This document shows positions 1-64,000 of a stretch of 64,000 nucleotides of DNA, piece after piece. The notes under the pieces were generated by a model that was not told the DNA's origin, did not search any database, and saw nothing but the letters and a program-made list of their open reading frames with translations. Position 1 is the stretch's first letter, and every line of letters begins with the position of its first letter. The DNA comes from Candidatus Omnitrophota bacterium (lineage in GTDB: Bacteria; Omnitrophota; Gorgyraeia; Duberdicusellales; 4484-171). Where the stretch lies: positions 65,314-129,313 of the forward strand of contig JAFGQU010000004.1 in the NCBI GenBank assembly GCA_016935525.1, read 5' to 3'. A program made the translations under genes and the position numbers.

Positions 1-224
1 CATGGATGTAAATCTCAGTGAAATCATACGCAAAAGATATACATATCGCCGGTTGATCTTACAGGGTAAAATACTCCTCCCCTATAAAGCCGCGTCATGC
101 CTCATCGGCCCGGATTGCGCGTATCATCTTTATTCACTCATCGATACGACACTCCCTTACGATAAAAACGATAAGATCACCGAAATCAAAGAAACGTATT
201 GACCGCAGTTCTAAAAGAACCGGA

Positions 225-1619
225 TCATACCGCAACTTCTTCAATACGGACCGGATAATGCCCCTGGCGGGTATGATAAAACTCAAGGAACTCCTTCGGA
301 GAAAGGGACGGCAAAAGAGCATAGCGTTCTTTGATCTTTTTCTTGAATTCGTGGTGATACCGGATAAACGCCCCCATGTCCTGAGGAAATTCTTCCTCGT
401 CTACCCCCAGGAAGATACCCTGATGACGGGCATAGTTGAATATTTCTTCCCATTGATCGGGCCGGGAGATCCCGATCCCGCGCACTCCGTTAGAAAGCAA
501 AAACACATAGATATCATCGAAATCACCGTGCCGTTTTATATATTTTTTTACCGTCTCCATCGAGCTGGAAGTATTGAACGCCAGCCAGAACGGTACCGAC
601 CGGGTGAGGACCGACCATAACGGCTCCAGCAGCGCGAAACATTCGATCAGGACCCGCCGGGAAACGAAATCGTTCTTTCGGTACCACCAGCGGTAGAAAT
701 CGGCGGTAAACGCGCTGATATCTTCAGGATGGTCAAAAATGATCGTCATTACTTTATATCCGTTCTCTTTCGCGTAACGGATGATATCTTCGTGGAGCTC
801 GGGAGAAAACCCCCATTCGGCTTCTGGATACCGCCCGGTCGTCTCCGGCACGTCCCATTTTTTGAGAGGACTCCCCTGCTCTTTTAAAAATCTGCCCACC
901 CGGTCGCTTCCCTGCAGATATTCCCGATCCGAGACGTCACCTAATCCACCCACCTGAAAAAAATGGTGATCGGAAAACCGGGTTTTTTCCCATTGATAGG
1001 TGCACTCACAGACAAAGAGTGTCCCGCCGGGAATAAGATTGGTTTTTATGAAATGTTCGTACGTTTTTCCCAGCGTCCGGCGTTTCATCCGGAAATACCC
1101 CATCTTGCTCACCATCAACCGGTCCTGGACCGGATCGTGCATCTGATGCATGATCAGTTCGGGATTATGACGGTGAATCTCCTCCGCAACAGGCCGCCCC
1201 CACTCGGCGTCTTGTTTCAAGTCATCCGGGCCCATATCGCGTCGAATCGCTACCAGGAACGTCTGAGGAAGCCAGGGTATATCCAGGGCCGCACAGAGAT
1301 GGACCACCGCCCCGTTGGAAGAACCGATCATCATCCCGGGATACTGCTTGACCGGATACTGGCTGACCGCATGCCGAGACATCTCTTCGGCCTCGATCTG
1401 TGCGATCTTGTGATGGTCGATCCCCTCCATCGCTCCCACCCAGGTATAGATCCTCTGACGGGTTTTTTCCGGTAAGGAATTGAGAATACCACCGATAAAT
1501 CCCGGCAGTTTAGGCGGTAGGCCGATGGCTTCTGCTTCACGTTTGAGATAGTAACTCAAAGAATAAAGCATCGAAGAGGTAGAATCGAAATCGGGGATAT
1601 ACTCTTTGGCTCTGGACAT
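225..1619 (-). CDS. conserved hypothetical protein (464 aa), function unknown
   Basis: Long intact ORF with coding-like composition. No motif I can assign. Lies 7 bp upstream of the ldh stop on the same strand. Confidence 0.45.
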   Translation of the reverse strand: MSRAKEYIPDFDSTSSMLYSLSYYLKREAEAIGLPPKLPGFIGGILNSLPEKTRQRIYTWVGAMEGIDHHKIAQIEAEEMSRHAVSQYPVKQYPGMMIGSSNGAVVHLCAALDIPWLPQTFLVAIRRDMGPDDLKQDAEWGRPVAEEIHRHNPELIMHQMHDPVQDRLMVSKMGYFRMKRRTLGKTYEHFIKTNLIPGGTLFVCECTYQWEKTRFSDHHFFQVGGLGDVSDREYLQGSDRVGRFLKEQGSPLKKWDVPETTGRYPEAEWGFSPELHEDIIRYAKENGYKVMTIIFDHPEDISAFTADFYRWWYRKNDFVSRRVLIECFALLEPLWSVLTRSVPFWLAFNTSSSMETVKKYIKRHGDFDDIYVFLLSNGVRGIGISRPDQWEEIFNYARHQGIFLGVDEEEFPQDMGAFIRYHHEFKKKIKERYALLPSLSPKEFLEFYHTRQGHYPVRIEEVAV

Positions 1620-1626
1620 GGGAGAT

Positions 1627-2583
1627 CTACAGTTTTATCTGAGCGATGACACTTTTAAGCGTTTCGGCCGAATGAACAAACGCTTCCTGTTCGAATCCGG
1701 AAAGTTCGAGTTTAAGGAAATGTGCTACTCCGCTTTTATTTACCAGCGACGGGATACCTATACACACATCGTTTACGCCGTGATAATCCGAAATCAACGT
1801 TGAGACCGGCAGTATCGAGTTTTCGTCACGCAGGACCGCTTCGGTGATCCGCACCAAGGCCAGGGCGATCGCGTAATATGTCGCGCCTTTGGCATCGATG
1901 ATCTTATACGCGGCGTTTTTCACTTCTTCAAATATCCCGTTTAATTTTTTCTGCTGGTCGCAATGATTAAAATTTTTACAGAGCGGGCAATATTTTTCGA
2001 TTTTCATCCCGCCGATATCGGCGTTGCTCCATACCGGAAGTTCCGTATCGCCATGTTCACCGATGATATAGGCGTGGACATTACGCGGGTCGACCTCACA
2101 GTGTTCGCTGATCAGGTAACGAAACCGCGACGTATCAAGTACGGTCCCGGAACCGAACACACGGTTTTTCGGTAAACCGGATATTTTTAACGTGGCGTAA
2201 GTAAGGATATCCACGGGATTGCTGACAACGAGGATCACCGCGTTTTTGGCGTATTTCATCACTTCCGGTATAATCTGTTTAAAAATCTCGGTATTGGCCT
2301 GGACGAGATCGACGCGGGACTGACCCGGTTTCTGTTTTGCCCCGGCAGTAATCACGACCAGATCGGAATCAGCACAATTTTTATAATCGCCATAATAGAT
2401 CTCAGCCGGAAAGGTGAGGCTTAACCCGTGGTTTAAATCCATACATTCGCCCATGGCTTTCTTTTCGTTTCTATCGACGATCACGATCTCGCGGGCAATC
2501 CCGCGAGTCATCAGCGCGAACGCATAGGTACTGCCTACATTACCGGCACCGATAATCGATACTTTCGGTCTGGATTTTTTCAT
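1627..2583 (-). CDS. ldh: L-lactate dehydrogenase (LDH/MDH family)
   Basis: N-terminal Rossmann motif IIGAGNVGS. The substrate loop reads GAKQKPGQSR, with Gln at the LDH specificity position. Catalytic His sits in IGEHGDTE. Length of 318 aa is typical. Confidence 0.8.
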   Translation of the reverse strand: MKKSRPKVSIIGAGNVGSTYAFALMTRGIAREIVIVDRNEKKAMGECMDLNHGLSLTFPAEIYYGDYKNCADSDLVVITAGAKQKPGQSRVDLVQANTEIFKQIIPEVMKYAKNAVILVVSNPVDILTYATLKISGLPKNRVFGSGTVLDTSRFRYLISEHCEVDPRNVHAYIIGEHGDTELPVWSNADIGGMKIEKYCPLCKNFNHCDQQKKLNGIFEEVKNAAYKIIDAKGATYYAIALALVRITEAVLRDENSILPVSTLISDYHGVNDVCIGIPSLVNKSGVAHFLKLELSGFEQEAFVHSAETLKSVIAQIKL

Positions 2584-2693
2584 AATTTCTCCTTCTCTTT
2601 TTACTCCCGGGGCCGTCCTTTTTCAGGAAAACACATTGTATGAAATGAGTACGGTGGCATTTTATCGGTTGATAAAACAACTTACAAGGATAT

Positions 2694-3656
2694 TTATTTT
2701 AATAACGGTTGAATGTAATTAAACAAATATCCGATGGCAACGATGCCCAACGCCGTGATCCCAAAGAATATCAGGATCAACCTCATCCGCATCGCCCGCC
2801 GCAAAAGTACTGCTTCGGGAAGGCTTAAAGCCGCCGTCGCCATCATAAAGCTGAGGGCTGTCCCCAGCGGAATACCTTTCTGAAAAAGTACGACCGCGAT
2901 CGGGACGATCGCCGCACAACTGCCGTACATCGGCACTCCCAGCACGGTCGCGATCAATACCGTAAACCCTTCGGTTTTACTGATAAGGGTCTCAACCATA
3001 TCCTGCGGCACGTAGTTATGGATAACCGCTCCCAACCCCACTCCGACGATGATCCATAGCCAGAGTTTTTTCACGATGGATATCGCTTCATTGATACCGA
3101 ATATTATTCTTGATTTAATCGTCGGAGTCGCCGCACAGGCACATTGAGGATTATTTACCTGTGCCGATATATCTTTCCTTATAAACCGGTCAAGGTTCAT
3201 TTTTCCGAGAATAATCCCTACCATTACTCCGATAAGGATACCGCTTAAAGTATACAGCAGTGTGATCTTCCAGCCGAAAAATCCCAGCATCAGTACCACA
3301 AGGTACTCATTGATCAACGGAGAAGTGATAAGAAACGAAAAGGTGACTCCCAAAGGTATTCCCGCTTCCAGAAATCCGAAAAATATCGGGATAGAAGAAC
3401 AGGAACAGAACGGAGTGACCGCGCCAAACATCGAAGCAAATACATGGCCGAACATACCGCGACGCGCGATCCACTCTTTGATCTTTTGCGCCGACAGATA
3501 ACTGCGGATAAACCCGATAACGGAAATCATCACAAAAAGCAGCAGGATGATCTTGATCGTATCATAGACGAAGAAATGAAGCGGTTCGGCGAACGTGCTT
3601 TCCGGATCGAACCGCAGGACCGAATAGAGCAGCCAGGTTATGAATTCCGATAACAT
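2694..3656 (-). CDS. DUF318/ArsP-like permease with conserved TPFCSCS motif
   Basis: About 8 TM polytopic protein. It carries the AVTPFCSCSSIP motif, which matches the TPFCSCS signature of ArsP-family organoarsenical/thiol permeases, plus a second Cys pair (PQCACAATP). Confidence 0.55.
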   Translation of the reverse strand: MLSEFITWLLYSVLRFDPESTFAEPLHFFVYDTIKIILLLFVMISVIGFIRSYLSAQKIKEWIARRGMFGHVFASMFGAVTPFCSCSSIPIFFGFLEAGIPLGVTFSFLITSPLINEYLVVLMLGFFGWKITLLYTLSGILIGVMVGIILGKMNLDRFIRKDISAQVNNPQCACAATPTIKSRIIFGINEAISIVKKLWLWIIVGVGLGAVIHNYVPQDMVETLISKTEGFTVLIATVLGVPMYGSCAAIVPIAVVLFQKGIPLGTALSFMMATAALSLPEAVLLRRAMRMRLILIFFGITALGIVAIGYLFNYIQPLLK

Positions 3657-3677
3657 ATCTCTCCTCTTATTGTTATT

Positions 3678-4382
3678 TTATATCATTTCTAAAAACAAGC
3701 TAGATTTCTCTTTAGAAATAATCTTTCCATCCTGAAGAAAGATCGTACGGGATGCCTGTAACCCCAGTTTAGGATTATGAGTCGCAACGATTATCGTCAA
3801 TCCGTCTTCTTCGTTCAGTTTTTTGAAAATAGAAAATATTTCCTGCGCGCTTTTAGTATCAAGGTTTCCCGTCGGCTCGTCGGCAAGAAGCAGTTGAGGG
3901 GAAACCGCAAGCGCCCGGGCAATCGCTACCCGTTGACGTTCGCCGCCCGATAACTGTTTAGGCAGATGATTGATCCGGTGGCCTAATCCTACCCTTTCCA
4001 TAATCTCAAGAGAATGTTTCCGTTCTTTCGTCATACGGGAAAAATGGAGCGATAATTCGACATTTTCCAGAGCGGTGAGGCTAGGAATAAGTAAAAATTC
4101 CTGAAAAATAAAACTGATAATTCCCCTACGGTATTTCACAAGATCGTTCTCTCGGGCACAAGACACCTCATTCCCCAATACTTCTAACCGGCCACAACTC
4201 ACACTGTCTAAACACCCCATAAGGTCCAATAATGTCGTTTTCCCCGAACCGGACGGCCCCATTAATGAGACAAACTCACCGCATCGTATTTCAAGATCGA
4301 TATTGTTGACCGCATAGATTTCTTCAGCAAATAATTTATATATCTTAGTAAGATTATTCGCTTTGATAACCGGGGTACTCAT
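3678..4382 (-). CDS. ABC transporter ATP-binding protein (MacB/LolD-type)
   Basis: Walker A GPSGSGKTT, ABC signature LSGGERQRVAIARAL, Walker B LLLADEPTGNLD. Confidence 0.85.
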   Translation of the reverse strand: MSTPVIKANNLTKIYKLFAEEIYAVNNIDLEIRCGEFVSLMGPSGSGKTTLLDLMGCLDSVSCGRLEVLGNEVSCARENDLVKYRRGIISFIFQEFLLIPSLTALENVELSLHFSRMTKERKHSLEIMERVGLGHRINHLPKQLSGGERQRVAIARALAVSPQLLLADEPTGNLDTKSAQEIFSIFKKLNEEDGLTIIVATHNPKLGLQASRTIFLQDGKIISKEKSSLFLEMI

Positions 4383-4384
4383 CT

Positions 4385-5569
4385 TTACTCTCCTCGCCTT
4401 ATCGCTTCGATCGGGCGCATCGACGATGCTCTTAATGCCGGATATATTCCGGCAACTAAACCCATAATAATTGCCCCCATAAATGAACTCAGCAAGAGGC
4501 CACCGGTAATAACCACCAGATGACCGCTGGGAGCGTAAGGCAGGATACCGCGTAACATATGTTCCACCAATCTGGCGGCGATTATCGCAAAAAGATTACC
4601 CATTATTCCTCCCCACACACAGATCAAGGTAGTCTCAATCCAGATAATCCGGAAAATATCAAACCGCGATGCGCCAATGGCTTTCATCACTCCGATCTCT
4701 TTTGTCCGCTCGAATACCGACATGAGTATCGTATTTACCACACCGATCACGGCAACAAATATTGCGATGATCGCTATAGAATTGGTCATCACTTTTGCCG
4801 AAGATATCAGATTGAAGATCGTACCGCGTACCTCGGCCATACTTATTACCTGAATCCCGGGTTCATCATAGAGATCTTCTTCAAAACCGGCAATCTGGCT
4901 TATTTCTTTCAATTTTATGCCGATACCGGTGAGCTGGTCCGGTAAACCGAAAATATTCTGGGCAGTGACAAGCGGTAAAAAAATAAGCCCGTCATCCTGA
5001 GTCCCGGTACGTTCGAAGATACCGGCGACCGTAAGGATTTTTTCAATACCCGGGATGAATATTTTATCGCCGATCGAACGTTGTTCGAATTCGGCCGCTT
5101 CATATCCCATAATCACTTCTTCAGCATCGTCTTGAGAAAACCAGTTTCCCGATTTGAATTTTATCCACGGTTTTAAATCAAGAAACGAACGGTGTATGCC
5201 CATATAGAGAGCCAGTCCTCCCTGCCCGTTGTTTTTATCAGGATCATACACGGTATGGACCAGTTGAGGGGTAATCGCCGCGACCCGGGGATCATTGATA
5301 ATCTTGCTATACACCTCTTGATCCATATACCTCAGGCCCCCGCCGCCTTTAAGCATCAGCGTTGCCGCCTCATAAGGGCATCCTTTCGCTGTAATCAACA
5401 CCTGAAATCCCATTTTATCAATATCGCTGCGTAATCCCCGTTGATATCCTTCATCAAAACCCATAAGGCTCACCAGTACCGCGACTGCGACTCCCACCCC
5501 GCCGACAGTCAAAAATGACCTGATCTTTTTCCTTTGTAGATTCTTGAAGGCGATTGCGATAGATTTCAC
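4385..5569 (-). CDS. ABC transporter permease, FtsX/MacB-like
   Basis: N-terminal TM helix, a large periplasmic domain and a C-terminal FtsX-type 3-TM bundle. Its stop abuts the ATPase start. Confidence 0.8.
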   Translation of the reverse strand: MKSIAIAFKNLQRKKIRSFLTVGGVGVAVAVLVSLMGFDEGYQRGLRSDIDKMGFQVLITAKGCPYEAATLMLKGGGGLRYMDQEVYSKIINDPRVAAITPQLVHTVYDPDKNNGQGGLALYMGIHRSFLDLKPWIKFKSGNWFSQDDAEEVIMGYEAAEFEQRSIGDKIFIPGIEKILTVAGIFERTGTQDDGLIFLPLVTAQNIFGLPDQLTGIGIKLKEISQIAGFEEDLYDEPGIQVISMAEVRGTIFNLISSAKVMTNSIAIIAIFVAVIGVVNTILMSVFERTKEIGVMKAIGASRFDIFRIIWIETTLICVWGGIMGNLFAIIAARLVEHMLRGILPYAPSGHLVVITGGLLLSSFMGAIIMGLVAGIYPALRASSMRPIEAIRRGE

Positions 5570-5937
5570 TGTAATTCTACTCCTTGGCCGATCAGAGACG
5601 TATTTCCGGTACGGGCACTTACCGTGCCCTGGACAACCACCTTTTTCCCGACCATCTGGGGAATAGCGAATCCCGAAGGTTTAATATCCACATAGATCTC
5701 TCCGGTCGTATCGTTAAGATTAAACCAACATCCCGACGGGCATTCCCGTACGATCTTCCCGGAAACCGTAACGGTCTTACCGCTAAGTTCTCCCGGATTA
5801 CTGAGAATATTTCTTATCGGTACCGAAGTATACTCTGTAATCGGTTCACCGAACGATTCCGAAGAAACATTCGTAGTACACCCTATAATCAAAATTATAC
5901 CTGTAAATAAAGCTAAAAGATACGTTACCTGTTTCAT
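5566..5937 (-). CDS. small lipoprotein with predicted OB-fold and CPSGC motif
   Basis: Lipobox LIIGC. Beta-rich 123 aa protein with a CxxxC pair. Has 4-nt overlaps with both neighbouring genes. Confidence 0.5.
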   Translation of the reverse strand: MKQVTYLLALFTGIILIIGCTTNVSSESFGEPITEYTSVPIRNILSNPGELSGKTVTVSGKIVRECPSGCWFNLNDTTGEIYVDIKPSGFAIPQMVGKKVVVQGTVSARTGNTSLIGQGVELQ

Positions 5938-6584
5938 GGCCTCTCTCCTTTTTCCACTTTTCCTATACGGCTATTTTGCATACCGTCAAAATAAAACGCG
6001 TCTAAAAGAATAAGATTTTTCTTGATCCCCCGCAACGTATTGAAAAAATCTTCAGTCTCTCCCGGAGTCGGTTGTTTAATTTTTTCCAGCATATCCTGCC
6101 GATATAAGTCTTCTAAACCAAGACCGATGAATTGTTGAGTAAATGATTCATCCCGAAAGTACCGCGCCTGGGGCGAAGATATTCTTTGATAATAAAAATC
6201 TACTATGTTTCCCTCAAGATCGGTCGCAAGAATGATCTGTATCCCGCCGTAAGCCCCTTTTTGATTTATCCCGTGTACCCGGCCGATGACCTCTTTCCCT
6301 TTCAATACATCATAATAGGCATACGGGACATCTTCGGCTTCATAGACCGGATCCAACCGGTCATTAAGAAGCGATTCTACTTTCTTCTTTAATCCTTCTC
6401 GCCCGGCACCCTCTATTGTATGGAAGCTGGTCTTATATCCGGTACTTTCAGGGAAAATACGGCGGAGGTCCCGCTCGGGATCGTTTAAAGTGCATCCTAC
6501 CGCGGCACTGGCCGAATAAGTGATCAACAGGATACCTAAACTAATAAAGACCGTGATTACAGATTTGAAGGAATTAACCGCCAT
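5934..6584 (-). CDS. secreted FMN-binding-domain-like protein
   Basis: Signal peptide or lipobox (AAVGC). The central GINQKGAYGGIQIILATDLEGNIVDF segment resembles the FMN_bind fold. I did not find the canonical flavinylation motif (S/T)GAT. Confidence 0.4.
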   Translation of the reverse strand: MAVNSFKSVITVFISLGILLITYSASAAVGCTLNDPERDLRRIFPESTGYKTSFHTIEGAGREGLKKKVESLLNDRLDPVYEAEDVPYAYYDVLKGKEVIGRVHGINQKGAYGGIQIILATDLEGNIVDFYYQRISSPQARYFRDESFTQQFIGLGLEDLYRQDMLEKIKQPTPGETEDFFNTLRGIKKNLILLDAFYFDGMQNSRIGKVEKGERP

Positions 6585-7584
6585 AATAATAATATTGCAC
6601 TAACACGCTTGTATCAGCCGGCTCATCTACACGATTGAAATCATGGACTAATGCCGCTCTTAACGTAATATTCTCATTTACACGATACGCCAACCCCAGA
6701 CTGATAAGAGAATCATCCTGATTTTGTTCAGCCAGATCGTGAGCGAACGATTGAAACTGTATTTGAAAACTCAGATTTTGATTGCGCGGTAACGTATAAT
6801 CGTATTCTAAAAGATACCCTAATACCTCATCAGAATCATCCTGTCCATACGCTATTTCCCCTTTCACCAGGGAAGCCCCCATCAGTAATTGGCCGTCAAC
6901 ACCGATCCGTCTCTTCGATACCGCAGATTCCGAAAGAAGTCGGTTATGAGGAAACGTCTGCATCCCTTTTACATCGATCACGTCGCCATAGAGGATTGAG
7001 AACCCGTATTGCACATTTTCCGTCGGCGGCGTACCGACCCGCGCGCTCATTAAAAAACTTCTATCATGACGCCTCAGGCTCATTCCCGAACCGACTCCCA
7101 GAGCAAGTTTATAATCATACTTTCTCAAAAAACCTTCCAACGCCATACCCCAATCTTTCTTAAACCCGATATTCAACGGAGCTAACGTCTGTAACACAGT
7201 CCCGTGAGTATCGATTACGGGTTCAAGCCCGAACGCCGGATCGAAATGGCCGATTCTTAAATTCATTCCGTATCCCAATCGATATTGCATCCAGGCATTA
7301 TGCAGCTCGACGGCCCAGGCATCACGAGAATCCTCCAAGCTGTCATAAGAAAAACGTACCTGAAGGTCGGTGGTAAGAAAATCACCGTATTCACCGGAAA
7401 ACTTTCTAAAATCTTCAAAACCAAAAGAATTAGCCAGGGTACTGCTCTTTCCCGTCCATTGCTGTTGACGGCTGTATCCGCCGATAAGGTTGATCTCTTT
7501 ATTAAAAATCCGTTCCGAACCAGATACGGTATCTCCATTTATAAACCAGGCTGCCACCATAACAAATAACACGAAGGATCTCAT
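6574..7584 (-). CDS. outer-membrane beta-barrel protein
   Basis: Signal peptide followed by an alternating hydrophobic, aromatic-rich beta-strand pattern. Has a 4-nt overlap with csoR upstream. Confidence 0.45.
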   Translation of the reverse strand: MRSFVLFVMVAAWFINGDTVSGSERIFNKEINLIGGYSRQQQWTGKSSTLANSFGFEDFRKFSGEYGDFLTTDLQVRFSYDSLEDSRDAWAVELHNAWMQYRLGYGMNLRIGHFDPAFGLEPVIDTHGTVLQTLAPLNIGFKKDWGMALEGFLRKYDYKLALGVGSGMSLRRHDRSFLMSARVGTPPTENVQYGFSILYGDVIDVKGMQTFPHNRLLSESAVSKRRIGVDGQLLMGASLVKGEIAYGQDDSDEVLGYLLEYDYTLPRNQNLSFQIQFQSFAHDLAEQNQDDSLISLGLAYRVNENITLRAALVHDFNRVDEPADTSVLVQYYYYGG

Positions 7585-7865
7585 AACCGATGTAATTTTT
7601 GGACCACTCCGATAAGCTCTTCGATCTTCTTTTTCTTGTTTTTTTCCGCTTTACCGCGAAAGGTATCTACCACGCACGATTCGATATGGGTATGCAATAT
7701 CTTTTCGGCGACCCGATACAGCGCGTTGATCGAAGCATGGATCTGATTGACGATATCGATACAATATTCTTCTTTTTCGATCATCCGCTGGACACCTTTC
7801 ACCTGTCCCTCAATACGCCGCAACGCGGCAAGTTGTACCGTATGAGTCGTTTTTTGTTTCATCAT
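7581..7865 (-). CDS. csoR: CsoR/RcnR-family metal-sensing transcriptional repressor (copper-type C-H-C ligand set)
   Basis: 94 aa predicted helical-bundle protein. It carries Cys (EEYCID) and the HTHIESC motif, giving the x-C-H-C copper-ligand pattern of CsoR. Confidence 0.75.
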   Translation of the reverse strand: MMKQKTTHTVQLAALRRIEGQVKGVQRMIEKEEYCIDIVNQIHASINALYRVAEKILHTHIESCVVDTFRGKAEKNKKKKIEELIGVVQKLHRL

Positions 7866-7886
7866 CGATCTCCCCCTTTTATTTGT

Positions 7887-8429
7887 TTATTCGTCCACTA
7901 TTAATTTTGCCTTCATCTGGCTATGCCCCCGGCCACAGTATATCGAACATAAAACAGGAAATTCTCCGGTCTTATCGGCGACGAACTCGATTTTTTTCAC
8001 CTCACCTTTCTTCACCGTTGCGTTAATCCCATATTCTCCGATATACACTCCATGCGGGACGTCACGCGAGGTAGCCATCAGGCATACGATATCCCCTTTA
8101 TTGACAATTATATCCTGGGGTTCATATCCGAACCGGTAAGCTTGAAACGGTATTTCTTTTATCTTGGAAATATACTTTTCGGGATCTTCTTTGAATTTCC
8201 CGATACACATCGGGCAGCAGAAATAATACGTTTTACCTTTATAGGTATAAGAATATTCTTTCTGAGCCTCACCGCCCATTACCGGACAGATGCCCAAATC
8301 ATTCTCCGCCGACGGCGTCCCCATCTGATGAGCCATCCCCTGCCCCATCTCTTCACCATGATGATCTTGAGCCGTTACGCTTAAAGCCCCCAGACAAAAC
8401 AAGCCGATTAAAAAAATAACCTTTTTCAT
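7887..8429 (-). CDS. secreted YHS-domain + CuA-like cupredoxin copper-binding protein
   Basis: Signal peptide. YHS/TRASH motif CPVMG...YYFCCPMC. C-terminal cupredoxin region with H...[12 protein letters not shown], which matches the CuA pattern CxxxCGxxHxxM. Confidence 0.7.
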
Positions 8430-8444
8430 ACATATCCCCCCTAC

Positions 8445-8480
8445 GCAAGCCTATCATACCCCCTGGGGGTATGTCAATGA
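8445..8480 (-). promoter_or_regulatory. sigma70-like promoter overlapped by a perfect CsoR-type operator palindrome (ATACCCCC-N-GGGGGTAT)
   Basis: On the sense (minus) strand the sequence reads TTGACA-taccccc(a)gggggtatga-TAGGCT, then AGGGGGA RBS, then ATG at 8429. The 8+1+8 palindrome lies at 8456-8472. Confidence 0.55.
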
Positions 8481-8511
8481 CACTTTTTAAAAAATAATAT
8501 ACAAGGAAGGG

Positions 8512-9156
8512 TCAATGCTCATGACGGATACTTTCAGGGTTTTTCACAAAAAAAAGAGGAAAGACGATATCGCTTACGCAACAGGGCACCCATACCGCAA
8601 TAAATAGGAATAAGAATATCGCGGCATAAGCAAAAAAACTCACCGTCGCTCCTTTCGCCATGAGAATATGGAACAACGAAGCTGCGGTACTGACCAGAAC
8701 GTGGGCAAAATGAGGGAATTTGGTCGCGGGGTTGATATAGGCGATCATAATACCGATAAGCGCCATAGTCGTAATCAGCCACCATCTCTCGAGAAATCCG
8801 ATATGAGCATGCCGGTGCGGCATATCCAACAATACTTCTCCTATATAAGGCATGATCGAATCGCTTACCGTCGCAACTCCGATCGAACCTACATAGCCGA
8901 TTACCAACAACACAAAAAGGTTACAGTGACGCCGGTTATGGGGACAGACATGACGGTGGTACATCGAAGCGGTCACAAGAGCACTGAGGAGTACGTGAGC
9001 CGGATGGAATACGTAAAAGAATTCGTAAGAGACCTCGGGAGTGATGTTACGTAAGAATGCGATCAACCCGATGCCTAATAACGCTCCTAATGCCGTAAAC
9101 GGAGCATGATGACGTAATTCTTTGACGATCTCTCGGAACATAACGGTAGTGCTCAC
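8512..9156 (-). CDS. His/Cys-rich integral membrane protein (putative metal handling)
   Basis: 5-6 TM helices with clustered His/Cys (HRHVCPHNRRHC, MPHRHAHIGF, VPCCVSD). Its start overlaps the glgP stop. Confidence 0.45.
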   Translation of the reverse strand: MSTTVMFREIVKELRHHAPFTALGALLGIGLIAFLRNITPEVSYEFFYVFHPAHVLLSALVTASMYHRHVCPHNRRHCNLFVLLVIGYVGSIGVATVSDSIMPYIGEVLLDMPHRHAHIGFLERWWLITTMALIGIMIAYINPATKFPHFAHVLVSTAASLFHILMAKGATVSFFAYAAIFLFLFIAVWVPCCVSDIVFPLFFVKNPESIRHEH

Positions 9157-11630
9157 TTATGATAAGGGACGCGCCATATTTCTTTGGCGTATTCGGCGAT
9201 AGTCCGGTCGCTGGAAAACCGTCCGGCTTTAGCGACGTTGACGATACTCTTTTTCGTCCATTCTTCCTGATCCAGATAACATTGCGAGACTTTCTGCTGC
9301 ATTGCCAGATACGAATCGAAATCGGCACAGATCATAAACTTATCGTCACTTTCCAGGGATTGAATAATCGGTTCAAAGATACCGGGATTATAGGGAGCAA
9401 AAAAATTCGTCCGTAACAGATGGAATATATCGCGCAGTAACGGTGATTTCTGGATAGAATCATGAGGATTATACCCTTGCCGTTTTAGCGTCGCGACTTG
9501 TTCGGCAGTATGCCCGAAAATAAAAATATTGTCGCGGCCGACTTCCTGAGAGATCTCGACGTTTGCCCCGTCAAGCGTCCCGATAGTGAGCGCTCCGTTC
9601 AGCATAAACTTCATATTCCCGGTACCGGAAGCTTCGTATCCGGCAGTCGAGATCTGTTCGGACACATCCGATGCCGGAAATATTTTTTCCGCCAAGGATA
9701 CCCGGTAATTTTCCAGAAACGCCATACGCAGTTTATCTTTTATCGATTTATCCCGGTTGATCATATCGGCGATACTGGTCAGGAACTTTATAGTCAACTT
9801 TGCCATGACGTATCCCGGAGCGGCTTTTCCGCCCACCAGAAACGTCCGGGGATACACGAATTTTTTCGGGTCGTGTTTAAGCAGTAAATATTGCGATACG
9901 ATATAAAATCCGAAAAGGATCTGGCGTTTATACTCATGCATCCGTTTCACCTGCACATCAAAGATAGATTCCGGGTCGATCATGATCTCGGTTGTACGGG
10001 CGATATATTCGGCAAGTTTCTTTTTATTCTCATGTTTGATGTCCCGCCAGGCCTTGCGGAATGGAGCTTTGTCTTTATACGGGATCAATTTACTTAATTG
10101 CGACAGATCGATCACCCATTTGTCACCGATGGTATTGATGATCAGGTCCGACAAACCGGTATTGGCTTTCAGTAACCAGCGGCGTTGAGTGATCCCGTTC
10201 GTTTTATTATTGAATTTTTTAGGGAAAAATTCATAGAAATCGCGGAAGACCCCGGTCTTCAATAGTTCGGTATGTAATTCCGATACCCCGTTTACCGAAT
10301 GGCTTCCCACAATCGCCAGGTTCGCCATGCGGATCCGTTTATGGTCGCCTTCCTCGATGATCGACATCCTGGCGATACGGCCTTCATCGCCGGGAAACCT
10401 TTGCGAAACTTCTTCGAGGAACCGTTTATTGACCTCATAGATAATCTGCAGGTGTCGCGGCAATAGATTCTCCAGACGCGCCACCGACCATTTCTCCAAA
10501 GCTTCCGGCATCACCGTATGGTTAGTATAGGCAAATATCTGCACGACAATATCCCACGCTTCTTCCCATTGAAAATCGCTCTCATCAAGTAAAATACGCA
10601 TTAACTCGACGATACCCAAAATCGGGTGGGTATCGTTAAGTTGAATCGTCACTTTATCCGGCAGTTTAGACAAGTCTTCGTTTTTGACCCGGAACCGGCG
10701 GATAATATCGGCAATGGATGCGGCGACAAAAAAGTATTCCTGTTTAAGGCGAAGTTCTCTCCCCTGGCTGATATCGTCCATGGGATACAATACTTTGGAG
10801 ATGTTTTCCGAAAGGATCTTTTCATGTACGGCCTGTTCATAGTCGCCCTGATTAAAATATTCCAAATCGAATTCTTCGGTACTGCGTGCCGACCATAACC
10901 GCAACGTATTGACTACATCGTTCTTATATCCGGGGATCGGATAATCATAGGGCACCGCGAGGATGTTCTGGGTATCGACCCAATCCACACAAAACCGGCC
11001 GTGACGGTCTTTATACATCTGGGTCCTCCCGTAAAATTTTACCCGTACGGTATACTCCGGCCGGGCAAATTCCCAGGGGCTTTCCCGCCGTAACCATTCA
11101 TCAGGCAGTTCTATCTGAAACCCGTCTTTTATCTTTTGATGAAAAATACCGTAATCGTAACGGATACCATATCCGTATCCCGGGATGCCTAACGTCGCCA
11201 TCGAATCAAGAAAACAGGCGGCAAGCCGGCCTAATCCGCCGTTACCTAACCCGGCATCGAGTTCCTGCTGGCGAACCTCCTCAAAATTAAGGCCCAGTTC
11301 CGTAAGAGCCTGCGCGGTTTTATTCTCTAATCCCAGATTGAAAATATAGTTCCCCAAAAGCCGGCCGATTAAAAATTCCATTGAAAGATAATAGACCCGT
11401 TTCACATTCGCTTTATGATAATGCTGTTGAGTGTTGATCCAACGTTCCACTACCCGGTCACGGACAGTGAGCGCTAATGCTCGGAAATTGTCTTCCAGCG
11501 TCGCGCTGTATTGGTCTTTGGAAAGGGCATATTTTAAGTTGGCGCAGAATGAGGTCACAATACCTTCAACGGTATTTTTTTTACTGATCTCATCGCATTT
11601 TTCCTCTAGTTTTTTATTCATTTTTGCCAT
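9153..11630 (-). CDS. glgP: glycogen/alpha-glucan phosphorylase
   Basis: PLP-lysine motif EASGTGNMKFMLNGALTIGTLDGANVEI. About 825 aa from the internal Met (MAKMNKK). The ORF as reported extends to 11705. Confidence 0.9.
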   Translation of the reverse strand: MAKMNKKLEEKCDEISKKNTVEGIVTSFCANLKYALSKDQYSATLEDNFRALALTVRDRVVERWINTQQHYHKANVKRVYYLSMEFLIGRLLGNYIFNLGLENKTAQALTELGLNFEEVRQQELDAGLGNGGLGRLAACFLDSMATLGIPGYGYGIRYDYGIFHQKIKDGFQIELPDEWLRRESPWEFARPEYTVRVKFYGRTQMYKDRHGRFCVDWVDTQNILAVPYDYPIPGYKNDVVNTLRLWSARSTEEFDLEYFNQGDYEQAVHEKILSENISKVLYPMDDISQGRELRLKQEYFFVAASIADIIRRFRVKNEDLSKLPDKVTIQLNDTHPILGIVELMRILLDESDFQWEEAWDIVVQIFAYTNHTVMPEALEKWSVARLENLLPRHLQIIYEVNKRFLEEVSQRFPGDEGRIARMSIIEEGDHKRIRMANLAIVGSHSVNGVSELHTELLKTGVFRDFYEFFPKKFNNKTNGITQRRWLLKANTGLSDLIINTIGDKWVIDLSQLSKLIPYKDKAPFRKAWRDIKHENKKKLAEYIARTTEIMIDPESIFDVQVKRMHEYKRQILFGFYIVSQYLLLKHDPKKFVYPRTFLVGGKAAPGYVMAKLTIKFLTSIADMINRDKSIKDKLRMAFLENYRVSLAEKIFPASDVSEQISTAGYEASGTGNMKFMLNGALTIGTLDGANVEISQEVGRDNIFIFGHTAEQVATLKRQGYNPHDSIQKSPLLRDIFHLLRTNFFAPYNPGIFEPIIQSLESDDKFMICADFDSYLAMQQKVSQCYLDQEEWTKKSIVNVAKAGRFSSDRTIAEYAKEIWRVPYHK

Positions 11631-11717
11631 AGGGCTCCTTCTCTCAGCCGGCACCTTCATCCGGTACCAGCATATTATTATATGGCAGAAAGCGGTATCT
11701 GCCAATTATTCTGATTT

Positions 11718-12125
11718 TTATTTTTTCTTTAAAAAAAAGCCGTGTAACCGATCGAACGCTTTTTGGCGCCGGCTGCCGAATAGGCTGCGGTTCTGTTCGG
11801 CGACGAACCGGACGTCCTCCACGGTATAAAATGCCTGAGGATTAAACCCTTTTATCGTTTCCAGCAGTCCCTGGATACGGGCCCGGGGAACGACCATAAA
11901 GATGATCTTTACCGGACCGGTAGCTCCCTGGGCGTCTATCGCGGTAATCCCGTAATTCTGGCCGCGTAAGAAATCCGTAAGGCGTGAGGCGTCTCTATGG
12001 GTAATGACCCTCACCATAAGGTTGCCCAGAGAAAGTTTTCTTTCCAAAGAAATACCGACGAAATTACCCATACCGAACCCGGCGGTATACGCGATATAAT
12101 TGACCGGGTTCCCCATGTTCTTCAT
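11718..12125 (-). CDS. DUF2179 (YitT C-terminal-like) domain protein, possibly the 3' remnant of a yitT-type gene
   Basis: DUF2179-like block ITAIDAQGATGPVKIIFMVVPRARIQGLLETIKGFNPQAFYTVEDVRFV. The same reading frame stays open upstream through a hydrophobic segment with no ATG until a stop. Confidence 0.45.
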   Translation of the reverse strand: MKNMGNPVNYIAYTAGFGMGNFVGISLERKLSLGNLMVRVITHRDASRLTDFLRGQNYGITAIDAQGATGPVKIIFMVVPRARIQGLLETIKGFNPQAFYTVEDVRFVAEQNRSLFGSRRQKAFDRLHGFFLKKK

Positions 12126-12309
12126 GATCTGGCGTATCGCTAACAGCCAGATGAGTACTTCAAAAAAACCTAAAAGAGCCGAGAGTATCCTTATCCCGCG
12201 GGAGAAGGAGTAAAAAAGAAATAGTATATACCTCCGATTGCAGTCAAAAGCAAGAGCGCAAGAACGATAAAAAATATCTTTTTTTTATCTATCACGACAC
12301 ATCAACAGG

Positions 12310-13386
12310 TTAAAACCATCTTTTCTTTTTAAAAAAGATAACCATAGTGGCGGCGACCGTGATCATTAATCCCCAGGTAAATACGTATCCGAATTTCCAG
12401 TTCAATTCCGGCATGTTCCAGGGGAAGGCCGTATTGAAATTCATCCCGTAAAGCCCCGCGATAAAGGTGATCGGGATAAAGATGGTGGCGATCATCGTCA
12501 AAACTTTCATCACTTCGTTCATCTTGTTGCTAAGGCTGGAAAGATAAATATCAAGCATACCGGAGACCATATCCCGGAACGTTTCGACCGTATCGATCAC
12601 CTGGATGGTATGGTCATACAGATCCCGCAGGTATACTCTGGTATTTTTCTGGACTAATTTTGATTCTCCCCGTTCGAGATGGCTGACGGTCTCCCGCAGG
12701 GGCCATACCGATTTACGTAAGAATATGATCTCCTGTTTTAACCGGTGGATGATCTGTAATGTTGCCGGATCCGGATTACTTATCAACTCTTCCTCCATAT
12801 CTTCGATCTCTTCCCCGATTTTCTCAAGGATGACGTAGTAGTTATCGACGATCGCGTCGATAAGCGCGTAGGCTAAATAATCGCTGCCGTGTTTACGTAC
12901 CCGGCCTTTATTGCGGCGGATCCGGTCACGGATCTCATTGAACACATCGCCTTCCTGTTCCTGAAAAGAGATCACGTAATTTTTCCCTAAAATAAAACTT
13001 ACCTGCTCAGCTTTGACTCCGGCGCCTTTCTCGTAACTAAGCATATTCAATACAATGAAGATATAATGCTCAAGATCTTCATATTTAGGACGCTGTTCGG
13101 TATTGGCGATATCCTCTATGGTCAACGGGTGCAGGTCAAAGGCGGCGCCGATCTTCTCGATAATATCGAGCTGGTGTATCCCGTCGATATTGATCCAGGT
13201 CACCGTATTTTTTTCTTTGAACGGGAAACATTCTTCGACCGAAAGGGCCTGTTTTTCTTCTAATTGAGCCGGATCGTAATCAATGACCGTGATCCGCGGT
13301 CTTTCCCTTCGTTCTTCGCCGATATGAACGGGCGTTCCCGGGACCAACCCTGCGGTTTTCGATAGTTTTTTTATGAATTTAAGCAT
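12310..13386 (-). CDS. corA: magnesium/cobalt transporter CorA
   Basis: C-terminal two TM helices with the YGMNF signature. Acidic N-terminal cytoplasmic domain. Confidence 0.85.
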   Translation of the reverse strand: MLKFIKKLSKTAGLVPGTPVHIGEERRERPRITVIDYDPAQLEEKQALSVEECFPFKEKNTVTWINIDGIHQLDIIEKIGAAFDLHPLTIEDIANTEQRPKYEDLEHYIFIVLNMLSYEKGAGVKAEQVSFILGKNYVISFQEQEGDVFNEIRDRIRRNKGRVRKHGSDYLAYALIDAIVDNYYVILEKIGEEIEDMEEELISNPDPATLQIIHRLKQEIIFLRKSVWPLRETVSHLERGESKLVQKNTRVYLRDLYDHTIQVIDTVETFRDMVSGMLDIYLSSLSNKMNEVMKVLTMIATIFIPITFIAGLYGMNFNTAFPWNMPELNWKFGYVFTWGLMITVAATMVIFFKKKRWF

Positions 13387-13491
13387 GCTTTTCTCCTTAT
13401 CTTTTCCGGCCTGTCATCATTCTAACTTTGGTATAATATTTTGCAATAGGTATTTATTCATGGGTACACGACCGCAAGAGTACACCGGCGG

Positions 13492-14049
13492 TCAGCCTGA
13501 TTGTTCAGGAAGATATTTAAACTGATAGGTCGCTTTTGAAAGTTTTCTAAAGAGGATCTCGTCCTGGATGAATCCGGGCGAGGTATCGATAAGTTTCGAA
13601 AGCCCTTCCCAAAATCCAAACCAGCCAAGCGGCATAAGCACGATCGCCGACAGCTCTCTGGCCAACGTATTTAAGAACTTAAAGTAGGTAGCTAACGTTA
13701 AAAACGTCAATGAACCGATCCCGATAAGTACAAATATCGTACCGCGCAGGCGTGTGCTTCTTAATTCTTTTTTCTTCTGTAAATAACCGTGGAGAAAATG
13801 TTTTTTTAACCGCTGGGTGACCATCCGTTCCGATTTCTCATCTTTCAGGTCCAGCGGCGCGTATATAGTAATGATAAAATCCCCCCGGCGGGTCTCCCGG
13901 TACCGTTTTTTCAGTTCGGTTATGAAATCGCCCGATACCGTCCGTTCATTTAACGGCCGGGGATCGAAATCAGAGAACACGTCGTCCCAGGTATCGATCA
14001 CAATCGCGATTTCGCCGAGATCTTTTATGCGTTGGATGACTTCACTCAT
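13492..14049 (-). CDS. hypothetical membrane-anchored protein
   Basis: Soluble N-terminal domain followed by two C-terminal TM helices. No recognisable motif. Confidence 0.4.
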   Translation of the reverse strand: MSEVIQRIKDLGEIAIVIDTWDDVFSDFDPRPLNERTVSGDFITELKKRYRETRRGDFIITIYAPLDLKDEKSERMVTQRLKKHFLHGYLQKKKELRSTRLRGTIFVLIGIGSLTFLTLATYFKFLNTLARELSAIVLMPLGWFGFWEGLSKLIDTSPGFIQDEILFRKLSKATYQFKYLPEQSG

Positions 14050-14149
14050 ATTTCTTCGATTAAAGAAACAACAATGGAAACGTAATAACTTGACCTTACT
14101 ATTATTAAATCAGATATTCCGATATTGTAAAGGATCGCGAACATATCGG

Positions 14150-15421
14150 TTATCGTTTTAATTTGACTCCGAATGCCGCGCTCATCGCTTGGGTGAGATT
14201 ACGCAGAAGACGCCATTCGGTTTTCAGTTTGTCGGCGGGTTTACTCCACAAGGCGCGTGTACGCGGCGATGCCCGACGGTCCTGCCGGATGAGTTCTTCA
14301 TAGATATCGAGCGCTTTTATCACACTGGTCTTAAGCGAAAACCGCAACGCGGTATTACGGGCGTTTTGACGATACATAAATCTCTCTTCTTGCGACAACG
14401 ATGCGTATTTTTTCAAGCTTTGGGTAAAGTCGGCTACTTTATCGGAATGAAGCAAATGCCCGTTTAACCCGTGAATGACGATATCATTTACCCCGGGACC
14501 GGCAAGAGCGATGACCGGTACTTCGGTAGCCATCGCTTCGTTTAATACTATTCCTTGCGTTTCGGTCTTTGAAGCAAACACAAACACGTCCATCGCCCGG
14601 TACGCGCAGACCAGGTCTTCGTCAAAAAGGACCCCGGTAAAATGGAACCGGTCTTTTAATCCTTGGTCTCTAAAAAATTCCGTGACTTCTTTTTCCAGTA
14701 ATCCTTTACCGACCAGGAGAAAATGGGCATCGTGGTTGGCTTTCATAAAGTCTTTCACTGCTTCGATCAGAAAATGGATGTTTTTTTCGGGATTGATCCG
14801 GCCTACCGAACCTACCACGAAACTCTTTTGCGGAAGGTTCAATTTCCTGCGGGCCAAAGCACTGTCGTCTCTTTTAAACGTATCTACATCGATACCGGTA
14901 GGGATGGTCTCGATGGGGACCATCACTTTTCTGCGCCGCAGGAGCTGAGCGACGCCTCGGGACGGAGCAAATACATAATCACATAGATTCGCATAGCCGG
15001 ATGCCAGACGGATAACGAACCGTTGCACTTTTTTGGGGTTACCCGGCATATAATAAGTATACCGTTCATAGAGAGTATGAAAAGTAAATACCAACGGAAT
15101 ATCGTACTGGGCGGCGATCCGGAACGCGGTCTCACCCATAAGAAAAGGCTGATGTGAATGGACGATGTCCGGTTTAAACCGTTTCAGGGTCCGGGAAAGC
15201 ACTCCCGGAATAGGAAGATGAACGGAAAAATCGGTACCTCTTATCTTCTGTAGTGCGGGAATGCGGACTACTCCCCGTTCGCGCGGGGCGTCTTCAAAAT
15301 CGGGAGCGACAATGAGGACTTTATGCCCATATTTACGATATTGATTGCTGAAAATCTCAATCGATCGTTCCAAGCCTCCCACAATAGGCTTATAGGTGTT
15401 AGTCATGACAAGGATATTCAT
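14150..15421 (-). CDS. glycosyltransferase family 4 (GT-B, group 1)
   Basis: GT4 C-terminal EX7E-type region NEAMATEVPVIA. Two Rossmann halves. Confidence 0.75.
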   Translation of the reverse strand: MNILVMTNTYKPIVGGLERSIEIFSNQYRKYGHKVLIVAPDFEDAPRERGVVRIPALQKIRGTDFSVHLPIPGVLSRTLKRFKPDIVHSHQPFLMGETAFRIAAQYDIPLVFTFHTLYERYTYYMPGNPKKVQRFVIRLASGYANLCDYVFAPSRGVAQLLRRRKVMVPIETIPTGIDVDTFKRDDSALARRKLNLPQKSFVVGSVGRINPEKNIHFLIEAVKDFMKANHDAHFLLVGKGLLEKEVTEFFRDQGLKDRFHFTGVLFDEDLVCAYRAMDVFVFASKTETQGIVLNEAMATEVPVIALAGPGVNDIVIHGLNGHLLHSDKVADFTQSLKKYASLSQEERFMYRQNARNTALRFSLKTSVIKALDIYEELIRQDRRASPRTRALWSKPADKLKTEWRLLRNLTQAMSAAFGVKLKR

Positions 15422-15471
15422 GGTATTACATACATGAGTACCGGCGATAGAGAAGAAATATCTCTCCTGAT

Positions 15472-16449
15472 TTACTTATAGTTACTTCGGGCAAGGGCTT
15501 TTTTTGCCTGAGATAATACCGAATCTATCTGGTGGCGACGATAAGGGATACTACAACCGGCCACATCATGATGCCCTCCTCCGCCGTAATTTTCGGCAAT
15601 ACGAGCGACATTTATTTTTCCTTTGGAACGCAGACTGACCCGCAGGACCGTATCGGTTTTCTGACGGAACAATATCGCGATACGCACGCCTTTGATCGTC
15701 AGCATATCGTTCGCTACCGCGTCGGCATCTTCATCCTGCGCATGCAGTTTTTTAAAATCGTTTATTTTGAGGATCGACCAGACGATCCGGTTGTGAGATA
15801 AAAATGTACACCGGGTTAAGGCTAACGCGGAGATCAACACGTCTTCTTTAGTCTTCGACCAATAGACCAGTTCGGAAACCTTTTGAAAATCGACGCCGGT
15901 CTCAAGGAGCCGTCCGCAAAGAGAAAACGTGTAAGGGGTCACGTTCGGCAACCGGAACGAATTCGTTTCAACGATGATCGAAGTAAATATATTCCGGGCG
16001 ATCGCCTTATCGAGAGGGACTCCCAAGATGTCCAGCAATACATAGATTATCTCGCCTACACAAGAAGCGTGCGGCCAGATCAATTGCTGGTCGCCGAAGA
16101 CCTGGCGCATATCATGATGGTCTATCTCTAATATTTTTCCGGCCCGTTCAAATACACCGTATATCTTACCGAGCATTTCTTTTTTGCTGCAATCTACCGC
16201 GATCGCCAGATCTACCGGGGCTTTCAGAGTTTTTCGTACAGCGGATGCGCCAGGCAGAGATCTGAGTTTTTTAGGGATGCCGTCCTGGTTTAAAAAATAA
16301 ACCCGTTTCCCTTTTGTCTTTAGACCTAACCCTAACGCGAGCATCGAGCCGACACAATCTCCGTCGGGATTCATGTGGCCGGCGATAACGATAGTTTTCG
16401 CTTTTTGGATAAGACGAACAGCTGCTTTTATCTGGTTCATATAAAGCAA
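15472..16449 (-). CDS. nrnA: DHH-family phosphoesterase (NrnA-like oligoribonuclease / pAp phosphatase)
   Basis: DHH motifs IAGHMNPDGDCVGS and ILEIDHHD. C-terminal DHHA1 with GGGH. Confidence 0.75.
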   Translation of the reverse strand: MLYMNQIKAAVRLIQKAKTIVIAGHMNPDGDCVGSMLALGLGLKTKGKRVYFLNQDGIPKKLRSLPGASAVRKTLKAPVDLAIAVDCSKKEMLGKIYGVFERAGKILEIDHHDMRQVFGDQQLIWPHASCVGEIIYVLLDILGVPLDKAIARNIFTSIIVETNSFRLPNVTPYTFSLCGRLLETGVDFQKVSELVYWSKTKEDVLISALALTRCTFLSHNRIVWSILKINDFKKLHAQDEDADAVANDMLTIKGVRIAILFRQKTDTVLRVSLRSKGKINVARIAENYGGGGHHDVAGCSIPYRRHQIDSVLSQAKKALARSNYK

Positions 16450-16527
16450 GAAATTAAGGATGATTAATAAAAATATTATAACAGAAAGGGCTGGTTTCGT
16501 CAGAGGTTTTTAAATGCGCCCCCGGGT

Positions 16528-18108
16528 TTATCCACGGTCGGACTCCGGTTGGGATGATGCGACTTTCAAGCGGATCGTGACTTTGGCTCCCGTGTCTTTT
16601 TTATTTTCAACCGTAACCGTGCCCCTATGCATAAGTATGATATTATTCACTACCGAAAGCCCCAGTCCGGTTCCGCCCTGCAGGCGTTTTGTCGTGACAA
16701 AAGGATCGAATATCGATTCAAGCACTTCTTGAGGTATCCCGCATCCGGTATCTTCGATCTCGACAAATACCGCTTCTTCACCGATACGGAACGTATCGGT
16801 CCGGCGATGCCCGACACCGTCGCCCGACTCACTTAAGACTTTAGCGTAAGTCCGCAAGGTGAGAACACCTTGAGCCGGCATCGCTTGGATCGCGTTAAGG
16901 AAAAGATTCATACATACCTGTATAAGCTTATTTTCATCGACTACCACCGGAGGGATATGTTCATCAAAATCTTTATTTACTTTGATCCGGCTTTTATCCA
17001 ACTGGAATCTCACCAGTATCAGCGATTTTTCTAACAATTCGTTTACCGGATAGGCCGCAAGGTTTAATTCCGACGTTTTAGAAAAATCCAAAAGTTCTTT
17101 GATGATCCGGTCGGCCCGGGTGACTGCCTCACCCATATCACGGATCACCATTTGAATATTTTCGCATTCTGCGCCTTGAAATTCGTGACGGATATAATCG
17201 ATTCCCATAAGAATGGTCGTTAAAGGGTTTTTGACTTCATGAGCGACCCCGCTGGCTAATTTTCCTACTACTTCCATCTTTGCCGCGGCTACCAGTTGGC
17301 TTTGAGTATTCATCAATACCTCATAGGCGCGACGTAATTCTTCCTGAGTGTTTTTCAATTCGGTAATATCGATAATGACGCCGTCCAGGTATAAAAAGTT
17401 GCCGGCCGGATCAAACACCCCCTGGCCCCGTTCATATACCCATTTTATCCCCCCGGAAGAATGACACACGCGATATTCGATCGTGTAAGGTTTTTTGCCG
17501 CTCACCCCGGCCTGGACAATATCATCCACCATCTGCCGATCGTCAGGATAAATAATGCTGGCATACGTCCGTACGGAATTATTCAGAAATTCACCGGCCG
17601 GATATCCGCTTAAAGCTTCTATTTCCTGGCTGATATACTCCATTCTCCAATCGGGATCATTGGCACAACGGTAAATGACCCCCGGAACGTTTGCGACCAG
17701 AGTTTTCAGCTGCGTTTCGCTTTGCCGTAACGCGTTTTCCATATTTTTATTTTCGGTAACGTCAAAAATAGCTCCGATTAATCCCGCGACTCCGCCTTCT
17801 TCATCCGTAAAGGTCGCTTTATGGAAGATCACCTCGCGGATCTCACCCTGGCTGGTTTTGATCTTCCATTCATACACCTGTACTCCCGGGGTTTCCAATA
17901 ATTCGTTATCTTTCTGAAAATAAGTATCGGCGATCTCTTTGGGCCCTATATCGTACACAGTCTTACCGACTAACTCCTGGCGGGTCATCCCTACCAGCTC
18001 GGTAAACGCCCGGTTACAACCTACATATTGGCCTTCGCGGTTTTTATAGAAAATCGGTATCGGCAGAGAATCAATAAGTACCTGCAAAAAGTTATAGTTT
18101 TGCATCAC
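16528..18108 (-). CDS. cytoplasmic tandem-PAS sensor histidine kinase
   Basis: Two PAS domains, H-box HEVKNPLTTI, HATPase G-boxes (DTGCGIP, GGTGLGLS). No TM segments. No adjacent response regulator. Confidence 0.85.
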   Translation of the reverse strand: MMQNYNFLQVLIDSLPIPIFYKNREGQYVGCNRAFTELVGMTRQELVGKTVYDIGPKEIADTYFQKDNELLETPGVQVYEWKIKTSQGEIREVIFHKATFTDEEGGVAGLIGAIFDVTENKNMENALRQSETQLKTLVANVPGVIYRCANDPDWRMEYISQEIEALSGYPAGEFLNNSVRTYASIIYPDDRQMVDDIVQAGVSGKKPYTIEYRVCHSSGGIKWVYERGQGVFDPAGNFLYLDGVIIDITELKNTQEELRRAYEVLMNTQSQLVAAAKMEVVGKLASGVAHEVKNPLTTILMGIDYIRHEFQGAECENIQMVIRDMGEAVTRADRIIKELLDFSKTSELNLAAYPVNELLEKSLILVRFQLDKSRIKVNKDFDEHIPPVVVDENKLIQVCMNLFLNAIQAMPAQGVLTLRTYAKVLSESGDGVGHRRTDTFRIGEEAVFVEIEDTGCGIPQEVLESIFDPFVTTKRLQGGTGLGLSVVNNIILMHRGTVTVENKKDTGAKVTIRLKVASSQPESDRG

Positions 18109-18261
18109 TAAATTATTTATTTTGTAATCCCGGGCACTATTGTATACGCGGAGAGAAAATATACGAATGTAAAGCCATTATAATATGCTGTACTTTTTAC
18201 GCAAGAGGATTAATCGGGCCGATGAACACGCTAAAAAGACAGCCGGTTATGCGGATTTTCG

Positions 18262-19419
18262 TTATAGAGAAAGCAATCGGGATGCCTCATCGAGCTTCTC
18301 ATAGAGTTTGGGGATCCAGGCATCGCCCCAGAAAAGATAACAGCTCGTTTCGGCATCAAGGATCAGCTCTTTTGCTTCATCGATCTTCTTCTTCTGGGAG
18401 GCAGTAAGGCCTTTTTTCTTTTCTACATCATGATGCCGGCGCCTTACGCTAAAAAGCTTCTCGATCGCTCTTTTTTGCGATTCCGACCCGTTCCACTGAG
18501 AAAAATCGTATCCGGATGTGGATGCGACATTCCAGGCTCCGGTCTGGACACGAGCGTGATCGCGGGGAGGATATTTTTTTATGAATTCCGATATTTTTAC
18601 AGGAGTGATCCCGGCTTTTTTTTCTTTAATCTTCTCCATCAGCGGCGCAAAAAAATATCCAAAAAATCCGGAGTTCTCATCCATCTGCCGAAACCATCCT
18701 CCATTTTCGCCGTCCGACCAAGTAGTCACCAGTCGCGCTTTTTCTTGAGAAGAATATTCTTTTAATTTACGGGTCACCTCATCGATAAACCAGGAAGGGT
18801 TCATCCCGCTTTCCTGGGCATTGGAAATATCCCGGTTGCGCGGAATCACCGCGATTTCATTTTTTTCATATGTTATCCGGTAAGGTTTAAAACAATCGGG
18901 TTTCTCCCGGTCTTTAAGAGGTTTCACGTGTACATGATCGACTACCACATATTCATACCCGGCCTCATCCAAGGCCGGAATCATCTCCATAGAAAACGCC
19001 ATTTCCGACGGCCAGAATCCTTTCGGGCTCTTCTTGAACAGACGTTCCACGATATCTTTGCCGCGCTTTAACTGTTCGGCCCAATCTTCTCTGGGGATAA
19101 GCGGGAAGATCGGGTGGTAATAGCCCATACCGATAATCTCGATGTTATCGGCCTGACGGTACCGTTCGATCATCTCAGGGATATCTACGAACTTTTTGTA
19201 CCGGGAGACGATTTCGGGATCGGTGAACTGTTCGAGTAAAATCCCGGAAAACCCGACATGAAAAGAAACGATATCTTTATAGGTATCAGCGTACCGCGGG
19301 GCGCGTTCATAACATTTTATGATCTGTTGTGCTTCCCACTCGTTGGTATCGATAAGTAACCGCAGGTTTCCCGGCGGTTGATGCATATGTAATCCTAACG
19401 CATAATAAGTAGTCTTCAT
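18262..19419 (-). CDS. glycoside hydrolase family 57 protein (385 aa)
   Basis: GH57 region I LHMHQP, region III GFWPSEMA (nucleophile Glu), region IV WSDGENGGWF (acid/base Asp). Confidence 0.75.
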   Translation of the reverse strand: MKTTYYALGLHMHQPPGNLRLLIDTNEWEAQQIIKCYERAPRYADTYKDIVSFHVGFSGILLEQFTDPEIVSRYKKFVDIPEMIERYRQADNIEIIGMGYYHPIFPLIPREDWAEQLKRGKDIVERLFKKSPKGFWPSEMAFSMEMIPALDEAGYEYVVVDHVHVKPLKDREKPDCFKPYRITYEKNEIAVIPRNRDISNAQESGMNPSWFIDEVTRKLKEYSSQEKARLVTTWSDGENGGWFRQMDENSGFFGYFFAPLMEKIKEKKAGITPVKISEFIKKYPPRDHARVQTGAWNVASTSGYDFSQWNGSESQKRAIEKLFSVRRRHHDVEKKKGLTASQKKKIDEAKELILDAETSCYLFWGDAWIPKLYEKLDEASRLLSL

Positions 19420-19491
19420 TTCTATCCGATTGAGTAAAATCCGCTCTTAAAGGGGATCAAGGAGCTTACCGGAGCATACTGAGTCTGCCGG

Positions 19492-20229
19492 TCATACCCG
19501 CGCCAGCGCTTTTTCCGCTTCCCGTAACGCTTCTTTGCTGCCGATATCCAGCCATTCGCCGGTCAATGTGCTGCCGTAAACCGGTGATTTTTTAAGTACC
19601 CATTCGATATATTTGCCGGCGACATCAGACTGAGCCCCATTAGCAAGATATTCATGCAGATACCGCATCGATTGATAAGGGAAAAAGTATACGCAGGTAG
19701 CGACCAAGGTGGAGGAAGGTTTTTGCGGTTTTTCGATAAGTTCGATGATCCGCGATTTTTCATCAAGTTTGACCACACCGAACCGGGTTGCCTCCTCTTT
19801 TTTCTTCACGTCATAAAGAGCGATACAAGGGTGAGGCCGTACATGTAAGGAGAAATCGATGAAGTTAGTCAAGTCGTCTTCGAAAATATTGTCGCCCCCG
19901 ACGACCAGGCAATCTTCTCCTTCCTGCTTTAAAGCCAACTGGATCGCCTTAATCGCGCCTTTTCGGTCCTCAGGAGTATTTGACCCATCATTGACGATCT
20001 CTATATCAAACTGGTTTTTATTCCGCCATTTGAGAAAATGAGGATGGAAACGGTTATTCGATACCACACTCACCCCGGAAACCGGACAATAATTCTTCAG
20101 ATTATCTATTTTTTCTATAAGGTAATTGATGATCGGTTTATTATTCACCTCTAAAAGAGGTTTGGGAGTATTGACCGTGAGCGGATAAAGCCGGGTCCCA
20201 TACCCTGCCGCCAAAATCACTATGTTCAT
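19492..20229 (-). CDS. short-form sugar-1-phosphate nucleotidyltransferase (NDP-glucose pyrophosphorylase-like)
   Basis: N-terminal ILAAGYGTRLYPLT..PKPLL motif of the NTP_transferase family. At 245 aa it lacks the GlgC C-terminal left-handed beta-helix domain. Confidence 0.75.
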   Translation of the reverse strand: MNIVILAAGYGTRLYPLTVNTPKPLLEVNNKPIINYLIEKIDNLKNYCPVSGVSVVSNNRFHPHFLKWRNKNQFDIEIVNDGSNTPEDRKGAIKAIQLALKQEGEDCLVVGGDNIFEDDLTNFIDFSLHVRPHPCIALYDVKKKEEATRFGVVKLDEKSRIIELIEKPQKPSSTLVATCVYFFPYQSMRYLHEYLANGAQSDVAGKYIEWVLKKSPVYGSTLTGEWLDIGSKEALREAEKALARV

Positions 20230-20292
20230 GCCTTTACCCCCTCTCTTTCTGGGCTATTATAAAAGTTATTATACAATGTTTTTCCGTGTTTT

Positions 20293-21729
20293 TCATTTCA
20301 AAGATTCCTCGCCGCGCCGGCAGATCTCTTTGGCGTATTCAGTCCATACCCCCTGCCCCCAGTAACGGAAACAGCTGGTCTGGGACAACAGCAGGTAGAG
20401 TAACGCCTCTTTATATCTTTTATCGGCAGGATCGGGTTGTTTCTTGAACTTTTCATGAAAAGAAACGCTTAACGTATTGATCGGATCAAGGATATCTTCA
20501 TATCCTTTCACCCAGCTACGGTCATTGGTCCAGGATCCCCGGTCGAGATTGAAACTCGAGTCTTTCTGGTGAATTTTCTCGATCGCACGATCCGCCGCGC
20601 CGGGCGAGAATGTGGAAACTTCCTGCCAGATCCGATGCTGCGATATCGGTTGTATCGCGTCAAACGCATCTTCTTGTATCCCCTGCCCTTTGACATATTC
20701 AAGATATTCCGAGCCGTTCATCGCGACTACGCCTTCAGTTGAGATTTCACCGAACGCCTGTTTGAACCCGGCGGGAAACTCGTTCATCATTACTCCCCCG
20801 TTTTCTCCATCGCCGATCTGAAGCACAAACGGACAGATCGTCTTTTTTCCGTACTCTCGAGGATGTAAGCCTTTGGCTTCATAATAGGGTTGCATCTGGG
20901 CAACGAGTTTAGTATCCGACCCTTGAGTCTTGATCAAAGCGGTGATCTCGGCAACTTCATTTTTTGAATTTTTCGCGATCAACCGGTGAGGGAAATGAGG
21001 GTTACGGATGCCGGAACCGTCAAGATTCTCTACGGTATGTTCCTGGACCATAAGCCACTGGTATCCGCATTCTTTTAACGCTTTGATGTATTCATAACAT
21101 ACATCCGGATGTATGGGCAGATGCATTTCCGGTGGAGAAAAACCTTTTACTCTTCTTAACGCGTCCATTCCGAAAAGAGAAGCAAAATGGTGCCGCCAGG
21201 CGAGCATATGCAGTTTAAGATCGCACACCGGAGTGGAACTTGCCACCGCATGCGACCACATCGTACCCAGCCATTCCGCGTAACGATAATACTTCTTATC
21301 GCAGGTGATCTTTTTCAGATTCTCGATCACCTGAGTCTGGCCCATCTGAGGAAGGCCCCAAAACAAGTTGCCCGAATAATCAAGCATCACCCGGGGATTT
21401 TTCCCCTCCGAGACTAATTCACGTATGAAATCGGATATCCGGCTATAACACCATAAGAATACCGAAGCATTATGATTATCACCCATATCCTGATGTTCCA
21501 TCATATGCTGAAGGTTAGAGATAAGGCCGGCGCCTCTTATATCATCGGTGGATGCGGGAATAGTCGGCTGATGCATATGCAGAGCGACCCCGAAAGACGC
21601 CCGGACCCGGTCAAAATGAAGATTGGAAGTGTCCCGATAATCGTTCTTCACGGAAGACTGCAGCTCTTTTTCTGAATAAGTACCCCAGATATCAGGAAAC
21701 TGAGTAACACGAGGAATAGTCGTTTTCAT
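20293..21729 (-). CDS. glycoside hydrolase family 57 protein (AmyC-like, about 480 aa)
   Basis: Region I ALHMHQP, region III GFSPPEM, region IV GDGENGG. Start placed at MKTTIPR, which gives an ATGA overlap with the upstream branching-enzyme stop. The ORF as reported extends to 21858. Confidence 0.7.
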   Translation of the reverse strand: MKTTIPRVTQFPDIWGTYSEKELQSSVKNDYRDTSNLHFDRVRASFGVALHMHQPTIPASTDDIRGAGLISNLQHMMEHQDMGDNHNASVFLWCYSRISDFIRELVSEGKNPRVMLDYSGNLFWGLPQMGQTQVIENLKKITCDKKYYRYAEWLGTMWSHAVASSTPVCDLKLHMLAWRHHFASLFGMDALRRVKGFSPPEMHLPIHPDVCYEYIKALKECGYQWLMVQEHTVENLDGSGIRNPHFPHRLIAKNSKNEVAEITALIKTQGSDTKLVAQMQPYYEAKGLHPREYGKKTICPFVLQIGDGENGGVMMNEFPAGFKQAFGEISTEGVVAMNGSEYLEYVKGQGIQEDAFDAIQPISQHRIWQEVSTFSPGAADRAIEKIHQKDSSFNLDRGSWTNDRSWVKGYEDILDPINTLSVSFHEKFKKQPDPADKRYKEALLYLLLSQTSCFRYWGQGVWTEYAKEICRRGEESLK

Positions 21730-23444
21730 TTCTTTTTCCTTTTTTTTATAACGGTTTTTTTCAGCTTTACCGCCGGATGAGATGCCGGTTTTTTCTTTTT
21801 TCCGGTACGCGCGGGGTTTATTCTCCCGATTTTTCTGTCCAGATAATACCGGGCACAATCGATATGAGAAAAGATATTATCCCGCCACTCGACTTCACGC
21901 AGCCAATCCTCATCGAGAGTACCGCTGGTGATCAGAGACTCATAAATATGATGAAAACGGTTAATATGGGTTTTCACCCGTTTATGCGCGTAAGGGACCA
22001 TCGTCCCGGTCTTCATGATGAACGGCCAGTCACTCGATTCGGCAAGCAGCAATTCGCGTGCGGCCTGATTAAGCGCGCGACGCACAATACTTTTTTTAGA
22101 CCCGCTGGCCAGGTGAGACGAAAATTTCTCAATAAGTTCAGCCATACAACGGGCAGCTTGATGAAGATAAGGATATACCCAGTCGTTACTTCCTTCAAGC
22201 CAGAATTCGCTATACCCTTTATATCCCCAGGTCGAAAACGAAGGTAACGACATCTGATTAGTAGGATATTCGCTCAGGTATTCCGAAGGGGTGATCAATG
22301 TTACTGTCTGCTGGTCGTAGGCGATCTTTCTTATCAGAAAATCAATCCATAACGGCCCCTCAAACCACCAGTGGCCGAATAATTCAGCATCGTAAGGAGC
22401 AAGAATGATCGGTTTACGGTCCATATGATAGCTGAGATGTTCTATCTGTTTTTCCCGGTTATACATGAAATTACCGGCATGATTTGCCGCTTTTTCTTTC
22501 GCCCAGTCCGGCCGGTACGCTTCTTTATAGTCGGTATTGCCGGTAATACGCCAATACTTCATACCGGTATTGACCCGGAATCCCTCAGGATGGATATACG
22601 GTTTAATGTAATTATATTCCAGCTCATGCCCGATATCGCGATAATACTCCCGGTAATCCGGGTCGCCGGGATACCCTTCTTTCGAACTCCATACCTGTTT
22701 AGAAGATTCCCAATCGCGGCCGAACGCGGCGACTCCCGAAGGACAATAAATGGGAGCATACACGCTGTAACGGGGAACGGGATCGGCATTGATGATCCCG
22801 TGCGAATCGACAATGAAATAACGGATACCCGCTTCTTTCAGGACTTCATCCACCCCGGGATAATATCCGCATTCGGGAAGCCAGAATCCCCGCGGGGCTC
22901 GGCCGAAAGTCTTTTTATAATGTTCTACTCCCACTCGAACCTGAGCCCGTACACTTTCGGGATTCACGCTTAAATTGGGTAAAAAACCGTGCGTCGCGCA
23001 CGATCCGATGATCTCAACTACTCCCAGATCCTGAAATTTTTTGAATGCCGAGACCAGGTCACGATGATACCGGTCAAGAAAGATCTCTTTCGTCTCTTTG
23101 AACCGACGATTATACATAAGTGCCAGTCCGTGATAGTGAGGGTCGAAGCCGGTACGTTCGACTTCTTTTTCCGAAAGTTCTATCAATTTATTGATGTGCC
23201 GGACAAACCGGTTTTGCAGGAGGCCGTCGCGTAACATCGAAACGAGCGGCGGAGTAAAGGACATGGTCATACGGAACGGGACGCCGTCTTCGACGAGACG
23301 GTCAAATATCCGGATCAACGGAATATAGGTCTCGGTAATCGCTTCGAAAAGCCAGTTTTCTTCAAGAAAATATTCTTCTTCCGGGTGCCGGACAAACGGG
23401 AGGTGAGTATGAAGCAATAGGCATAAATATCCTTTTGACGTCAT
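21726..23444 (-). CDS. GH57-type 1,4-alpha-glucan branching enzyme
   Basis: LHTHLP (the HxHLP variant typical of GH57 branching enzymes), GFWLPECGYYPG, PYDAELFGHWWFEGP. About 570 aa with a Lys-rich C-terminal tail. Confidence 0.75.
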   Translation of the reverse strand: MTSKGYLCLLLHTHLPFVRHPEEEYFLEENWLFEAITETYIPLIRIFDRLVEDGVPFRMTMSFTPPLVSMLRDGLLQNRFVRHINKLIELSEKEVERTGFDPHYHGLALMYNRRFKETKEIFLDRYHRDLVSAFKKFQDLGVVEIIGSCATHGFLPNLSVNPESVRAQVRVGVEHYKKTFGRAPRGFWLPECGYYPGVDEVLKEAGIRYFIVDSHGIINADPVPRYSVYAPIYCPSGVAAFGRDWESSKQVWSSKEGYPGDPDYREYYRDIGHELEYNYIKPYIHPEGFRVNTGMKYWRITGNTDYKEAYRPDWAKEKAANHAGNFMYNREKQIEHLSYHMDRKPIILAPYDAELFGHWWFEGPLWIDFLIRKIAYDQQTVTLITPSEYLSEYPTNQMSLPSFSTWGYKGYSEFWLEGSNDWVYPYLHQAARCMAELIEKFSSHLASGSKKSIVRRALNQAARELLLAESSDWPFIMKTGTMVPYAHKRVKTHINRFHHIYESLITSGTLDEDWLREVEWRDNIFSHIDCARYYLDRKIGRINPARTGKKKKPASHPAVKLKKTVIKKRKKK

Positions 23445-23461
23445 CGAACTTTTTTAGATTT

Positions 23462-24601
23462 TTACGAACTGTATCGGGTTTTGTTGCGCCGTACCGAAGT
23501 AGTAATACCACGTTTCTCTATCTTATCTTGAGATTGTGCAACAAAATCAAGAGGAATATACCCGGCATCCGGCAACCCAAAACGGAGGGTAAACGTCCCG
23601 TCGGGACGTAACTTGATATTTTTATCACCCAGCCATACCGTCGCGTCCGGTTCGGTACGGCCGTATACAATCAGTTCAGTCCCGATCTCAAAGAAAAATT
23701 TTCTCACCGGAGACGGTTGATGACTCGCGCCTGAAGAAAGAGTTTCACTGGCGCCGCCTTTTTCAACCATCTCGGCAGAAGATCCCAGAAGGACCTTTCT
23801 TAAGAAATCGCTTCGCGATAATCCCTGGATCAACAGATCGTCAAGGACCACTTTCCCGTCCTGAAGGACTACCTGGTGCTCTTCACGATTCTCACGGGCA
23901 AGCCGCATCGCCACGATCCGCTGCAGGAGCGGAAAAAGACGGGAATAATACGCACGGATATCCGCTTCGGTAAGAAAAATACGGTCACGAAACCGCCGGC
24001 CGTGAGGAGTTACTCCTCCTTCAGTCTGTTTTTTTACGTTTTCGACCAGCACATATGGCTGTGTTTCCAGATCATCTTTTACTTCCATCCAGATCATTTC
24101 TGACCGGCCGGAAGACCCCTGACGGGGAGTAGAGACAAAATTGGAACGGGCAAGCCTCATGAATGTACCGTCGGGAGTACGTAACCCTACATCGGCGCAA
24201 TACGCCGTGTTATCCGACCAGGAATCGATATACCAATTGTGGGTAAACGGCCCGACATCAATATCGAACGCGCGGTTAGGCTGGTCTCCCTTTTTAAAAT
24301 CTTTATAGGTCACATCATATACCCGGACCGTCTGAGTAGACTGTTTAAAAGTCTCCTCTCCCAGATTGTGTTTAGCTTCTTCTAATTTTTCCGGAGCCAC
24401 ATTCCAGTAAGCATGGACCCAATGGGGATCCCGGGCCATAAGCGTAATGTTAGTATTGTTCTGTTGAGCAGGAAGATCCTGATTGTCGACCGAAACCGGT
24501 TTTGTCAATGTAGGCGGCCGTACCGGAACATATTCCGGAGATCTTGAGGGAATACTGGATGCGGCATTTGTTTGAGTTTTATTATTTTGTGAACGTGCCA
24601 C
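23462..24601 (-). CDS. DUF4912-domain protein
   Basis: DPHWVHAYWNV signature near the N-terminus. This family is commonly adjacent to GH57/glycogen genes. Confidence 0.5.
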   Translation of the reverse strand: MARSQNNKTQTNAASSIPSRSPEYVPVRPPTLTKPVSVDNQDLPAQQNNTNITLMARDPHWVHAYWNVAPEKLEEAKHNLGEETFKQSTQTVRVYDVTYKDFKKGDQPNRAFDIDVGPFTHNWYIDSWSDNTAYCADVGLRTPDGTFMRLARSNFVSTPRQGSSGRSEMIWMEVKDDLETQPYVLVENVKKQTEGGVTPHGRRFRDRIFLTEADIRAYYSRLFPLLQRIVAMRLARENREEHQVVLQDGKVVLDDLLIQGLSRSDFLRKVLLGSSAEMVEKGGASETLSSGASHQPSPVRKFFFEIGTELIVYGRTEPDATVWLGDKNIKLRPDGTFTLRFGLPDAGYIPLDFVAQSQDKIEKRGITTSVRRNKTRYSS

Positions 24602-24613
24602 TTAAATCCCCTT

Positions 24614-25774
24614 TTAACTATTATACACAATCAATGCCTGATCAGCTATTGTATCCCAGGAAAAAACCGTCTCAACCGCAACTCGCCCGTTACGCCCCAT
24701 CCATCGGCCATATTCAAAATCAGAGAACAACGTGCCTAACCCCCAGGCAATAGAATCGGGATGGATATAAGTTTTAAGACCGTTCACTTCATGCCAGATG
24801 ATCTCAGACGGCCCGCCTGAGTCACACGCGACGACCGGTTTACCCGAACTCCAGGCTTCAAGTAATACTATGCCAAACGGTTCGTTTCGACTGGGCACAC
24901 ATACACAGTCGCAGGCTTTATAAAGGTCCGCCAGACGCCACCCGTTGAGGAATCCGGGAAACCGGGTAGCATGACTCACCCCTAATTGTCCGGCCCTCTC
25001 TTCAACACTCCTGCGCATCTCACCGTCCCCGACAAACACGAATTTCGCATGGGGATAATATTTCAATATATGGGGGATCGCTTCGATCAACAGATCCGGC
25101 CCTTTTTGATATACGATCCTTCCCACGAAAAGGACCATCGGATCCATCGGGCCGATCCCGTACATAGTGCGCACTGCCGCCGGATCAATCCACCCGTCAT
25201 AATTCCAATAACTGATCCCGTTATAGATCACATCGATCTTTCCGTCGGGAACGTGATACATCCACTGTGCTTCATTTTTGAGAGATTTTGATACCGCGAT
25301 CACCCGGTCGGCACAGTAAGTGCCCAACCATTCGTGATGACGTATCCGTTCGGAGTTGCCGTTAAAAAAGTTATTCCCGCACCTCCCGTATTCGGTAGAA
25401 TGGAGGGTAAACACCCCTTTATGCCCTCTCCCCTTTTTTATCCAATCAAGCGCATTGGCGGTCAACCAGTCGTGAGCGTGGACAATATCAAACCGTCCGA
25501 TATGATTTTCGGTCTGAAAAAAAGCGTCAACGAAAGAACGGCACATATTGTTGGTTTCTTCAATGAAATCGGAATGGAAAGAATAAGGGCACCGATGATA
25601 GTGGACGCCGTGGATACATTCATACCACGGTTGGCCGGGGTCACCGACCCGGGTGAACACATGGATCTCATGCCCTTTACGGGCAAGAGCCGCGGCGAGC
25701 TCGGTAATATGAAACGCGATGCCTCCAACAGTGATGGAATGCAGGGATTCCCACGCAAAAAGAGCTACTTTCAT
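24614..25774 (-). CDS. glgA: glycogen-synthase-like GT-B glycosyltransferase (GT4/GT5)
   Basis: N-terminal KVALFAWESLHSITVGGIAFHITELA, which resembles archaeal-type glycogen synthases. C-terminal LEAWSSGKPVVACDSGG. Confidence 0.7.
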   Translation of the reverse strand: MKVALFAWESLHSITVGGIAFHITELAAALARKGHEIHVFTRVGDPGQPWYECIHGVHYHRCPYSFHSDFIEETNNMCRSFVDAFFQTENHIGRFDIVHAHDWLTANALDWIKKGRGHKGVFTLHSTEYGRCGNNFFNGNSERIRHHEWLGTYCADRVIAVSKSLKNEAQWMYHVPDGKIDVIYNGISYWNYDGWIDPAAVRTMYGIGPMDPMVLFVGRIVYQKGPDLLIEAIPHILKYYPHAKFVFVGDGEMRRSVEERAGQLGVSHATRFPGFLNGWRLADLYKACDCVCVPSRNEPFGIVLLEAWSSGKPVVACDSGGPSEIIWHEVNGLKTYIHPDSIAWGLGTLFSDFEYGRWMGRNGRVAVETVFSWDTIADQALIVYNS

Positions 25775-26083
25775 TTATGCACCCACTTCAAGAACCGAGT
25801 TGATTGTCCCGAAAGAATTTTTTGAAGTATTGGAATTGATCGGATCAGTCCACCACTGACCGTCTACGATAAATTTATATTCATACCGGCCGGGATTAAG
25901 GGTCATACCGATACTCCATACTCCGTTACGGTCCTTTTTCATTTTCGTGCCATTGGTGTTCCACGAATTAAAATCACCGGTTAGAGCGACTTTTTTGGCA
26001 TCAGGAGCGGTTAACTGAAAATCGACTTTCTTCCCGGCGCTCTTTTTAGCGACACTCGGTTTCAGGACTTTGGTAATTTTCAT
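25775..26083 (-). CDS. CBM48 / AMPK-beta-like glycogen-binding domain protein
   Basis: FQLTAPDAKKVALTGDFNSWNTNGTKMKKDRNGVWSIGMTLNPGRYEYKFIVDGQWWTDP matches the CBM48 fold signature. Start placed at MKITKV, which has an AAGGGGG RBS upstream. The ORF as reported extends to 26143. Confidence 0.6.
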   Translation of the reverse strand: MKITKVLKPSVAKKSAGKKVDFQLTAPDAKKVALTGDFNSWNTNGTKMKKDRNGVWSIGMTLNPGRYEYKFIVDGQWWTDPINSNTSKNSFGTINSVLEVGA

Positions 26084-26667
26084 ATTTGCCCCCTTTCTCT
26101 TGGTTTGGGTTATTTTCTTTTGCACCGAACTTTTGTTTCTCATTCTTACCCCCTTTTTTCTATTGTGCTCCCGGGCATACCTGTAGGATGCAATGAAAAT
26201 TCGTTATTGAAAAGATAATGGAAATGACTCCGGAACTTCCCTTTTATATAAAGACATCCCTGTCCATTCTGCTGGCAGGTATCAATCAGGAGATTATATT
26301 ATGTTATTAATTAAAGTTTTAGTCAATTATTTTTTTAAATAACTTATTATCCCTCTCGGCCGCCTGACGGACGAGAAGCATCCGTCCATCGAAAAAAGCT
26401 TTAAAATGAAGGGGTATTCTCCTCAGGGAACGCTTTTTGCCGGGAGAACCTCGGAAGCGGCCCGATGAAAAATCCCGGATCCGGTTCACCGAAAAACACC
26501 GGATTTTCTTCGGGAGCTTTTCCCGGCCGGGAGGCATCTCCTCTCGCCGGATAAAAAGACAGGGTATCTGATTATAATAAAAAGGCCCCTCAGAGGACGT
26601 ATTTGCGAACCCTTCACGCTCACGAAAAATACCCCTATTCATAAGAAAAATGACTACGGTTTTTTTG

Positions 26668-27096
26668 TTATAAATCAATCTGCTGTTTTCGGGAAAGGGA
26701 AAAATATCCTATACACTTTTCTTTGCGGTTCACTACATAGCGGAATTGGCCAAGATACAGGCTGTTTTTCTGGAGACATTTGATATAATCCCTTATCGGC
26801 CGCCAGAAAAAAGGATTTTCTTTCCGGTCGTAATCGATGAGGAGCGCGTCATGGGAATCTTGGGTGTACCGCAGGTCAAAATATCCCCAACGCCATCCGG
26901 AAAACATCAGGTTATACCCATACCCTTTACCTTCTTTACCATAAAAGACCTTACGATGATTACACCAGCTGAAATCAGGGAACCCGGTCAATATGTTTAC
27001 CCGATATTCTCCGTACAACTCTTCTAAAACCGGCTTTCGGGCAGCAGAGAAAAGTTCGTCAAGAGATTTGAAACTACGAGGCAATTGACCGGTCAT
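26668..27096 (-). CDS. hypothetical protein (possibly GXWXG/DUF4334-like)
   Basis: Intact ORF. Carries an SGWRWGYFDL segment. No confident motif. Confidence 0.35.
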   Translation of the reverse strand: MTGQLPRSFKSLDELFSAARKPVLEELYGEYRVNILTGFPDFSWCNHRKVFYGKEGKGYGYNLMFSGWRWGYFDLRYTQDSHDALLIDYDRKENPFFWRPIRDYIKCLQKNSLYLGQFRYVVNRKEKCIGYFSLSRKQQIDL

Positions 27097-27099
27097 TTT

Positions 27100-27675
27100 T
27101 TAAAAAATTTCCCTCCCGACTTTACTTAATAATTTCGCCAGATGAGCCAGAGGTAATCCCACCACGTTATAATAGCATCCTTCAATACGGTCAATAAATA
27201 CCGCGCCTAATCCCTGGATAGCAAACCCTCCGGCTTTATCAAAAGGAGAGACTTTTTCAAAATATCTTTTTATCTGCGTATCGGTCAAAGGATACATATA
27301 GATCTTCGTTTTCTCATAGCCGGTGAAACACCGGTTACGCCAGACATCCAGGACCGCGATCCCGGTATATACCCAGTGGGGATTGCGGGAAAGTTTTTTT
27401 AAAGTTCTTACCGCCGCCGCGAACGTCTTCGGTTTTCCGATGATCTTTTTTGAAACGACCACTACCGTGTCGGCGGCGATTATGATGCCGCGGTCAAGCC
27501 GGCCGGCTACGGACATGGCTTTGCTTTGCGCGTTCTTTATCACCAACTGACGGTAAGAACGGTATCCCCGTGAACGCTCGACGCTGTCGGAGACGATCAC
27601 TTGGAACTTTAAGCCGAGCTGAGCGAGTAGCTTTTTCCTCGCCGGCGACCGGGAAGCAAGAATAAGCGGCTGCAT
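27100..27675 (-). CDS. maf: Maf-like nucleoside triphosphate pyrophosphatase
   Basis: N-terminal LILASRSPARKKLL. Family-typical length of 191 aa. Confidence 0.85.
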   Translation of the reverse strand: MQPLILASRSPARKKLLAQLGLKFQVIVSDSVERSRGYRSYRQLVIKNAQSKAMSVAGRLDRGIIIAADTVVVVSKKIIGKPKTFAAAVRTLKKLSRNPHWVYTGIAVLDVWRNRCFTGYEKTKIYMYPLTDTQIKRYFEKVSPFDKAGGFAIQGLGAVFIDRIEGCYYNVVGLPLAHLAKLLSKVGREIF

Positions 27676-27689
27676 ACAGAGGGTATTGG

Positions 27690-28007
27690 TTACGCTTTCT
27701 TTTTCAACTTATCGATCTGGATATTGATCGCTTTGATCTCATTCAGCAGGATGTGTTCTTTTTTTACATCCACATCTTTAGATTCGGAAAGGTACGCGAC
27801 GGTTTTGCCCAATTCATAATAAAGTTTTTCTCTTTGTAACGTAAGGCTCAATACGTCCAGATTACTCTTGCCTTTACCGGACATGTCTTTGAGGTACTTC
27901 TCTCCTTTTTTCATCATCCCGTCGGCTTCTTTCATTACCTTATCGATATCTTTTTTCGTTTTCTTCCACAGTGTATCCATTTTTTCTTTCATATCCCCTT
28001 TTGCCAT
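27690..28007 (-). CDS. hypothetical Lys-rich coiled-coil protein
   Basis: Lys/Glu-rich heptad-like sequence. No domain assigned. Confidence 0.35.
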   Translation of the reverse strand: MAKGDMKEKMDTLWKKTKKDIDKVMKEADGMMKKGEKYLKDMSGKGKSNLDVLSLTLQREKLYYELGKTVAYLSESKDVDVKKEHILLNEIKAINIQIDKLKKKA

Positions 28008-28067
28008 AGATTATACCTCCATTTTTTAACGCCGGCCTGTATATTCGACTCTCTTTTTTACCTATCG

Positions 28068-28736
28068 TTACTTTTTAGTACAAATAAATATAAAATGGTT
28101 GGAAAAATAATAAGGAATAAACAGATTACGCAACCAGGTGAGCAGCGGTTTATTGAACTTATTATGGTGTGATACCCTGAGCACAGTCAACCCGGCTTCT
28201 TCGATAAACTGTTTCCATCGCGCAAAAGAGTAGAGCGCTTCGATCTCCTGGTGACGTACCGGCCCGGCGCCTTTACGTAATGTATCCCAGATGAATTTGT
28301 AATAATAAATATTCGGAACCATGATGACCGCCTGGCCTTGCGGCTTTATCACCCGACACATCTCACTGAGGATAGAGGGAATCGAAGGGAAATGTTCCAC
28401 GATCCCCAGCGCCGTCACATAATCGAAGATATTGTCGCCAAACGGGAGGGGATCGGCATTGGCGCAGAGGATCTGTTGCGGATTACTCACCCTCTTTCGG
28501 GCGATCTCGGTAGCATTTTCGGAAAGATCGATGCCCCACAGGTCTATGCCGTTGCCCTCAAGCCCCATAAGATAGGCTCCGGTACCGCAACCGATATCCA
28601 ATAGTTTTTCTCCTTTTTGAGGAGAGATCAATCGTTTGAAAAACTCGATTTCCCGTGATTTTACCGGATGCAGTTTAAATACATCTGCTACTGATTCGGA
28701 ATTGCCATAATACGAACGGTCGTAAAAGCTGCTCAT
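28068..28736 (-). CDS. class I SAM-dependent methyltransferase
   Basis: Motif I LLDIGCGTGAY. Post-I acidic residue. Confidence 0.75.
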   Translation of the reverse strand: MSSFYDRSYYGNSESVADVFKLHPVKSREIEFFKRLISPQKGEKLLDIGCGTGAYLMGLEGNGIDLWGIDLSENATEIARKRVSNPQQILCANADPLPFGDNIFDYVTALGIVEHFPSIPSILSEMCRVIKPQGQAVIMVPNIYYYKFIWDTLRKGAGPVRHQEIEALYSFARWKQFIEEAGLTVLRVSHHNKFNKPLLTWLRNLFIPYYFSNHFIFICTKK

Positions 28737-28784
28737 TGTTTCACCAAAAATCCTATCATATTTTTTGTAGTATTCTTTTAAAAA

Positions 28785-29177
28785 TCACTTTTGATCCATA
28801 CTTAAATTCCCGCCGCCGAAAAGCAATAATGTAAACAGGCTCATTAAAATGACCAATACATACTCGTATCCCCCGTCGGCGAGAAAAAACCCATGGATCA
28901 GATGGACCTTCGCCATAGCGATTAACATCACTCCCGTCAAGAGTAACGCGCTCAACCGGGTGAACAGGCCCAGGATAAGAAAAATCCCGCCGATAAATTC
29001 TACATAGGCAACGACAAATGCCAATGGCCCGGCCATCGGAAACCCTAAATCCGTCAGCATTTTAGTGAATCCGGCAATCCCGGGTCCGTCAAACATTCCA
29101 AACGCCTTCTGTAAACCATGCAGAATAAATATCGTACCTAACCCTAATCTGATCGGAAATACCGCCCATTCTTTCAC
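28785..29177 (-). CDS. DoxX-family membrane protein
   Basis: 130 aa, 4 TM, with the DoxX-like helix pattern. Has a 4-nt start/stop overlap with the upstream oxidoreductase. Confidence 0.65.
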   Translation of the reverse strand: MKEWAVFPIRLGLGTIFILHGLQKAFGMFDGPGIAGFTKMLTDLGFPMAGPLAFVVAYVEFIGGIFLILGLFTRLSALLLTGVMLIAMAKVHLIHGFFLADGGYEYVLVILMSLFTLLLFGGGNLSMDQK

Positions 29178-30313
29178 TTTCTACCTCCTGTTATAAGATG
29201 GTGAATAATCCCCCATTTATTTTTCATCCCGTAACTCCGGTATATACTTAAAATATAATGTAAAAACATTCCTATCCTTCCTTTTACTTTTACGCCTAAA
29301 GCAACTCCATAGGCACGATCATTCGCCAGAGGCACTACATAACCTAAATCACAAGGCTGATAAGGGATTAACCTCTGATCCTGTATACTGCGGATCAGAT
29401 TGCGCCCGGCGCATTGTCCTTGGGTGACCGCCGCCTGTACCGATAATCTCAAAGGGACTCCGTGATATTCAAAATAAGCGGTATCGCCGGCAACAAAAAT
29501 GTTTTCCCGGCCCTCAAGACGCAAATACCGATCGACCGGCAGCCGGTTCTGCGGTAACTTCTGAGCGGTAAGCCCCGCGCAAAAAAAAGGCGTACGCACC
29601 CCGCTTACCCATAAAAACATCGCATCTTCAAAGACTTGGCCGTCAGATAATTCTATCCTTTTATTTTGACAATCTTTTACGGTAGCGTTATAGATACGGC
29701 CGATTTTCAGCTGGTCCAAGTTCCGTTCTACATGTTTTTTTATCCACTCCGGCAACGGCCCCAAAAGCGAAGAAGTTTTCTCTACAATCGTTATAGTTTT
29801 ATTTTGGTTATTTCGGTCCAAATACGCCCTTATATTGGTAGCAAGTTCAATACCGGTATACCCTCCTCCGGCAATAATAAACCGGGAATATTCGTTCCTT
29901 TTTAAAACCTCAACGATTTTTTTTACCTCATCGATATCATTAAATGTATACGCTTGTTCTTTCAATACGTCGTTTCCGTAAAAATTAGTGACTGTTCCCG
30001 GAGAAATGATCAGGTAATCATAATCCAATTTTCCCTGACGCATCTCCAAGATAGATTTTTGCGTATCAATGGCAATAACCTCGTCGCATACAAAGCGCGC
30101 CCGGCAATCTCCGGCAATCTTCGCCAAAGGATATTGAAGATACCGGGCCGGGATCCTTTTTCCGATAATATCGGGTAATAACGGCAAAAACTGGGAAGAA
30201 CGACGTGTATCGACAAGGGTTATTTCTAAATCGGTAGGGGTGCTCCGCGCGAGCGTTTTTAACGCATTGATACCGGCAAACCCGCCGCCGACGATAACAA
30301 CTTTTTTACTCAT
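29174..30313 (-). CDS. FAD-dependent pyridine nucleotide-disulfide oxidoreductase (NDH-2 / sulfide:quinone oxidoreductase type)
   Basis: Two dinucleotide-binding motifs: VVIVGGGFAG and FIIAGGGYTGIE. Confidence 0.75.
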   Translation of the reverse strand: MSKKVVIVGGGFAGINALKTLARSTPTDLEITLVDTRRSSQFLPLLPDIIGKRIPARYLQYPLAKIAGDCRARFVCDEVIAIDTQKSILEMRQGKLDYDYLIISPGTVTNFYGNDVLKEQAYTFNDIDEVKKIVEVLKRNEYSRFIIAGGGYTGIELATNIRAYLDRNNQNKTITIVEKTSSLLGPLPEWIKKHVERNLDQLKIGRIYNATVKDCQNKRIELSDGQVFEDAMFLWVSGVRTPFFCAGLTAQKLPQNRLPVDRYLRLEGRENIFVAGDTAYFEYHGVPLRLSVQAAVTQGQCAGRNLIRSIQDQRLIPYQPCDLGYVVPLANDRAYGVALGVKVKGRIGMFLHYILSIYRSYGMKNKWGIIHHLITGGRK

Positions 30314-30445
30314 AATCTGTCCTTTTATGTGCCGAGAGCTATTTTACCACAACCTTACCATAATTATAATATCAAAAGTCTCGCCCCCTCTTTTCGAGAA
30401 ATCTGCAGGTTGCCGATATTTTTCACCTATGATAGAATACAGCCG

Positions 30446-31375
30446 ATGAGAATCCATACTCAAAAATCGGTTTCTCTCTTTATCGGTCACTGGATACAGG
30501 CAATCCGCCCGTTCGCGTTTACCGCATCGATAATCCCGGTGACTCTGGGCGCAGTATTCGCTTTTGCGGGTCCATACCCGATCCGGTGGGAACTTTTTCC
30601 GTTGGTCCTGGTCTGTGCTCTGTTTTTTCACGCCGGCACCAATCTTGTGAACGATTACTACGATTTCACACGCGGTATCGATACGCTCGACAGTTTCGGG
30701 TCAAGCCGGATCCTTCCCGAACATAAGCTTACTCCCCGCCAAATCCATAGAAGCGCTCTTTTTTGTTTTGGATGCGGGTTTGGCTTGGGGATTATTCTGG
30801 TGATAATCCACGGATTACCGATGTTAGGATTGGGAATGATCGGCCTTTTAGGCGGGTATTTTTATACTGCCCGTCCAGTCGAATACAAATACCGGGCTCT
30901 GGGCGATATTTTCGTATTTATACTGATGGGACCGCTGATGGTGATCGGCTCATTTTTCGCGCTGACCGGGACATATCATCCCGGCATATTCTATGTTTCT
31001 TTACCGATAGGTTTTCTGGTCACGGCAATTCTTCATGCCAATAACCTGCGCGATATCGATCATGACCGACAAGCTCGCATCAAAACGTTCGCGAACATGT
31101 TAGGGCACCGTAACGCTCAGATAGAATATCTGATCTTGATCGGGGGAGCTTATCTCAGCGTACTTATATTAATTATCAGCCGAACTATATCACTCTGGGG
31201 GATACTGGTCTTTTTAAGTGTCCCGGTAGCTTTAAAAAATATCATGGCCATCGAAAAAAGTAAACCCCATACTCCCCAAGATCTCGCCGCCATCGATAAA
31301 GAGACCGCGAAACTCCATTTTCTTTTCGGTGCATTAATGATCGTCTCGTTCTATCTTGAGACAATCATCACATGA
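30446..31375 (+). CDS. UbiA-family aromatic/isoprenoid prenyltransferase (MenA-like motifs)
   Basis: Asp-rich motifs NLVNDYYDFTRGID and NNLRDIDHD. About 8 TM. Start placed at MRIHTQKS. The ORF as reported begins at 30329. Confidence 0.75.
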   Translation: MRIHTQKSVSLFIGHWIQAIRPFAFTASIIPVTLGAVFAFAGPYPIRWELFPLVLVCALFFHAGTNLVNDYYDFTRGIDTLDSFGSSRILPEHKLTPRQIHRSALFCFGCGFGLGIILVIIHGLPMLGLGMIGLLGGYFYTARPVEYKYRALGDIFVFILMGPLMVIGSFFALTGTYHPGIFYVSLPIGFLVTAILHANNLRDIDHDRQARIKTFANMLGHRNAQIEYLILIGGAYLSVLILIISRTISLWGILVFLSVPVALKNIMAIEKSKPHTPQDLAAIDKETAKLHFLFGALMIVSFYLETIIT

Positions 31376-31992
31376 AACACGTTTGGTTTTTCATACTTCT
31401 TGCCTTTTTTTTCTGGTTCTTACTTTTTTTCCCTCCGGTCGCTCGTAGTACTCCTTTTTGGCCGATGATGGCGACAAGCGTCACTATATTAAGCGGATGG
31501 GCATTGTATAGCCAACAGGCCTCTTTAAACAGATTGTTTTATTTTAAATCCCATCATATATGGATAGGGATCTTTTCCGCATTGTTTCTTTATGGGGTAT
31601 TTTGGGCGGGCAGAGCATTGATCAACATAATTTTTATGCAAAGCGGCCATTTTATTCAATCGATCTATCAAACAAAACAAAATACTTCACCGATGACGAT
31701 AAGCCTCCTTTTGTTATGCATTATCGGGCCGGGCGAGGAGATTTTCTGGCGGGGATATATCCAACATACGCTCACAAAAAAAACTGGCATAACGAGCGGA
31801 TATTTCTTTTCGGTTTTTCTCTATATCCTTGTACATATCTGGTCGTGTAATCCTCTATTACTTATCGCTTCCGGTATCTGCGGATTATTCTGGGGATGGT
31901 TATTTTTACGGACACGAACGCTTTGGCCGGGAATCATATCGCACGCGTTATGGGATATTCTGGTATTCGTTCTTTTTCCGCTTGCAGCTTGA
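31372..31992 (+). CDS. CPBP-family intramembrane metalloprotease (CAAX protease homolog)
   Basis: EEIFWRGYIQ and HALWD motifs. ATGA overlap with the upstream prenyltransferase gene. Confidence 0.7.
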   Translation: MKHVWFFILLAFFFWFLLFFPPVARSTPFWPMMATSVTILSGWALYSQQASLNRLFYFKSHHIWIGIFSALFLYGVFWAGRALINIIFMQSGHFIQSIYQTKQNTSPMTISLLLLCIIGPGEEIFWRGYIQHTLTKKTGITSGYFFSVFLYILVHIWSCNPLLLIASGICGLFWGWLFLRTRTLWPGIISHALWDILVFVLFPLAA

Positions 31993-32023
31993 GTTGCCCT
32001 TTAAGCTATGTTAAGATATTTTA

Positions 32024-33064
32024 ATGATTACTGAACTTAAAAAGGCTATTGACCGTAAAATCCCTTCTTTTATAAAAAGTATCGATACCACGTACTCCTT
32101 AAGCAAGATCTCTCCCCTGCTTTATACCTGTATTAAAGATTTCGTGACCCGTGACGGGAAACGGGTCCGGCCGATTCTTTTTGTCGTGGGCTATCTTGGA
32201 TTTGCCAAAAAAACCGCCCCCCGGCTCTACACCAGCGCTCTGGCGATAGAACTGCTCCACGATTTCATGCTGGTCCATGACGATATTATCGATAAATCGG
32301 ATACCCGGCGGGGCAGACCTTCGATGCACGCGTTACTCAACACTCATCTTAAAAAACTTCGCGGGTTGAAGTTTGACGGACAGGACCTGGCGATCGTGGT
32401 CGGAGACGTGATGTACGCGATGGCGATCGACGCGTTCCTCGCGATCAAAGAGGAACCTTACCGTAAAGAAAAAGCGCTTAAAAATTTTATCCGGGCGGCG
32501 ATCTTCACCGGCGGCGGGGAATTCATCGAACTGCTCAATGACGCAAAAAAGATCGAACAGGTCACTAAAAACGATATCTATAAGATCTACGATTTTAAAA
32601 CCGCCTATTATACTTTTGCTACTCCGCTTTCAACCGGAGCGATCCTTGCCGGCGCGCCTGCATCTGCGATACGCGGCCTTTCCAGTTACGGAGTCGCGTT
32701 AGGCCGGGCGTTTCAGATCAAAGACGATATTTTGGGAATATTCGGTAATGAAAAGCAAATCGGAAAATCGACCCTTTCCGATCTGCAGGAATCGAAGAAG
32801 ACGCTGCTTATCTGGAATACTTTTCTTAATTCTTCCGCGAAAGACAGGTTACGGATTAAAAAAATGCTTACTAAAGATAAAGTCACCCGAGGAGACCTCT
32901 CACTGATGCAACAGCTTATCACCCGAACGGGGGCGCTCGATTATGCCCATAGCGAGATCAAACGCCTCATAGGTCAAGCCCAGGGTATCGCTGAAAAGAT
33001 TCCAATGCACCAAAAATACAAAAAACTACTTCTCACGTATCCCGCTCAGCTTCTCCGCGTGTAA
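32024..33064 (+). CDS. polyprenyl diphosphate synthase (GGPP-synthase-like)
   Basis: First Asp-rich motif LVHDDIIDKSDTRRG (DDxxD) and second Asp-rich motif FQIKDDILG. Confidence 0.85.
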   Translation: MITELKKAIDRKIPSFIKSIDTTYSLSKISPLLYTCIKDFVTRDGKRVRPILFVVGYLGFAKKTAPRLYTSALAIELLHDFMLVHDDIIDKSDTRRGRPSMHALLNTHLKKLRGLKFDGQDLAIVVGDVMYAMAIDAFLAIKEEPYRKEKALKNFIRAAIFTGGGEFIELLNDAKKIEQVTKNDIYKIYDFKTAYYTFATPLSTGAILAGAPASAIRGLSSYGVALGRAFQIKDDILGIFGNEKQIGKSTLSDLQESKKTLLIWNTFLNSSAKDRLRIKKMLTKDKVTRGDLSLMQQLITRTGALDYAHSEIKRLIGQAQGIAEKIPMHQKYKKLLLTYPAQLLRV

Positions 33065-33116
33065 TATTTCCCCTTTTCTTAAAGATCATTATTCAAGAAG
33101 TATGTCGAAAGATTGG

Positions 33117-33343
33117 ATGTATTTTTACCACAGAGCTCACAGAGAGCATAGAGGAAAATAAAATAGTCCGTCTCGGTTTATCAAGGATATTTGGTTTCTT
33201 CCCATCGAATATCGATGGGATATTTTTGCAAAAACAATTAAAACCGGAAAATATAATTTTCCGGTTTCATGCGGTTTTTGCAAAGAAAAGCGCAAAAACG
33301 CGAAACCAAATGTCCGTCTTATTATCTCTGTGGGACTCTGTGT
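33117..33343. repeat. MITE-like repeat, copy A (inverted relative to copy B)
   Basis: 227 bp bounded by ACCACAGAGCTCACAGAG ... CTCTGTGTCCTCTGTGGT terminal inverted repeats. Internal palindromes CCCATCGAATATCGATGGG and AAACCGGAAAATATAATTTTCCGGTTT. About 75-80 % identical to 58519-58758 when reverse-complemented. Confidence 0.7.
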
Positions 33344-33396
33344 CCTCTGTGGTAGAACTATCTCTCTTTTAGCAAACACAACTTGATAAGAGGAAA

Positions 33397-34272
33397 TCAG
33401 AAACAGACGAATTTACATGTTCCCGCTTGCACGTCGAGTGCGATCTCGTTTTGGGGATCAAGAGTAAGCGCTTTGGTGATATATTCTTCGTATTTGGCAA
33501 GATCGCCTTTGGCGCGATAGGCTTGCGCTAACCGCGCGTATATATCGGGAAACCGCGGATCTTTTACGATCGCTTTTTCCAGGTATTCTATACCTTTATC
33601 GATATCCCGCCCCAGTACCGGCGGGATGAGCATATAATAACTCCCCATACCGTAAAGCACCGAAACACTGTCCGGCTTGATCTTTTCGGCCGCTTTCAAA
33701 TGAGGCAATACCGCCGCGCCGTTGACGGCTTTTGAAAGCGGCCCGCCATAATGGGCGATCATTCCTTTGGCTCCGGCATACAGGCCGTGAGCGTTGGCCA
33801 TATTCATAGAATTCACTTTTTGTTCGCCTAACCGCAACACGGTTGCGGTAAGCCTTACGGTCTCTTCGAATTCCATCTGCATATAACGGATATACCCTAA
33901 ACTGATATAAGCCGGAGCAAATTGAGGATCCTGGGCGATTACCTCTTTCAGTATCCGTTCGGACTCACCGTACCGGTGGCCGCGCCGTAAACACTCGGCA
34001 ATACCCCATCGGGCCGGAATATCTTGAGGATTGAGACCATACAGTTTCTGAAATATCTTTTCGGCTTTTTCGTCCTCGTGTGCGGTCAAATACGCTAACG
34101 CCAGCGTATAAAGTTCCGCGGGTAAAGCGGTATTTTGATCTATCTGCGCCTCGGCTTCCGGTAGAGTCATCGTATCGGCTCGTTCATGGAGCCTGATCCA
34201 GTCGAAATCCGCGCCCATACCGAAAGAACCTATCCAACAGGTTATTAGAAAAAAAACAATGATTCTCTTCAT
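33397..34272 (-). CDS. secreted TPR-repeat protein
   Basis: Signal peptide. Repeated TPR-like A/Y/L helical hairpins. Confidence 0.6.
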   Translation of the reverse strand: MKRIIVFFLITCWIGSFGMGADFDWIRLHERADTMTLPEAEAQIDQNTALPAELYTLALAYLTAHEDEKAEKIFQKLYGLNPQDIPARWGIAECLRRGHRYGESERILKEVIAQDPQFAPAYISLGYIRYMQMEFEETVRLTATVLRLGEQKVNSMNMANAHGLYAGAKGMIAHYGGPLSKAVNGAAVLPHLKAAEKIKPDSVSVLYGMGSYYMLIPPVLGRDIDKGIEYLEKAIVKDPRFPDIYARLAQAYRAKGDLAKYEEYITKALTLDPQNEIALDVQAGTCKFVCF

Positions 34273-34568
34273 GAACGCATCTTCTTTTTAAAAAATTCCC
34301 AGGACACTATAGTAAGCGTCACTAAACTGAAATTAAACAGAAAATCTTCCAGAGGTATCGTCCCGTATTTTATCCCGAGAATCATCTTAGGATTATACCG
34401 GACAATACCCGCGCCGGTGATAAAGCCGTTGACGATAATCATCAATATCACAAACAGCATGAAATATACCCAGAATTTTTTGTTTTTCAGCAGGGAAACT
34501 CCCGTTATACGGTCGATCAGTATCGTTACTACGACTGAAATGGCGGCAAAAACGGTATATTCTTTCAT
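34269..34568 (-). CDS. lycopene cyclase domain protein (heterodimeric CrtYc/Yd-type subunit)
   Basis: 99 aa, 3 TM, with the IPLEDFLF (PxE[ED]) motif of lycopene-cyclase-domain proteins. Confidence 0.6.
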   Translation of the reverse strand: MKEYTVFAAISVVVTILIDRITGVSLLKNKKFWVYFMLFVILMIIVNGFITGAGIVRYNPKMILGIKYGTIPLEDFLFNFSLVTLTIVSWEFFKKKMRS

Positions 34569-34569
34569 A

Positions 34570-34872
34570 TCACTTTTTCCAAAAATAATTCACTGTTTCC
34601 CAGGTAAACACACAACAAAAAGGTATGACAATAAAAAAAAGCGCCTCTTCTAACGGTACATTGACGATATAAATATTACCTACGCTCGCGGGATCAAAAA
34701 ACCAATGGCCGCGCCAGGTAGCTCCTACATCCCATATTCCGAAACCCAAAAGGATAATGGTGGTAGTTTTTACTAACGCCCGCCAATTACGCCAGAAGCC
34801 CAGCCCAGGCCAGAAACTCAATAAAAACGGGAATATACCGGATAAAAAAAGAACCCACATATACCGGGACAT
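34570..34872 (-). CDS. lycopene cyclase domain protein (second heterodimer subunit)
   Basis: About 100 aa from MSRYMWVLF, with the VPLEEALFF motif. The ORF as reported extends to 35025 into crtB. Confidence 0.55.
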   Translation of the reverse strand: MSRYMWVLFLSGIFPFLLSFWPGLGFWRNWRALVKTTTIILLGFGIWDVGATWRGHWFFDPASVGNIYIVNVPLEEALFFIVIPFCCVFTWETVNYFWKK

Positions 34873-34938
34873 AAAAAGATTGTATCTTAAATGCCCCCCT
34901 TGTTCAAACGAAAACTCTATTGATTCACACAGGTTTAC

Positions 34939-35829
34939 GTGTACAATGAAAAAATGATGGCGGCCAAAGGCGATTCCCTGATCAAAGCCGGATACAAAAT
35001 TGCCCGTACACTGACCCGTATCCATGCCCGTACGTTTTATTTCGCTTCACTCTTTTTAACCGCGGCCCAAAAACCGGCGGTTTATTCAGTATACGCGATC
35101 TGCCGCAGGAGCGATGATATCGTCGATACGGAAGGAAATTCCGATAGAAAAAAGGACCTCGCGGCGATGGAAAACAAAATAACGCACGCTTACTCGAACG
35201 AGCCGCTTCCCGACCCGTTACTCGCTGCGTTCCGTCATACCGTACACGAATATGCCATCCCGAAAAGCTATTTTGACGAACTCCTCAAAGGTATGGCTAT
35301 GGATCTGGAAAAACCGCGGTATGAAAATTTTCAGGAACTCTCGCTTTATTGTTACCGGGTAGCCGGCGTGATCGGGCTGATCATACTTAAGATATTCAAA
35401 ACGGACACCCCCGAAGCCGAACCGCCAGCGATCGCGCTAGGGATCGCCATGCAACTTACCAATATCTTAAGAGATATCCGTGAAGATTATCTTAAAAAAA
35501 GAATATATGTTCCTCAGGACGAACTGCGCCGGTTCGGAGTAACCGAGACTCAATTGGCTCAACATACCGTAGATAATAATTTTATCGCACTGATGAGGTT
35601 TCAAATCGACCGAGCTCATGAGTATTACCGCCAATCGGCCGAAGGGGTTAAATTGATCAAGGCTGCCCGCGACCGGTATGTCGCCGGAATAATGAAAGAA
35701 GCCTATGAAAAGATCCTTGATGAGATAGAATTAAAAAATTACGATATATTTTCTCAGAAAGTATTTGTACCGTTAAGAAAAAAGATAATGACCGCGTTAC
35801 GGTTATTAGGAAAAGAGACCTGGGCATGA
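34939..35829 (+). CDS. crtB: phytoene synthase (squalene/phytoene synthase family)
   Basis: YCYRVAGVIGL and NILRDIREDY Asp-rich motifs. Its stop overlaps the ispH start (ATGA). Confidence 0.8.
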   Translation: MYNEKMMAAKGDSLIKAGYKIARTLTRIHARTFYFASLFLTAAQKPAVYSVYAICRRSDDIVDTEGNSDRKKDLAAMENKITHAYSNEPLPDPLLAAFRHTVHEYAIPKSYFDELLKGMAMDLEKPRYENFQELSLYCYRVAGVIGLIILKIFKTDTPEAEPPAIALGIAMQLTNILRDIREDYLKKRIYVPQDELRRFGVTETQLAQHTVDNNFIALMRFQIDRAHEYYRQSAEGVKLIKAARDRYVAGIMKEAYEKILDEIELKNYDIFSQKVFVPLRKKIMTALRLLGKETWA

Positions 35830-36668
35830 AGATCAATCTCGCCCGTTCGGCAGGATTTTGTTTTGGAGTAAAAAGAGCGTTAAAGCTTGCCTATCAAACC
35901 GCGAAAGCAAGACCTTCGGTGGTAATGCTCGGCGATATCGTCCATAACGAAGAAGTCGTAAAAGATATCACTGCCGCCGGTATAAAGAAAATAGACCGTC
36001 TGGGTAAAGGCAAAAAAACTACCCTGCTTATCCGCGCGCACGGCGCCTCTAAAAAGACGATCGAGCGGGCCCACACACAAGGCTACGCTATCGTTGACGC
36101 TACCTGCCCGATGGTGAAAGAGATCCATACTCTGGCCCATACGGCCGAACGTCAAGGGTATACCGTCATCATCATCGGAGACAAAAAACACGATGAGGTG
36201 CAGGGAATCATCGGACAACTGCAGAGTAACGCTCTCGTGATCGACTATCTCAAAAATATACCTACGCGAAAGCTTACTTCTCTGACTAAAGCCGCGGTAG
36301 TAGTCCAATCGACTCAGAATATGGAAAAAGTATTGGAGATCGTCGATAAAATAAAAAAATACGTCCCCGACCTGAAATTTTTTAATACTATCTGTAACCC
36401 TACCCGGATCAAGCAGAAAGAGATCCTCACTTTACCGCTGGAGAACGACGTAATCCTGGTGATCGGCTCAAAGATGAGCGCAAATACCCGGCGGCTCTAT
36501 GAACTCGCCCGGGGTCTTAATCGCCGTACCTACTGGATCCAGTCAAAAAAAGAACTGCGGAAACGCTGGTTTAAAAATACCCGCAGCGTAGGGATAACTG
36601 CCGGAGCATCTACTCCCGATAAAATCACAAACGAGATCGTCGCTTACCTTAAAACCTTCACTCTGTGA
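35826..36668 (+). CDS. ispH: 4-hydroxy-3-methylbut-2-enyl diphosphate reductase
   Basis: N-terminal NLARSAGFCFGVKRA and the conserved Cys triad context of IspH/LytB. 280 aa. Confidence 0.9.
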   Translation: MKINLARSAGFCFGVKRALKLAYQTAKARPSVVMLGDIVHNEEVVKDITAAGIKKIDRLGKGKKTTLLIRAHGASKKTIERAHTQGYAIVDATCPMVKEIHTLAHTAERQGYTVIIIGDKKHDEVQGIIGQLQSNALVIDYLKNIPTRKLTSLTKAAVVVQSTQNMEKVLEIVDKIKKYVPDLKFFNTICNPTRIKQKEILTLPLENDVILVIGSKMSANTRRLYELARGLNRRTYWIQSKKELRKRWFKNTRSVGITAGASTPDKITNEIVAYLKTFTL

Positions 36669-36679
36669 CCTTTTGTATA

Positions 36680-38119
36680 TTACGATTGTTCGATAAGATC
36701 GGCAACGATACGTGAAGAGGCGATCACCGGTGGGAGCCCTTCTCCGGGTTGAGTGCTGCATCCGACAAAATAGGCATTTTTATAACGCCGGTCGCGGTTC
36801 GGCGGACGAAAAAAGGCGCTTTGCATAAGCGTATGGGCAAGGCCAAACGTCGCGCCATGGTACACGTTATAACGGGAAACGAAATCTTCCGGATAAAACC
36901 GGTGTTCTACTTCGATCAAATCTTCGATATCCTCGCCGATGACGGTTTTGATCTTTTCAAATACCAGTTTTCTTAACCGCGGTTCATACTCACGGAACTG
37001 GCCTTGATAGGTCTCCAAGTTAGGTACCGGTATCAGGATATAGACGATATCTTTACCGGGCGGCGACATCAAAGGGTCTGTCACCGTCGGTACATGGACA
37101 TAAAATGAAGGGTCAGCGGGCACGACCCCTTCATGGAATATTTCGTTCAAATTCTTATCGAGGTCTTCGGCAAAGAAAAGGTTATGATGTTCTAGGTTTT
37201 TTATCTTCTTCTTCAAACCCAGATAGAGCAGGTATACCGAACAGGAATACTCATATTTGGGAAGCATACGATTAAGTAAAGTCTTCTGCGCATAGGCATA
37301 ATCGGCATTGACGACGGCAATATCGAACTGTTCTTTTTGACCGTGCACAGAAAGCGCCGGTTGACGGCGGTACTGGATGTGTGTTACCTCGCTGTCGTAA
37401 TGGAACTCCACCCCGAATTCCCGTCCCAACCGTTCCAGGTTTAAAGGGATCTGATACATCCCTCCCAAAGGATGGAACACTTTCTGGACATGATCGGCGT
37501 AGGTGATCACACTGTAGAATGCCGGAGCGTGGAAAGGAGACACTCCGATAAACATCGCTTCAAAAGTAAAGGCATAGACAAGTTCGTCAGTCTTAAAGAA
37601 ATCGTGGGCCAGACGCCAATAGGTCTTATGGGTCTTTAGTTTCCACAACAGGCTCCAATAAGCGGGATTACACAGCGCTTTGGGAGTAAAACTTTTATAC
37701 AGCAACGGTTCGACCGATGTATACATATCCCCTACATCGGCAAGAAACCTATCGAACTGCCGAGAGCTGCCCGGTTCGATTTTTTCCAGTTCCGCTTTCG
37801 TCTTCTCGCTGTCACGATAGATGACCAGTTCTTTCCCGGAAGGATAAAATATCTTGTAATGGATATCGAGCGGAGCCAGATGAAGATAGTCGGAAAGATC
37901 ACGACCGCAGTAATCAAAGATCTCTTTGAAAAAAGAAGGCATCAATACAAACGAAGGGCCGGTATCGAATTTAAATCCGGCATCTTCGATAATATGCGCC
38001 CGGCCGCCGGGACGGGGAAGTTTTTCGAACACATCGACTTTATATCCGCGGGATCCCAGACGGGCCGCAGTCGCAAGCCCTCCTACTCCCGCGCCGACAA
38101 TAGCGATATGTTTTTTCAT
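36680..38119 (-). CDS. crtI: phytoene desaturase (CrtI family)
   Basis: N-terminal FAD fold IAIVGAGVGGLATAARL. C-terminal CrtI signature region YFVGCSTQPGEGLP. Confidence 0.8.
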   Translation of the reverse strand: MKKHIAIVGAGVGGLATAARLGSRGYKVDVFEKLPRPGGRAHIIEDAGFKFDTGPSFVLMPSFFKEIFDYCGRDLSDYLHLAPLDIHYKIFYPSGKELVIYRDSEKTKAELEKIEPGSSRQFDRFLADVGDMYTSVEPLLYKSFTPKALCNPAYWSLLWKLKTHKTYWRLAHDFFKTDELVYAFTFEAMFIGVSPFHAPAFYSVITYADHVQKVFHPLGGMYQIPLNLERLGREFGVEFHYDSEVTHIQYRRQPALSVHGQKEQFDIAVVNADYAYAQKTLLNRMLPKYEYSCSVYLLYLGLKKKIKNLEHHNLFFAEDLDKNLNEIFHEGVVPADPSFYVHVPTVTDPLMSPPGKDIVYILIPVPNLETYQGQFREYEPRLRKLVFEKIKTVIGEDIEDLIEVEHRFYPEDFVSRYNVYHGATFGLAHTLMQSAFFRPPNRDRRYKNAYFVGCSTQPGEGLPPVIASSRIVADLIEQS

Positions 38120-38219
38120 TTTCTATCTGCCTTTTTGTATCACGGAAAGGATCAGTGGACCCGAACCGAACTGAAAACATTGTATCACGCGATTTGCGGT
38201 ATAGATAGATAAAACAAGA

Positions 38220-38933
38220 TCATTCCGGATGCTCTTTATGGGGCCGTGAGGTATCGGTAAGCCGTTCGGGATGATGTTTGACTACTTCGGCTTTTACCAT
38301 ATAAATAATATCTTCGGCGATATTCGTCACGTGATCGGCGATCCGTTCCAGATGACGGGTGATCAAAAGGAGCGGGATAGCGCGGGGAACACATTTTCCG
38401 TTCTTGACCATATATTCATATACCAATTCGTCAAAGATCATATTTCTGAGTTTATCGGCTTCCGGGTCCGAAAGGATCACCGATCTGGCCAGTTGTTCAT
38501 CCTGGTTTACAAACGCGTCGATCACGTCTTTGATCATCCGGCGTACTACCGCGGTAAGTTTAGGGATATCGATCAGCGGTTTGATTAAAGGCTCGTTACC
38601 TAAATCGAGGACCCGTTGCGATATATTTACGGCAAGATCTGCGATCCGTTCGAGTTCGGCGTTGATGCTCATACCGGTAGTGATAAACCGCAGGTCCCGC
38701 GCTTTAGGATTCTGCAGGGCCAAAAAATCGATTGCCATCTCTTCGATCAACAGTTCCTGCTCGTCAATGATATGGTCGTCATCGATAACGCCCCGGGCAA
38801 GTGTAAGATCGCGGTTTTTTAGGGATTCGACCGACTTATAGATCGCTTCTTCGGTCAACGTCGCCATCTTCAGGATCTCGGTGTTAAACTTTTTCAGATC
38901 ATTTTCGAAATGTCTTTTGATATTCATAAGCAC
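38220..38933 (-). CDS. phoU: phosphate signalling complex protein PhoU
   Basis: Two PhoU repeats with ERIADLAVNI / ERIADHVTNIAEDI motifs. Confidence 0.85.
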   Translation of the reverse strand: MLMNIKRHFENDLKKFNTEILKMATLTEEAIYKSVESLKNRDLTLARGVIDDDHIIDEQELLIEEMAIDFLALQNPKARDLRFITTGMSINAELERIADLAVNISQRVLDLGNEPLIKPLIDIPKLTAVVRRMIKDVIDAFVNQDEQLARSVILSDPEADKLRNMIFDELVYEYMVKNGKCVPRAIPLLLITRHLERIADHVTNIAEDIIYMVKAEVVKHHPERLTDTSRPHKEHPE

Positions 38934-39048
38934 TCCTTGATTCTTTCTCTCTCTATCTTTCTGCCTTTAAAATTATCGCCTCTCCTGAGGTATTCTTCAA
39001 TCGTTTTACTCAAAGGATACCGGATGATAAAAACACCGTCGGAACTGA

Positions 39049-39810
39049 TCATCCAAACCGCCCGGTAATATAGTCTTCAGTGACTTTCTTGGCCGGGTTA
39101 GTAAAGATCTTTGGCGTAAGGTCATATTCGACCATCTGGCCTAACATGAGAAACGCGGTATAATCGGAAATCCGCGCGGCCTGTTGCATATTATGAGTAA
39201 CGATGATAATCGTATACCTTTTTTTCAATTCCTGGATAAGTTCTTCGATTTTTGAAGTCGAAGTAGGGTCAAGGGCCGATGCCGGTTCGTCCATAAGCAA
39301 CACTTCCGGTTCGACCGCAAGAGCCCGGGCAATACAGAGCCGTTGCTGCTGGCCGCCGGAAAGGGCAAGAGCGCTGTCGTTCAGACGGTCTTTCACCTCG
39401 CCCCATAATGCCGCGTCTTTAATGCTTTTTTCTACTTTACGGCGGATATATTGCCGGTCTTTTATCCCGTTGACGCGTAACCCGTAGGCGACGTTCTCAA
39501 AAATAGATTTAGGAAACGGATTCGGTTTCTGAAATACCATCCCGATTTTCCGGCGGACATCCACTACATCCTCATCCGGGCCATAAATGTTATGGCCGTC
39601 AAGCAACACCTCCCCTTCAATCCGGGCATGAGGGATAAGATCGTTCATCCGGTTCAACAAGCGGATAAGCGTTGATTTTCCGCATCCGGATGGGCCGATG
39701 ATCGCCGTCACCCGGTTACGGTACACTTGTATATTAATATCACACAACGCCTGTTTGGTGCCGTAATAAAAGTTCATGTTTTTTATTTCCATCCGTACTT
39801 TTTCATCCAT
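39049..39810 (-). CDS. pstB: phosphate ABC transporter ATP-binding protein PstB
   Basis: [25 protein letters not shown], and the PstB-typical C-terminus. Start placed at MDEKVR. The ORF as reported extends to 39894. Confidence 0.9.
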
Positions 39811-40655
39811 TAACTCATACTCCTTTGTTTTTGCCGTATAAAGATCGCCAAAGTAGAAACCGTAAGTACCAGTATCAAAAGAATAAGGGCGCACCCGTAG
39901 GCGATCTTCGTCTGGGCGACCGGATGGGCCCCTTCGGTCATTAACGCGTAAATATGATAAGGTAACGCCATCACTTCCGAAAAGATCGATTTGGGATATC
40001 CACGCATGTAAAACGTTCCGGCGGTAAACAGGATCGGAGCGGTCTCACCGGCTACCCTTCCCACACTTAAGATCACTCCGGTCAAAATCCCCGGTAACGC
40101 CGAAGGAACGACGATCTTCTTTATGGTATACCATTGCGTCGCCCCCAGCGCAAGGGACGCTTCGCGGTACGACTGGGGTACCGCCATAAGCGATTCCTGT
40201 GATGCGGAGATGATACTGGGTAACACCATGATCGCTAACGTAAGACAACCGGAAAGGATCGAAACTCCGAATCCTAAAAATTTCACGAATACCGCCATAC
40301 CGAACAGGCCGAATACTACCGAAGGTACCCCGGCAAGATTATTGATACTGATCCGGATGATATTTACCACTACACTTTTCGGGCTATATTCACACAGATA
40401 TACCGCACAGGCCAAACCCAGAGGAAGCGCGATCATAATCGAACCCAGAGTAAGATAAAAAGTACCGACAATCGCCGGAGCGACCCCGCCCTGGGTCATG
40501 AATTTACGGGGAACGTCGGTCAAAAATTGCCAGGAAATGGCGCCGGCTCCGCGGACCACTATAAAATAGATCAACGTACCTAAAAAGAATACCGTGATCA
40601 ACGCGCATAACGAAAGACAGATAAACCCCAGTTTCTGAGTAATATCTTTATTCAT
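39810..40655 (-). CDS. pstA: phosphate ABC transporter permease PstA
   Basis: 6 TM permease with an EAA-like loop. Position in the pst operon. Confidence 0.85.
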
Positions 40656-41551
40656 CGTCCTAACCCTAATTTTACACGGAACCGGCGGCTGATTATTTCC
40701 GCGATGATATTAAAAACCAGGGTGAAAAGAAAAAGGATCAACCCGATTGCAAATAACGCGTGATAATGCGCCCCGCCCATGACCGCCTCACCCATTTCCG
40801 CGGCAATCGTCGCGGTCATCGGACGGACCGGCTGAAAAAACGAATGCGGAATCACCGCCGCACCGCCGCAGACCATTAATACCGTCATTGTCTCGCCGAT
40901 CGCCCGGCTCATCCCTAAGATGATCGCCGTAGAAATACCGCTTCCGGCCGCCGGCATGATCACATTGATAAGGGTCTGCCAACGGTTCGCGCCCAACGCG
41001 TAAGACGCCTCCCGAAAGCTTTTCGGTACAAAACTTAACGCGTCTTCGGCAATACTGCATACCGTAGGAGTCGCCATGATCCCGAGCATCAGGCTACCGG
41101 TAAAAGCGTTTAACCCGACGGATAAATGAAAAGTCCTCTGGATGAAAGGAGCAACGATGACCATACCGAAAAATCCGTACACGATCGAAGGTATCGCCGC
41201 CAGGATCTCGATCAACGGTTTTAAAACCGATTTCTGTGTATACCCGGCCAATTCATGGATATAAAGCGCGCTGCCGACTCCGAGCGGCACACACACCCCC
41301 AGCGCTCCTATCGTCACCCATAACGACCCTAACATGATCGGTAAAATACCGAATTCGGCATCGGCATGAGTCGGATACCAATATCGGCCGAACAGAAAGT
41401 CAAACACACTGACTTTCTGGAATATCGGTAACCCTTCTTTAAAAAGTATCACCGTAATCCCTAACAAAAAAAACAAAGACGCAAACGCCAGTATCGTAAA
41501 GATACCGCGATATATATTTTCTTTAAATTTTGTGACGTTTTTAATTTTCAT
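40652..41551 (-). CDS. pstC: phosphate ABC transporter permease PstC
   Basis: 6 TM permease. Position in the pst operon. Start placed at MKIKNV. The ORF as reported extends to 41638. Confidence 0.85.
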   Translation of the reverse strand: MKIKNVTKFKENIYRGIFTILAFASLFFLLGITVILFKEGLPIFQKVSVFDFLFGRYWYPTHADAEFGILPIMLGSLWVTIGALGVCVPLGVGSALYIHELAGYTQKSVLKPLIEILAAIPSIVYGFFGMVIVAPFIQRTFHLSVGLNAFTGSLMLGIMATPTVCSIAEDALSFVPKSFREASYALGANRWQTLINVIMPAAGSGISTAIILGMSRAIGETMTVLMVCGGAAVIPHSFFQPVRPMTATIAAEMGEAVMGGAHYHALFAIGLILFLFTLVFNIIAEIISRRFRVKLGLGR

Positions 41552-41683
41552 CCTTTTAAAAACCAAGATTTTCTTTCCGGGACACACCCGATGGCCGCAG
41601 CAAAATAAAAAAAGGCACCACGGCAGGATGGAAAACATCCCGCCGTGTACCTTAAGAAAGGAGTCCTACGCCTTGTGACCCGT

Positions 41684-42511
41684 CTATTTTAACGGGACAA
41701 ACCCGTTCTCTTTTGCCAGACTCTGACCTTCCCAGCTTAACACAAAATCCATAAAATTCTTTATCGCGCCGGTAGGCTTTCCATTAGTATACATGAACAG
41801 CGGCCGGGCTAACGCATACGTTCCCGAAAGTACTGTCTCCTCCTTCGGCATGACCCCGTCGACCGGGATCGCTTTTACGGTCGAATCGACATACCCCAAT
41901 CCGACATACCCGATCGCGCCGGGCGTTGTCTGGACCACTTGTTTTACCGCCGCGTTCGACGCTTCCAGTAACGCGTCCGGACGGGTCTTCGCTTTATGCA
42001 GAGCCAGTTCGGTAAAAGCTTCAAACGTTCCCGAGGCTGAATCGCGGCCGATCACCACGATCTTTCCTCCGCTCCCGCCGACATCCGACCAGCTGGAAAT
42101 ACCTCCGGTATAGATCGCTTTGAGATCTTTTTTACTAATCGCGCTGATCCGGTTTGCGTTATTCACAATCACGGCAATACCGTCCATCGCCACGACATGG
42201 GCTTTAGGGTCTTTTCCCCGGCTGATCGCGCTGGATAATTCGGCGTTTTTGATCGGCCGGGACGCATCGCCGATATCGGCAGTACCGTCGATGATCGAAG
42301 CGATCCCTACTCCGGAACCGCCGCCCTGTACGGAAATGTTTACGGAAGGATTTTGGTCCATATAGCTTTCCGCGCAGGCCTGGGCAATCGGGAGGACGGT
42401 CGTCGACCCTTTGATCGTGATAGTATCAGCGTGAGCATTCACCGGACATACCAACGCGAATATCGCCAGTGTCAGAGTGTATATTCCTAATTGTCGTTTC
42501 AGTTTATTCAT
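41684..42511 (-). CDS. pstS: phosphate-binding protein PstS
   Basis: Signal peptide. Periplasmic binding-protein fold with an STVLP / GSGVG-like phosphate-binding loop. Confidence 0.85.
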   Translation of the reverse strand: MNKLKRQLGIYTLTLAIFALVCPVNAHADTITIKGSTTVLPIAQACAESYMDQNPSVNISVQGGGSGVGIASIIDGTADIGDASRPIKNAELSSAISRGKDPKAHVVAMDGIAVIVNNANRISAISKKDLKAIYTGGISSWSDVGGSGGKIVVIGRDSASGTFEAFTELALHKAKTRPDALLEASNAAVKQVVQTTPGAIGYVGLGYVDSTVKAIPVDGVMPKEETVLSGTYALARPLFMYTNGKPTGAIKNFMDFVLSWEGQSLAKENGFVPLK

Positions 42512-42554
42512 CCTTATTCCTCCTTTACATAATTATGTTGTCCCTTATCTTGCG

Positions 42555-43787
42555 TTAGAACTTCATAAGCCAATCAAGCTGTAAGATATGGACTTTTCCC
42601 GTCCCTTTGATCTGTTTCATCTGATAATAATCAACGCCAAGAGAGGTATTCGGCCCTAAGCCGTAGGCTAATATCACTTCATGTCCTTTTACGTTGGTCT
42701 CTCCGCTATAGGCATCGGAATCAGGGAATGTATCCAGCCAGGCATCTTTTTCGAGCCGGCGATATATATATTTCAACTGCCAGTCACCTCGGTTCTTGAT
42801 TTTATCGGCACCGAACGCCATACCGAGGAGATATCCGTTTTCGGCTTCATCAGGATCAAAGTTGTGGATATATTCGCCGAAAAGAGACAAAGCCGGGACG
42901 ATCCCGCCGAACGGTTCTTTTACCTTCAATTTAAAGTTAGGGTTAATCGAATTGAAATTATATTTGTAGCCGGACGCGGTCATGGTCGGCCCGCCTTCGG
43001 CATGATCTAACGTACTGTCTTTGACTCCATTAAATCCCCAGTAAGCGACTCCGCCTTCCATACTCACCGTATCGCTGATCTTGTATTTCATCGCCGGCTG
43101 AAACACATACATCATCGGATCCGATGTATCCGATGACGATTCATCCAGAATAAACGCCCCGGTATTGAACATCCAGGTCACATCGCCGGACTTTTTGGCA
43201 AAAGCTAACGCGATACCTCCCGGATTGATATCGCCATCCCAGAGCAGATCGTCCTGAAGCATCACCACGTTTTTCATCCCGGCGATCTTACCGGCTTTGA
43301 CTGTTGCCCAGTCATTAGGGGTATAGGTCGCATAGGCATAATCCAGACGGATATCCGGGGTCTCAAACGTATTGTCGAAGGTCTGGTTCGTGGAACGGGG
43401 ATCGGTCCCGCCGGTCGCGAGTCCCGCGGCAACCTTGACCTTATCGTTCACCTTCGACTCCATACCCAGACGGAAACGCATGCGATAACGTTGCCGATCG
43501 TCAGAGTTCGGCTTATCTTCGTACTGATACCGTAATCTTAGGTCTCCTTTTAACTTCATGGTCTGGATCCATTGCGGTAACGATTCGGAAGTACCCCGGA
43601 CGAGCTCTTTACGTACCTCTTCTTGGGTCTCGGTAAGGATCGTTTGAGCTTCCCCGTAACTGAGCACGCCTTTTTCCACTAACTTCTCTACCAGGATATC
43701 GATCTCACCGGCGCGGGCATCGCAGGCAAACGCCATTGATCCGAAGAGAATAGCGGCGACTAAAAATGATTTGAGACTGTTTCCCAT
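42555..43787 (-). CDS. outer-membrane porin (candidate phosphate-selective porin of the Pho regulon)
   Basis: Signal peptide (MGNSLKSFLVAAILFGSMAFA), with AGGAG RBS upstream. Beta-barrel-like and aromatic-rich, ending in a terminal F. Immediately upstream of pstS. The ORF as reported extends to 43892. Confidence 0.55.
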   Translation of the reverse strand: MGNSLKSFLVAAILFGSMAFACDARAGEIDILVEKLVEKGVLSYGEAQTILTETQEEVRKELVRGTSESLPQWIQTMKLKGDLRLRYQYEDKPNSDDRQRYRMRFRLGMESKVNDKVKVAAGLATGGTDPRSTNQTFDNTFETPDIRLDYAYATYTPNDWATVKAGKIAGMKNVVMLQDDLLWDGDINPGGIALAFAKKSGDVTWMFNTGAFILDESSSDTSDPMMYVFQPAMKYKISDTVSMEGGVAYWGFNGVKDSTLDHAEGGPTMTASGYKYNFNSINPNFKLKVKEPFGGIVPALSLFGEYIHNFDPDEAENGYLLGMAFGADKIKNRGDWQLKYIYRRLEKDAWLDTFPDSDAYSGETNVKGHEVILAYGLGPNTSLGVDYYQMKQIKGTGKVHILQLDWLMKF

Positions 43788-44098
43788 TGCTCTTACTCCT
43801 CCTTTTTTATGTAGGTGATTATTATTATTCATATACCGAACGGGTAGTGGATATGTGACAAAAAAATTGTTCAGATGCATATTCGTGACCACTCACCTCC
43901 TCTCTCACCAGTTTTTTTATTAATCGCGGGCAATCCTTATAATGTAGATTCATACAAAATTCGTTTTCCCAGAACGAAGAAAGTTCTCTCAATCGTGCCG
44001 ATTTTTTTGTGCAAAAACTTTTTCTTACCCCTTTTTGAAAAAACCGACATTGGTGATGGCTATTGTTCACAGTCTTCATCTTTTTCTGATATGAGTAG

Positions 44099-44341
44099 TC
44101 AGTTCTCAATAAAGTTGCGCAGTCGTCTTAAGTCCACTTCTACCCGGCGGATCGATTCGATAAGGTACCGATATTCCGGATGAGCCCCTCTTTCGATCGC
44201 ATCCAACAGATCTCCGAGCGTAGTGACTTGACAACGTAAATAACTGACGACATAATCCTGATTTACACTTGAAATCGTCGGCATATTCATCTTGTCTTTC
44301 ATCCCTCTCCTGTTATTTCCATTTTCATCCTGTATATTCAT
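44099..44341 (-). CDS. small hypothetical protein between phoR and the porin
   Basis: 80 aa ORF in the Pho cluster. No motif. Confidence 0.3.
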   Translation of the reverse strand: MNIQDENGNNRRGMKDKMNMPTISSVNQDYVVSYLRCQVTTLGDLLDAIERGAHPEYRYLIESIRRVEVDLRRLRNFIEN

Positions 44342-44436
44342 CCTGATTTTATTATCAACAATCGTGTGAAAGCGGGTTTACGACTCTGTGAAATGTCTGT
44401 GAACTTAAAGGGAAAATGGCCAAAAATCGGGGCAGG

Positions 44437-46215
44437 TCAGACGCGGGGGACGGTAAAACTGAAGGTAGATCCTGTTCCTAACTCGCTCTTCACAAATACC
44501 TCGCCGCCATGAGCGACGATGATATGTTTCACGATGGACAAACCGAGTCCGGTTCCGCCTAATTCCCGGGAACGGGCTTTATCGACCCGGTAGAACCGTT
44601 CGAAAATACGCGGGACATCGGAAGAGGGAATACCGATACCGGTATCGGTCACCTCTATCCGTACCAATTTCTCTTGGGAGCGTGCGCGGATATATATCCG
44701 GCCACCTTTACGGTTATACTTTATGGCGTTATCGATAAGATTTAAAAGCACCTGAGCCAGACGGTTTTCATCGCCGAGAACCGCCGGGATATCAGCCGGG
44801 ATATCTTTCTCGATCGTGATCGTATTTTTCTCGGCGTATTTCTTTAACCCGGAAACGACCCGGTCAAGGACCGGAGGGATATTACAGGGTTTTAAATCCA
44901 GTTTCAGTTTTCCCGATTCGATCTTGGAAAGATCGAGGATATCATCGATAAGCCAGGCGAGCCGGTCGGCATCGGAATAAATGATCCGGACAAAATCTTC
45001 GGCATTCTCTTTATCCTGGAGAGCCCCTTCCAGAAGGGTCTCGGCATATCCTTTAATGCTGGCGATGGGAGTGCGCAGTTCATGGGAAACGTTCGCGACA
45101 AAATCCCGGCGGACCCGTTCCAGCCGTTTCAGTTCGGTCACATCATGGAATACCAAGACCGCTCCTTCGATCTGTCGTTGCCGGATGACCGGCGTGGCAT
45201 AGACCAGAAGCACTTTTTCCTGGGGGATGAATATGGAAAGTTCCCGGGTAGTCACTGCCCGTTTATGCTGTAACACGTCGTCGGTTATCTCCTGGATCTC
45301 GATGTTACGGATGACTTCCAACGGTTTTTTTCCGGCCGGATCCGAATTGATCGACCATAGATTCTGTAACGTATGGTTCATCAGCAATATCGAACCGTCA
45401 CCGTCGACTACCATGACCCCTTCGAACATGCTTAACAGGACCGCTTTCAGGCGGGCCGTACTTGACATCACCTCTTCGATCCGGGATTTTATCTGTTCAG
45501 ACATATAATTGATAGTCTTAGCCAATTCCCCGATCTCATCGTTCGTCGAGACCCAGATCCTCCGGGAAAAATCTCCGCCGGCGATACCGCGGGCGGTCGA
45601 AGCGATCTCTTTTATCGGCCGGGAAATGAAGACTAACGCGACGAAACTTACCGGTATCGCCAGAAAGAAAGTAGCGATAAGAGCGAGGAAAAGGATCTTC
45701 TTCAAGCGGGCGGAAATCAATTTTATTTCCGAAAGCGGCAGAGAAAGCCGGACTACTCCTTCCGGACGGGTACTGCCGAATACGGAGGCGATATACAGCA
45801 TCTCCTGGTCGACCGTAGCGCTGAACCGGCGGCTTTCTCCGGTTCCCGAAACAAAAGCATCCTGTACTTCCGGACGATAGAGATGGTTCTCTACATTGTA
45901 GAGAGTTTCTCCGTCAAGCTCGGAATCACCCAACACCTTACCGTCAAGGCCGATGATCGTGACTCTTACTCCCAGGTCCCGGCTGATCTTATCGGCAACA
46001 GGATCTAACTCCTGATACCCGAGGTTTTCTGAAAAATATTCTTCAAGCAACGATTGTGATAACAGAGTCTGCTTGAGAAGGTTCTCTTTTATCCGGGAAT
46101 AGGCATATTGCCGCAGATTATAATTAAGATAAAAAAATATTCCCAATAGACTCACGGCAAAAATAACCGCGAACACAAAAGTGATCTTCACATGGAGGTC
46201 TACCCGTAATCTCAT
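44437..46215 (-). CDS. phoR: phosphate regulon sensor histidine kinase (PhoR-like)
   Basis: 2 TM plus HAMP, PAS, H-box SHELRTPI, HATPase (DTGIGIP, GGTGLGLSIVK). Adjacent to phoB and pst. Confidence 0.8.
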   Translation of the reverse strand: MRLRVDLHVKITFVFAVIFAVSLLGIFFYLNYNLRQYAYSRIKENLLKQTLLSQSLLEEYFSENLGYQELDPVADKISRDLGVRVTIIGLDGKVLGDSELDGETLYNVENHLYRPEVQDAFVSGTGESRRFSATVDQEMLYIASVFGSTRPEGVVRLSLPLSEIKLISARLKKILFLALIATFFLAIPVSFVALVFISRPIKEIASTARGIAGGDFSRRIWVSTNDEIGELAKTINYMSEQIKSRIEEVMSSTARLKAVLLSMFEGVMVVDGDGSILLMNHTLQNLWSINSDPAGKKPLEVIRNIEIQEITDDVLQHKRAVTTRELSIFIPQEKVLLVYATPVIRQRQIEGAVLVFHDVTELKRLERVRRDFVANVSHELRTPIASIKGYAETLLEGALQDKENAEDFVRIIYSDADRLAWLIDDILDLSKIESGKLKLDLKPCNIPPVLDRVVSGLKKYAEKNTITIEKDIPADIPAVLGDENRLAQVLLNLIDNAIKYNRKGGRIYIRARSQEKLVRIEVTDTGIGIPSSDVPRIFERFYRVDKARSRELGGTGLGLSIVKHIIVAHGGEVFVKSELGTGSTFSFTVPRV

Positions 46216-46219
46216 AAGC

Positions 46220-46906
46220 TCATTCGCTGAAACGGTACCCGATACCGCGTACGGTTTCTATCATCTTTCCGGGTTTCCCCAATTTTTGCCGGAGCCGTTT
46301 TATATGCGTATCTACCGTACGGGTAGTGATATCGGAAGCGATATCCCAGACATCTTCCAACAACCGGTCACGCGACTGGACCCGGCCGCGGCGTTCAAGC
46401 AGGACCTTAAGAAGTTTAAATTCCATAGCGGTAACCGTCACTTCCTTCTGGTTCACCAAGACTTTGTGACGGGAAATATCCAGAGTCAGCTTATCGGCGA
46501 CAAGTACGTCTTTCGTTTCTTTTATGCTTTGGGTCCGCCGGCGTAACACCGCTTTTATCCGTAACGTGAGCTCGCGCATACTGAACGGTTTGACCACATA
46601 ATCTTCGGCACCCAGTTCTAACCCGATAACCCGGTCGATCTCTTCTCCCCGGGCGGTAAGCATTAAAACCGGGATAGATGAAGTAACCGGATCCTGTTTG
46701 ATCTTTTTACATACCTCGAATCCGTCTAATTCCGGCAACATGATATCCAGGAGAATAAGGTCAAACGTCTGATGTCCCAATATGTCCAGAGCCTCTTCCC
46801 CGCTGGGAGATACCGTACAGGCAAATCCGGCTTTTTCCAGATTATATTTGACCAGTTTGGAAATATGCGTATCGTCTTCGACAATAAGGATTGATGCTTT
46901 GGCCAT
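46220..46906 (-). CDS. phoB: OmpR/PhoB-family response regulator
   Basis: REC domain (ILIVEDD, D in LDIMLP). Winged-helix C-terminus ending GIGYRF. Confidence 0.85.
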   Translation of the reverse strand: MAKASILIVEDDTHISKLVKYNLEKAGFACTVSPSGEEALDILGHQTFDLILLDIMLPELDGFEVCKKIKQDPVTSSIPVLMLTARGEEIDRVIGLELGAEDYVVKPFSMRELTLRIKAVLRRRTQSIKETKDVLVADKLTLDISRHKVLVNQKEVTVTAMEFKLLKVLLERRGRVQSRDRLLEDVWDIASDITTRTVDTHIKRLRQKLGKPGKMIETVRGIGYRFSE

Positions 46907-47072
46907 AATGGGATTGCCTTGATTATGCTTTGGGCTATTATAACAAAAAGATGGCTCAGGGTAAATCAGGACGTTAAAATATCATACACGAACCTTTAGA
47001 CAAATAAAATAAGATATGGTAATATAATTATCCTTACATAAAGGCAAAATAATTCAAACTACACTATAGGAT

Positions 47073-48755
47073 ATGGTCAAAGACGTCATTTTCGGTATTA
47101 TCGGGGGATTGGGATTATTCCTGTTCGGAATGAAATACCTTTCCGACGGCCTGCAAAAGGTCGCCGGCACGAAATTACGCCGAACGTTACGGTCACTCAC
47201 CCAGAACCGGTTCCGGGGAATCCTTTTAGGCGCGTTCGTTACCAGTATTATCCAATCGAGCAGCGTGACGACGGTCATGCTGGTCGGCCTGATCAATGCC
47301 GGTATTATCAGTTTGATGCAAGGGGCCAGTGTCGTCATCGGAGCCAATATCGGCACCACGATCACCGCTCAGATCATCGCGTTTAAAATAGCGAAATACG
47401 CGCTTCCCGCGTTAGGTATCGGGGTCGCGTTGATGCTCTTGGCGCGGAAAAAGAAGATGCAGTTCTGGGGACAGGTGATCTTCGCGTTCGGTATGATATT
47501 CCTGGGACTGGCGACGATGTCCAACGTGATGAAACCGCTTAAAGATGTCCCGGCGGTCACCGAGTTTTTCGTCCAGCTCAGTACTAATCCCGTGTTAAGT
47601 ATTCTGCTGGCCACTCTCTTTACGGTCGCCGTTCAATCCAGCAGCGCTGCGATCGGTATGGTAATCGCGCTGGCTTCGGTCGGATTGATCGATTTCCCGG
47701 CAGCACTCTATCTTATTCTCGGCGACAATATCGGGACCACGATCACGGCCTGGCTTGCGGCATTAGGCGGAAGCATCTCGGCTCGCAGGATGGCCTGTTT
47801 TCACAGTCTGTTCAATGTGGTCGGAGTGACTTATTTTGCCTTTTTGGTCCACTCCGGGATATATCCCCACTTTATCGATATCATAACTCCGGGAGCGATC
47901 ACTACCGAAACTATTGCCCGTCATATCGCCAATGCTCATACCTTTTTTAATGTCTTTAATGCCGCGCTATTCCTTCTGATCATGGGTCCGGTAGTACACC
48001 TTACCCAGAGAATCATCCCCGGGAAAGATATCTATGTATCGGCGGAATTCAAATATCTTCAGGATAAACTGCTTTCCACCCCCGAAATCGCCGTCGAAAG
48101 CGCGAAAAAAGAATTGGTAGCTATGGCCGAGATGGTACACCAGACGATCAAGACCGCGGTCGAAGGGTTTTTCGCAAAAGATAAGAAATCTATCCCGCAC
48201 GTACAGACCCAGGAAAACGCGATCGACCATCTTCAGCACGATATTACGTTTTATCTGGCAAAACTCGCGACTCAACAGCTTACGCCTCACCTGGCCTCCC
48301 AGCTTCCGCCGCTTCTGCATTCGATCAACGATTTAGAACGTATCTCCGACCATGCCGTGAATGTCGCCGAACTTACCGAAAAAGTATATTCCGATAGCCT
48401 CAGTTTTTCCAATAAAGCTCTGGCGGAGATGCGCACGCTGTATGCCAAAGTGGAAGATATGTTCGACGATACTATCGACGCGGTAAAAAGCAACGACACC
48501 CGGGCAATCGACCGGATCCTCCAGCAGGAAGGCGAGATCAACACGTTACATATCGAATACCGAGCCCGCCATTCCCAACGGTTATGCGAGAACAAATGCG
48601 ACCCGTTAAGCGCGCTGATATTCGTCGATTTCATCAATAATCTGGAAAAAATGGCCGATCACCTGACCAATATCGCCCAGGCCGCCCGGGGAGATTTCCT
48701 CTTCCAGAACGATATCGATAAACCTAAACCCGACGTCCTCCTGCACCCCTCGTAG
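47073..48755 (+). CDS. Na+/Pi cotransporter (NptA family) with C-terminal PhoU-like domains
   Basis: Two Na_Pi_cotrans repeats (GANIGTTITA, GDNIGTTITA) followed by PhoU-like helical repeats. Confidence 0.8.
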   Translation: MVKDVIFGIIGGLGLFLFGMKYLSDGLQKVAGTKLRRTLRSLTQNRFRGILLGAFVTSIIQSSSVTTVMLVGLINAGIISLMQGASVVIGANIGTTITAQIIAFKIAKYALPALGIGVALMLLARKKKMQFWGQVIFAFGMIFLGLATMSNVMKPLKDVPAVTEFFVQLSTNPVLSILLATLFTVAVQSSSAAIGMVIALASVGLIDFPAALYLILGDNIGTTITAWLAALGGSISARRMACFHSLFNVVGVTYFAFLVHSGIYPHFIDIITPGAITTETIARHIANAHTFFNVFNAALFLLIMGPVVHLTQRIIPGKDIYVSAEFKYLQDKLLSTPEIAVESAKKELVAMAEMVHQTIKTAVEGFFAKDKKSIPHVQTQENAIDHLQHDITFYLAKLATQQLTPHLASQLPPLLHSINDLERISDHAVNVAELTEKVYSDSLSFSNKALAEMRTLYAKVEDMFDDTIDAVKSNDTRAIDRILQQEGEINTLHIEYRARHSQRLCENKCDPLSALIFVDFINNLEKMADHLTNIAQAARGDFLFQNDIDKPKPDVLLHPS

Positions 48756-48875
48756 GATAGCGTATAGCGGTGAGCGTTTAGCGGATAGACAAAGATCTAT
48801 TCTCTTCCCTCCCTCTTAGAAAAAACGGATGAACCCAAACTATAGACGGGAGACGAAAAAAGGATTTAAAAGAGG

Positions 48876-49079
48876 TTATTCTATTTCTTTGAATTCGGCA
48901 TCGATGATATCCTGGCCTTGACGGGCATTCTCTCGAGCCGAACCTCGATGAGAATAATATTTCTTGGAGCGGGTCTGCGGAAAATAAAAAGAACGGACCA
49001 GCCACACTATCCCCCGGATAGCCATATTCACGATAAGAAAGAAAAGCCAGAAAGAAAGAAGCAGACTGATAAACTTCAT
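48876..49079 (-). CDS. putative small membrane protein
   Basis: 67 aa ORF with one clear TM helix. Weak evidence only. Confidence 0.25.
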   Translation of the reverse strand: MKFISLLLSFWLFFLIVNMAIRGIVWLVRSFYFPQTRSKKYYSHRGSARENARQGQDIIDAEFKEIE

Positions 49080-49126
49080 GGTTTTGATTATACCGGAACA
49101 TGCGAGGAGGGTCTCTTCTAAAAAAG

Positions 49127-51229
49127 TTAATCTACTTTTGTCCGGTATTCTTTACGTTCTTCGAGGATTTTTTCGGAAATATCATAAGGAACTTCGACAT
49201 ATTTTTCAAAATGCATCGAATAGTTCGCCCGGCCGCTGCTTAACGACCGTAACGTAGTCGCGTAACCGAACATTTCCGAAAGCGGCACTTCCGTTGATAC
49301 GACCTGGAGAGGCCCTTTTACTTCCATACCCAGGATTTTTCCCCGACGGGAACATATATTGCCGACGACATCTCCCACATATTGTTCGGGAGTAGTGATC
49401 TCTACCGACATTGACGGTTCAAGCAGTACCGGCATAGACCGCATGAACGCTCGTTTAAAAGCGCTGGAAGCGGCGATTTTAAAGGCTATCTCGGATGAAT
49501 CGACCTCATGGTAAGAACCATCGATCAATCTCACTTTTACATCGACGACGGAATATCCGGCATAGACCCCTTTACGCATCGCCTCGATGATCCCTTTTTC
49601 GATCGGCGGGATATATTCCCGGGGAATCGATCCCCCTTTGATCGCATTGATGAATTCAAACCCTTCACCGGGAACTGCCGGGAGGATCTCGATCACCACG
49701 TGCCCGTATTGACCGCGGCCTCCGGTCTGTTTGGCGTACTTATAGTTTTCCGTAGTAGATGTGGTAATCGTCTCACGATAGGCGACCCGGGGCTGACCTA
49801 CCTGGGCATCTACTTTAAATTCGGTTTTAAGCCGGTCGACGATCACTTCCAGATGTAATTCTCCCATACCGGAAATAATCGTCTCTTCGGTTTCGCTATC
49901 GGTATGCACGGTAAACGTCGGGTCTTCTTCGGCTAAACGGTGAAGCCCTTTTGCCAGTTTTTCCTGTTCGTCTCGAGAGGAAGGAGTCACGCTTACCGCG
50001 ATAACCGGTGCCGGAAATTCTATGGCTTCCAGAACGATCTTATTGTCTTCGGTACAGAGAGTATCTCCGGTAACGGTATGTTCAAGCCCGATTGCCGCAG
50101 CAATATCTCCGGCAAAAATATCTTCCCGGCTTTCCCGTTCATTGGCATGCATCTGGAGTATCCGGCCGATACGTTCTTTACGTTCTTTTGTCGCATTATG
50201 GATGAATTCGCCCGCTTTTATCGAACCGGAATACACGCGAAAATAGACCAGCTTACCCATATGCGGGTCCGACTGCACTTTAAATGCCAACGCCGTAAAC
50301 GGCTCGTTATCATCAGGGTTTCTGATTATCTTCTGAGCGATATCGTCCGGATCATGGCCGTTTACCGCCGGCAAATCTATAGGCGAAGGCAGATAGAAGT
50401 TAATCGCATCCAGTAATCGCTGGATTCCTTTGTTCTTGAACGCCGACCCGCAGAGTGCCGGGACGACCTTATTCTGAATAGTCCCCTGACGGATGGCCCG
50501 GATCAATTCTTCTTTAGCGATCTTATCTTCAGATTCTAAATATTTTTCCATTAAGCTGTCATCGAGTTCGACGGCTTTTTCGACCATGATATGATGATGT
50601 TTTTTAGCAAGCTCAAGATAATCGGCAGGAATATCTTCGATATGGTAATTCTTCCCCAACGATTCGTCATCATAGATATACGCTTTCATCTCCATCAGGT
50701 CGATGATCCCCAGAAAATTCTCTTCTGCTCCGATAGGGACCTGCAAAGGGATCACATTGGCCCCTAGATCTTTTTCGATATGCTGTATCACACCGAAGAA
50801 ATCCGCGCCGACCCGGTCCATCTTGTTGATGAACGCAAGTTTCGGCACTTCATATTTATTGGATTGATGCCATACTTTTTCCGATTGAGGCTCGACGCCG
50901 CCTACGGCGCAGAACACGGCCACGGCCCCGTCAAGGACCCGCAGGCTCCGTTCTACCTCGACGGTAAAATCGACGTGTCCGGGAGTATCGATGATATTAA
51001 TACGGTGATCATCCCAGTAACAGGTCGTTGCCGCAGACGTAATGGTGATCCCGCGCTCCTGTTCCTGTTTCATCCAATCCATCTGGGCTTTCCCTTCATG
51101 GACTTCTCCGATCTTATGAGATCGGCCGGTATAGAAAAGGATCCGTTCGGTGACCGTAGTCTTTCCGGCATCGATATGGGCCATGATCCCGATATTTCTT
51201 ACTTTTTCTAAATTTACTTTACGGGCCAT
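49127..51229 (-). CDS. fusA: elongation factor G family GTPase (stand-alone paralog)
   Basis: G1 [10 protein letters not shown]3 DTPGHVDF, G4 NKMD, with domains II-V. Not flanked by rpsL/rpsG/tuf. Start placed at MARKVNL. The ORF as reported extends to 51247. Confidence 0.85.
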
Positions 51230-51438
51230 CTTTGGATTTCCTTTCATGAGACCGCAACTTATGGAATGAAATGGCCATAAGTCACCTGGTCAAATTCGAC
51301 TACGGACTTTTACTCACTCACGTTCTAAAATTCCAAGTCTCATTTGACAAGGTGCTATTATAGACGATATTGATAATAAATCAAGGAAAGTTTTTGCACT
51401 TTGGAAAAAACAAAAGCCGGGACCACCCCAGTGAAGCC

Positions 51439-52044
51439 CTAACGGGCAAAGCGGGTCAATTGTTCCCACCATGTATTGAGATGGGTATTCTTGATCGTAG
51501 AAAAAAGACGCTTGGCCGGTACACTTTTAAGAAACCGGGGAGCTTTCTGCATGAATTTTTTCGCGCACGCGTATCCCTGTTCGTCATATTCTTTCGCCTG
51601 CAAGATGCATTCCAGGATATCGGCATCACGGGCAATAATACTTTCTGGAGTTTCCTGACGCACATATTCCCGGCGCAGACGGGTAAGTTCTTTTTTGATA
51701 CGGGGGGGAAGTCGATCGATCTGTTCGTAAAAAGCCGCCTCTTCAGCTTCCTCGATCTTCACATACCGTTGAGCCATCTTATGCAGATCCCCGATACGGG
51801 TTTCATGGATATCGTTAAATAACGCCATCGTCATCACTTTATAGGGATCGGCATCTGCCGCAAGCGCCAGGACAAATGCCAATACCGCACAACGGAAACT
51901 ATGCTCGGCCACACTTTCGGGATCCTTGACCCCTACCACCCACCAGCCCGAACGTTTTATCTGTTTCAGCAATCCCGCCTCGCTTAAAAACAAGGCCAGC
52001 GTTTCCATATCATTCTTTTTAGGTTTACGTTTCTTTTGCGCCAT
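51439..52044 (-). CDS. HD-domain hydrolase (YfbR-like 5'-deoxynucleotidase)
   Basis: H...HD...D motif: ESVAEHSF, FNDIHETRIGD. Confidence 0.75.
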   Translation of the reverse strand: MAQKKRKPKKNDMETLALFLSEAGLLKQIKRSGWWVVGVKDPESVAEHSFRCAVLAFVLALAADADPYKVMTMALFNDIHETRIGDLHKMAQRYVKIEEAEEAAFYEQIDRLPPRIKKELTRLRREYVRQETPESIIARDADILECILQAKEYDEQGYACAKKFMQKAPRFLKSVPAKRLFSTIKNTHLNTWWEQLTRFAR

Positions 52045-52158
52045 ACTATTACATTATAAATCCTAAATCCGAATATCGAAATCCTAAACAAATCCTAATT
52101 ACCAAAACATACAAAACAAGAAATAAAGAAAATTATCTATTATAAATACCTCACTGTC

Positions 52159-52650
52159 TTATTCCGAGAGCAAAGTTTCACATAAACAATCCCATGCTTT
52201 TAGGCCTTCTGCTCTTGCAGCCTTAGCAAGATTTTTATCAGCAGTAATTAATATAGGTTGGGATTCTCCTAAAAGCTTTCCAAAGATCCCTCTTTTCATA
52301 GTACATAACTGGAAGGCGTCGGATATATCTAAAGAATACTGTTTTGATAAAAATTCTACTTCTTGATATACGTTAACATCCCATATATCATCCCCCTTTA
52401 TAGAAAGACTATTATTTCTTAAATAGGCAAGGAGCAAGTAGGACGCAGAAAAGTATTCTTTTTCACTAATTACATTAGAATAAAAGCATTTAGTTTTTAA
52501 AACCCCCAGCGTTTCTGCAAAGCATATAGCAGTTGTATAGAAATTAGAATGATTTTTAAAATAATCTCTTATCGGGCCACTCCCTTCCTCCTTAACAATA
52601 AGTTTAATTAACGCAGAAGTATCTAAAAAATGTACCCGTATAATTTCCAT
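52159..52650 (-). CDS. PIN-domain protein (VapC-like, orphan)
   Basis: N-terminal FLDTSALIKL acidic PIN motif. The gene is markedly AT-rich compared with its neighbours. No antitoxin ORF on either side. Confidence 0.55.
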   Translation of the reverse strand: MEIIRVHFLDTSALIKLIVKEEGSGPIRDYFKNHSNFYTTAICFAETLGVLKTKCFYSNVISEKEYFSASYLLLAYLRNNSLSIKGDDIWDVNVYQEVEFLSKQYSLDISDAFQLCTMKRGIFGKLLGESQPILITADKNLAKAARAEGLKAWDCLCETLLSE

Positions 52651-52725
52651 ACCCTATCATCTCTTCTTATACTCTTCATCTCCGTTTAAGATTTTGGTCA
52701 TTCGGATTTGCTTCGTGCTTCGGAT

Positions 52726-53538
52726 TTAGAATTTCGGATTTTGTAAATTTTGTTGTTTGGTAATTTCATAACAAAACACCGCCGTACTCATCGCCACATT
52801 CAAAGAAAGCCGGGCCCCGGGCATCGGCAGGGTTATTTTTTTATCGAGCTGTTTGACGACCCCCGGACGGATACCGCTCCCCTCGGCCCCGACTACCAGA
52901 CATAACGGAAAAGGGAGACGGGCAGTATTGATATTTTCTCCGCCGTCGACCAAGGTACCGACCAGCCAATACCCGGCGTCTTTTATTTTATTGAACGCAT
53001 CCTGCGGATTCACCTGAGCAACCGGGACAAAATTTTCGCCGCCCGAAGCTATATGCAATACGGTCTCATTGATCGAACAGGCGCGATGCCGGGGGATAAT
53101 CAATCCGAACCCCCCAAAACAGGCGCATACTCTTAAAATCGCCCCCAGATTTACCGGATCTTCTATCCCATCGAGAAAGATCAAAGCGGACCTTTTGCCG
53201 GACTTTTCGGCAAGAAGATCTTCAAGTTCATGATACACAAACGGCTCGACTTCGGCGATAACGGTAAACGTACGTTCGCTGGGTAAAGACGAGTGAGCTC
53301 TCAGCTGTTTCATCGCACACAGAGAGATTGCCTGCGACGTGATCATTTTGATAAGACGCTGATCTTTAAAATTATCCCGGATATATATTCTCCTGATCGT
53401 ACGCGGAGCATGGATGATCCTGGTTTCTATAGAATTTTTTCCATATAAATATATCGATCTACGGGCGGGCGGGCGGGGATCCCGATACGTAAGATCCTTT
53501 TTATTATGTGATCTCCTCGGCATATTCAAGATACTCAA
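52726..53538 (-). CDS. SpoU/TrmH-family RNA 2'-O-methyltransferase (RlmB-like)
   Basis: SpoU motifs GNLGAILR, LVVGAEGSGIRPGV. Substrate-binding N-terminal domain. Confidence 0.8.
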   Translation of the reverse strand: MSILNMPRRSHNKKDLTYRDPRPPARRSIYLYGKNSIETRIIHAPRTIRRIYIRDNFKDQRLIKMITSQAISLCAMKQLRAHSSLPSERTFTVIAEVEPFVYHELEDLLAEKSGKRSALIFLDGIEDPVNLGAILRVCACFGGFGLIIPRHRACSINETVLHIASGGENFVPVAQVNPQDAFNKIKDAGYWLVGTLVDGGENINTARLPFPLCLVVGAEGSGIRPGVVKQLDKKITLPMPGARLSLNVAMSTAVFCYEITKQQNLQNPKF

Positions 53539-53553
53539 AGCCCCCTTTCTCTC

Positions 53554-54300
53554 CTATTGTACATGAATCGAGGCCTGTGAGTCAAAAGGATTGGTACGGA
53601 GTGCCAGTGAAAAAAGATAGGGGTACGACTCCTTTAGATGCCGCAGATACCCTACCCATTCGGCGACAAGACGGGCATACACCCGTTTTATATCTCCGGT
53701 GAGATGGGTATAGTCGGTATCCGGCAAAGAAGTAAGCTCATCCCGATGCATGAGTTCTTCAGTCAAGTGAGTCACGGCCCACAACAGGTCCGTAAACGAA
53801 TCGTGTTCAAGTAAGTGGGAGTTCTCCAGCAACCTCAGGAGAAAATCCTTTTTTTGCCTACAGAATTCTCTCACATCATCCAGGTTTTCGCGACGCATTG
53901 CTATAGTGTAAGGATATTCCCGCATACGTTTCTCGACGGCAAGAAACCGCTTTTTAGACCAGGAATTATCGATCAATAACTGTTCAGACAATTTTCCCGG
54001 GTCGGTTTGAAATCCGGTCAACTTTTTAAGTAATACGGTCCCCACTTCACTGAAAAAAACTCCGATCACCATATTCATCTTTTTCAAAAGGATCATTTTT
54101 TCACGTTGATGAAGCAATCGGTGGATGATCAAGGTGACCAGAAGCACCTCAACCGGCACAAAGGCGATATCTCCCACCAAATAGATAAAAATATGGTGGG
54201 CATCATGAAACATAAGGTAATGAGCGAAATACATAGCCGCCGAAAGACCTACAAGAACCACACCTAACATTATCTGCCAATTGATTTTTCTCATTACCAA
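53554..54300 (-). CDS. hypothetical membrane protein
   Basis: Two N-terminal TM helices and a helical cytoplasmic domain. No motif. Confidence 0.4.
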   Translation of the reverse strand: MVMRKINWQIMLGVVLVGLSAAMYFAHYLMFHDAHHIFIYLVGDIAFVPVEVLLVTLIIHRLLHQREKMILLKKMNMVIGVFFSEVGTVLLKKLTGFQTDPGKLSEQLLIDNSWSKKRFLAVEKRMREYPYTIAMRRENLDDVREFCRQKKDFLLRLLENSHLLEHDSFTDLLWAVTHLTEELMHRDELTSLPDTDYTHLTGDIKRVYARLVAEWVGYLRHLKESYPYLFSLALRTNPFDSQASIHVQ

Positions 54301-54327
54301 AAGAGGGGTTTATCCCCCCTTCCCTTC

Positions 54328-54510
54328 TTACGCATCAAACTGGCTTGCTCCGTGGTATTGCTTCCACTGAGGACCGTATTTGATGATCCATTCGACCGCG
54401 GCACTGGCAAATCCTATTTCCCGGTTTGACTTTTCGCTTTCGATCCATTTATGTTTACGGATCTCATCTAAGACCCGCGGATCTTTTAAATAATTATAAG
54501 ACTTATCCAT
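54328..54510 (-). CDS. small conserved hypothetical protein (60 aa)
   Basis: AAAGGAG RBS 8 nt upstream of the ATG. Well-formed coding sequence. Confidence 0.4.
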   Translation of the reverse strand: MDKSYNYLKDPRVLDEIRKHKWIESEKSNREIGFASAAVEWIIKYGPQWKQYHGASQFDA

Positions 54511-54609
54511 AGCTCTACTCCTTTCTCACGGGGGGATTATTCAATTATAATAGGAGATTTTAAGAAGTCAATCTTTAATGAATATTTGACGGGGAAATAT
54601 TCTTTGGGT

Positions 54610-54685
54610 TAGCCCGTTTTCCCGTGTACCCGTTCTCTGAAACGGGAAATCCCGCCAAAGGCGGGATAACGCGAGAACGGGCAAA
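54610..54685 (-). promoter_or_regulatory. nested multi-hairpin element in the 3' region of the ABC-F gene
   Basis: CCCGTTCTC...GAGAACGGG 9-bp outer stem (54629-54637 with 54673-54681). It encloses a CCCGCC-AAA-GGCGGG hairpin and a GAAACGGG / CCCGTTTT pairing. No U-run follows. Confidence 0.3.
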
Positions 54686-54696
54686 TGCGTGAACGA

Positions 54697-56613
54697 TTAA
54701 ATATCAAGGAATTGCGTTTTTAATTTATCGATTTGAGAATCTATCTTCGCTATTTTGTGTTCTATTTTATCCGCCTTTTTCTGGTATTCTTTTTTTACCG
54801 CTTCATCATGCGTAGGATTGGAAAGAATGCGCTGTTTTACCGATAATTCTATTTCCAGCTTTTCTTTGTTCTTGCGTAAACTTTTTATTCTTTTGGAGAT
54901 CTCCGCATTATGGACGCGGAGTTTTTTTTCTTTTTCTTTTTTCTGTACCCGCTCGATTTTCTTCTGTTCCTTGCGGTTCACGACCGGTCCATCTCTATAG
55001 GCTACTCTATCTCCCTGCGGTTGCGATTCGTTATGTTTCTTCTTTTCAAGGTAATAATCGAATTTTCCGGGATATTTACGGACACATCCGGCTTTGACAT
55101 CATAGACGGTATTGGCTACCGACCGGACAAAATGGACATCGTGACTGATACATACCAGCGTCCCCTCATACACATTCAAAGCCCGGATCAACGCATCTAC
55201 CGCATCGACATCCAGATGGGTAGTCGGTTCGTCTAAAAGCAAAAAGTTCGGCGGATTGATGAGAAGTTTTGCCAGATTAAGCCGTGATTTCTCTCCGCCG
55301 GATAAAACCTTTACCATTTTTTCGACATCATCTCCGGTAAATAAAAATGTCCCCAATATCGTCCGGAGAGCCTCCTGCCGCATATCGCCTGGTGCCACAC
55401 TGTAAGCTTCTTCCAATACCGTATTTTGTGGATTGAGGATATCCATCCTATCCTGAGAAAAATAACCTACCTCTACTTTATGCCCGAGGATCCGGTTGCC
55501 TTTATCCACCGGCACTACCCCGGCAAGGATCTTGAGTAATGTCGATTTCCCCGCGCCGTTGGGCCCGGTAAGCACCGCTTTTTCTCCCCGGATGATCTCG
55601 AAATCGAAATCTTTATATACCTGAATAGGACCGTAAGACTTATCGATCCTTTCGAGTTTGACGACCCGGTAGCCGCTGGCGGTGGTTTTGGAAAAATGGA
55701 AATTACGTACGCTCTCGGTACGGTCGGGAGGTATTTCGATCGTCTCCATTTTCTCCAGTACCCTTTTTTTCGCCCTCACTTGCGCCGCTTTATTCGGTTG
55801 AGCATGAAAACGGGAAACGAATAGTTCCAGTTGCTGACGTTTCTTTTCCTGTTCGCGGGATTGTTTAAGGAGATGTTCCCGTTGCTGTTGTTTGATCGAC
55901 CGGTAATGCTCATAATTCCCGGCCATTTTCTCGAGATTCGCATGTTCAAGAACGAGCGTGGAATTCGTCACCTCATCCAAAAACGCCCGGTCATGAGAAA
56001 TCATAATAAAAGTGCCTTCAAAACCGGCAAGATAATCTTTAAACCATAACGTCGCATCGAGATCAAGATAGTTCGTCGGTTCATCCAAAAGCAGCAGGTC
56101 ATACGTACAGGTTAAAAGTTTTGCTAAAAGCACTCTCATCTGCCACCCCCCGCTTAACTCGACGATAGGCCGGTGGAAATCGGTTTCGGTAAAACCTAAT
56201 CCGGATAATATCTTTTCTCCCTTATGCTGTAATTGAAAATATCCCAGATGTTCCAGTTCCGAAATAACTTCGCTATAACGGTGGGTTATCGCGCGGTTTT
56301 CCTGCTCTAACTGGTCCCGTTCTTTACAGAGCTGTACGATATGCCCGTCGGCCCGCATCAATTCCCCCATCACCGTATGGGTAGAATGGAATTGTTTTTC
56401 CTGAGGAAGGTATCCGATACGTGTACCGCGCGCTACCTGGATCGTCCCACCGGATATCTCTTCTTTTTGCAGAATGATCCTGAATAACGTCGATTTTCCC
56501 GCGCCGTTGGGCCCGATCAGGCCGATCTTTTCGCCACGGTTGACAGCCAGGTTCACATCCTGGAGAAGATACTTTCCGGAAAATTGTTTTGCCACGTTAT
56601 TCAGAATAATCAT
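54697..56613 (-). CDS. ABC-F family ATPase (two ABC domains, C-terminal coiled coil)
   Basis: Two Walker A motifs (GPNGAGKST twice), two LSGG signatures, a linker and a Lys/Glu-rich C-terminal arm. No TM domain. Confidence 0.85.
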   Translation of the reverse strand: MIILNNVAKQFSGKYLLQDVNLAVNRGEKIGLIGPNGAGKSTLFRIILQKEEISGGTIQVARGTRIGYLPQEKQFHSTHTVMGELMRADGHIVQLCKERDQLEQENRAITHRYSEVISELEHLGYFQLQHKGEKILSGLGFTETDFHRPIVELSGGWQMRVLLAKLLTCTYDLLLLDEPTNYLDLDATLWFKDYLAGFEGTFIMISHDRAFLDEVTNSTLVLEHANLEKMAGNYEHYRSIKQQQREHLLKQSREQEKKRQQLELFVSRFHAQPNKAAQVRAKKRVLEKMETIEIPPDRTESVRNFHFSKTTASGYRVVKLERIDKSYGPIQVYKDFDFEIIRGEKAVLTGPNGAGKSTLLKILAGVVPVDKGNRILGHKVEVGYFSQDRMDILNPQNTVLEEAYSVAPGDMRQEALRTILGTFLFTGDDVEKMVKVLSGGEKSRLNLAKLLINPPNFLLLDEPTTHLDVDAVDALIRALNVYEGTLVCISHDVHFVRSVANTVYDVKAGCVRKYPGKFDYYLEKKKHNESQPQGDRVAYRDGPVVNRKEQKKIERVQKKEKEKKLRVHNAEISKRIKSLRKNKEKLEIELSVKQRILSNPTHDEAVKKEYQKKADKIEHKIAKIDSQIDKLKTQFLDI

Positions 56614-56671
56614 CTTGCACGTACCTCACCATACATCCTAAGGGGAATGAGAGTAAAAGGGGGGTAGATTT

Positions 56672-57487
56672 TCAGTATTCTATTTTTGCGATATCGGATT
56701 TTTTGATAGTAACGCGCCCTTCACCTTTACCTAAATCAAGTTTTACGATAATCCTGTCTCCTAATTCCTGGATAATATTCCCTTTAATTATCCGTCCGCT
56801 CTTAAGCACGATCGTCGCGGCATCTTTTTCTTCGACTTTAATACTGATATTCTTAAACCGGGCAGCAAATTCCGTGATGATTTCCTGGGGAATAAACCGG
56901 TAAATCCCATACAACGCCCCGATGACAAAGAGGAGTCCGAACACCACCTTCAGGAAAGAAAGCACACGCAGATGTTTCATCTTACCTGCGGAAGTCGCTA
57001 TTCCCCGGCCGTGACGTTTAGAATAATATAATGCTTCGTCAGCCCGGCGAAAAAGGATATCGACCGAAGTCCCGTCTGCAGGGTACGACGAGATACCGCA
57101 ACTCATACACAACTTAAACATTTTCCCCTGATAAATAAACGGACTGTGATCGATATTATACATACAACGTAATGATAATTTAAAAGCCTCTTTGCCGGTA
57201 AGAGCAGGAAGCACTATCACGAATTCATCTCCTCCGTAACGGAAAATCGCGCCTTTTTCCTGAATAGTATACCGTAACACGTTCGACAGGTGTTTCAACA
57301 CTTCGTCGCCGAACTGATGACCGTAACGGTCATTAAACTTTTTAAAATGGTCCAGGTCAATGATCACCAATGACGCGGATTTCTGGTTGGATTGGGCTTT
57401 CGCCAGCGCTTCTTCCAGAAACGGCACGAGCGCCTCTCTGCGGTAAAACCCGGTTAAAGCATCTTTATGCGTATGTTCAAGTATCAT
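56672..57487 (-). CDS. GGDEF-domain diguanylate cyclase with C-terminal TM anchor
   Basis: RYGGDEF active site and I-site-like RRAD. One TM helix plus a short C-terminal domain. Confidence 0.8.
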   Translation of the reverse strand: MILEHTHKDALTGFYRREALVPFLEEALAKAQSNQKSASLVIIDLDHFKKFNDRYGHQFGDEVLKHLSNVLRYTIQEKGAIFRYGGDEFVIVLPALTGKEAFKLSLRCMYNIDHSPFIYQGKMFKLCMSCGISSYPADGTSVDILFRRADEALYYSKRHGRGIATSAGKMKHLRVLSFLKVVFGLLFVIGALYGIYRFIPQEIITEFAARFKNISIKVEEKDAATIVLKSGRIIKGNIIQELGDRIIVKLDLGKGEGRVTIKKSDIAKIEY

Positions 57488-57712
57488 ATCGAGTCGGATC
57501 TGTCGGAAAGATCGTTAATGTCTTGATATATAATAGCCTAATCCGAGCGGGGCTTTTTTTCAAGCACTTTTTTGAGTTCTTCCCCACTGTACAAAGAATA
57601 GGGAAGGACTTGATTACAGAGATTTCAGAAAAGATGACAGTGATTTTTACAATATGCTCAGTATTATTTTAATTGTATAATTCAAGAGATCTGTGTACAC
57701 CGGAGAAATGTA

Positions 57713-57770
57713 ACCACAGAGCTCATAGAGTTGTACAGAGAAGATACACTTACATAAAATCCGGGAAAGT
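57713..57770. repeat. MITE-like repeat, partial copy C (5' arm only)
   Basis: AACCACAGAGCTCATAGAGTTGTACAGAGAAGATAC matches the 5' terminal region of copies A and B, then diverges. Confidence 0.45.
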
Positions 57771-57793
57771 TTCTTTTTTTGAACGATACCGAT

Positions 57794-58285
57794 TTAATTC
57801 TGTATGAGCAAAGTGATTTCTACCGGAATAAGTCCGCGATCAAGCGAAGCAATACGGGCAAATGCGGCACGGGTCAGATCGATTATTCTGCCGTTTTTTA
57901 CCAAACGTCTTGCCGGGCCACGATCGTTGACCCGTACCACTACGTATTTGCCGTTCTCAAGGTTTTTCACTTTGATCAGAGTATTAAACGGCACGTCCCA
58001 TAAGGCACAGGTAAGCTGAGAATCATCGAATTTTTCCATATTCGCCGTGGTGGGAAGGATCCCGGGATCGGTCTCGGAATACCATGAAGCTACTCCCTGT
58101 TGAGAGATGTGCTCATCAAATTGAGCCGTTATTTCCTGGGAAAAACCGGGAAATACAAAGAAGATCAGGGTACATATGCCCAAAAAGACGGCGATGAACC
58201 GCGTGTGAGAGGCAAATAAAAAACCCATCTTAAGCTTAAAGATGGGTTGAATTATGAAACGTACCAGTGGCAACCGGGCTACCAT
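57794..58285 (-). CDS. RlpA-like double-psi beta-barrel (septal ring lytic transglycosylase family) protein
   Basis: GVASWYS...GKYVVVRVNDRGP DPBB signature. N-terminal TM/signal sequence. Confidence 0.7.
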   Translation of the reverse strand: MVARLPLVRFIIQPIFKLKMGFLFASHTRFIAVFLGICTLIFFVFPGFSQEITAQFDEHISQQGVASWYSETDPGILPTTANMEKFDDSQLTCALWDVPFNTLIKVKNLENGKYVVVRVNDRGPARRLVKNGRIIDLTRAAFARIASLDRGLIPVEITLLIQN

Positions 58286-58518
58286 AGGATTCCTCCTTTA
58301 GGTCCAAGGCTTTGCGTCCCCCGATTTCTCGGAGTTTGCCTTTTTCACTTTGAGAGACTGGTATATTTTATCAGTCCCTAAATTGTCAATTATCTCCTAC
58401 ATTCTACCTAATATATGCCATATATACGGCCAGAAAATCAAGGCCCCGGCAGAAAAAAAACAATCTTTGGTTACAATGTATTATTCAGGGGGTGTCTTCA
58501 CAGAATGGATGCATTGTA

Positions 58519-58758
58519 ACCACGGAGAACACAGAGTTTCACAGAGAGAATACAGAAGATATTTGGGCTCGCGCTTTTATGATATAAAAGCGTGTTTCTT
58601 TGCAAAAACAATGAATAGCGGGGAATATGATTTCCGGCTTTCTGTGGTTTTTGCAAAGATGCCCCATCGATATTCGACGGGGATACACCAAATATCTTCT
58701 GTACGCCGAGATTGAAAAATCTCATTTTTACCTCTGTGAACTCCGTGCACTCTGTGGT
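58519..58758. repeat. MITE-like repeat, copy B
   Basis: 240 bp bounded by ACCACGGAGAACACAGAG ... CTCCGTGCACTCTGTGGT terminal inverted repeats. Internal hairpin CCCCATCGATATTCGACGGGG and TTTTTGCAAAGA motifs shared with copy A. Confidence 0.7.
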
Positions 58759-58823
58759 GAAATTTCCCTAGTTGTAAATAAATCTCTTAAATTATTCAGT
58801 TATACAAGGGGGGAAGAGAAGAA

Positions 58824-59849
58824 TTAGACTGAGGAGTGTCTCTGGAAAGCGTAAGAAACTATTTTTTCAAGCAATTTCGGATAGGGGATCCCGGCTTTTT
58901 TTGCCGCTTCAGAAAATTCGTCATCTCTATTTAAAGAAGGATTCGCATTTGCCTCCAGAATATAAATACGCGCATCGGGAGTTACCCGGATATCAAAACG
59001 GGCATATCCGCCCATATTCAATACGCGATACGCTCGTTTAAAGACATCGGTAATACCTTTTTCTAATCCTTGCGGCAGTTTACCGGCGAACATGTTCTTT
59101 ATCCCCCATTTTTCCCGGTAATCGTTATCCCATTTCGCTTTATACGTAGCGATCTGAGGTTCATCATCGGGAAATTTCCCGAATTTCATCTCCCGTAACG
59201 GCAGGATCTTAATACGTTTGTTGCCCATCATACTTACATAGAGTTCCCGGCCGGTGATGTATTCTTCGGCAATCGCATCCATATTCATGTTCTCATGAAT
59301 AAACTTTACCCGTTCGATCAAACCAGCTTCGGAATCAACGACCGAGGCGAGCGAAATACCGCGCGATGCTTCTTCACATAACGGTTTTACGATCAAAGGA
59401 AGCCTCAGGCGTTTTAACAGCCATATCTTATGGTTACGGAAAAAAGCATAAAACCGCGGGACCCGGATACGATGATAACTCAGGATTTTCTTACTGAGCG
59501 CTTTATCGTTACAGATAAAAAGAGTCCCGGAAGAAGCTCCGGTGAAAGGGATCCCGATCAATTCCAAAAGTGAAACCACATTTTTATCTAACTGGGTTTT
59601 TTGAGCGAACACCTCAACAAGATTAAAGATCACATCCGGACGGTTTTCTTTTACCTCCTCTAACAGAGGAGTAATATCATTATATAATCCTAAAAGTGAG
59701 ACCTGATGACCTGAAGACTTCAGGGCTTTATAGGCGTACGCTTCGGTATCCCAGTCCGGATCATTAAAAAATTCGTCTTTAAACTCGTAGCCGCGCGGCG
59801 TAAGATAAGGGACATCAAAAAGAAGCAAAATCTTGAACTTCTTTCTCAT
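58824..59849 (-). CDS. ATP-grasp ligase (D-Ala-D-Ala ligase/RimK-like)
   Basis: ATP-grasp fold with KPLCEEASRGI, EEYITGRE, YILEANANPSL motifs. Confidence 0.7.
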   Translation of the reverse strand: MRKKFKILLLFDVPYLTPRGYEFKDEFFNDPDWDTEAYAYKALKSSGHQVSLLGLYNDITPLLEEVKENRPDVIFNLVEVFAQKTQLDKNVVSLLELIGIPFTGASSGTLFICNDKALSKKILSYHRIRVPRFYAFFRNHKIWLLKRLRLPLIVKPLCEEASRGISLASVVDSEAGLIERVKFIHENMNMDAIAEEYITGRELYVSMMGNKRIKILPLREMKFGKFPDDEPQIATYKAKWDNDYREKWGIKNMFAGKLPQGLEKGITDVFKRAYRVLNMGGYARFDIRVTPDARIYILEANANPSLNRDDEFSEAAKKAGIPYPKLLEKIVSYAFQRHSSV

Positions 59850-60883
59850 CGATCACCTCGAAAATTCCCGGTATAAAGATATTTCATGATCAAACTCGTA
59901 ATATAACTCGATAGATTTAAAATGGTCAAAGCCTCATCCGGTGCGGCTAAAAGCCGAAGCGCACGGCACCGTTCGCCAATAGTATTCAGCAGGTCATCGA
60001 TGATATATTTTTTTTCTCCGGTCCAGGCCGACACGTTGTTACGGATATCTTTTTTATATTTTTTTATCACATCCGCCACAAACCGGGAAGTCTTTTTATC
60101 CTGATCTTCGGTCCAGACCGAAAATATTTTTTTCAGGTTGGCATCGTGAAAATCAGGAAAGTTTTCTTCATAGGAAAGCCGTTTCTTTTTATAAAAGGTT
60201 TTTAAGGTGATCCTCAATTTTGCCGCCGCCCAGTATTTTTTACCGCAAGGCACCTGCGGGGATTTGTCCGCTATATCCTTCATGAGTTCATTCACATACT
60301 CAAGCTTATCCAGCGCTTTCCACCCCTTATATTGAGCGCGCCAATCAAGGTCGGGCGTAAGCCATACGGCAAACGTTTCGGCAAAGTCTTCATCGGGATG
60401 GTATTGAGCGTAATAATCTTCAAGGTGCCTTACGAAATTTTTGCTGTAAGGGCGGAACCGGTAGGTATCTTCATACTCTTTGGAAAAAGGCCCGAATATG
60501 TTATGCCATTTTTTCCGGCGATGGAGTTTAAAAGCGTAATTTATAGCGTGCCCGGTCTCATGCCGTAAGAGTTTCATGCACCACTGTTTTGTCCCACCTT
60601 CGACTTCCAGGACCATCTTTTTTTCCAGTTTCATCAACACCGGATGAGCTAAATAAAAAGGGATCCCCACAACCGGTTCGCCGTCGGGAGTAAGCCATTC
60701 ATCAGCCAGATAACAGACCGGTCGGAATCGAACGCCGTTCTGCTCAAGCTCGCTATAGAGTTGACCGACACAATCCTCAAGCCATGTCCCTTCAAGTCGG
60801 ATAGGCAAGTCGCTGATCTTAAGCCTTAGCAGTTCTTCTTCCTCAAGGAGGGTAAGATCTATTTTTTTATCCGGCATCGGCAC
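59846..60883 (-). CDS. putative HExxH zinc metallopeptidase-like protein
   Basis: HETGHAINY plus a downstream DEDFAETFA (third-ligand-like) motif. Has a 4-nt overlap with the ATP-grasp gene downstream. Confidence 0.5.
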   Translation of the reverse strand: MPMPDKKIDLTLLEEEELLRLKISDLPIRLEGTWLEDCVGQLYSELEQNGVRFRPVCYLADEWLTPDGEPVVGIPFYLAHPVLMKLEKKMVLEVEGGTKQWCMKLLRHETGHAINYAFKLHRRKKWHNIFGPFSKEYEDTYRFRPYSKNFVRHLEDYYAQYHPDEDFAETFAVWLTPDLDWRAQYKGWKALDKLEYVNELMKDIADKSPQVPCGKKYWAAAKLRITLKTFYKKKRLSYEENFPDFHDANLKKIFSVWTEDQDKKTSRFVADVIKKYKKDIRNNVSAWTGEKKYIIDDLLNTIGERCRALRLLAAPDEALTILNLSSYITSLIMKYLYTGNFRGDR

Positions 60884-60887
60884 AAGA

Positions 60888-61502
60888 CTATTTTACCTGA
60901 GTATGGATTATTTTTACGCAATCAAAATAATATACGCCTTTACCCGGCAGGCGCGGTTCGAACTGAAAACTCATGATCGGAAAATCCATTATATCGTTAA
61001 GCTGAGCCGTTTCCGGCTGCCAATCATGACGGGGGAAAAAATGGGCAAACGGACAGACGATATCTTTCCATCCCTTCACATCGTCGGAAAGGAGAAACCG
61101 CCAATATTCGCCTTGCGCATCTTTCACATCAAAAGCGATGACCGCCCCGGAGCCGGCACCGTACATGGAGACCTCAAGAGCGTTATATTTTTTCCAGGAG
61201 ACTTCTTGAGGAGAAACGGTCCAGGCCGCAGCGCCTTTCACGTCTAATCCGTATCCCCGGGCAATCCACATGTATCCGGAAGGAGTCAGATTATACTCGA
61301 TTTTTAACGATTGATTCCCGCATTGAGAAAACTCTTTGCTTGCGCTCACCGTCACCTGCGCTCCTTCTCCTGAGCCGTAATCAACTGTAGAAGCATTAAG
61401 CTCTTCTTCAAAACTATCGATTACTACATCAGGAGCTCCCCCCATGCAACCGGCCAAAAGAATGCATATCCCTGCAATAAAGAACTCTTTTTTACTCAGC
61501 AT
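60888..61502 (-). CDS. lipoprotein, beta-rich (possible carbohydrate-binding-like fold)
   Basis: Lipobox LLAGC. 204 aa. No motif. Confidence 0.4.
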   Translation of the reverse strand: MLSKKEFFIAGICILLAGCMGGAPDVVIDSFEEELNASTVDYGSGEGAQVTVSASKEFSQCGNQSLKIEYNLTPSGYMWIARGYGLDVKGAAAWTVSPQEVSWKKYNALEVSMYGAGSGAVIAFDVKDAQGEYWRFLLSDDVKGWKDIVCPFAHFFPRHDWQPETAQLNDIMDFPIMSFQFEPRLPGKGVYYFDCVKIIHTQVK

Positions 61503-61615
61503 AAATTCCTCCCTCTGTGGTTCTTCTCGTTTTGAGTCGACAGTAAAACCTGCCTGGGTATTTAGAATATATCACCTTAAAAAATGACAACCTTACACAG
61601 ATACGGTCAGAGGGA

Positions 61616-62542
61616 TCACGATACAAGCTTCGATCGTGTTCCTCCCAGAAGACATACTCGGTTTTTCCCCAGTTTCTTTGCTTGATATAATGCTTTATCG
61701 GAAAGTCCCAGCAACTCCTGTTTATCAAACGCATCTTCTCTGAACGTAGCAATACCAATACTGACCGTAATGGCGACGGGAGCATCATCTTCTGTACAAA
61801 ACTCGCTTGTAGCGATGAGATTTACGAGGTTTGCGGCAAGAACCGAAGCGCCTTCTTTATCGGTATGGGGAGCGATAATAATAAACTCTTCTCCTCCGTA
61901 ACGGGCAACAAAATCGGTATTTCGACTGCGTAGGCAAAGGATATTGGCAAGATCCCTTAATACTTTATCACCAAAAGGATGGCCATAGGTATCATTACAT
62001 TTTTTGAAATCATCGACATCGATCATCAATGTTGAAAATTTTTGTTCGTAACGCATGCTCCGGTCAATTTCACGATCCAGGATCTCTTCTAAATAACGCC
62101 GGTTGTATACCTGGGTGAGCGGATCCAATAAAGCCATTTCCTGATAGATCTTTTTCTGTTTTGCTTCTTGGACTAGTTTCTGCCGCTCAATCGCATGCTG
62201 TACTGCCAGCGTCAGCTCATCAAGGTTAAAAGGTTTAGTAATATAATTATCTGCCCCTTTTTTCATCGCTTCGATCGCAAGGGCCATCGATCCATAGGTT
62301 GCCGCAACAATAACGGAAGTTTCCGAATCGAGTTCTTTCAGTTTAGTTAATACTTCGATCCCTTTGATTTCCGGATTATCGACCTCCGTGATGACCACAT
62401 TAAAACTTTTCTGGGCAAAGACCGCCAGAGCCTCTTCAATCGTCCGGGCGATGACCACCTCATATTCTTTATCCAACCACCCGGCCAGAGTATATGCAGT
62501 ATTTTGGTCACTATTTACAATAAGGATCTTCTGTTTTTCCAT
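61616..62542 (-). CDS. response regulator receiver + GGDEF diguanylate cyclase (PleD/WspR-like)
   Basis: REC domain (ILIVNSDQ, phospho-Asp context VVITEVD) followed by GGDEF with the RYGGEEF motif. Start placed at MEKQKILIV. The ORF as reported extends to 62569. Confidence 0.8.
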   Translation of the reverse strand: MEKQKILIVNSDQNTAYTLAGWLDKEYEVVIARTIEEALAVFAQKSFNVVITEVDNPEIKGIEVLTKLKELDSETSVIVAATYGSMALAIEAMKKGADNYITKPFNLDELTLAVQHAIERQKLVQEAKQKKIYQEMALLDPLTQVYNRRYLEEILDREIDRSMRYEQKFSTLMIDVDDFKKCNDTYGHPFGDKVLRDLANILCLRSRNTDFVARYGGEEFIIIAPHTDKEGASVLAANLVNLIATSEFCTEDDAPVAITVSIGIATFREDAFDKQELLGLSDKALYQAKKLGKNRVCLLGGTRSKLVS

Positions 62543-62643
62543 ATATGCTCCTTTTTCAGAAGGACACATACAGCCAATATACGGTTTATCTTATCATAGG
62601 CTTGAGTTTTCGAGAATATTTTTTTCGGTCGTGACGGGATATT

Positions 62644-63909
62644 CTATTTTTTCGAGGAAGAAGAGATCTCTTCGGCGAGTGCGCGATAACTCATATTCCA
62701 CAGCTCTGAGAGGACACGGTAGGATTCCTTGGGAATACGCGGATTTATTCCTTTTTCTTCTTGAGGGTCGATCTTGACGATACCGAACCATTCTTCGTTC
62801 ATATTCATGTTATTGGGAGCGCGGATATCGAAATAATAAGCGCCTTCGGACCATCCCGCTTCGGTATCGTGGTAACACCACCCTTCACTGTATCCTTCAT
62901 TATGTTTCCACCATTCATCCGTCCATTCGAAGATCACCCCGCCCAGACAATTCCCCTGCGGGTTGCCGCCGGGAACCGTATTACTGAAAATATCGCGCCA
63001 CTGCAGGCCCAGATATTCCGCCTGGATACCTTCTCCCGGGACGTTATTCAGAGAATCGTAAGAATCGCAGCCGAATTCCGCAAGTATCACCGGCCGGTCA
63101 AAAGTATAACGTATATTTTCAAATAGATTGCCGAACCGTTTCCCACGATAAGAAAGGACCGCGAGCACGTCGACATCCGGACAAGTCTTTGCCGCCGCGT
63201 TCAGCATACTGATTTCTCCGTTACCGAGAGCGACCGGATGTCGGGAATCGATCTTTTTTATCTCAAGAGCGATTTCATTTACCAACGAATAATATATCTC
63301 GGCCCGCTTCAATACCTGATTATAAGGCGTCTCTATCGCTTCGATCTCCGGGGAAGTCCAGAACCCGATCTTTCCGGAAAAAGTATAGTTGTTCTCATTG
63401 CCGAGGATCCACATCAATACTCCGGGAGAGTCTTTCAATTCCCCTACGATCTTCAACACCCGTTCTTTTACCATCGCCCGGAATGCCTGATCGCTATAGT
63501 TAGGGCCGGGAACCTCCCATAACCCCAGCCAATCGCTCACAATAGTGTAAATCCCGAACTTTTTATACATATCATTGATAAATTCTTTTACCTGATCGAT
63601 CTCAGCCACCGGGACCGAATAGATCCGTACGGCATTCACTCCCATCTTCTTCATAAGTTTACCGTCGGTGAGCCAGGGTTTGGCCGGATCGGAGAAAAAA
63701 CTGTAGTCATACCCTTTACAGACCGGAGTGGGGTTATACACGACCCCTTTGACGACAAAAGGACGGTTACGGACATAAAAACTATACCCGCCCTTGGTGT
63801 TTTTTTTGATTTTTACGGGAGGAGTAGCCGAGGAAAACAGGCCGCCTAAAAAAAGAAAGCAGGCAATACACAGACTGCCTGCTTTCTGAACCGAACGATT
63901 ATTTTTCAT
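62644..63909 (-). CDS. secreted TIM-barrel glycoside hydrolase (clan GH-A; GH5/GH72-like)
   Basis: Signal peptide. Acid/base region WILGNENN and nucleophile region ILAEFGCDSY, in the NE...E arrangement of clan GH-A. Confidence 0.6.
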   Translation of the reverse strand: MKNNRSVQKAGSLCIACFLFLGGLFSSATPPVKIKKNTKGGYSFYVRNRPFVVKGVVYNPTPVCKGYDYSFFSDPAKPWLTDGKLMKKMGVNAVRIYSVPVAEIDQVKEFINDMYKKFGIYTIVSDWLGLWEVPGPNYSDQAFRAMVKERVLKIVGELKDSPGVLMWILGNENNYTFSGKIGFWTSPEIEAIETPYNQVLKRAEIYYSLVNEIALEIKKIDSRHPVALGNGEISMLNAAAKTCPDVDVLAVLSYRGKRFGNLFENIRYTFDRPVILAEFGCDSYDSLNNVPGEGIQAEYLGLQWRDIFSNTVPGGNPQGNCLGGVIFEWTDEWWKHNEGYSEGWCYHDTEAGWSEGAYYFDIRAPNNMNMNEEWFGIVKIDPQEEKGINPRIPKESYRVLSELWNMSYRALAEEISSSSKK

Positions 63910-64000
63910 ATTTTATTTCATCCAGGTAGAATACTACGCCGGCAGGATCATTCACATCAATGTTCGTTGCCCAGGCGAATCCCCCGATGACATAAGAAAG

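Follow-up and report, generated by a model that had tools for sequence, protein, structure and literature searches.

A probable C40 carotenoid module adjoining a MenA-type prenyltransferase operon in Candidatus Omnitrophota

A 64-kb stretch of Candidatus Omnitrophota DNA (called the window here, meaning the whole of the DNA that was analysed) carries a carotenoid gene cluster with a split lycopene cyclase and, in the same neighbourhood, a gene for a UbiA-family prenyltransferase. We consider it probable that this locus is a C40 cyclic-carotene module adjoining a quinone-prenylation module, and that its UbiA-family protein is a MenA-type enzyme that does not elongate lycopene. An initial annotation had already recognized the cluster and its UbiA-family neighbour, and family matches agree with that description. 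It had also put the locus forward as a candidate source of elongated (C45/C50) or otherwise prenylated carotenoids, a proposal that is not borne out by the evidence presented below.

The first module would follow the standard CrtI-type pathway, in which GGPP is converted to phytoene (crtB) and then to lycopene (crtI), which would be cyclised by a heterodimeric cyclase of the CrtYc/CrtYd type. This is predicted to give a C40 carotene with one or two rings. Precursor supply may be raised by an ispH gene within the cluster, whose cyclase genes are probably co-transcribed with that for a conserved TPR protein. In the second module, a MenA/UBIAD1-type enzyme would prenylate a naphthoquinone head group; the gene for this enzyme is co-oriented with putative CPBP protease and short-chain prenyl synthase genes and divergent from genes for an NDH-2-like flavoprotein and a DoxX protein. 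Because lycopene elongation is not expected of the UbiA enzyme, no C45/C50 pigment is predicted. A functional link between the modules is conceivable, as they plausibly sit side by side because both draw on one prenyl diphosphate pool and because, in the absence of oxygen, a quinone has to accept the electrons from CrtI. Quinones can replace O2 for CrtI (PMC3382138).

Gene content and organization of the locus

Every gene named in the initial annotation is present where it had been placed within positions 30446-38119. The calls of a GGPP-type synthase, crtB, crtI, two cyclase proteins of about 100 aa and a UbiA-family protein are all upheld by Pfam and NCBIfam matches, and the E-values for the genes described here are far beyond chance. 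Both ends of the interval are genuine gene starts, as the UbiA gene begins with its ATG at 30446 and the minus-strand crtI gene at 38119.

The plus-strand operon opens with the gene for the 309-aa UbiA protein (30446-31375; PF01040, E 1.9e-36, 126 bits), whose stop is overlapped by 4 bp by the start of a gene for a CPBP/Rce1-like intramembrane protease (31372-31992; PF02517, E 2.4e-19). A co-oriented gene for a short-chain trans-prenyl diphosphate synthase of the GGPP type follows (32024-33064; PF00348, E 1.9e-51). Facing this operon on the minus strand are the genes for a CrtYc/CrtYe-like cyclase subunit (34570-34872, 100 aa), a CrtYd/CrtYf-like cyclase subunit (34269-34568, 99 aa) and a TPR protein with an N-terminal signal-like segment (33397-34272; multiple TPR Pfam matches), the last of which overlaps the stop of the CrtYd-like gene by 4 bp. 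A pattern scan of the convergent gap revealed two terminator-like hairpins within 33200-33269, one on the plus strand after the synthase gene (33200-33220) and one on the minus strand after the TPR gene (33269-33239), which are well placed, yet the region-wide count of such sites does not exceed shuffle expectation. Divergent from the cyclase operon is crtB (34957-35829, plus strand), whose stop is overlapped by 4 bp by the start of ispH (35826-36668, plus strand). The minus-strand crtI gene (36680-38119) completes the interval. The NDH-2-like gene, of the type II NADH:quinone oxidoreductase family (29174-30313, minus strand; Pyr_redox_2, E 1.9e-31), is divergent from the UbiA gene, and the gene for a DoxX-family membrane protein (28785-29177, minus strand; PF07681) lies 3' of it and overlaps it. 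The same gene order is found again in dozens of Omnitrophota genomes.

Three genes of the interval, encoding the CPBP/Rce1-like protease, the signal-peptide TPR protein and IspH, do not appear in the initial annotation. Also absent from it are the NDH-2-like and DoxX genes immediately upstream (28785-30313).

Assignment of the UbiA-family protein

The UbiA product, which is 100% identical to a database protein (P0001), exceeds the cut-off of the menA equivalog model TIGR00751 (132.1 versus 102.15 bits). Its top eight NCBIfam matches are MenA-type models, with the exception of PRK05951 in fourth place. It scores 204 bits on NF004751, and the narrower PRK06080 menA equivalog models reach up to 204 bits, all below their cut-offs. 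Pairwise alignment with E. coli MenA, a 1,4-dihydroxy-2-naphthoate octaprenyltransferase, extends over the full length at only 27% identity (105 bits). The best relative in the PDB is UBIAD1, a eukaryotic homologue of MenA (E 8e-31, a full-length alignment over residues 15-301), with both Asp-rich motifs in common. These motifs, NLVNDYYDFTRGID and NNLRDIDHD, match NLANDYGDAVKGSD and NNLRDINSD of E. coli MenA and have the MenA form (N-x-x-N-D-Y-x-D...G-x-D; NNxRDxxxD), so the remark in the initial annotation that the second motif is MenA-like was correct. Homologues at 50-55% identity occur in Planctomycetota, Zixibacteria, Ignavibacteriota and Desulfomonilaceae, and every named member of this set bears the name MenA.

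Under the competing proposal, the UbiA protein would act as a lycopene elongase or carotenoid prenyltransferase and, in partnership with the split cyclase, give rise to C45/C50 or prenylated carotenoids. Known C50 pathways do couple a UbiA-family elongase with heterodimeric cyclases of the same domain family (PMC3598387; PMC6393565). Moreover, the window protein shares the UbiA superfamily with CrtEb of C. glutamicum and C. efficiens, CrtE2 of M. luteus and LbtBC of Dietzia, which come from genomes with heterodimeric Lycopene_cyc-domain cyclases. However, the window protein belongs to another subfamily. C. glutamicum CrtEb matches the elongase-type reference model NF009608 at 489.5 bits and also scores 149 bits on NF010119 and 129 bits on NF009516, whereas an NCBIfam search with the window protein gave no match to NF009608 or NF010119 and only 23 bits on NF009516 (cut-off 205). 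Pairwise, CrtEb and the window protein align over 163 aa at 22% identity (35 bits). The elongase signatures INDVFDYESDxRNPRKGG and QDVxxDRE were not found when sought by alignment in the window protein, whose motifs are unlike the INDVFDYESD and AVQDVxADRE of CrtEb.

The phylogeny proposed in the initial annotation was run as a small neighbour-joining tree with 300 bootstraps, not as maximum likelihood, and the references were E. coli MenA, UbiA and CyoE together with four characterised C50 elongases, haloarchaeal LyeJ not being included. The window protein and E. coli MenA form a clade with 98% bootstrap support and therefore cluster firmly, which is the first part of the outcome that the initial annotation had named as speaking against an elongase. 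The four elongases form a separate clade (100%), and E. coli UbiA and CyoE likewise fall outside the MenA clade. A placement with CrtEb, CrtE2 and LbtBC is thus not borne out.

Gene order also argues against lycopene elongation. In the characterised systems, elongase genes directly follow the cyclase genes or are fused to them (LbtBC is a cyclase-elongase fusion), whereas the window UbiA gene is neither adjacent nor fused to the cyclase genes, being separated from them by the CPBP, prenyl synthase (IDS) and TPR genes and a strand switch. When a UbiA gene was sought within 10 kb in 50 decidable Omnitrophota split-cyclase loci, a UbiA-family gene was found beside the crt/IDS block in 21, and therefore the linkage is recurrent rather than accidental, a point in favour of the elongase proposal. 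However, the cyclases are kept without any UbiA gene within this distance in the other 29 loci, and in the complete genome CP070684.1 about 190 kb separate crtB and the cyclases from a MenA-IDS-TPR group. A CrtEb-type UbiA gene is present in none of the 50 loci. Given the menA cut-off passed, the MenA motifs and clade, the lack of a match to NF009608, the position of the gene and the loci that lack it, we reject the elongase proposal as extremely improbable.

The carotenoid genes and the predicted size of the pigment

Genes lying 1 nt apart encode two small membrane proteins, both of which have a single lycopene-cyclase domain. Both exceed the TIGR03462 cut-off of 39.4 bits, the CrtYd/CrtYf-like subunit at 56.7 bits (PF18916, E 3.7e-13) and the CrtYc/CrtYe-like subunit at 62.3 bits (PF18916, E 1.2e-11), and the 100-aa gene call for the latter was also made on an identical Logan contig. 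CrtYc and CrtYd are the heterodimeric lycopene cyclases of C40 pathways in actinobacteria. In the window, as in these and in CrtYe/CrtYf and CrtYg/CrtYh of C50 pathways, the subunits are encoded by neighbouring genes of about 100 codons, and each subunit has a single PF18916/TIGR03462 domain and a PxE(E/D) motif. The CrtYc/CrtYe-like subunit (cycA) matches CrtYe, while no match to CrtYe was found for the CrtYd/CrtYf-like subunit (cycB), whose matches are CrtYf, CrtYh and the cyclase portion of LbtBC. From these comparisons, the pair appears to comprise one subunit of each known type (Ye; Yf/Yh). The PxEE motif that the initial annotation ascribed to both proteins is present in the first (VPLEEALFF), but the second has PxED instead (IPLEDFLF); the P, E, L and F of the motif are invariant in a four-sequence alignment. 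Unlike the actinobacterial cyclases, which they match at only 17-26 bits (very low identity), the window genes are followed by a translationally coupled TPR gene and have no elongase partner. In most Omnitrophota loci the cyclase gene pair is likewise followed by this TPR gene, which remains with MenA-IDS in locus L005. The cyclase role is a predicted one, and the ring type formed (beta, gamma or epsilon) is not readable from sequence.

The enzyme set is that of classical CrtI-type clusters (crtE-B-I-Y, such as those of Pantoea), comprising GGPP synthase, phytoene synthase, one desaturase of the CrtI type and a cyclase. The window differs from these in having a split CrtYcd-type cyclase in place of the CrtY flavoprotein, an ispH gene inside the cluster, a GGPP synthase gene in the menA operon rather than the crt operon, and a host from a non-phototrophic candidate phylum. 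The CrtI protein carries the N-terminal dinucleotide-binding motif GAGVGGLA and exceeds the cut-off of TIGR02734 crtI_fam (430.6 versus 238.1 bits), and it scores 389.5 bits on the CrtID model NF058655, below the cut-off of 640. IspH (PF02401, E 1.3e-87) exceeds the cut-offs of both NF002187 (279.3 versus 276 bits) and TIGR00216 (263.9 versus 187.85 bits), and the pairing of crtB with ispH is kept in related loci. For the prenyl synthase, the best NCBIfam models are of GGPP/IdsA types, all below their cut-offs, and the best PDB match is the GGPP synthase of P. horikoshii (1wy0). The first of its Asp-rich motifs reads DDIID and is preceded by Phe at position -5.

The crtB product certainly belongs to the PF00494 (SQS_PSY) family (E 6.6e-74), and it falls below every equivalog cut-off. 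Its best NCBIfam match is HpnD (240 bits, cut-off 278.6) and the closest solved structures are those of CrtM and other C30 dehydrosqualene synthases, which would suit a dehydrosqualene or presqualene synthase and a module making C30 (diapo) carotenoids or squalene-derived products. However, cyanobacterial CrtB scores nearly as high (226 bits, cut-off 550), HpnC, HpnE and squalene-hopene cyclase were not found in the 64-kb window, and the adjacent prenyl synthase is of the GGPP type. To our knowledge, lycopene cyclases are known from C40 and C50 pathways and not from C30 pathways, and we know of no bona fide bacterial CrtB in the PDB, which biases the structure comparison. A C30 product therefore seems quite unlikely to us. 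The predicted C40 chain length of the preferred reading is based on the GGPP-type synthase and the cyclases, not on the crtB score.

The quinone-side neighbourhood

Unlike those for E. coli MenA and UBIAD1, the window gene shares one apparent operon with the genes for a CPBP protease and a prenyl synthase of the short-chain type, and it lies beside carotenoid genes. Because no genes for the DHNA pathway (men or mqn), MenG or a long-chain prenyl synthase were found across the 64-kb window, we infer the naphthoquinone substrate, DHNA or a related head group, from family membership only, and the tail length would likewise be a matter of prediction. One might instead imagine a UBIAD1-like salvage route with no de novo DHNA synthesis, in which the MenA-type enzyme would use GGPP from the co-transcribed synthase for prenylation of a naphthoquinone head group obtained by scavenging, giving a short-tailed (MK-4-like) quinone for NDH-2/DoxX and CrtI. 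UBIAD1, the best solved relative, uses GGPP, and the only prenyl synthase of the operon is of the GGPP type. The missing men/mqn genes fit such a route, as do the patchy menaquinone pathways and host-dependent traits reported for Omnitrophota (PMC10066038). However, the window covers 64 kb of the genome, and the rest may encode a long-chain synthase as well as a men or futalosine pathway. In bacteria, MenA is often encoded away from the other men genes, as in E. coli. We regard salvage as unlikely.

Likewise unlikely is a broader proposal, in which crtI, ispH-crtB, crtYc-crtYd-TPR, a short-chain prenyl synthase, a UbiA-family prenyltransferase and NDH-2-DoxX would constitute a phylum-wide Omnitrophota isoprenoid-lipid island, the MenA/UBIAD1-like enzyme would prenylate scavenged naphthoquinone with GGPP from its own operon, and the short-tailed quinone would serve CrtI as its anaerobic acceptor. 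If true, these host-dependent nanobacteria would possess a self-contained, O2-independent unit that couples carotenoid desaturation to a quinone.

Returning to the preferred reading of a MenA-type enzyme, the closest relative of the UbiA protein (69% identity) is encoded in a locus, L003, where its gene is immediately preceded by one for MenG/UbiE (TIGR01934, 209.5 versus 158.35 bits). The MenA-CPBP pair is also present in L003, in L018 and in one Phycisphaerales genome without crt genes nearby. Among solved structures, the NDH-2-like flavoprotein is closest to NDH-2 enzymes of bacteria (4nwz, E 5e-27; YjlD; S. aureus NDH-2), with FSP1 ranking next. The DoxX protein gives weak matches to the HvfX and DoxD family models, and many related loci carry its gene together with that for the NDH-2-like protein.

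Assignment of the UbiA-family protein

The initial annotation had read the UbiA-family gene at 30446-31375 (+), together with the split lycopene cyclase, as a possible sign of C45/C50 or prenylated carotenoids, with a MenA function as the alternative. Our comparisons support the prediction that its 309-aa product is a MenA-type enzyme and not a lycopene elongase. The K-12 genome supplied reference sequences of E. coli MenA, UbiA and CyoE, and genes for four elongases (CrtEb of C. glutamicum and C. efficiens, CrtE2 of M. luteus and LbtBC of Dietzia) were taken from the supplement of PMC6393565 and translated. These characterised actinobacterial elongases, with NCBIfam models, stood in for haloarchaeal LyeJ. 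In pairwise alignments the window protein matches E. coli MenA over its full length (27% identity, 105 bits), whereas the match to CrtEb (22% identity, 35 bits) covers only 163 residues. Both of its Asp-rich motifs have the MenA form, NLVNDYYDFTRGID and NNLRDIDHD, and align with NLANDYGDAVKGSD and NNLRDINSD of E. coli MenA; elongases instead carry INDVFDYESD and AVQDVxADRE.

A phylogeny, the check suggested with the original proposal, agrees with this assignment. In a neighbour-joining tree with 300 bootstraps, the window protein and E. coli MenA share a clade (98%) that also takes in Omnitrophota relatives and MenA-named proteins of five other lineages, and the four actinobacterial elongases form a separate clade (100%). 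Among NCBIfam models, the menA model TIGR00751 gives the window protein 132.1 bits against a cut-off of 102.15, and NF009608, which scores CrtEb at 489.5 bits, does not match it at all. Among solved structures, UBIAD1, the MenA homologue of eukaryotes, comes closest (E 8e-31 over residues 15-301). Assignments as chlorophyll synthase, DGGGP synthase, heme O synthase, MqnP or UbiA itself were set aside, with at most 41 bits versus 132-204 for MenA models.

The C45/C50 reading is rejected on the strength of the MenA-form motifs, the position in the MenA clade, the menA score above cut-off, the lack of an NF009608 match and the absence of CrtEb-type UbiA genes from the census described below, while the motifs, the tree, TIGR00751 and the UBIAD1 match speak for MenA. 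Had it held, the C50 reading would have added another phylum to those with elongated carotenoids, and a new lineage of enzymes making them. Instead, a tempting mis-annotation is corrected: a UbiA gene beside a split cyclase is not by itself a sign of a C50 pathway.

Gene organization and quinone-related neighbours

The window belongs to a metagenome-assembled genome (MAG) of Candidatus Omnitrophota. The gene content initially described, including the NNLRDIDHD motif, was borne out by an ORF map with Pfam and NCBIfam scans. Read from the ATG at 30446, the UbiA product has 100% identity with a protein that is encoded on a 216,718-bp contig and listed by NCBI as 1,4-dihydroxy-2-naphthoate octaprenyltransferase. 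The gene is not adjacent to the cyclase genes; it is the first of a co-oriented group on the opposite strand, followed by genes for a CPBP/Rce1-like protease (31372-31992, +; 4-bp overlap) and a polyprenyl synthase (32024-33064, +). Divergent from it lies a gene for an NDH-2-like flavoprotein (29174-30313, -), whose nearest solved structures are type II NADH:quinone oxidoreductases, with a DoxX gene (28785-29177, -) beyond.

The closest relative, locus L003 (69% identity), has the same gene order with one extra gene immediately upstream of the UbiA gene. This gene (9267-9962, between the NDH-2-like gene and menA) belongs to the MenG/UbiE subfamily (209.5 bits, cut-off 158.35), and the matching slot in the window is only a 132-bp gap (30314-30445). 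A methyltransferase gene at 28068-28736 was considered as MenG and rejected: it reaches 60 bits with TIGR01934 against a cut-off of 158, and in L003 its type coexists with the true UbiE/MenG gene. Pfam scans of nearly all ORFs in the 64-kb window found no men, mqn, MenG or long-chain prenyl synthase genes. According to the main text of a phylum survey (PMC10066038), quinone pathways are patchy in Omnitrophota. A UBIAD1-like route, in which the MenA-type enzyme would place GGPP on a scavenged head group, is a less likely possibility.

The MenA-CPBP pair recurs in a Phycisphaerales genome with no carotenoid genes nearby, suggesting that it is a conserved pair in PVC-group bacteria. The CPBP gene overlaps the MenA-type stop codon in the window, in L003 and in the Phycisphaerales genome (L093:8924-9457), and it adjoins the MenA-type gene in locus L018.

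For regulatory RNAs, no Rfam match was found between 26 and 42 kb in the window. Promoter and terminator pattern counts in the region were not above those of shuffles, the only well-placed signals being two terminator-like hairpins in the convergent gap.

Census of split-cyclase loci

Species-representative genomes were scanned with a 51-sequence cyclase alignment, and 80 loci are listed of more than 543 confirmed matches; their ORFs were searched with the window proteins, CrtEb and a divergent Omnitrophota UbiA. Fifty-nine of the listed loci are of Omnitrophota type, 50 with enough flank to decide. Among the matches listed, the recurring order is crtI / ispH-crtB / cycA-cycB-TPR / prenyl synthase / (UbiA) / NDH-2-DoxX, and most genomes have the cyclases without a UbiA gene. 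Within 10 kb, 29 of the 50 decidable loci listed have no UbiA-family gene, 19 have a divergent MenA-like type that shares 31% identity with the window protein, two have the window-type MenA, both with CPBP, and none has a CrtEb type. Where present in these loci, the UbiA gene always lies between the prenyl synthase and NDH-2-like genes, and thus UbiA genes go along with the prenyl synthase and the genes related to quinones. At L009 the UbiA and NDH-2-like genes overlap at the stop of the former and the start of the latter.

The divergent subfamily fills this same slot at L009:12579-13484 and 18 other loci (for example, L019, L020, L024, L025, L033 and L052). Its second motif is NEIPDRQTD, and its TIGR00751 score of 66 bits is below the cut-off. 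Several loci with the typical order (L014, L017, L018, L022, L023, L026 and L043) belong to MAGs that carry the label Planctomycetia, delta proteobacterium, Patescibacteria, Thermodesulfobacteriota or Chloroflexota; the source records are probably at fault here, through a wrong taxonomic label or faulty binning.

The carotenoid module

The two cyclase proteins (99 aa, 34269-34568, -; 100 aa, 34570-34872, -) both exceed the TIGR03462 cut-off, and they carry IPLED and VPLEE motifs and match the CrtYf/CrtYh/LbtB and CrtYe types, respectively. By these sequence criteria the two make up a true heterodimer. CrtI (36680-38119, -) scores well above its family cut-off. The product of crtB (34957-35829, +) certainly belongs to the SQS_PSY family yet falls under every equivalog cut-off, and its nearest solved relatives are C30 dehydrosqualene synthases, the latter of which would suit a C30 pathway or a squalene/hopanoid (HpnCDE) role for crtB and crtI. 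Such a role is unlikely, however, because the lycopene cyclase pair and a prenyl synthase nearest to GGPP synthases (top PDB match 1wy0) point to C40. The synthase has a DDIID motif with Phe at position -5, a mark of short-chain, archaeal-type GGPP synthases. We infer a C40 product from the GGPP-type synthase and the cyclases.

The TPR protein (33397-34272, -) has roughly 290 aa and an N-terminal signal-like segment. Translational coupling links its gene to the second cyclase gene, and this position is conserved in most Omnitrophota loci.

A complete CrtI-type pathway with a split cyclase is kept in fixed order across many Omnitrophota genomes. The cyclase cluster and the MenA-type UbiA belong to known kinds; two modest points of note are a conserved carotenoid pathway in an uncultured, largely anaerobic candidate phylum and its habitual quinone-related flanks. 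The word 'carotenoid' is absent from the main text of the phylum-wide genome survey (PMC10066038), and our literature search found no paper with Omnitrophota carotenoids as its topic, only unspecific co-mentions. Both the carotenoid and quinone modules would need prenyl diphosphates, presumably supplied by ispH (35826-36668, +; 4-bp overlap with crtB) and the prenyl synthase. Oxygen is the terminal acceptor of CrtI, and quinones can replace it in its absence (PMC3382138), which would matter in mostly anaerobic Omnitrophota. These flanks of the crt pathway fit such oxygen-free electron transfer from CrtI to quinones.

The complete Omnitrophota genome CP070684.1 has a MenA-prenyl synthase-TPR group near 516 kb, where no crt genes adjoin it, and crtB with the two cyclase genes near 330 kb (locus L029), where crtI is missing within 10 kb. 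This lineage may be losing or rearranging its carotenoid module. Here the TPR gene accompanies MenA and the prenyl synthase, not the cyclases, and the ORF beside crtB (L029:8828-9094) encodes only 88 aa with weak IspH similarity (34 bits).

Surrounding genes

Downstream of the crt region come PhoU and then pstBACS, part of a phosphate-uptake block (38220-48755) that contains PhoU, pstB, pstA, pstC, pstS, a porin, a PhoR/PhoB-like two-component pair and a Na/Pi cotransporter-PhoU fusion. A glycogen-metabolism neighbourhood (9153-11705 and 18262-26143, -) encodes glycogen phosphorylase, two GH57-family proteins, a nucleotidyl transferase, a GT4/GT5 glycogen-synthase-like protein, a CBM48 protein, DUF4912 and a 478-aa protein (about 20293-21729) that no Pfam model matches.

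Follow-up and report, generated by a model that had tools for sequence, protein, structure and literature searches.

Candidate gene-less members of a nuclease-linked, REPIN-like class of repeats in an Omnitrophota genome

Repeat copies in the Omnitrophota window

The window (the whole 64-kb stretch of Omnitrophota DNA that was analysed) contains two complete copies of a repeat, A and B, and a third, solo or truncated copy, C, that is, 2.5 copies per 64 kb, with the complete ones measuring 227–240 bp. Copy A sits between the convergent genes at 32024–33064 (+) and 33397–34272 (−), of the polyprenyl-synthase and TPR types. Copy B has a D-Ala-D-Ala-ligase-like gene on one side and a c-di-GMP-I riboswitch on the other, and copy C is located between a DPBB gene and a GGDEF gene. 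The features are as follows.

33105–33126 (+): 22-nt stretch (AGATTGGATGTATTTTT...) outside the left array of copy A (direct reading of the sequence)
33127–33353 (+): copy A, complete gene-less element of 227 bp, with a left array, a branched palindromic interior and a right array
33127–33153 (+): left terminal array of copy A, ACCACAGAG-CT-CACAGAG-AG-CATAGAG (end-pattern search)
33201–33219 (no strand): internal perfect hairpin of copy A, CCCATCGAATATCGATGGG (sequence and fold)
33223–33286 (no strand): central palindrome of copy A, TTTTTGCAAAAAC ... CCGGAAAAT/ATTTTCCGG ... GTTTTTGCAAAGA (repeat search and fold)
33326–33353 (−): right terminal array of copy A, minus-strand reading ACCACAGAG-GA-CACAGAG-TCC-CACAGAG (end-pattern search)
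57713–57760 (+): copy C, solo or truncated, an array with about 20 nt beyond it that are similar to the left interior of copy B
57713–57740 (+): array of copy C, ACCACAGAG-CT-CATAGAG-TTG-TACAGAG (end-pattern search)
58497–58518 (+): 22-nt stretch (AGAATGGATGCATTGTA...) outside copy B, homologous to 33105–33126 (direct reading)
58519–58758 (−): copy B, complete gene-less element of 240 bp, with an interior in the opposite orientation to that of copy A
58519–58546 (+): terminal array of copy B, ACCACGGAG-AA-CACAGAG-TTT-CACAGAG (end-pattern search)
58662–58682: internal hairpin of copy B, CCCCATCGATATTCGACGGGG
58732–58758 (−): terminal array of copy B, minus-strand reading ACCACAGAG-TG-CACGGAG-TT-CACAGAG (end-pattern search)

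The first-pass annotation had given copy B these same limits, but had placed copy A at 33117–33343, which is shifted by 10 nt, and the third, truncated copy that it began at 57713 is present, as an array that has no inverted partner. The intergenic position that it assigned to all three copies (3/3) and the internal perfect hairpins are also borne out, as is the general description of a dispersed family that is non-coding and has inverted repeats at its limits, represented here by copies A and B and the truncated copy C. A search of the 5 kb to the left of the window returned no further copy. The 22-nt stretches outside the left arrays of copies A and B have 17 of their 22 positions in common, with both the count and its significance being hand estimates. 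The ORFs at 33137–33379 (−) and 58350–58715 (+) overlap copies A and B. Arrays of this type in general create spurious ORFs, and they are present within operons of well-studied gut bacteria.

The chance that the similarity of copies A and B reflects mere coincidence or low-complexity sequence is negligible, given that the short period of the arrays is the only point in its favour, while the observed counts are reached by none of the shuffled sequences. The window contains five instances of the end pattern ACCACRGAG-NN-CAYRGAG-N2-4-YAYAGAG, whereas 100 shuffles give 0.00; for CACAGAG there are 15 instances where 1.96 are expected, and for TTTTTGCAAARA five where 0.06 are expected. The terminal inverted repeats of CACAGAG heptamers that had been proposed are present, as arrays of 27–28 nt, one at either end of copy A and of copy B. 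Copy A aligns with the reverse complement of copy B at 72.7% identity over 245 alignment columns, which agrees with the reported inversion of the two copies, at an identity slightly lower than the 75–80% claimed. When 30 nt are trimmed from each end, the interiors are still 69% identical (score 68.5, against −8.1 ± 5.5 for shuffles), so the similarity extends beyond the CACAGAG runs, rather than being confined to them. Among the genome matches listed, only one, a coding repeat of Ruminococcus (L024), looks accidental.

The heptamer-array motif and its distribution

The terminal motif can be written as (A-rich)TTM-ACCACAGAG-RR-CACAGAG-RR-CACAGAG, in which each end is composed of 2–5 heptamers at a spacing of about two purines, and always opens with TTM-ACC[A/G]C. 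Membership of the class was defined by this opening followed by at least two like heptamers of the C[A/G]C+RRAG type with a period of 8–11 nt, a description that fits 5/5 of the window ends, and the flank logo of 116 ends presents an A-rich stretch and then TT[A/C], preceding ACCAC. The heptamer type varies from locus to locus (CACAGAG, CGCAGAG, CACAAAG, CACGAAG, CACCAAG, and others), whereas the heptamers within one arm are alike.

The first-pass annotation had described a family of this genome, but its reach is wider, given that the terminal arrays cross bacterial phyla and extend to two archaeal MAGs and to phages. The motif was found at at least 120 loci in genome contigs and at least 120 loci in viral contigs, and the genome matches listed include Planctomycetota, Acidobacteriota, Chloroflexota, Bacteroidota, Desulfobacterota, cyanobacteria, Chlamydiia and Verrucomicrobiota, together with the archaeal MAGs. 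The cultured isolates that carry it include Bacteroides finegoldii, B. ovatus, Nostoc, Pseudoalteromonas and Gemmatirosa, in which it is present at 23 and 15 places on two plasmids, while none of 5,426 E. coli genomes contains it. An inverted partner lies within 400 nt of 84 of 148 arrays (57%), in comparison with 2/148 in a control window, and the inverted repeat extends for a variable 0–19 nt past ACCAC, which leaves the ends of the elements fuzzy. The interiors of different loci are unrelated, being a 170-nt branched palindrome in this Omnitrophota genome and a loop of 4–200 nt elsewhere, and a BLAST of the window interior against all the fetched loci gave no match. Judged by these sequence comparisons, only the interior of about 170 nt is lineage-specific, while the terminal arrays are shared widely.

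The arrays are intergenic or lie within operons, many of them between co-directional genes (gmd-fcl, nuoM-nuoN, nuoF-nuoG, and radA-FAD). In one group of phages, solo arrays are found in the sense orientation 35–43 nt before the start codons of unrelated genes, overlapping the preceding stop codon; array positions were related to genes by greedy ORF selection, and the peaks that this produces (a stop codon overlapping ACCAC and a start 35–43 nt downstream) stem largely from one redundant phage lineage. Arrays also accompany small ORFs other than the GxxExxY gene described below, and one indel carries such an ORF. Given these phage arrays and this indel, the arrays are not exclusive to GxxExxY. 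An inverted pair of 2.9 kb in a phage locus (L193) had the look of an autonomous element, but proved to be a pair of unconnected arrays in intergenic positions around capsid, VapD/Cas2-like, and SSB genes.

On the basis of the sequence, the motif was not taken to be a sigma-54 promoter, a hix-like invertase site, an RSS-like heptamer/nonamer, a CsrA site, boxA or a Chi site. A literature search found no description of this class of heptamer-array elements, and a B. fragilis primer happens to be placed on one of these arrays, upstream of BF2782 (PMC3090145).

The first-pass annotation had also offered a dispersed structured non-coding RNA, and an RNA family with its function residing in a conserved secondary structure now appears very improbable. 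The predicted folds are certainly very stable (z = −11 to −13), with copies A and B folding end to end into a branched rod (z = −11.1 for A as DNA and −12.8 for B as RNA), and three internal hairpins are kept between the two copies. Any long inverted repeat folds well, however, and across genomes it is the array sequence alone that is conserved, and not the interior. Searches of Rfam at gathering and permissive thresholds, which covered the window copies, 18 paired loci and the Bacteroides hairpins, recovered only the c-di-GMP-I riboswitch, tRNA and spurious microRNA precursors, the latter on long hairpins, with no family matching the element itself. The differences between the arms are uncompensated: the spacer dinucleotides are barely above chance complementarity (0.46 versus 0.37), the variable heptamer positions present no excess of agreement between the arms, and the differences between orthologous Bacteroides hairpins are uncompensated transitions. 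The window copies also lie in both orientations relative to the neighbouring genes, which counts against a transcribed RNA family.

The label MITE-like, under which the repeat was first described, is likewise hard to retain, and a classical MITE, that is, an internally deleted IS that depends for its movement on a conventional transposase (DDE or other) able to read the array ends, is a very improbable identity. The terminal inverted repeats, small size, non-coding interior, multiple copies and intergenic location are all typical of such elements, and subterminal iterated binding sites do occur in some transposons, such as Tn7, Mu and IS607. The window family also shares the 100–300 bp length, diverged copies and rod folding of bacterial MITEs such as Correia/NEMIS of Neisseria and Nezha of the cyanobacteria, but differs from them in its iterated heptamer ends, its fuzzy outer limits, its interior, which is not conserved between genomes, and its lack of a target-site duplication, parent IS or transposase. 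The duplications sought at the flanks are not apparent in 38 inverted pairs, including A and B, in which the best direct repeats have a mean length of 3.47 nt, in comparison with 3.26 nt for shuffled partners, and nothing was found immediately outside the extended inverted repeat in these pairs. This absence favours a route of the cut-and-repair, homing or hairpin type over DDE transposition. The motif spans phyla, unlike MITEs, which are essentially genus-specific in a survey of 183,232 genomes (PMC11602168), a census that does not contain the motif strings CACAGAG and CTCTGTG.

No transposase family is enriched among the neighbours of 240 array-seeded loci, and the all-against-all clustering of the ORFs, of 120 and then of 240 of these loci, recovered nothing beyond widespread families (SDR, ABC ATPase, glycosyltransferase, UvrD, and phage structural proteins). 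No array pair encloses a transposase, and the only recurrent cargo is the GxxExxY gene. The proposed search for a cognate enzyme with matching ends leads to this gene of a PD-(D/E)XK nuclease, and not to a transposase.

GxxExxY nuclease genes and their flanking arrays

The GxxExxY protein (PF13366/TIGR04256) has about 125 aa and a PD-(D/E)XK nuclease fold that resembles Cas4, and the family, with members from bacteria, archaea and viruses, comprises 31,036 clusters at 50% identity. The PDDEXK_3 family is listed as being of unknown function, in prokaryotes and viruses, with multiple transfers (PMC3424549), and a literature search found no published function for GxxExxY. Residues D67, E77 and K79 show no variation across 43 sequences, and the AlphaFold2 model has a pLDDT of 94, and from these residues and this model the protein looks like an active nuclease.

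In the gene-bearing form of the element, one array ends 0–20 nt before the start codon and the other begins 10–30 nt past the stop. The three GxxExxY genes found within the 240 array-seeded loci are all immediately flanked by arrays (3/3), and in 80 metagenome loci recovered with the protein as the query, array matches reach 14.6 per kb within 100 nt of the gene ends, versus 0.56 per kb at more than 250 nt, which represents a 26-fold enrichment at the ends of the gene. In 28 of these 80 loci, the gene has an array on one side and an inverted array on the other, and nine loci have no array. In approximately 12 of the 80, the gene is placed between hairpins whose ACCAC ends adjoin it, rather than inside a single hairpin. 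In all the two-armed cases (32/32), the heptamers of the two arms differ at one position at most, even though at least eight heptamer types are represented, and other arrays in the same locus are of the gene's exact heptamer type in 14/38 cases, in comparison with 5/38 in random loci.

The same array build as in the window frames the GxxExxY genes of five loci (L039, L255, L268, L317 and L323) and of two isolates. In B. finegoldii, the gene (WP_032839887.1) lies between radA and an FAD protein, with CACAGAG-type arrays on either side, and in Geobacter benzoatilyticus it lies between nuoM and nuoN and is framed likewise. The Geobacter cassette occupies the same nuoM/nuoN site in two species, with proteins that are 77% identical, so many cassettes may be old fixed residents, and not active elements. 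The flanks of the gene in Prevotella nigrescens are direct repeats, and not inverted ones. The 64-kb window and the 5 kb to its left contain no GxxExxY gene, and the interiors of the window copies gave no protein-family signal, with no HMM match to a remnant of it even at E = 10. Arrays tend to break assemblies, with many GxxExxY contigs being of about 1 kb and arrays lying at contig ends.

An unlikely, although coherent, alternative is that the arrays are sites for some other conserved DNA- or RNA-binding factor of the host or phage, with the hairpins acting as REP-like functional elements (insulators inside operons, mRNA stabilisers, RNase III stems or terminators) and GxxExxY being only a passenger, or a homing gene with a preference for lodging in such hairpins. 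The location of many elements between co-directional operon genes is consistent with this, as are the arrays beside other small ORFs, the solo phage arrays ahead of start codons, and the orientation of the GxxExxY genes, of which 20 are co-oriented with both neighbours and five opposed to both. The comparison of B. ovatus with B. finegoldii, in which conserved arms enclose a loop that is saturated with changes, also fits. The layout of the flanks, with an A-tract, a stem and a T-tract, resembles that of bidirectional terminators, given that the 5′ flanks are A-rich and the 3′ flanks T-rich family-wide, with stems of 27–30 bp or more that include mismatches; a scan with a terminator consensus flagged only internal sub-hairpins of copy B. 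A terminator or RNase III stem, however, needs neither a specific repeated heptamer nor an invariant TTM-ACC opening, and the spacers are not kept complementary. A host factor would also need a single specificity across phyla, yet the heptamer type varies by locus and genome while being uniform within an element, and the 26-fold enrichment at one gene family would be left unexplained.

Possible gain, known systems and a proposed nuclease-linked reading

In a relative of the Omnitrophota genome (GCA_964483625.1), the same convergent gene pair is separated by a 25-nt spacer, rather than the 332 nt found in the window. The absence of the element from this syntenic site of the nearest relative fits its gain by insertion, as far as the sequence comparison goes, within boundaries that are not definable from this genome, given its amino-acid identity of only 59%. 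Two phage contigs, with flanks that are 95–97% identical, differ by a 404-bp indel, one junction of which is exactly TTTA|ACCAC. Phocaeicola massiliensis does not offer a clean site from which the gmd-fcl hairpin of Bacteroides is missing, since gmd and fcl overlap there and, with no spacer between them, boundaries cannot be drawn.

The closest parallel is provided by the REP/REPIN-RAYT system, in which short intergenic repeats, like the heptamer arrays, are mostly inverted doublets that form hairpins, are present in tens to hundreds of copies, often inside operons, and are found in clusters of alternating orientation, as in the BIMEs. In both systems, one or a few copies include a small gene that the same repeats bracket, the repeat type co-varies with this gene, and target-site duplications are lacking. 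The RAYT protein, however, is a Y1 HUH tyrosine transposase (TnpA_REP), whereas the gene flanked by the arrays encodes a protein of about 125 aa with a PD-(D/E)XK, Cas4/RecB-like fold. A REP is an imperfect palindrome that follows GTAG, while the arrays are direct heptamers opened by TTM-ACC, with a flank logo that has no GTAG, and REPs are species-specific, whereas the array motif is common to phyla and phages and absent from E. coli.

Other systems present more partial similarities. The intervening sequences of the 23S rRNA in Leptospira and Coxiella carry a small ORF, which encodes the S23p four-helix-bundle protein (PF05635), and they may resemble the GxxExxY cassettes in holding this ORF tightly within inverted repeats that would form a long transcript stem, and in being tolerated in essential transcription units. 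The protein family is different, with no rRNA context being seen for GxxExxY. The free-standing or intron-borne homing endonuclease genes of the PD-(D/E)XK class (such as I-Ssp6803I) and IS200/IS605 are also selfish, have a small nuclease and lack target-site duplications, and they spread by cleavage and repair or through hairpin DNA, as the array class may do. Iterated inverted repeats are not known to frame homing endonuclease genes, however, nor do these genes have a swarm of gene-less copies, while IS200/IS605 differs in its asymmetric hairpin ends and HUH transposase. In comparison with the Cas4/RecB family, the GxxExxY protein is about half the size, with approximately 21% identity, no CRISPR association, and no Fe-S cluster domain aligned.

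The bracketing of the GxxExxY gene by arrays in other genomes suggests an undescribed, nuclease-linked family of selfish repeats, and the repeats of the window are, with a probability of roughly 0.55, gene-less members of this REPIN/RAYT-like class, either non-autonomous or decayed, which would have been mobilised in association with the GxxExxY nuclease. The association of gene and arrays fits both an enzyme that moves repeats and a gene that lodges in pre-existing hairpins. A more specific proposal, which is tentative, is that GxxExxY is the dedicated nuclease of a pan-prokaryotic class of REPIN-like selfish elements, and that it reads its own framing heptamers and spreads or maintains both its cassette and the gene-less hairpins, including the window copies.

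Under this proposal, the heptamers would be iterated recognition sites of the nuclease encoded between them, which would bind and cleave at these sites, maintaining or spreading its own cassette, and would act in trans on the far more numerous gene-less pairs and mobilise them, in the way that the RAYT transposase is thought to do for the REPINs. The spread may occur by a cut-and-repair, homing-type or hairpin-based route, and the transcript of an operon that contains an element would also have a long stem, composed of the arrays.

If this is correct, a function and a natural substrate would be available for a very large protein family, and a second, independently evolved system composed of a repeat and a domesticated nuclease, in this case with a minimal Cas4-like fold, would stand alongside REP/RAYT. 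This system would be common to Bacteroides, cyanobacteria, Planctomycetota, Acidobacteriota, Geobacter, Omnitrophota and many phages, and its recognition code would be readable from each gene's own flanks. Given that the presumed recognition heptamers are present on both flanks, and that their type varies between genes, the family would provide thousands of natural protein/site pairs, through which a compact sequence-specific nuclease could be understood and perhaps re-engineered.

The three copies in the window

Three copies of one repeat are present in the window, all of them in intergenic positions, as the first-pass annotation had described. Each complete copy (A, B) consists of two inverted arrays, or direct runs of heptamers, enclosing an interior without a gene.

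Copies of the repeat in the window (forward-strand positions)
33127-33353: copy A, complete repeat, from array end to array end
58519-58758: copy B, complete repeat
from 57713: copy C, truncated repeat, with no inverted partner

The second and the truncated third copies lie where they had been placed, and the first, originally assigned to 33117-33343, is real and had been set 10 nt too far to the left. Every end has the form ACCACRGAG-NN-CAYRGAG-N2-4-YAYAGAG, which bears out the earlier description of ends built of CACAGAG heptamers, with all five ends in the window matching this one array pattern, as against no occurrence in 100 shuffles. The window contains 15 occurrences of CACAGAG (about 2 expected) and five of TTTTTGCAAARA (0.06 expected).

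Copies A and B are similar and mutually inverted, as proposed, and the identity of copy A to the reverse complement of copy B is 72.7% over 245 alignment columns, rather than the 75-80% first estimated. The heptamer runs do not account for this similarity, given that the interior stripped of its arrays is still 69% identical (alignment score 68.5, against -8 +/- 5.5 for shuffles), which disposes of the possibility, raised at the outset, that the likeness is limited to CACAGAG runs. Each of the two copies folds end to end as a rod with three internal branches (z = -11 for A and -13 for B). The 22 nt outside their left arrays (33105-33126 and 58497-58518) match at 17 of 22 positions by hand count, despite the mutually inverted interiors, which suggests that the interior may invert within its array pair, or else that the ends may be modular.

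The closest relative on record, GCA_964483625.1 (59% amino-acid identity), retains the entire carotenoid gene neighbourhood and the convergent TPR/polyprenyl-synthase pair, where the spacer measures 25 nt, as against 332 nt at the copy A site in the window. The short spacer fits a gain of the element in the lineage of the window, the relative being too distant to set the junctions. The carotenoid cluster adjoining copy A (33397-36668) includes two lycopene-cyclase subunits (PF18916), and genes matching squalene/phytoene synthase (PF00494) and LytB (PF02401) are found on the matching contig. Copy B lies just upstream of a c-di-GMP-I riboswitch (RF01051, 79 bits; 58266-58350, reverse strand), itself immediately upstream of the DPBB/RlpA-like gene that it regulates (57794-58285, reverse strand). 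Copy C is found just downstream of this gene, which is neighboured by a GGDEF diguanylate cyclase gene (56672-57487, reverse strand). Just to the left of the window (L332, ~11640-11700), there is an array-like inverted repeat of a different unit, TAGTCTCTAGTCTCTGGT ... ACCAGAGACTA.

Distribution and build of the arrays

An exact scan with the end pattern, using one genome per GTDB species, recovered at least 120 loci, and a scan of IMG/VR also recovered at least 120. The genome matches listed come from Planctomycetota, Acidobacteriota, Chloroflexota, Bacteroidota, delta-proteobacterial lineages, cyanobacteria, Verrucomicrobiota, Chlamydiia, and some beta- and gamma-proteobacteria, together with two archaeal MAGs that could reflect binning contamination. 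Among annotated isolates, the motif is present in Bacteroides finegoldii, B. ovatus, Nostoc, and Pseudoalteromonas, in no case with an annotated feature beneath it, and the same is true of the 23 and 15 places that it occupies on two megaplasmids of Gemmatirosa kalamazoonensis. It was not found in 5,426 complete Escherichia coli genomes.

A logo of 116 ends consists of an A-rich stretch, TT[A/C], and an invariant ACCAC, followed by heptamers separated by purine-rich 2-nt spacers. The units are alike inside any one array, and other arrays are built of heptamers such as CACGGAG, CACAAAG, CACGAAG, CACGGAA, CGCAAAG, or CGCAGAT. Of 148 arrays among the genome matches listed, 84 are accompanied within 400 nt by an array in the opposite orientation, as against 2 of 148 in a control window. 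In the loci listed, the paired arrays form hairpins of ~60-250 bp, often back to back at 20-30 nt, with interiors that are unrelated from genome to genome. In some loci (L195 600-900; L226 6397-6800 and 2783-3200), CACAGAG hairpins are nested in inverted arrays built of another heptamer, CGCAAAG, and in L226 the composite unit is in tandem, with a 149-bp period.

The first-pass annotation had read the repeat as either a MITE-like element or a structured RNA family, and neither reading is supported in that form. No Rfam family was matched. B. ovatus and B. finegoldii have orthologous gmd-fcl hairpins, in which the loop is wholly different and the arms differ by uncompensated transitions at tolerated positions only. 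Agreement between arms in the spacer dinucleotides is 0.46, slightly above the 0.37 expected by chance (13 of 500 shuffles reached 0.46), and the variable heptamer positions present no excess agreement between arms. The uncompensated changes and the limited spacer agreement argue that the heptamers are conserved as sequence, and not as base pairs. With regard to a MITE in the classical sense, target-site duplications were not detectable at 38 inverted pairs, in which the inverted repeat extends a variable 0-19 nt past ACCAC, and no transposase was found among the listed neighbours of 240 array-seeded loci.

Arrays framing GxxExxY genes

The search for a cognate enzyme with matching ends led instead to a nuclease-fold family. 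In a Prosthecobacter locus (L046), where the association was first sighted, the ORF between two arrays encodes a GxxExxY protein (TIGR04256, PF13366 PDDEXK_3), and an iterative search of all the ORFs in the 240 array-seeded loci listed recovered three such genes, all three immediately flanked by arrays. The converse test used the protein as the query, with 80 metagenome loci and a general array definition (C[A/G]C followed by a purine-rich tetramer, recurring every 8-11 nt). Up to 100 nt from the gene ends, the array density was 14.6 hits/kb, and beyond 250 nt it was 0.56/kb, a 26-fold difference. The full layout of array, gene, and inverted array was found in 28 of the 80 loci, one side only in ~20 more, and a gene between two hairpins in ~12; a strict detector found no array at nine. 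Between the upstream array and the start codon there are 0-20 nt, and between the stop and the downstream array 10-30 nt. In a Prevotella nigrescens exception (L328, 250-400 and 770-900), the gene is flanked by a direct-repeat leader with ACAAATC-type units, rather than inverted arrays.

Where a gene has both arms (32 cases), their heptamers never diverge at more than one position. The type varies by locus (CGCAGAG 21, CACAGAG 20, CACAAAG 15, CACGAAG 9, CGCGGAG 9, CACGGAG 9, CACCAAG 4, and others). Of 38 comparisons between a gene and other arrays of its locus, 14 gave an exactly identical type, and random loci gave 5 of 38. Isolates bear out this layout. In B. finegoldii, WP_032839887.1 is encoded between radA and a gene for an FAD-dependent protein, framed by TTCACCACAGAGGACGCAGAGGACACGGAGG ... 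CTCTGTGACCTCTGTGTCCTCTGTGGTGAA, and the genome contains many gene-less hairpins of this frame type. An array-framed gene lies between nuoM and nuoN in Geobacter benzoatilyticus (CP071382.1; L333 9971-10401) and also in a Geobacteraceae MAG (L039, 5085-5525), a common site which indicates that the cassette is old and stable. The nuo operon is a repeated site, with a further cassette, carrying an in-frame stop, between nuoG and nuoF (L095).

The family comprises 31,036 clusters at 50% identity (E <= 1e-3), and was listed in a 2012 survey of the PD-(D/E)XK superfamily as [quoted passage not shown] (PMC3424549). All of 43 sequences share residues D67, E77, and K79 and the GxxExxY motif. Confidence in the AlphaFold2 model is high (pLDDT 94.4), and no solved structure was matched by sequence. 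The top-scoring profile representatives (P0241-P0254), of 270-295 aa with two matched stretches, are genuine tandem fusions, or else two neighbouring cassettes that gene callers have joined over an in-frame array.

Proposed recognition and movement, and the nearest analogue

The end signature of the window copies is exactly that which frames CACAGAG-type GxxExxY genes elsewhere, and no such gene was found within them; on this likeness, they are read as gene-less members of the array/GxxExxY class, in which a 170-nt palindrome particular to the lineage stands where the ORF would be. Heptamers that are uniform within an arm, and agree in type between arms and, in part, with other arrays of the genome, are what would be expected of iterated recognition sites for the protein encoded between them. 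The agreement in type exceeds what stem pairing alone requires, and slippage and gene conversion (concerted evolution) could add to the uniformity. By inference, the nuclease would bind, cut, or move the arrays. Direct evidence of movement is limited to the diverged copies described here, the short syntenic spacer, and one 404-bp indel between phage contigs with flanks that are 95-97% identical (L146 1428-1831; L228 ~5007-5061), in which one junction falls exactly at TTTA|ACCAC. As cargo, the indel has an unrelated small ORF (120 aa, with no Pfam match), accompanied by a solo CACGGAG array.

The arrays could, alternatively, be recognised by another factor, or act chiefly in RNA as operon stems (insulating, processing, or terminating), with GxxExxY as a passenger lodging there. 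Many elements are indeed positioned inside operons, the gene has the orientation of both its neighbours in 20 cases and the opposite one in five, the flanks run from A-tract to stem to T-tract, and solo arrays in phages lie on the sense strand just upstream of genes. Against this alternative stand heptamer types that are specific to the locus, an end signature that does not vary, and the 26-fold enrichment of arrays at a single gene family. The two functions could coexist.

In one phage lineage of IMG/VR (L129, L130, L157, L164, L171, L223, and relatives), the upstream stop (TAA/TGA) overlaps the first A of ACCAC, and tandem CTTAAAA heptamers stand between the CACAGAG array and the next start codon, a layout that precedes several different genes, tail-fibre-like and others. 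Another phage contig (L193 5363-5716, reverse strand) has a VapD/Cas2-like gene (PF09827, E = 1.8e-6) between inverted CACAGAG arrays ~1.2 kb apart.

The arrays and their link to the gene appear to be new, given that no account of the motif strings, the arrays, or an association with GxxExxY/PDDEXK_3/TIGR04256 was found in the open-access full-text literature, where the sole trace is a PCR primer for B. fragilis whose site, upstream of BF2782, coincidentally falls on an array (PMC3090145). The nearest analogue of the relationship between the arrays and the putative cognate nuclease is the REP/REPIN-RAYT system, which differs in its enzyme (HUH in RAYT, PD-(D/E)XK here) and in its repeat (a GTAG-palindrome in REP, heptamer arrays opened by TTM-ACC here), and also in its range, as the arrays described here are distributed across phyla.
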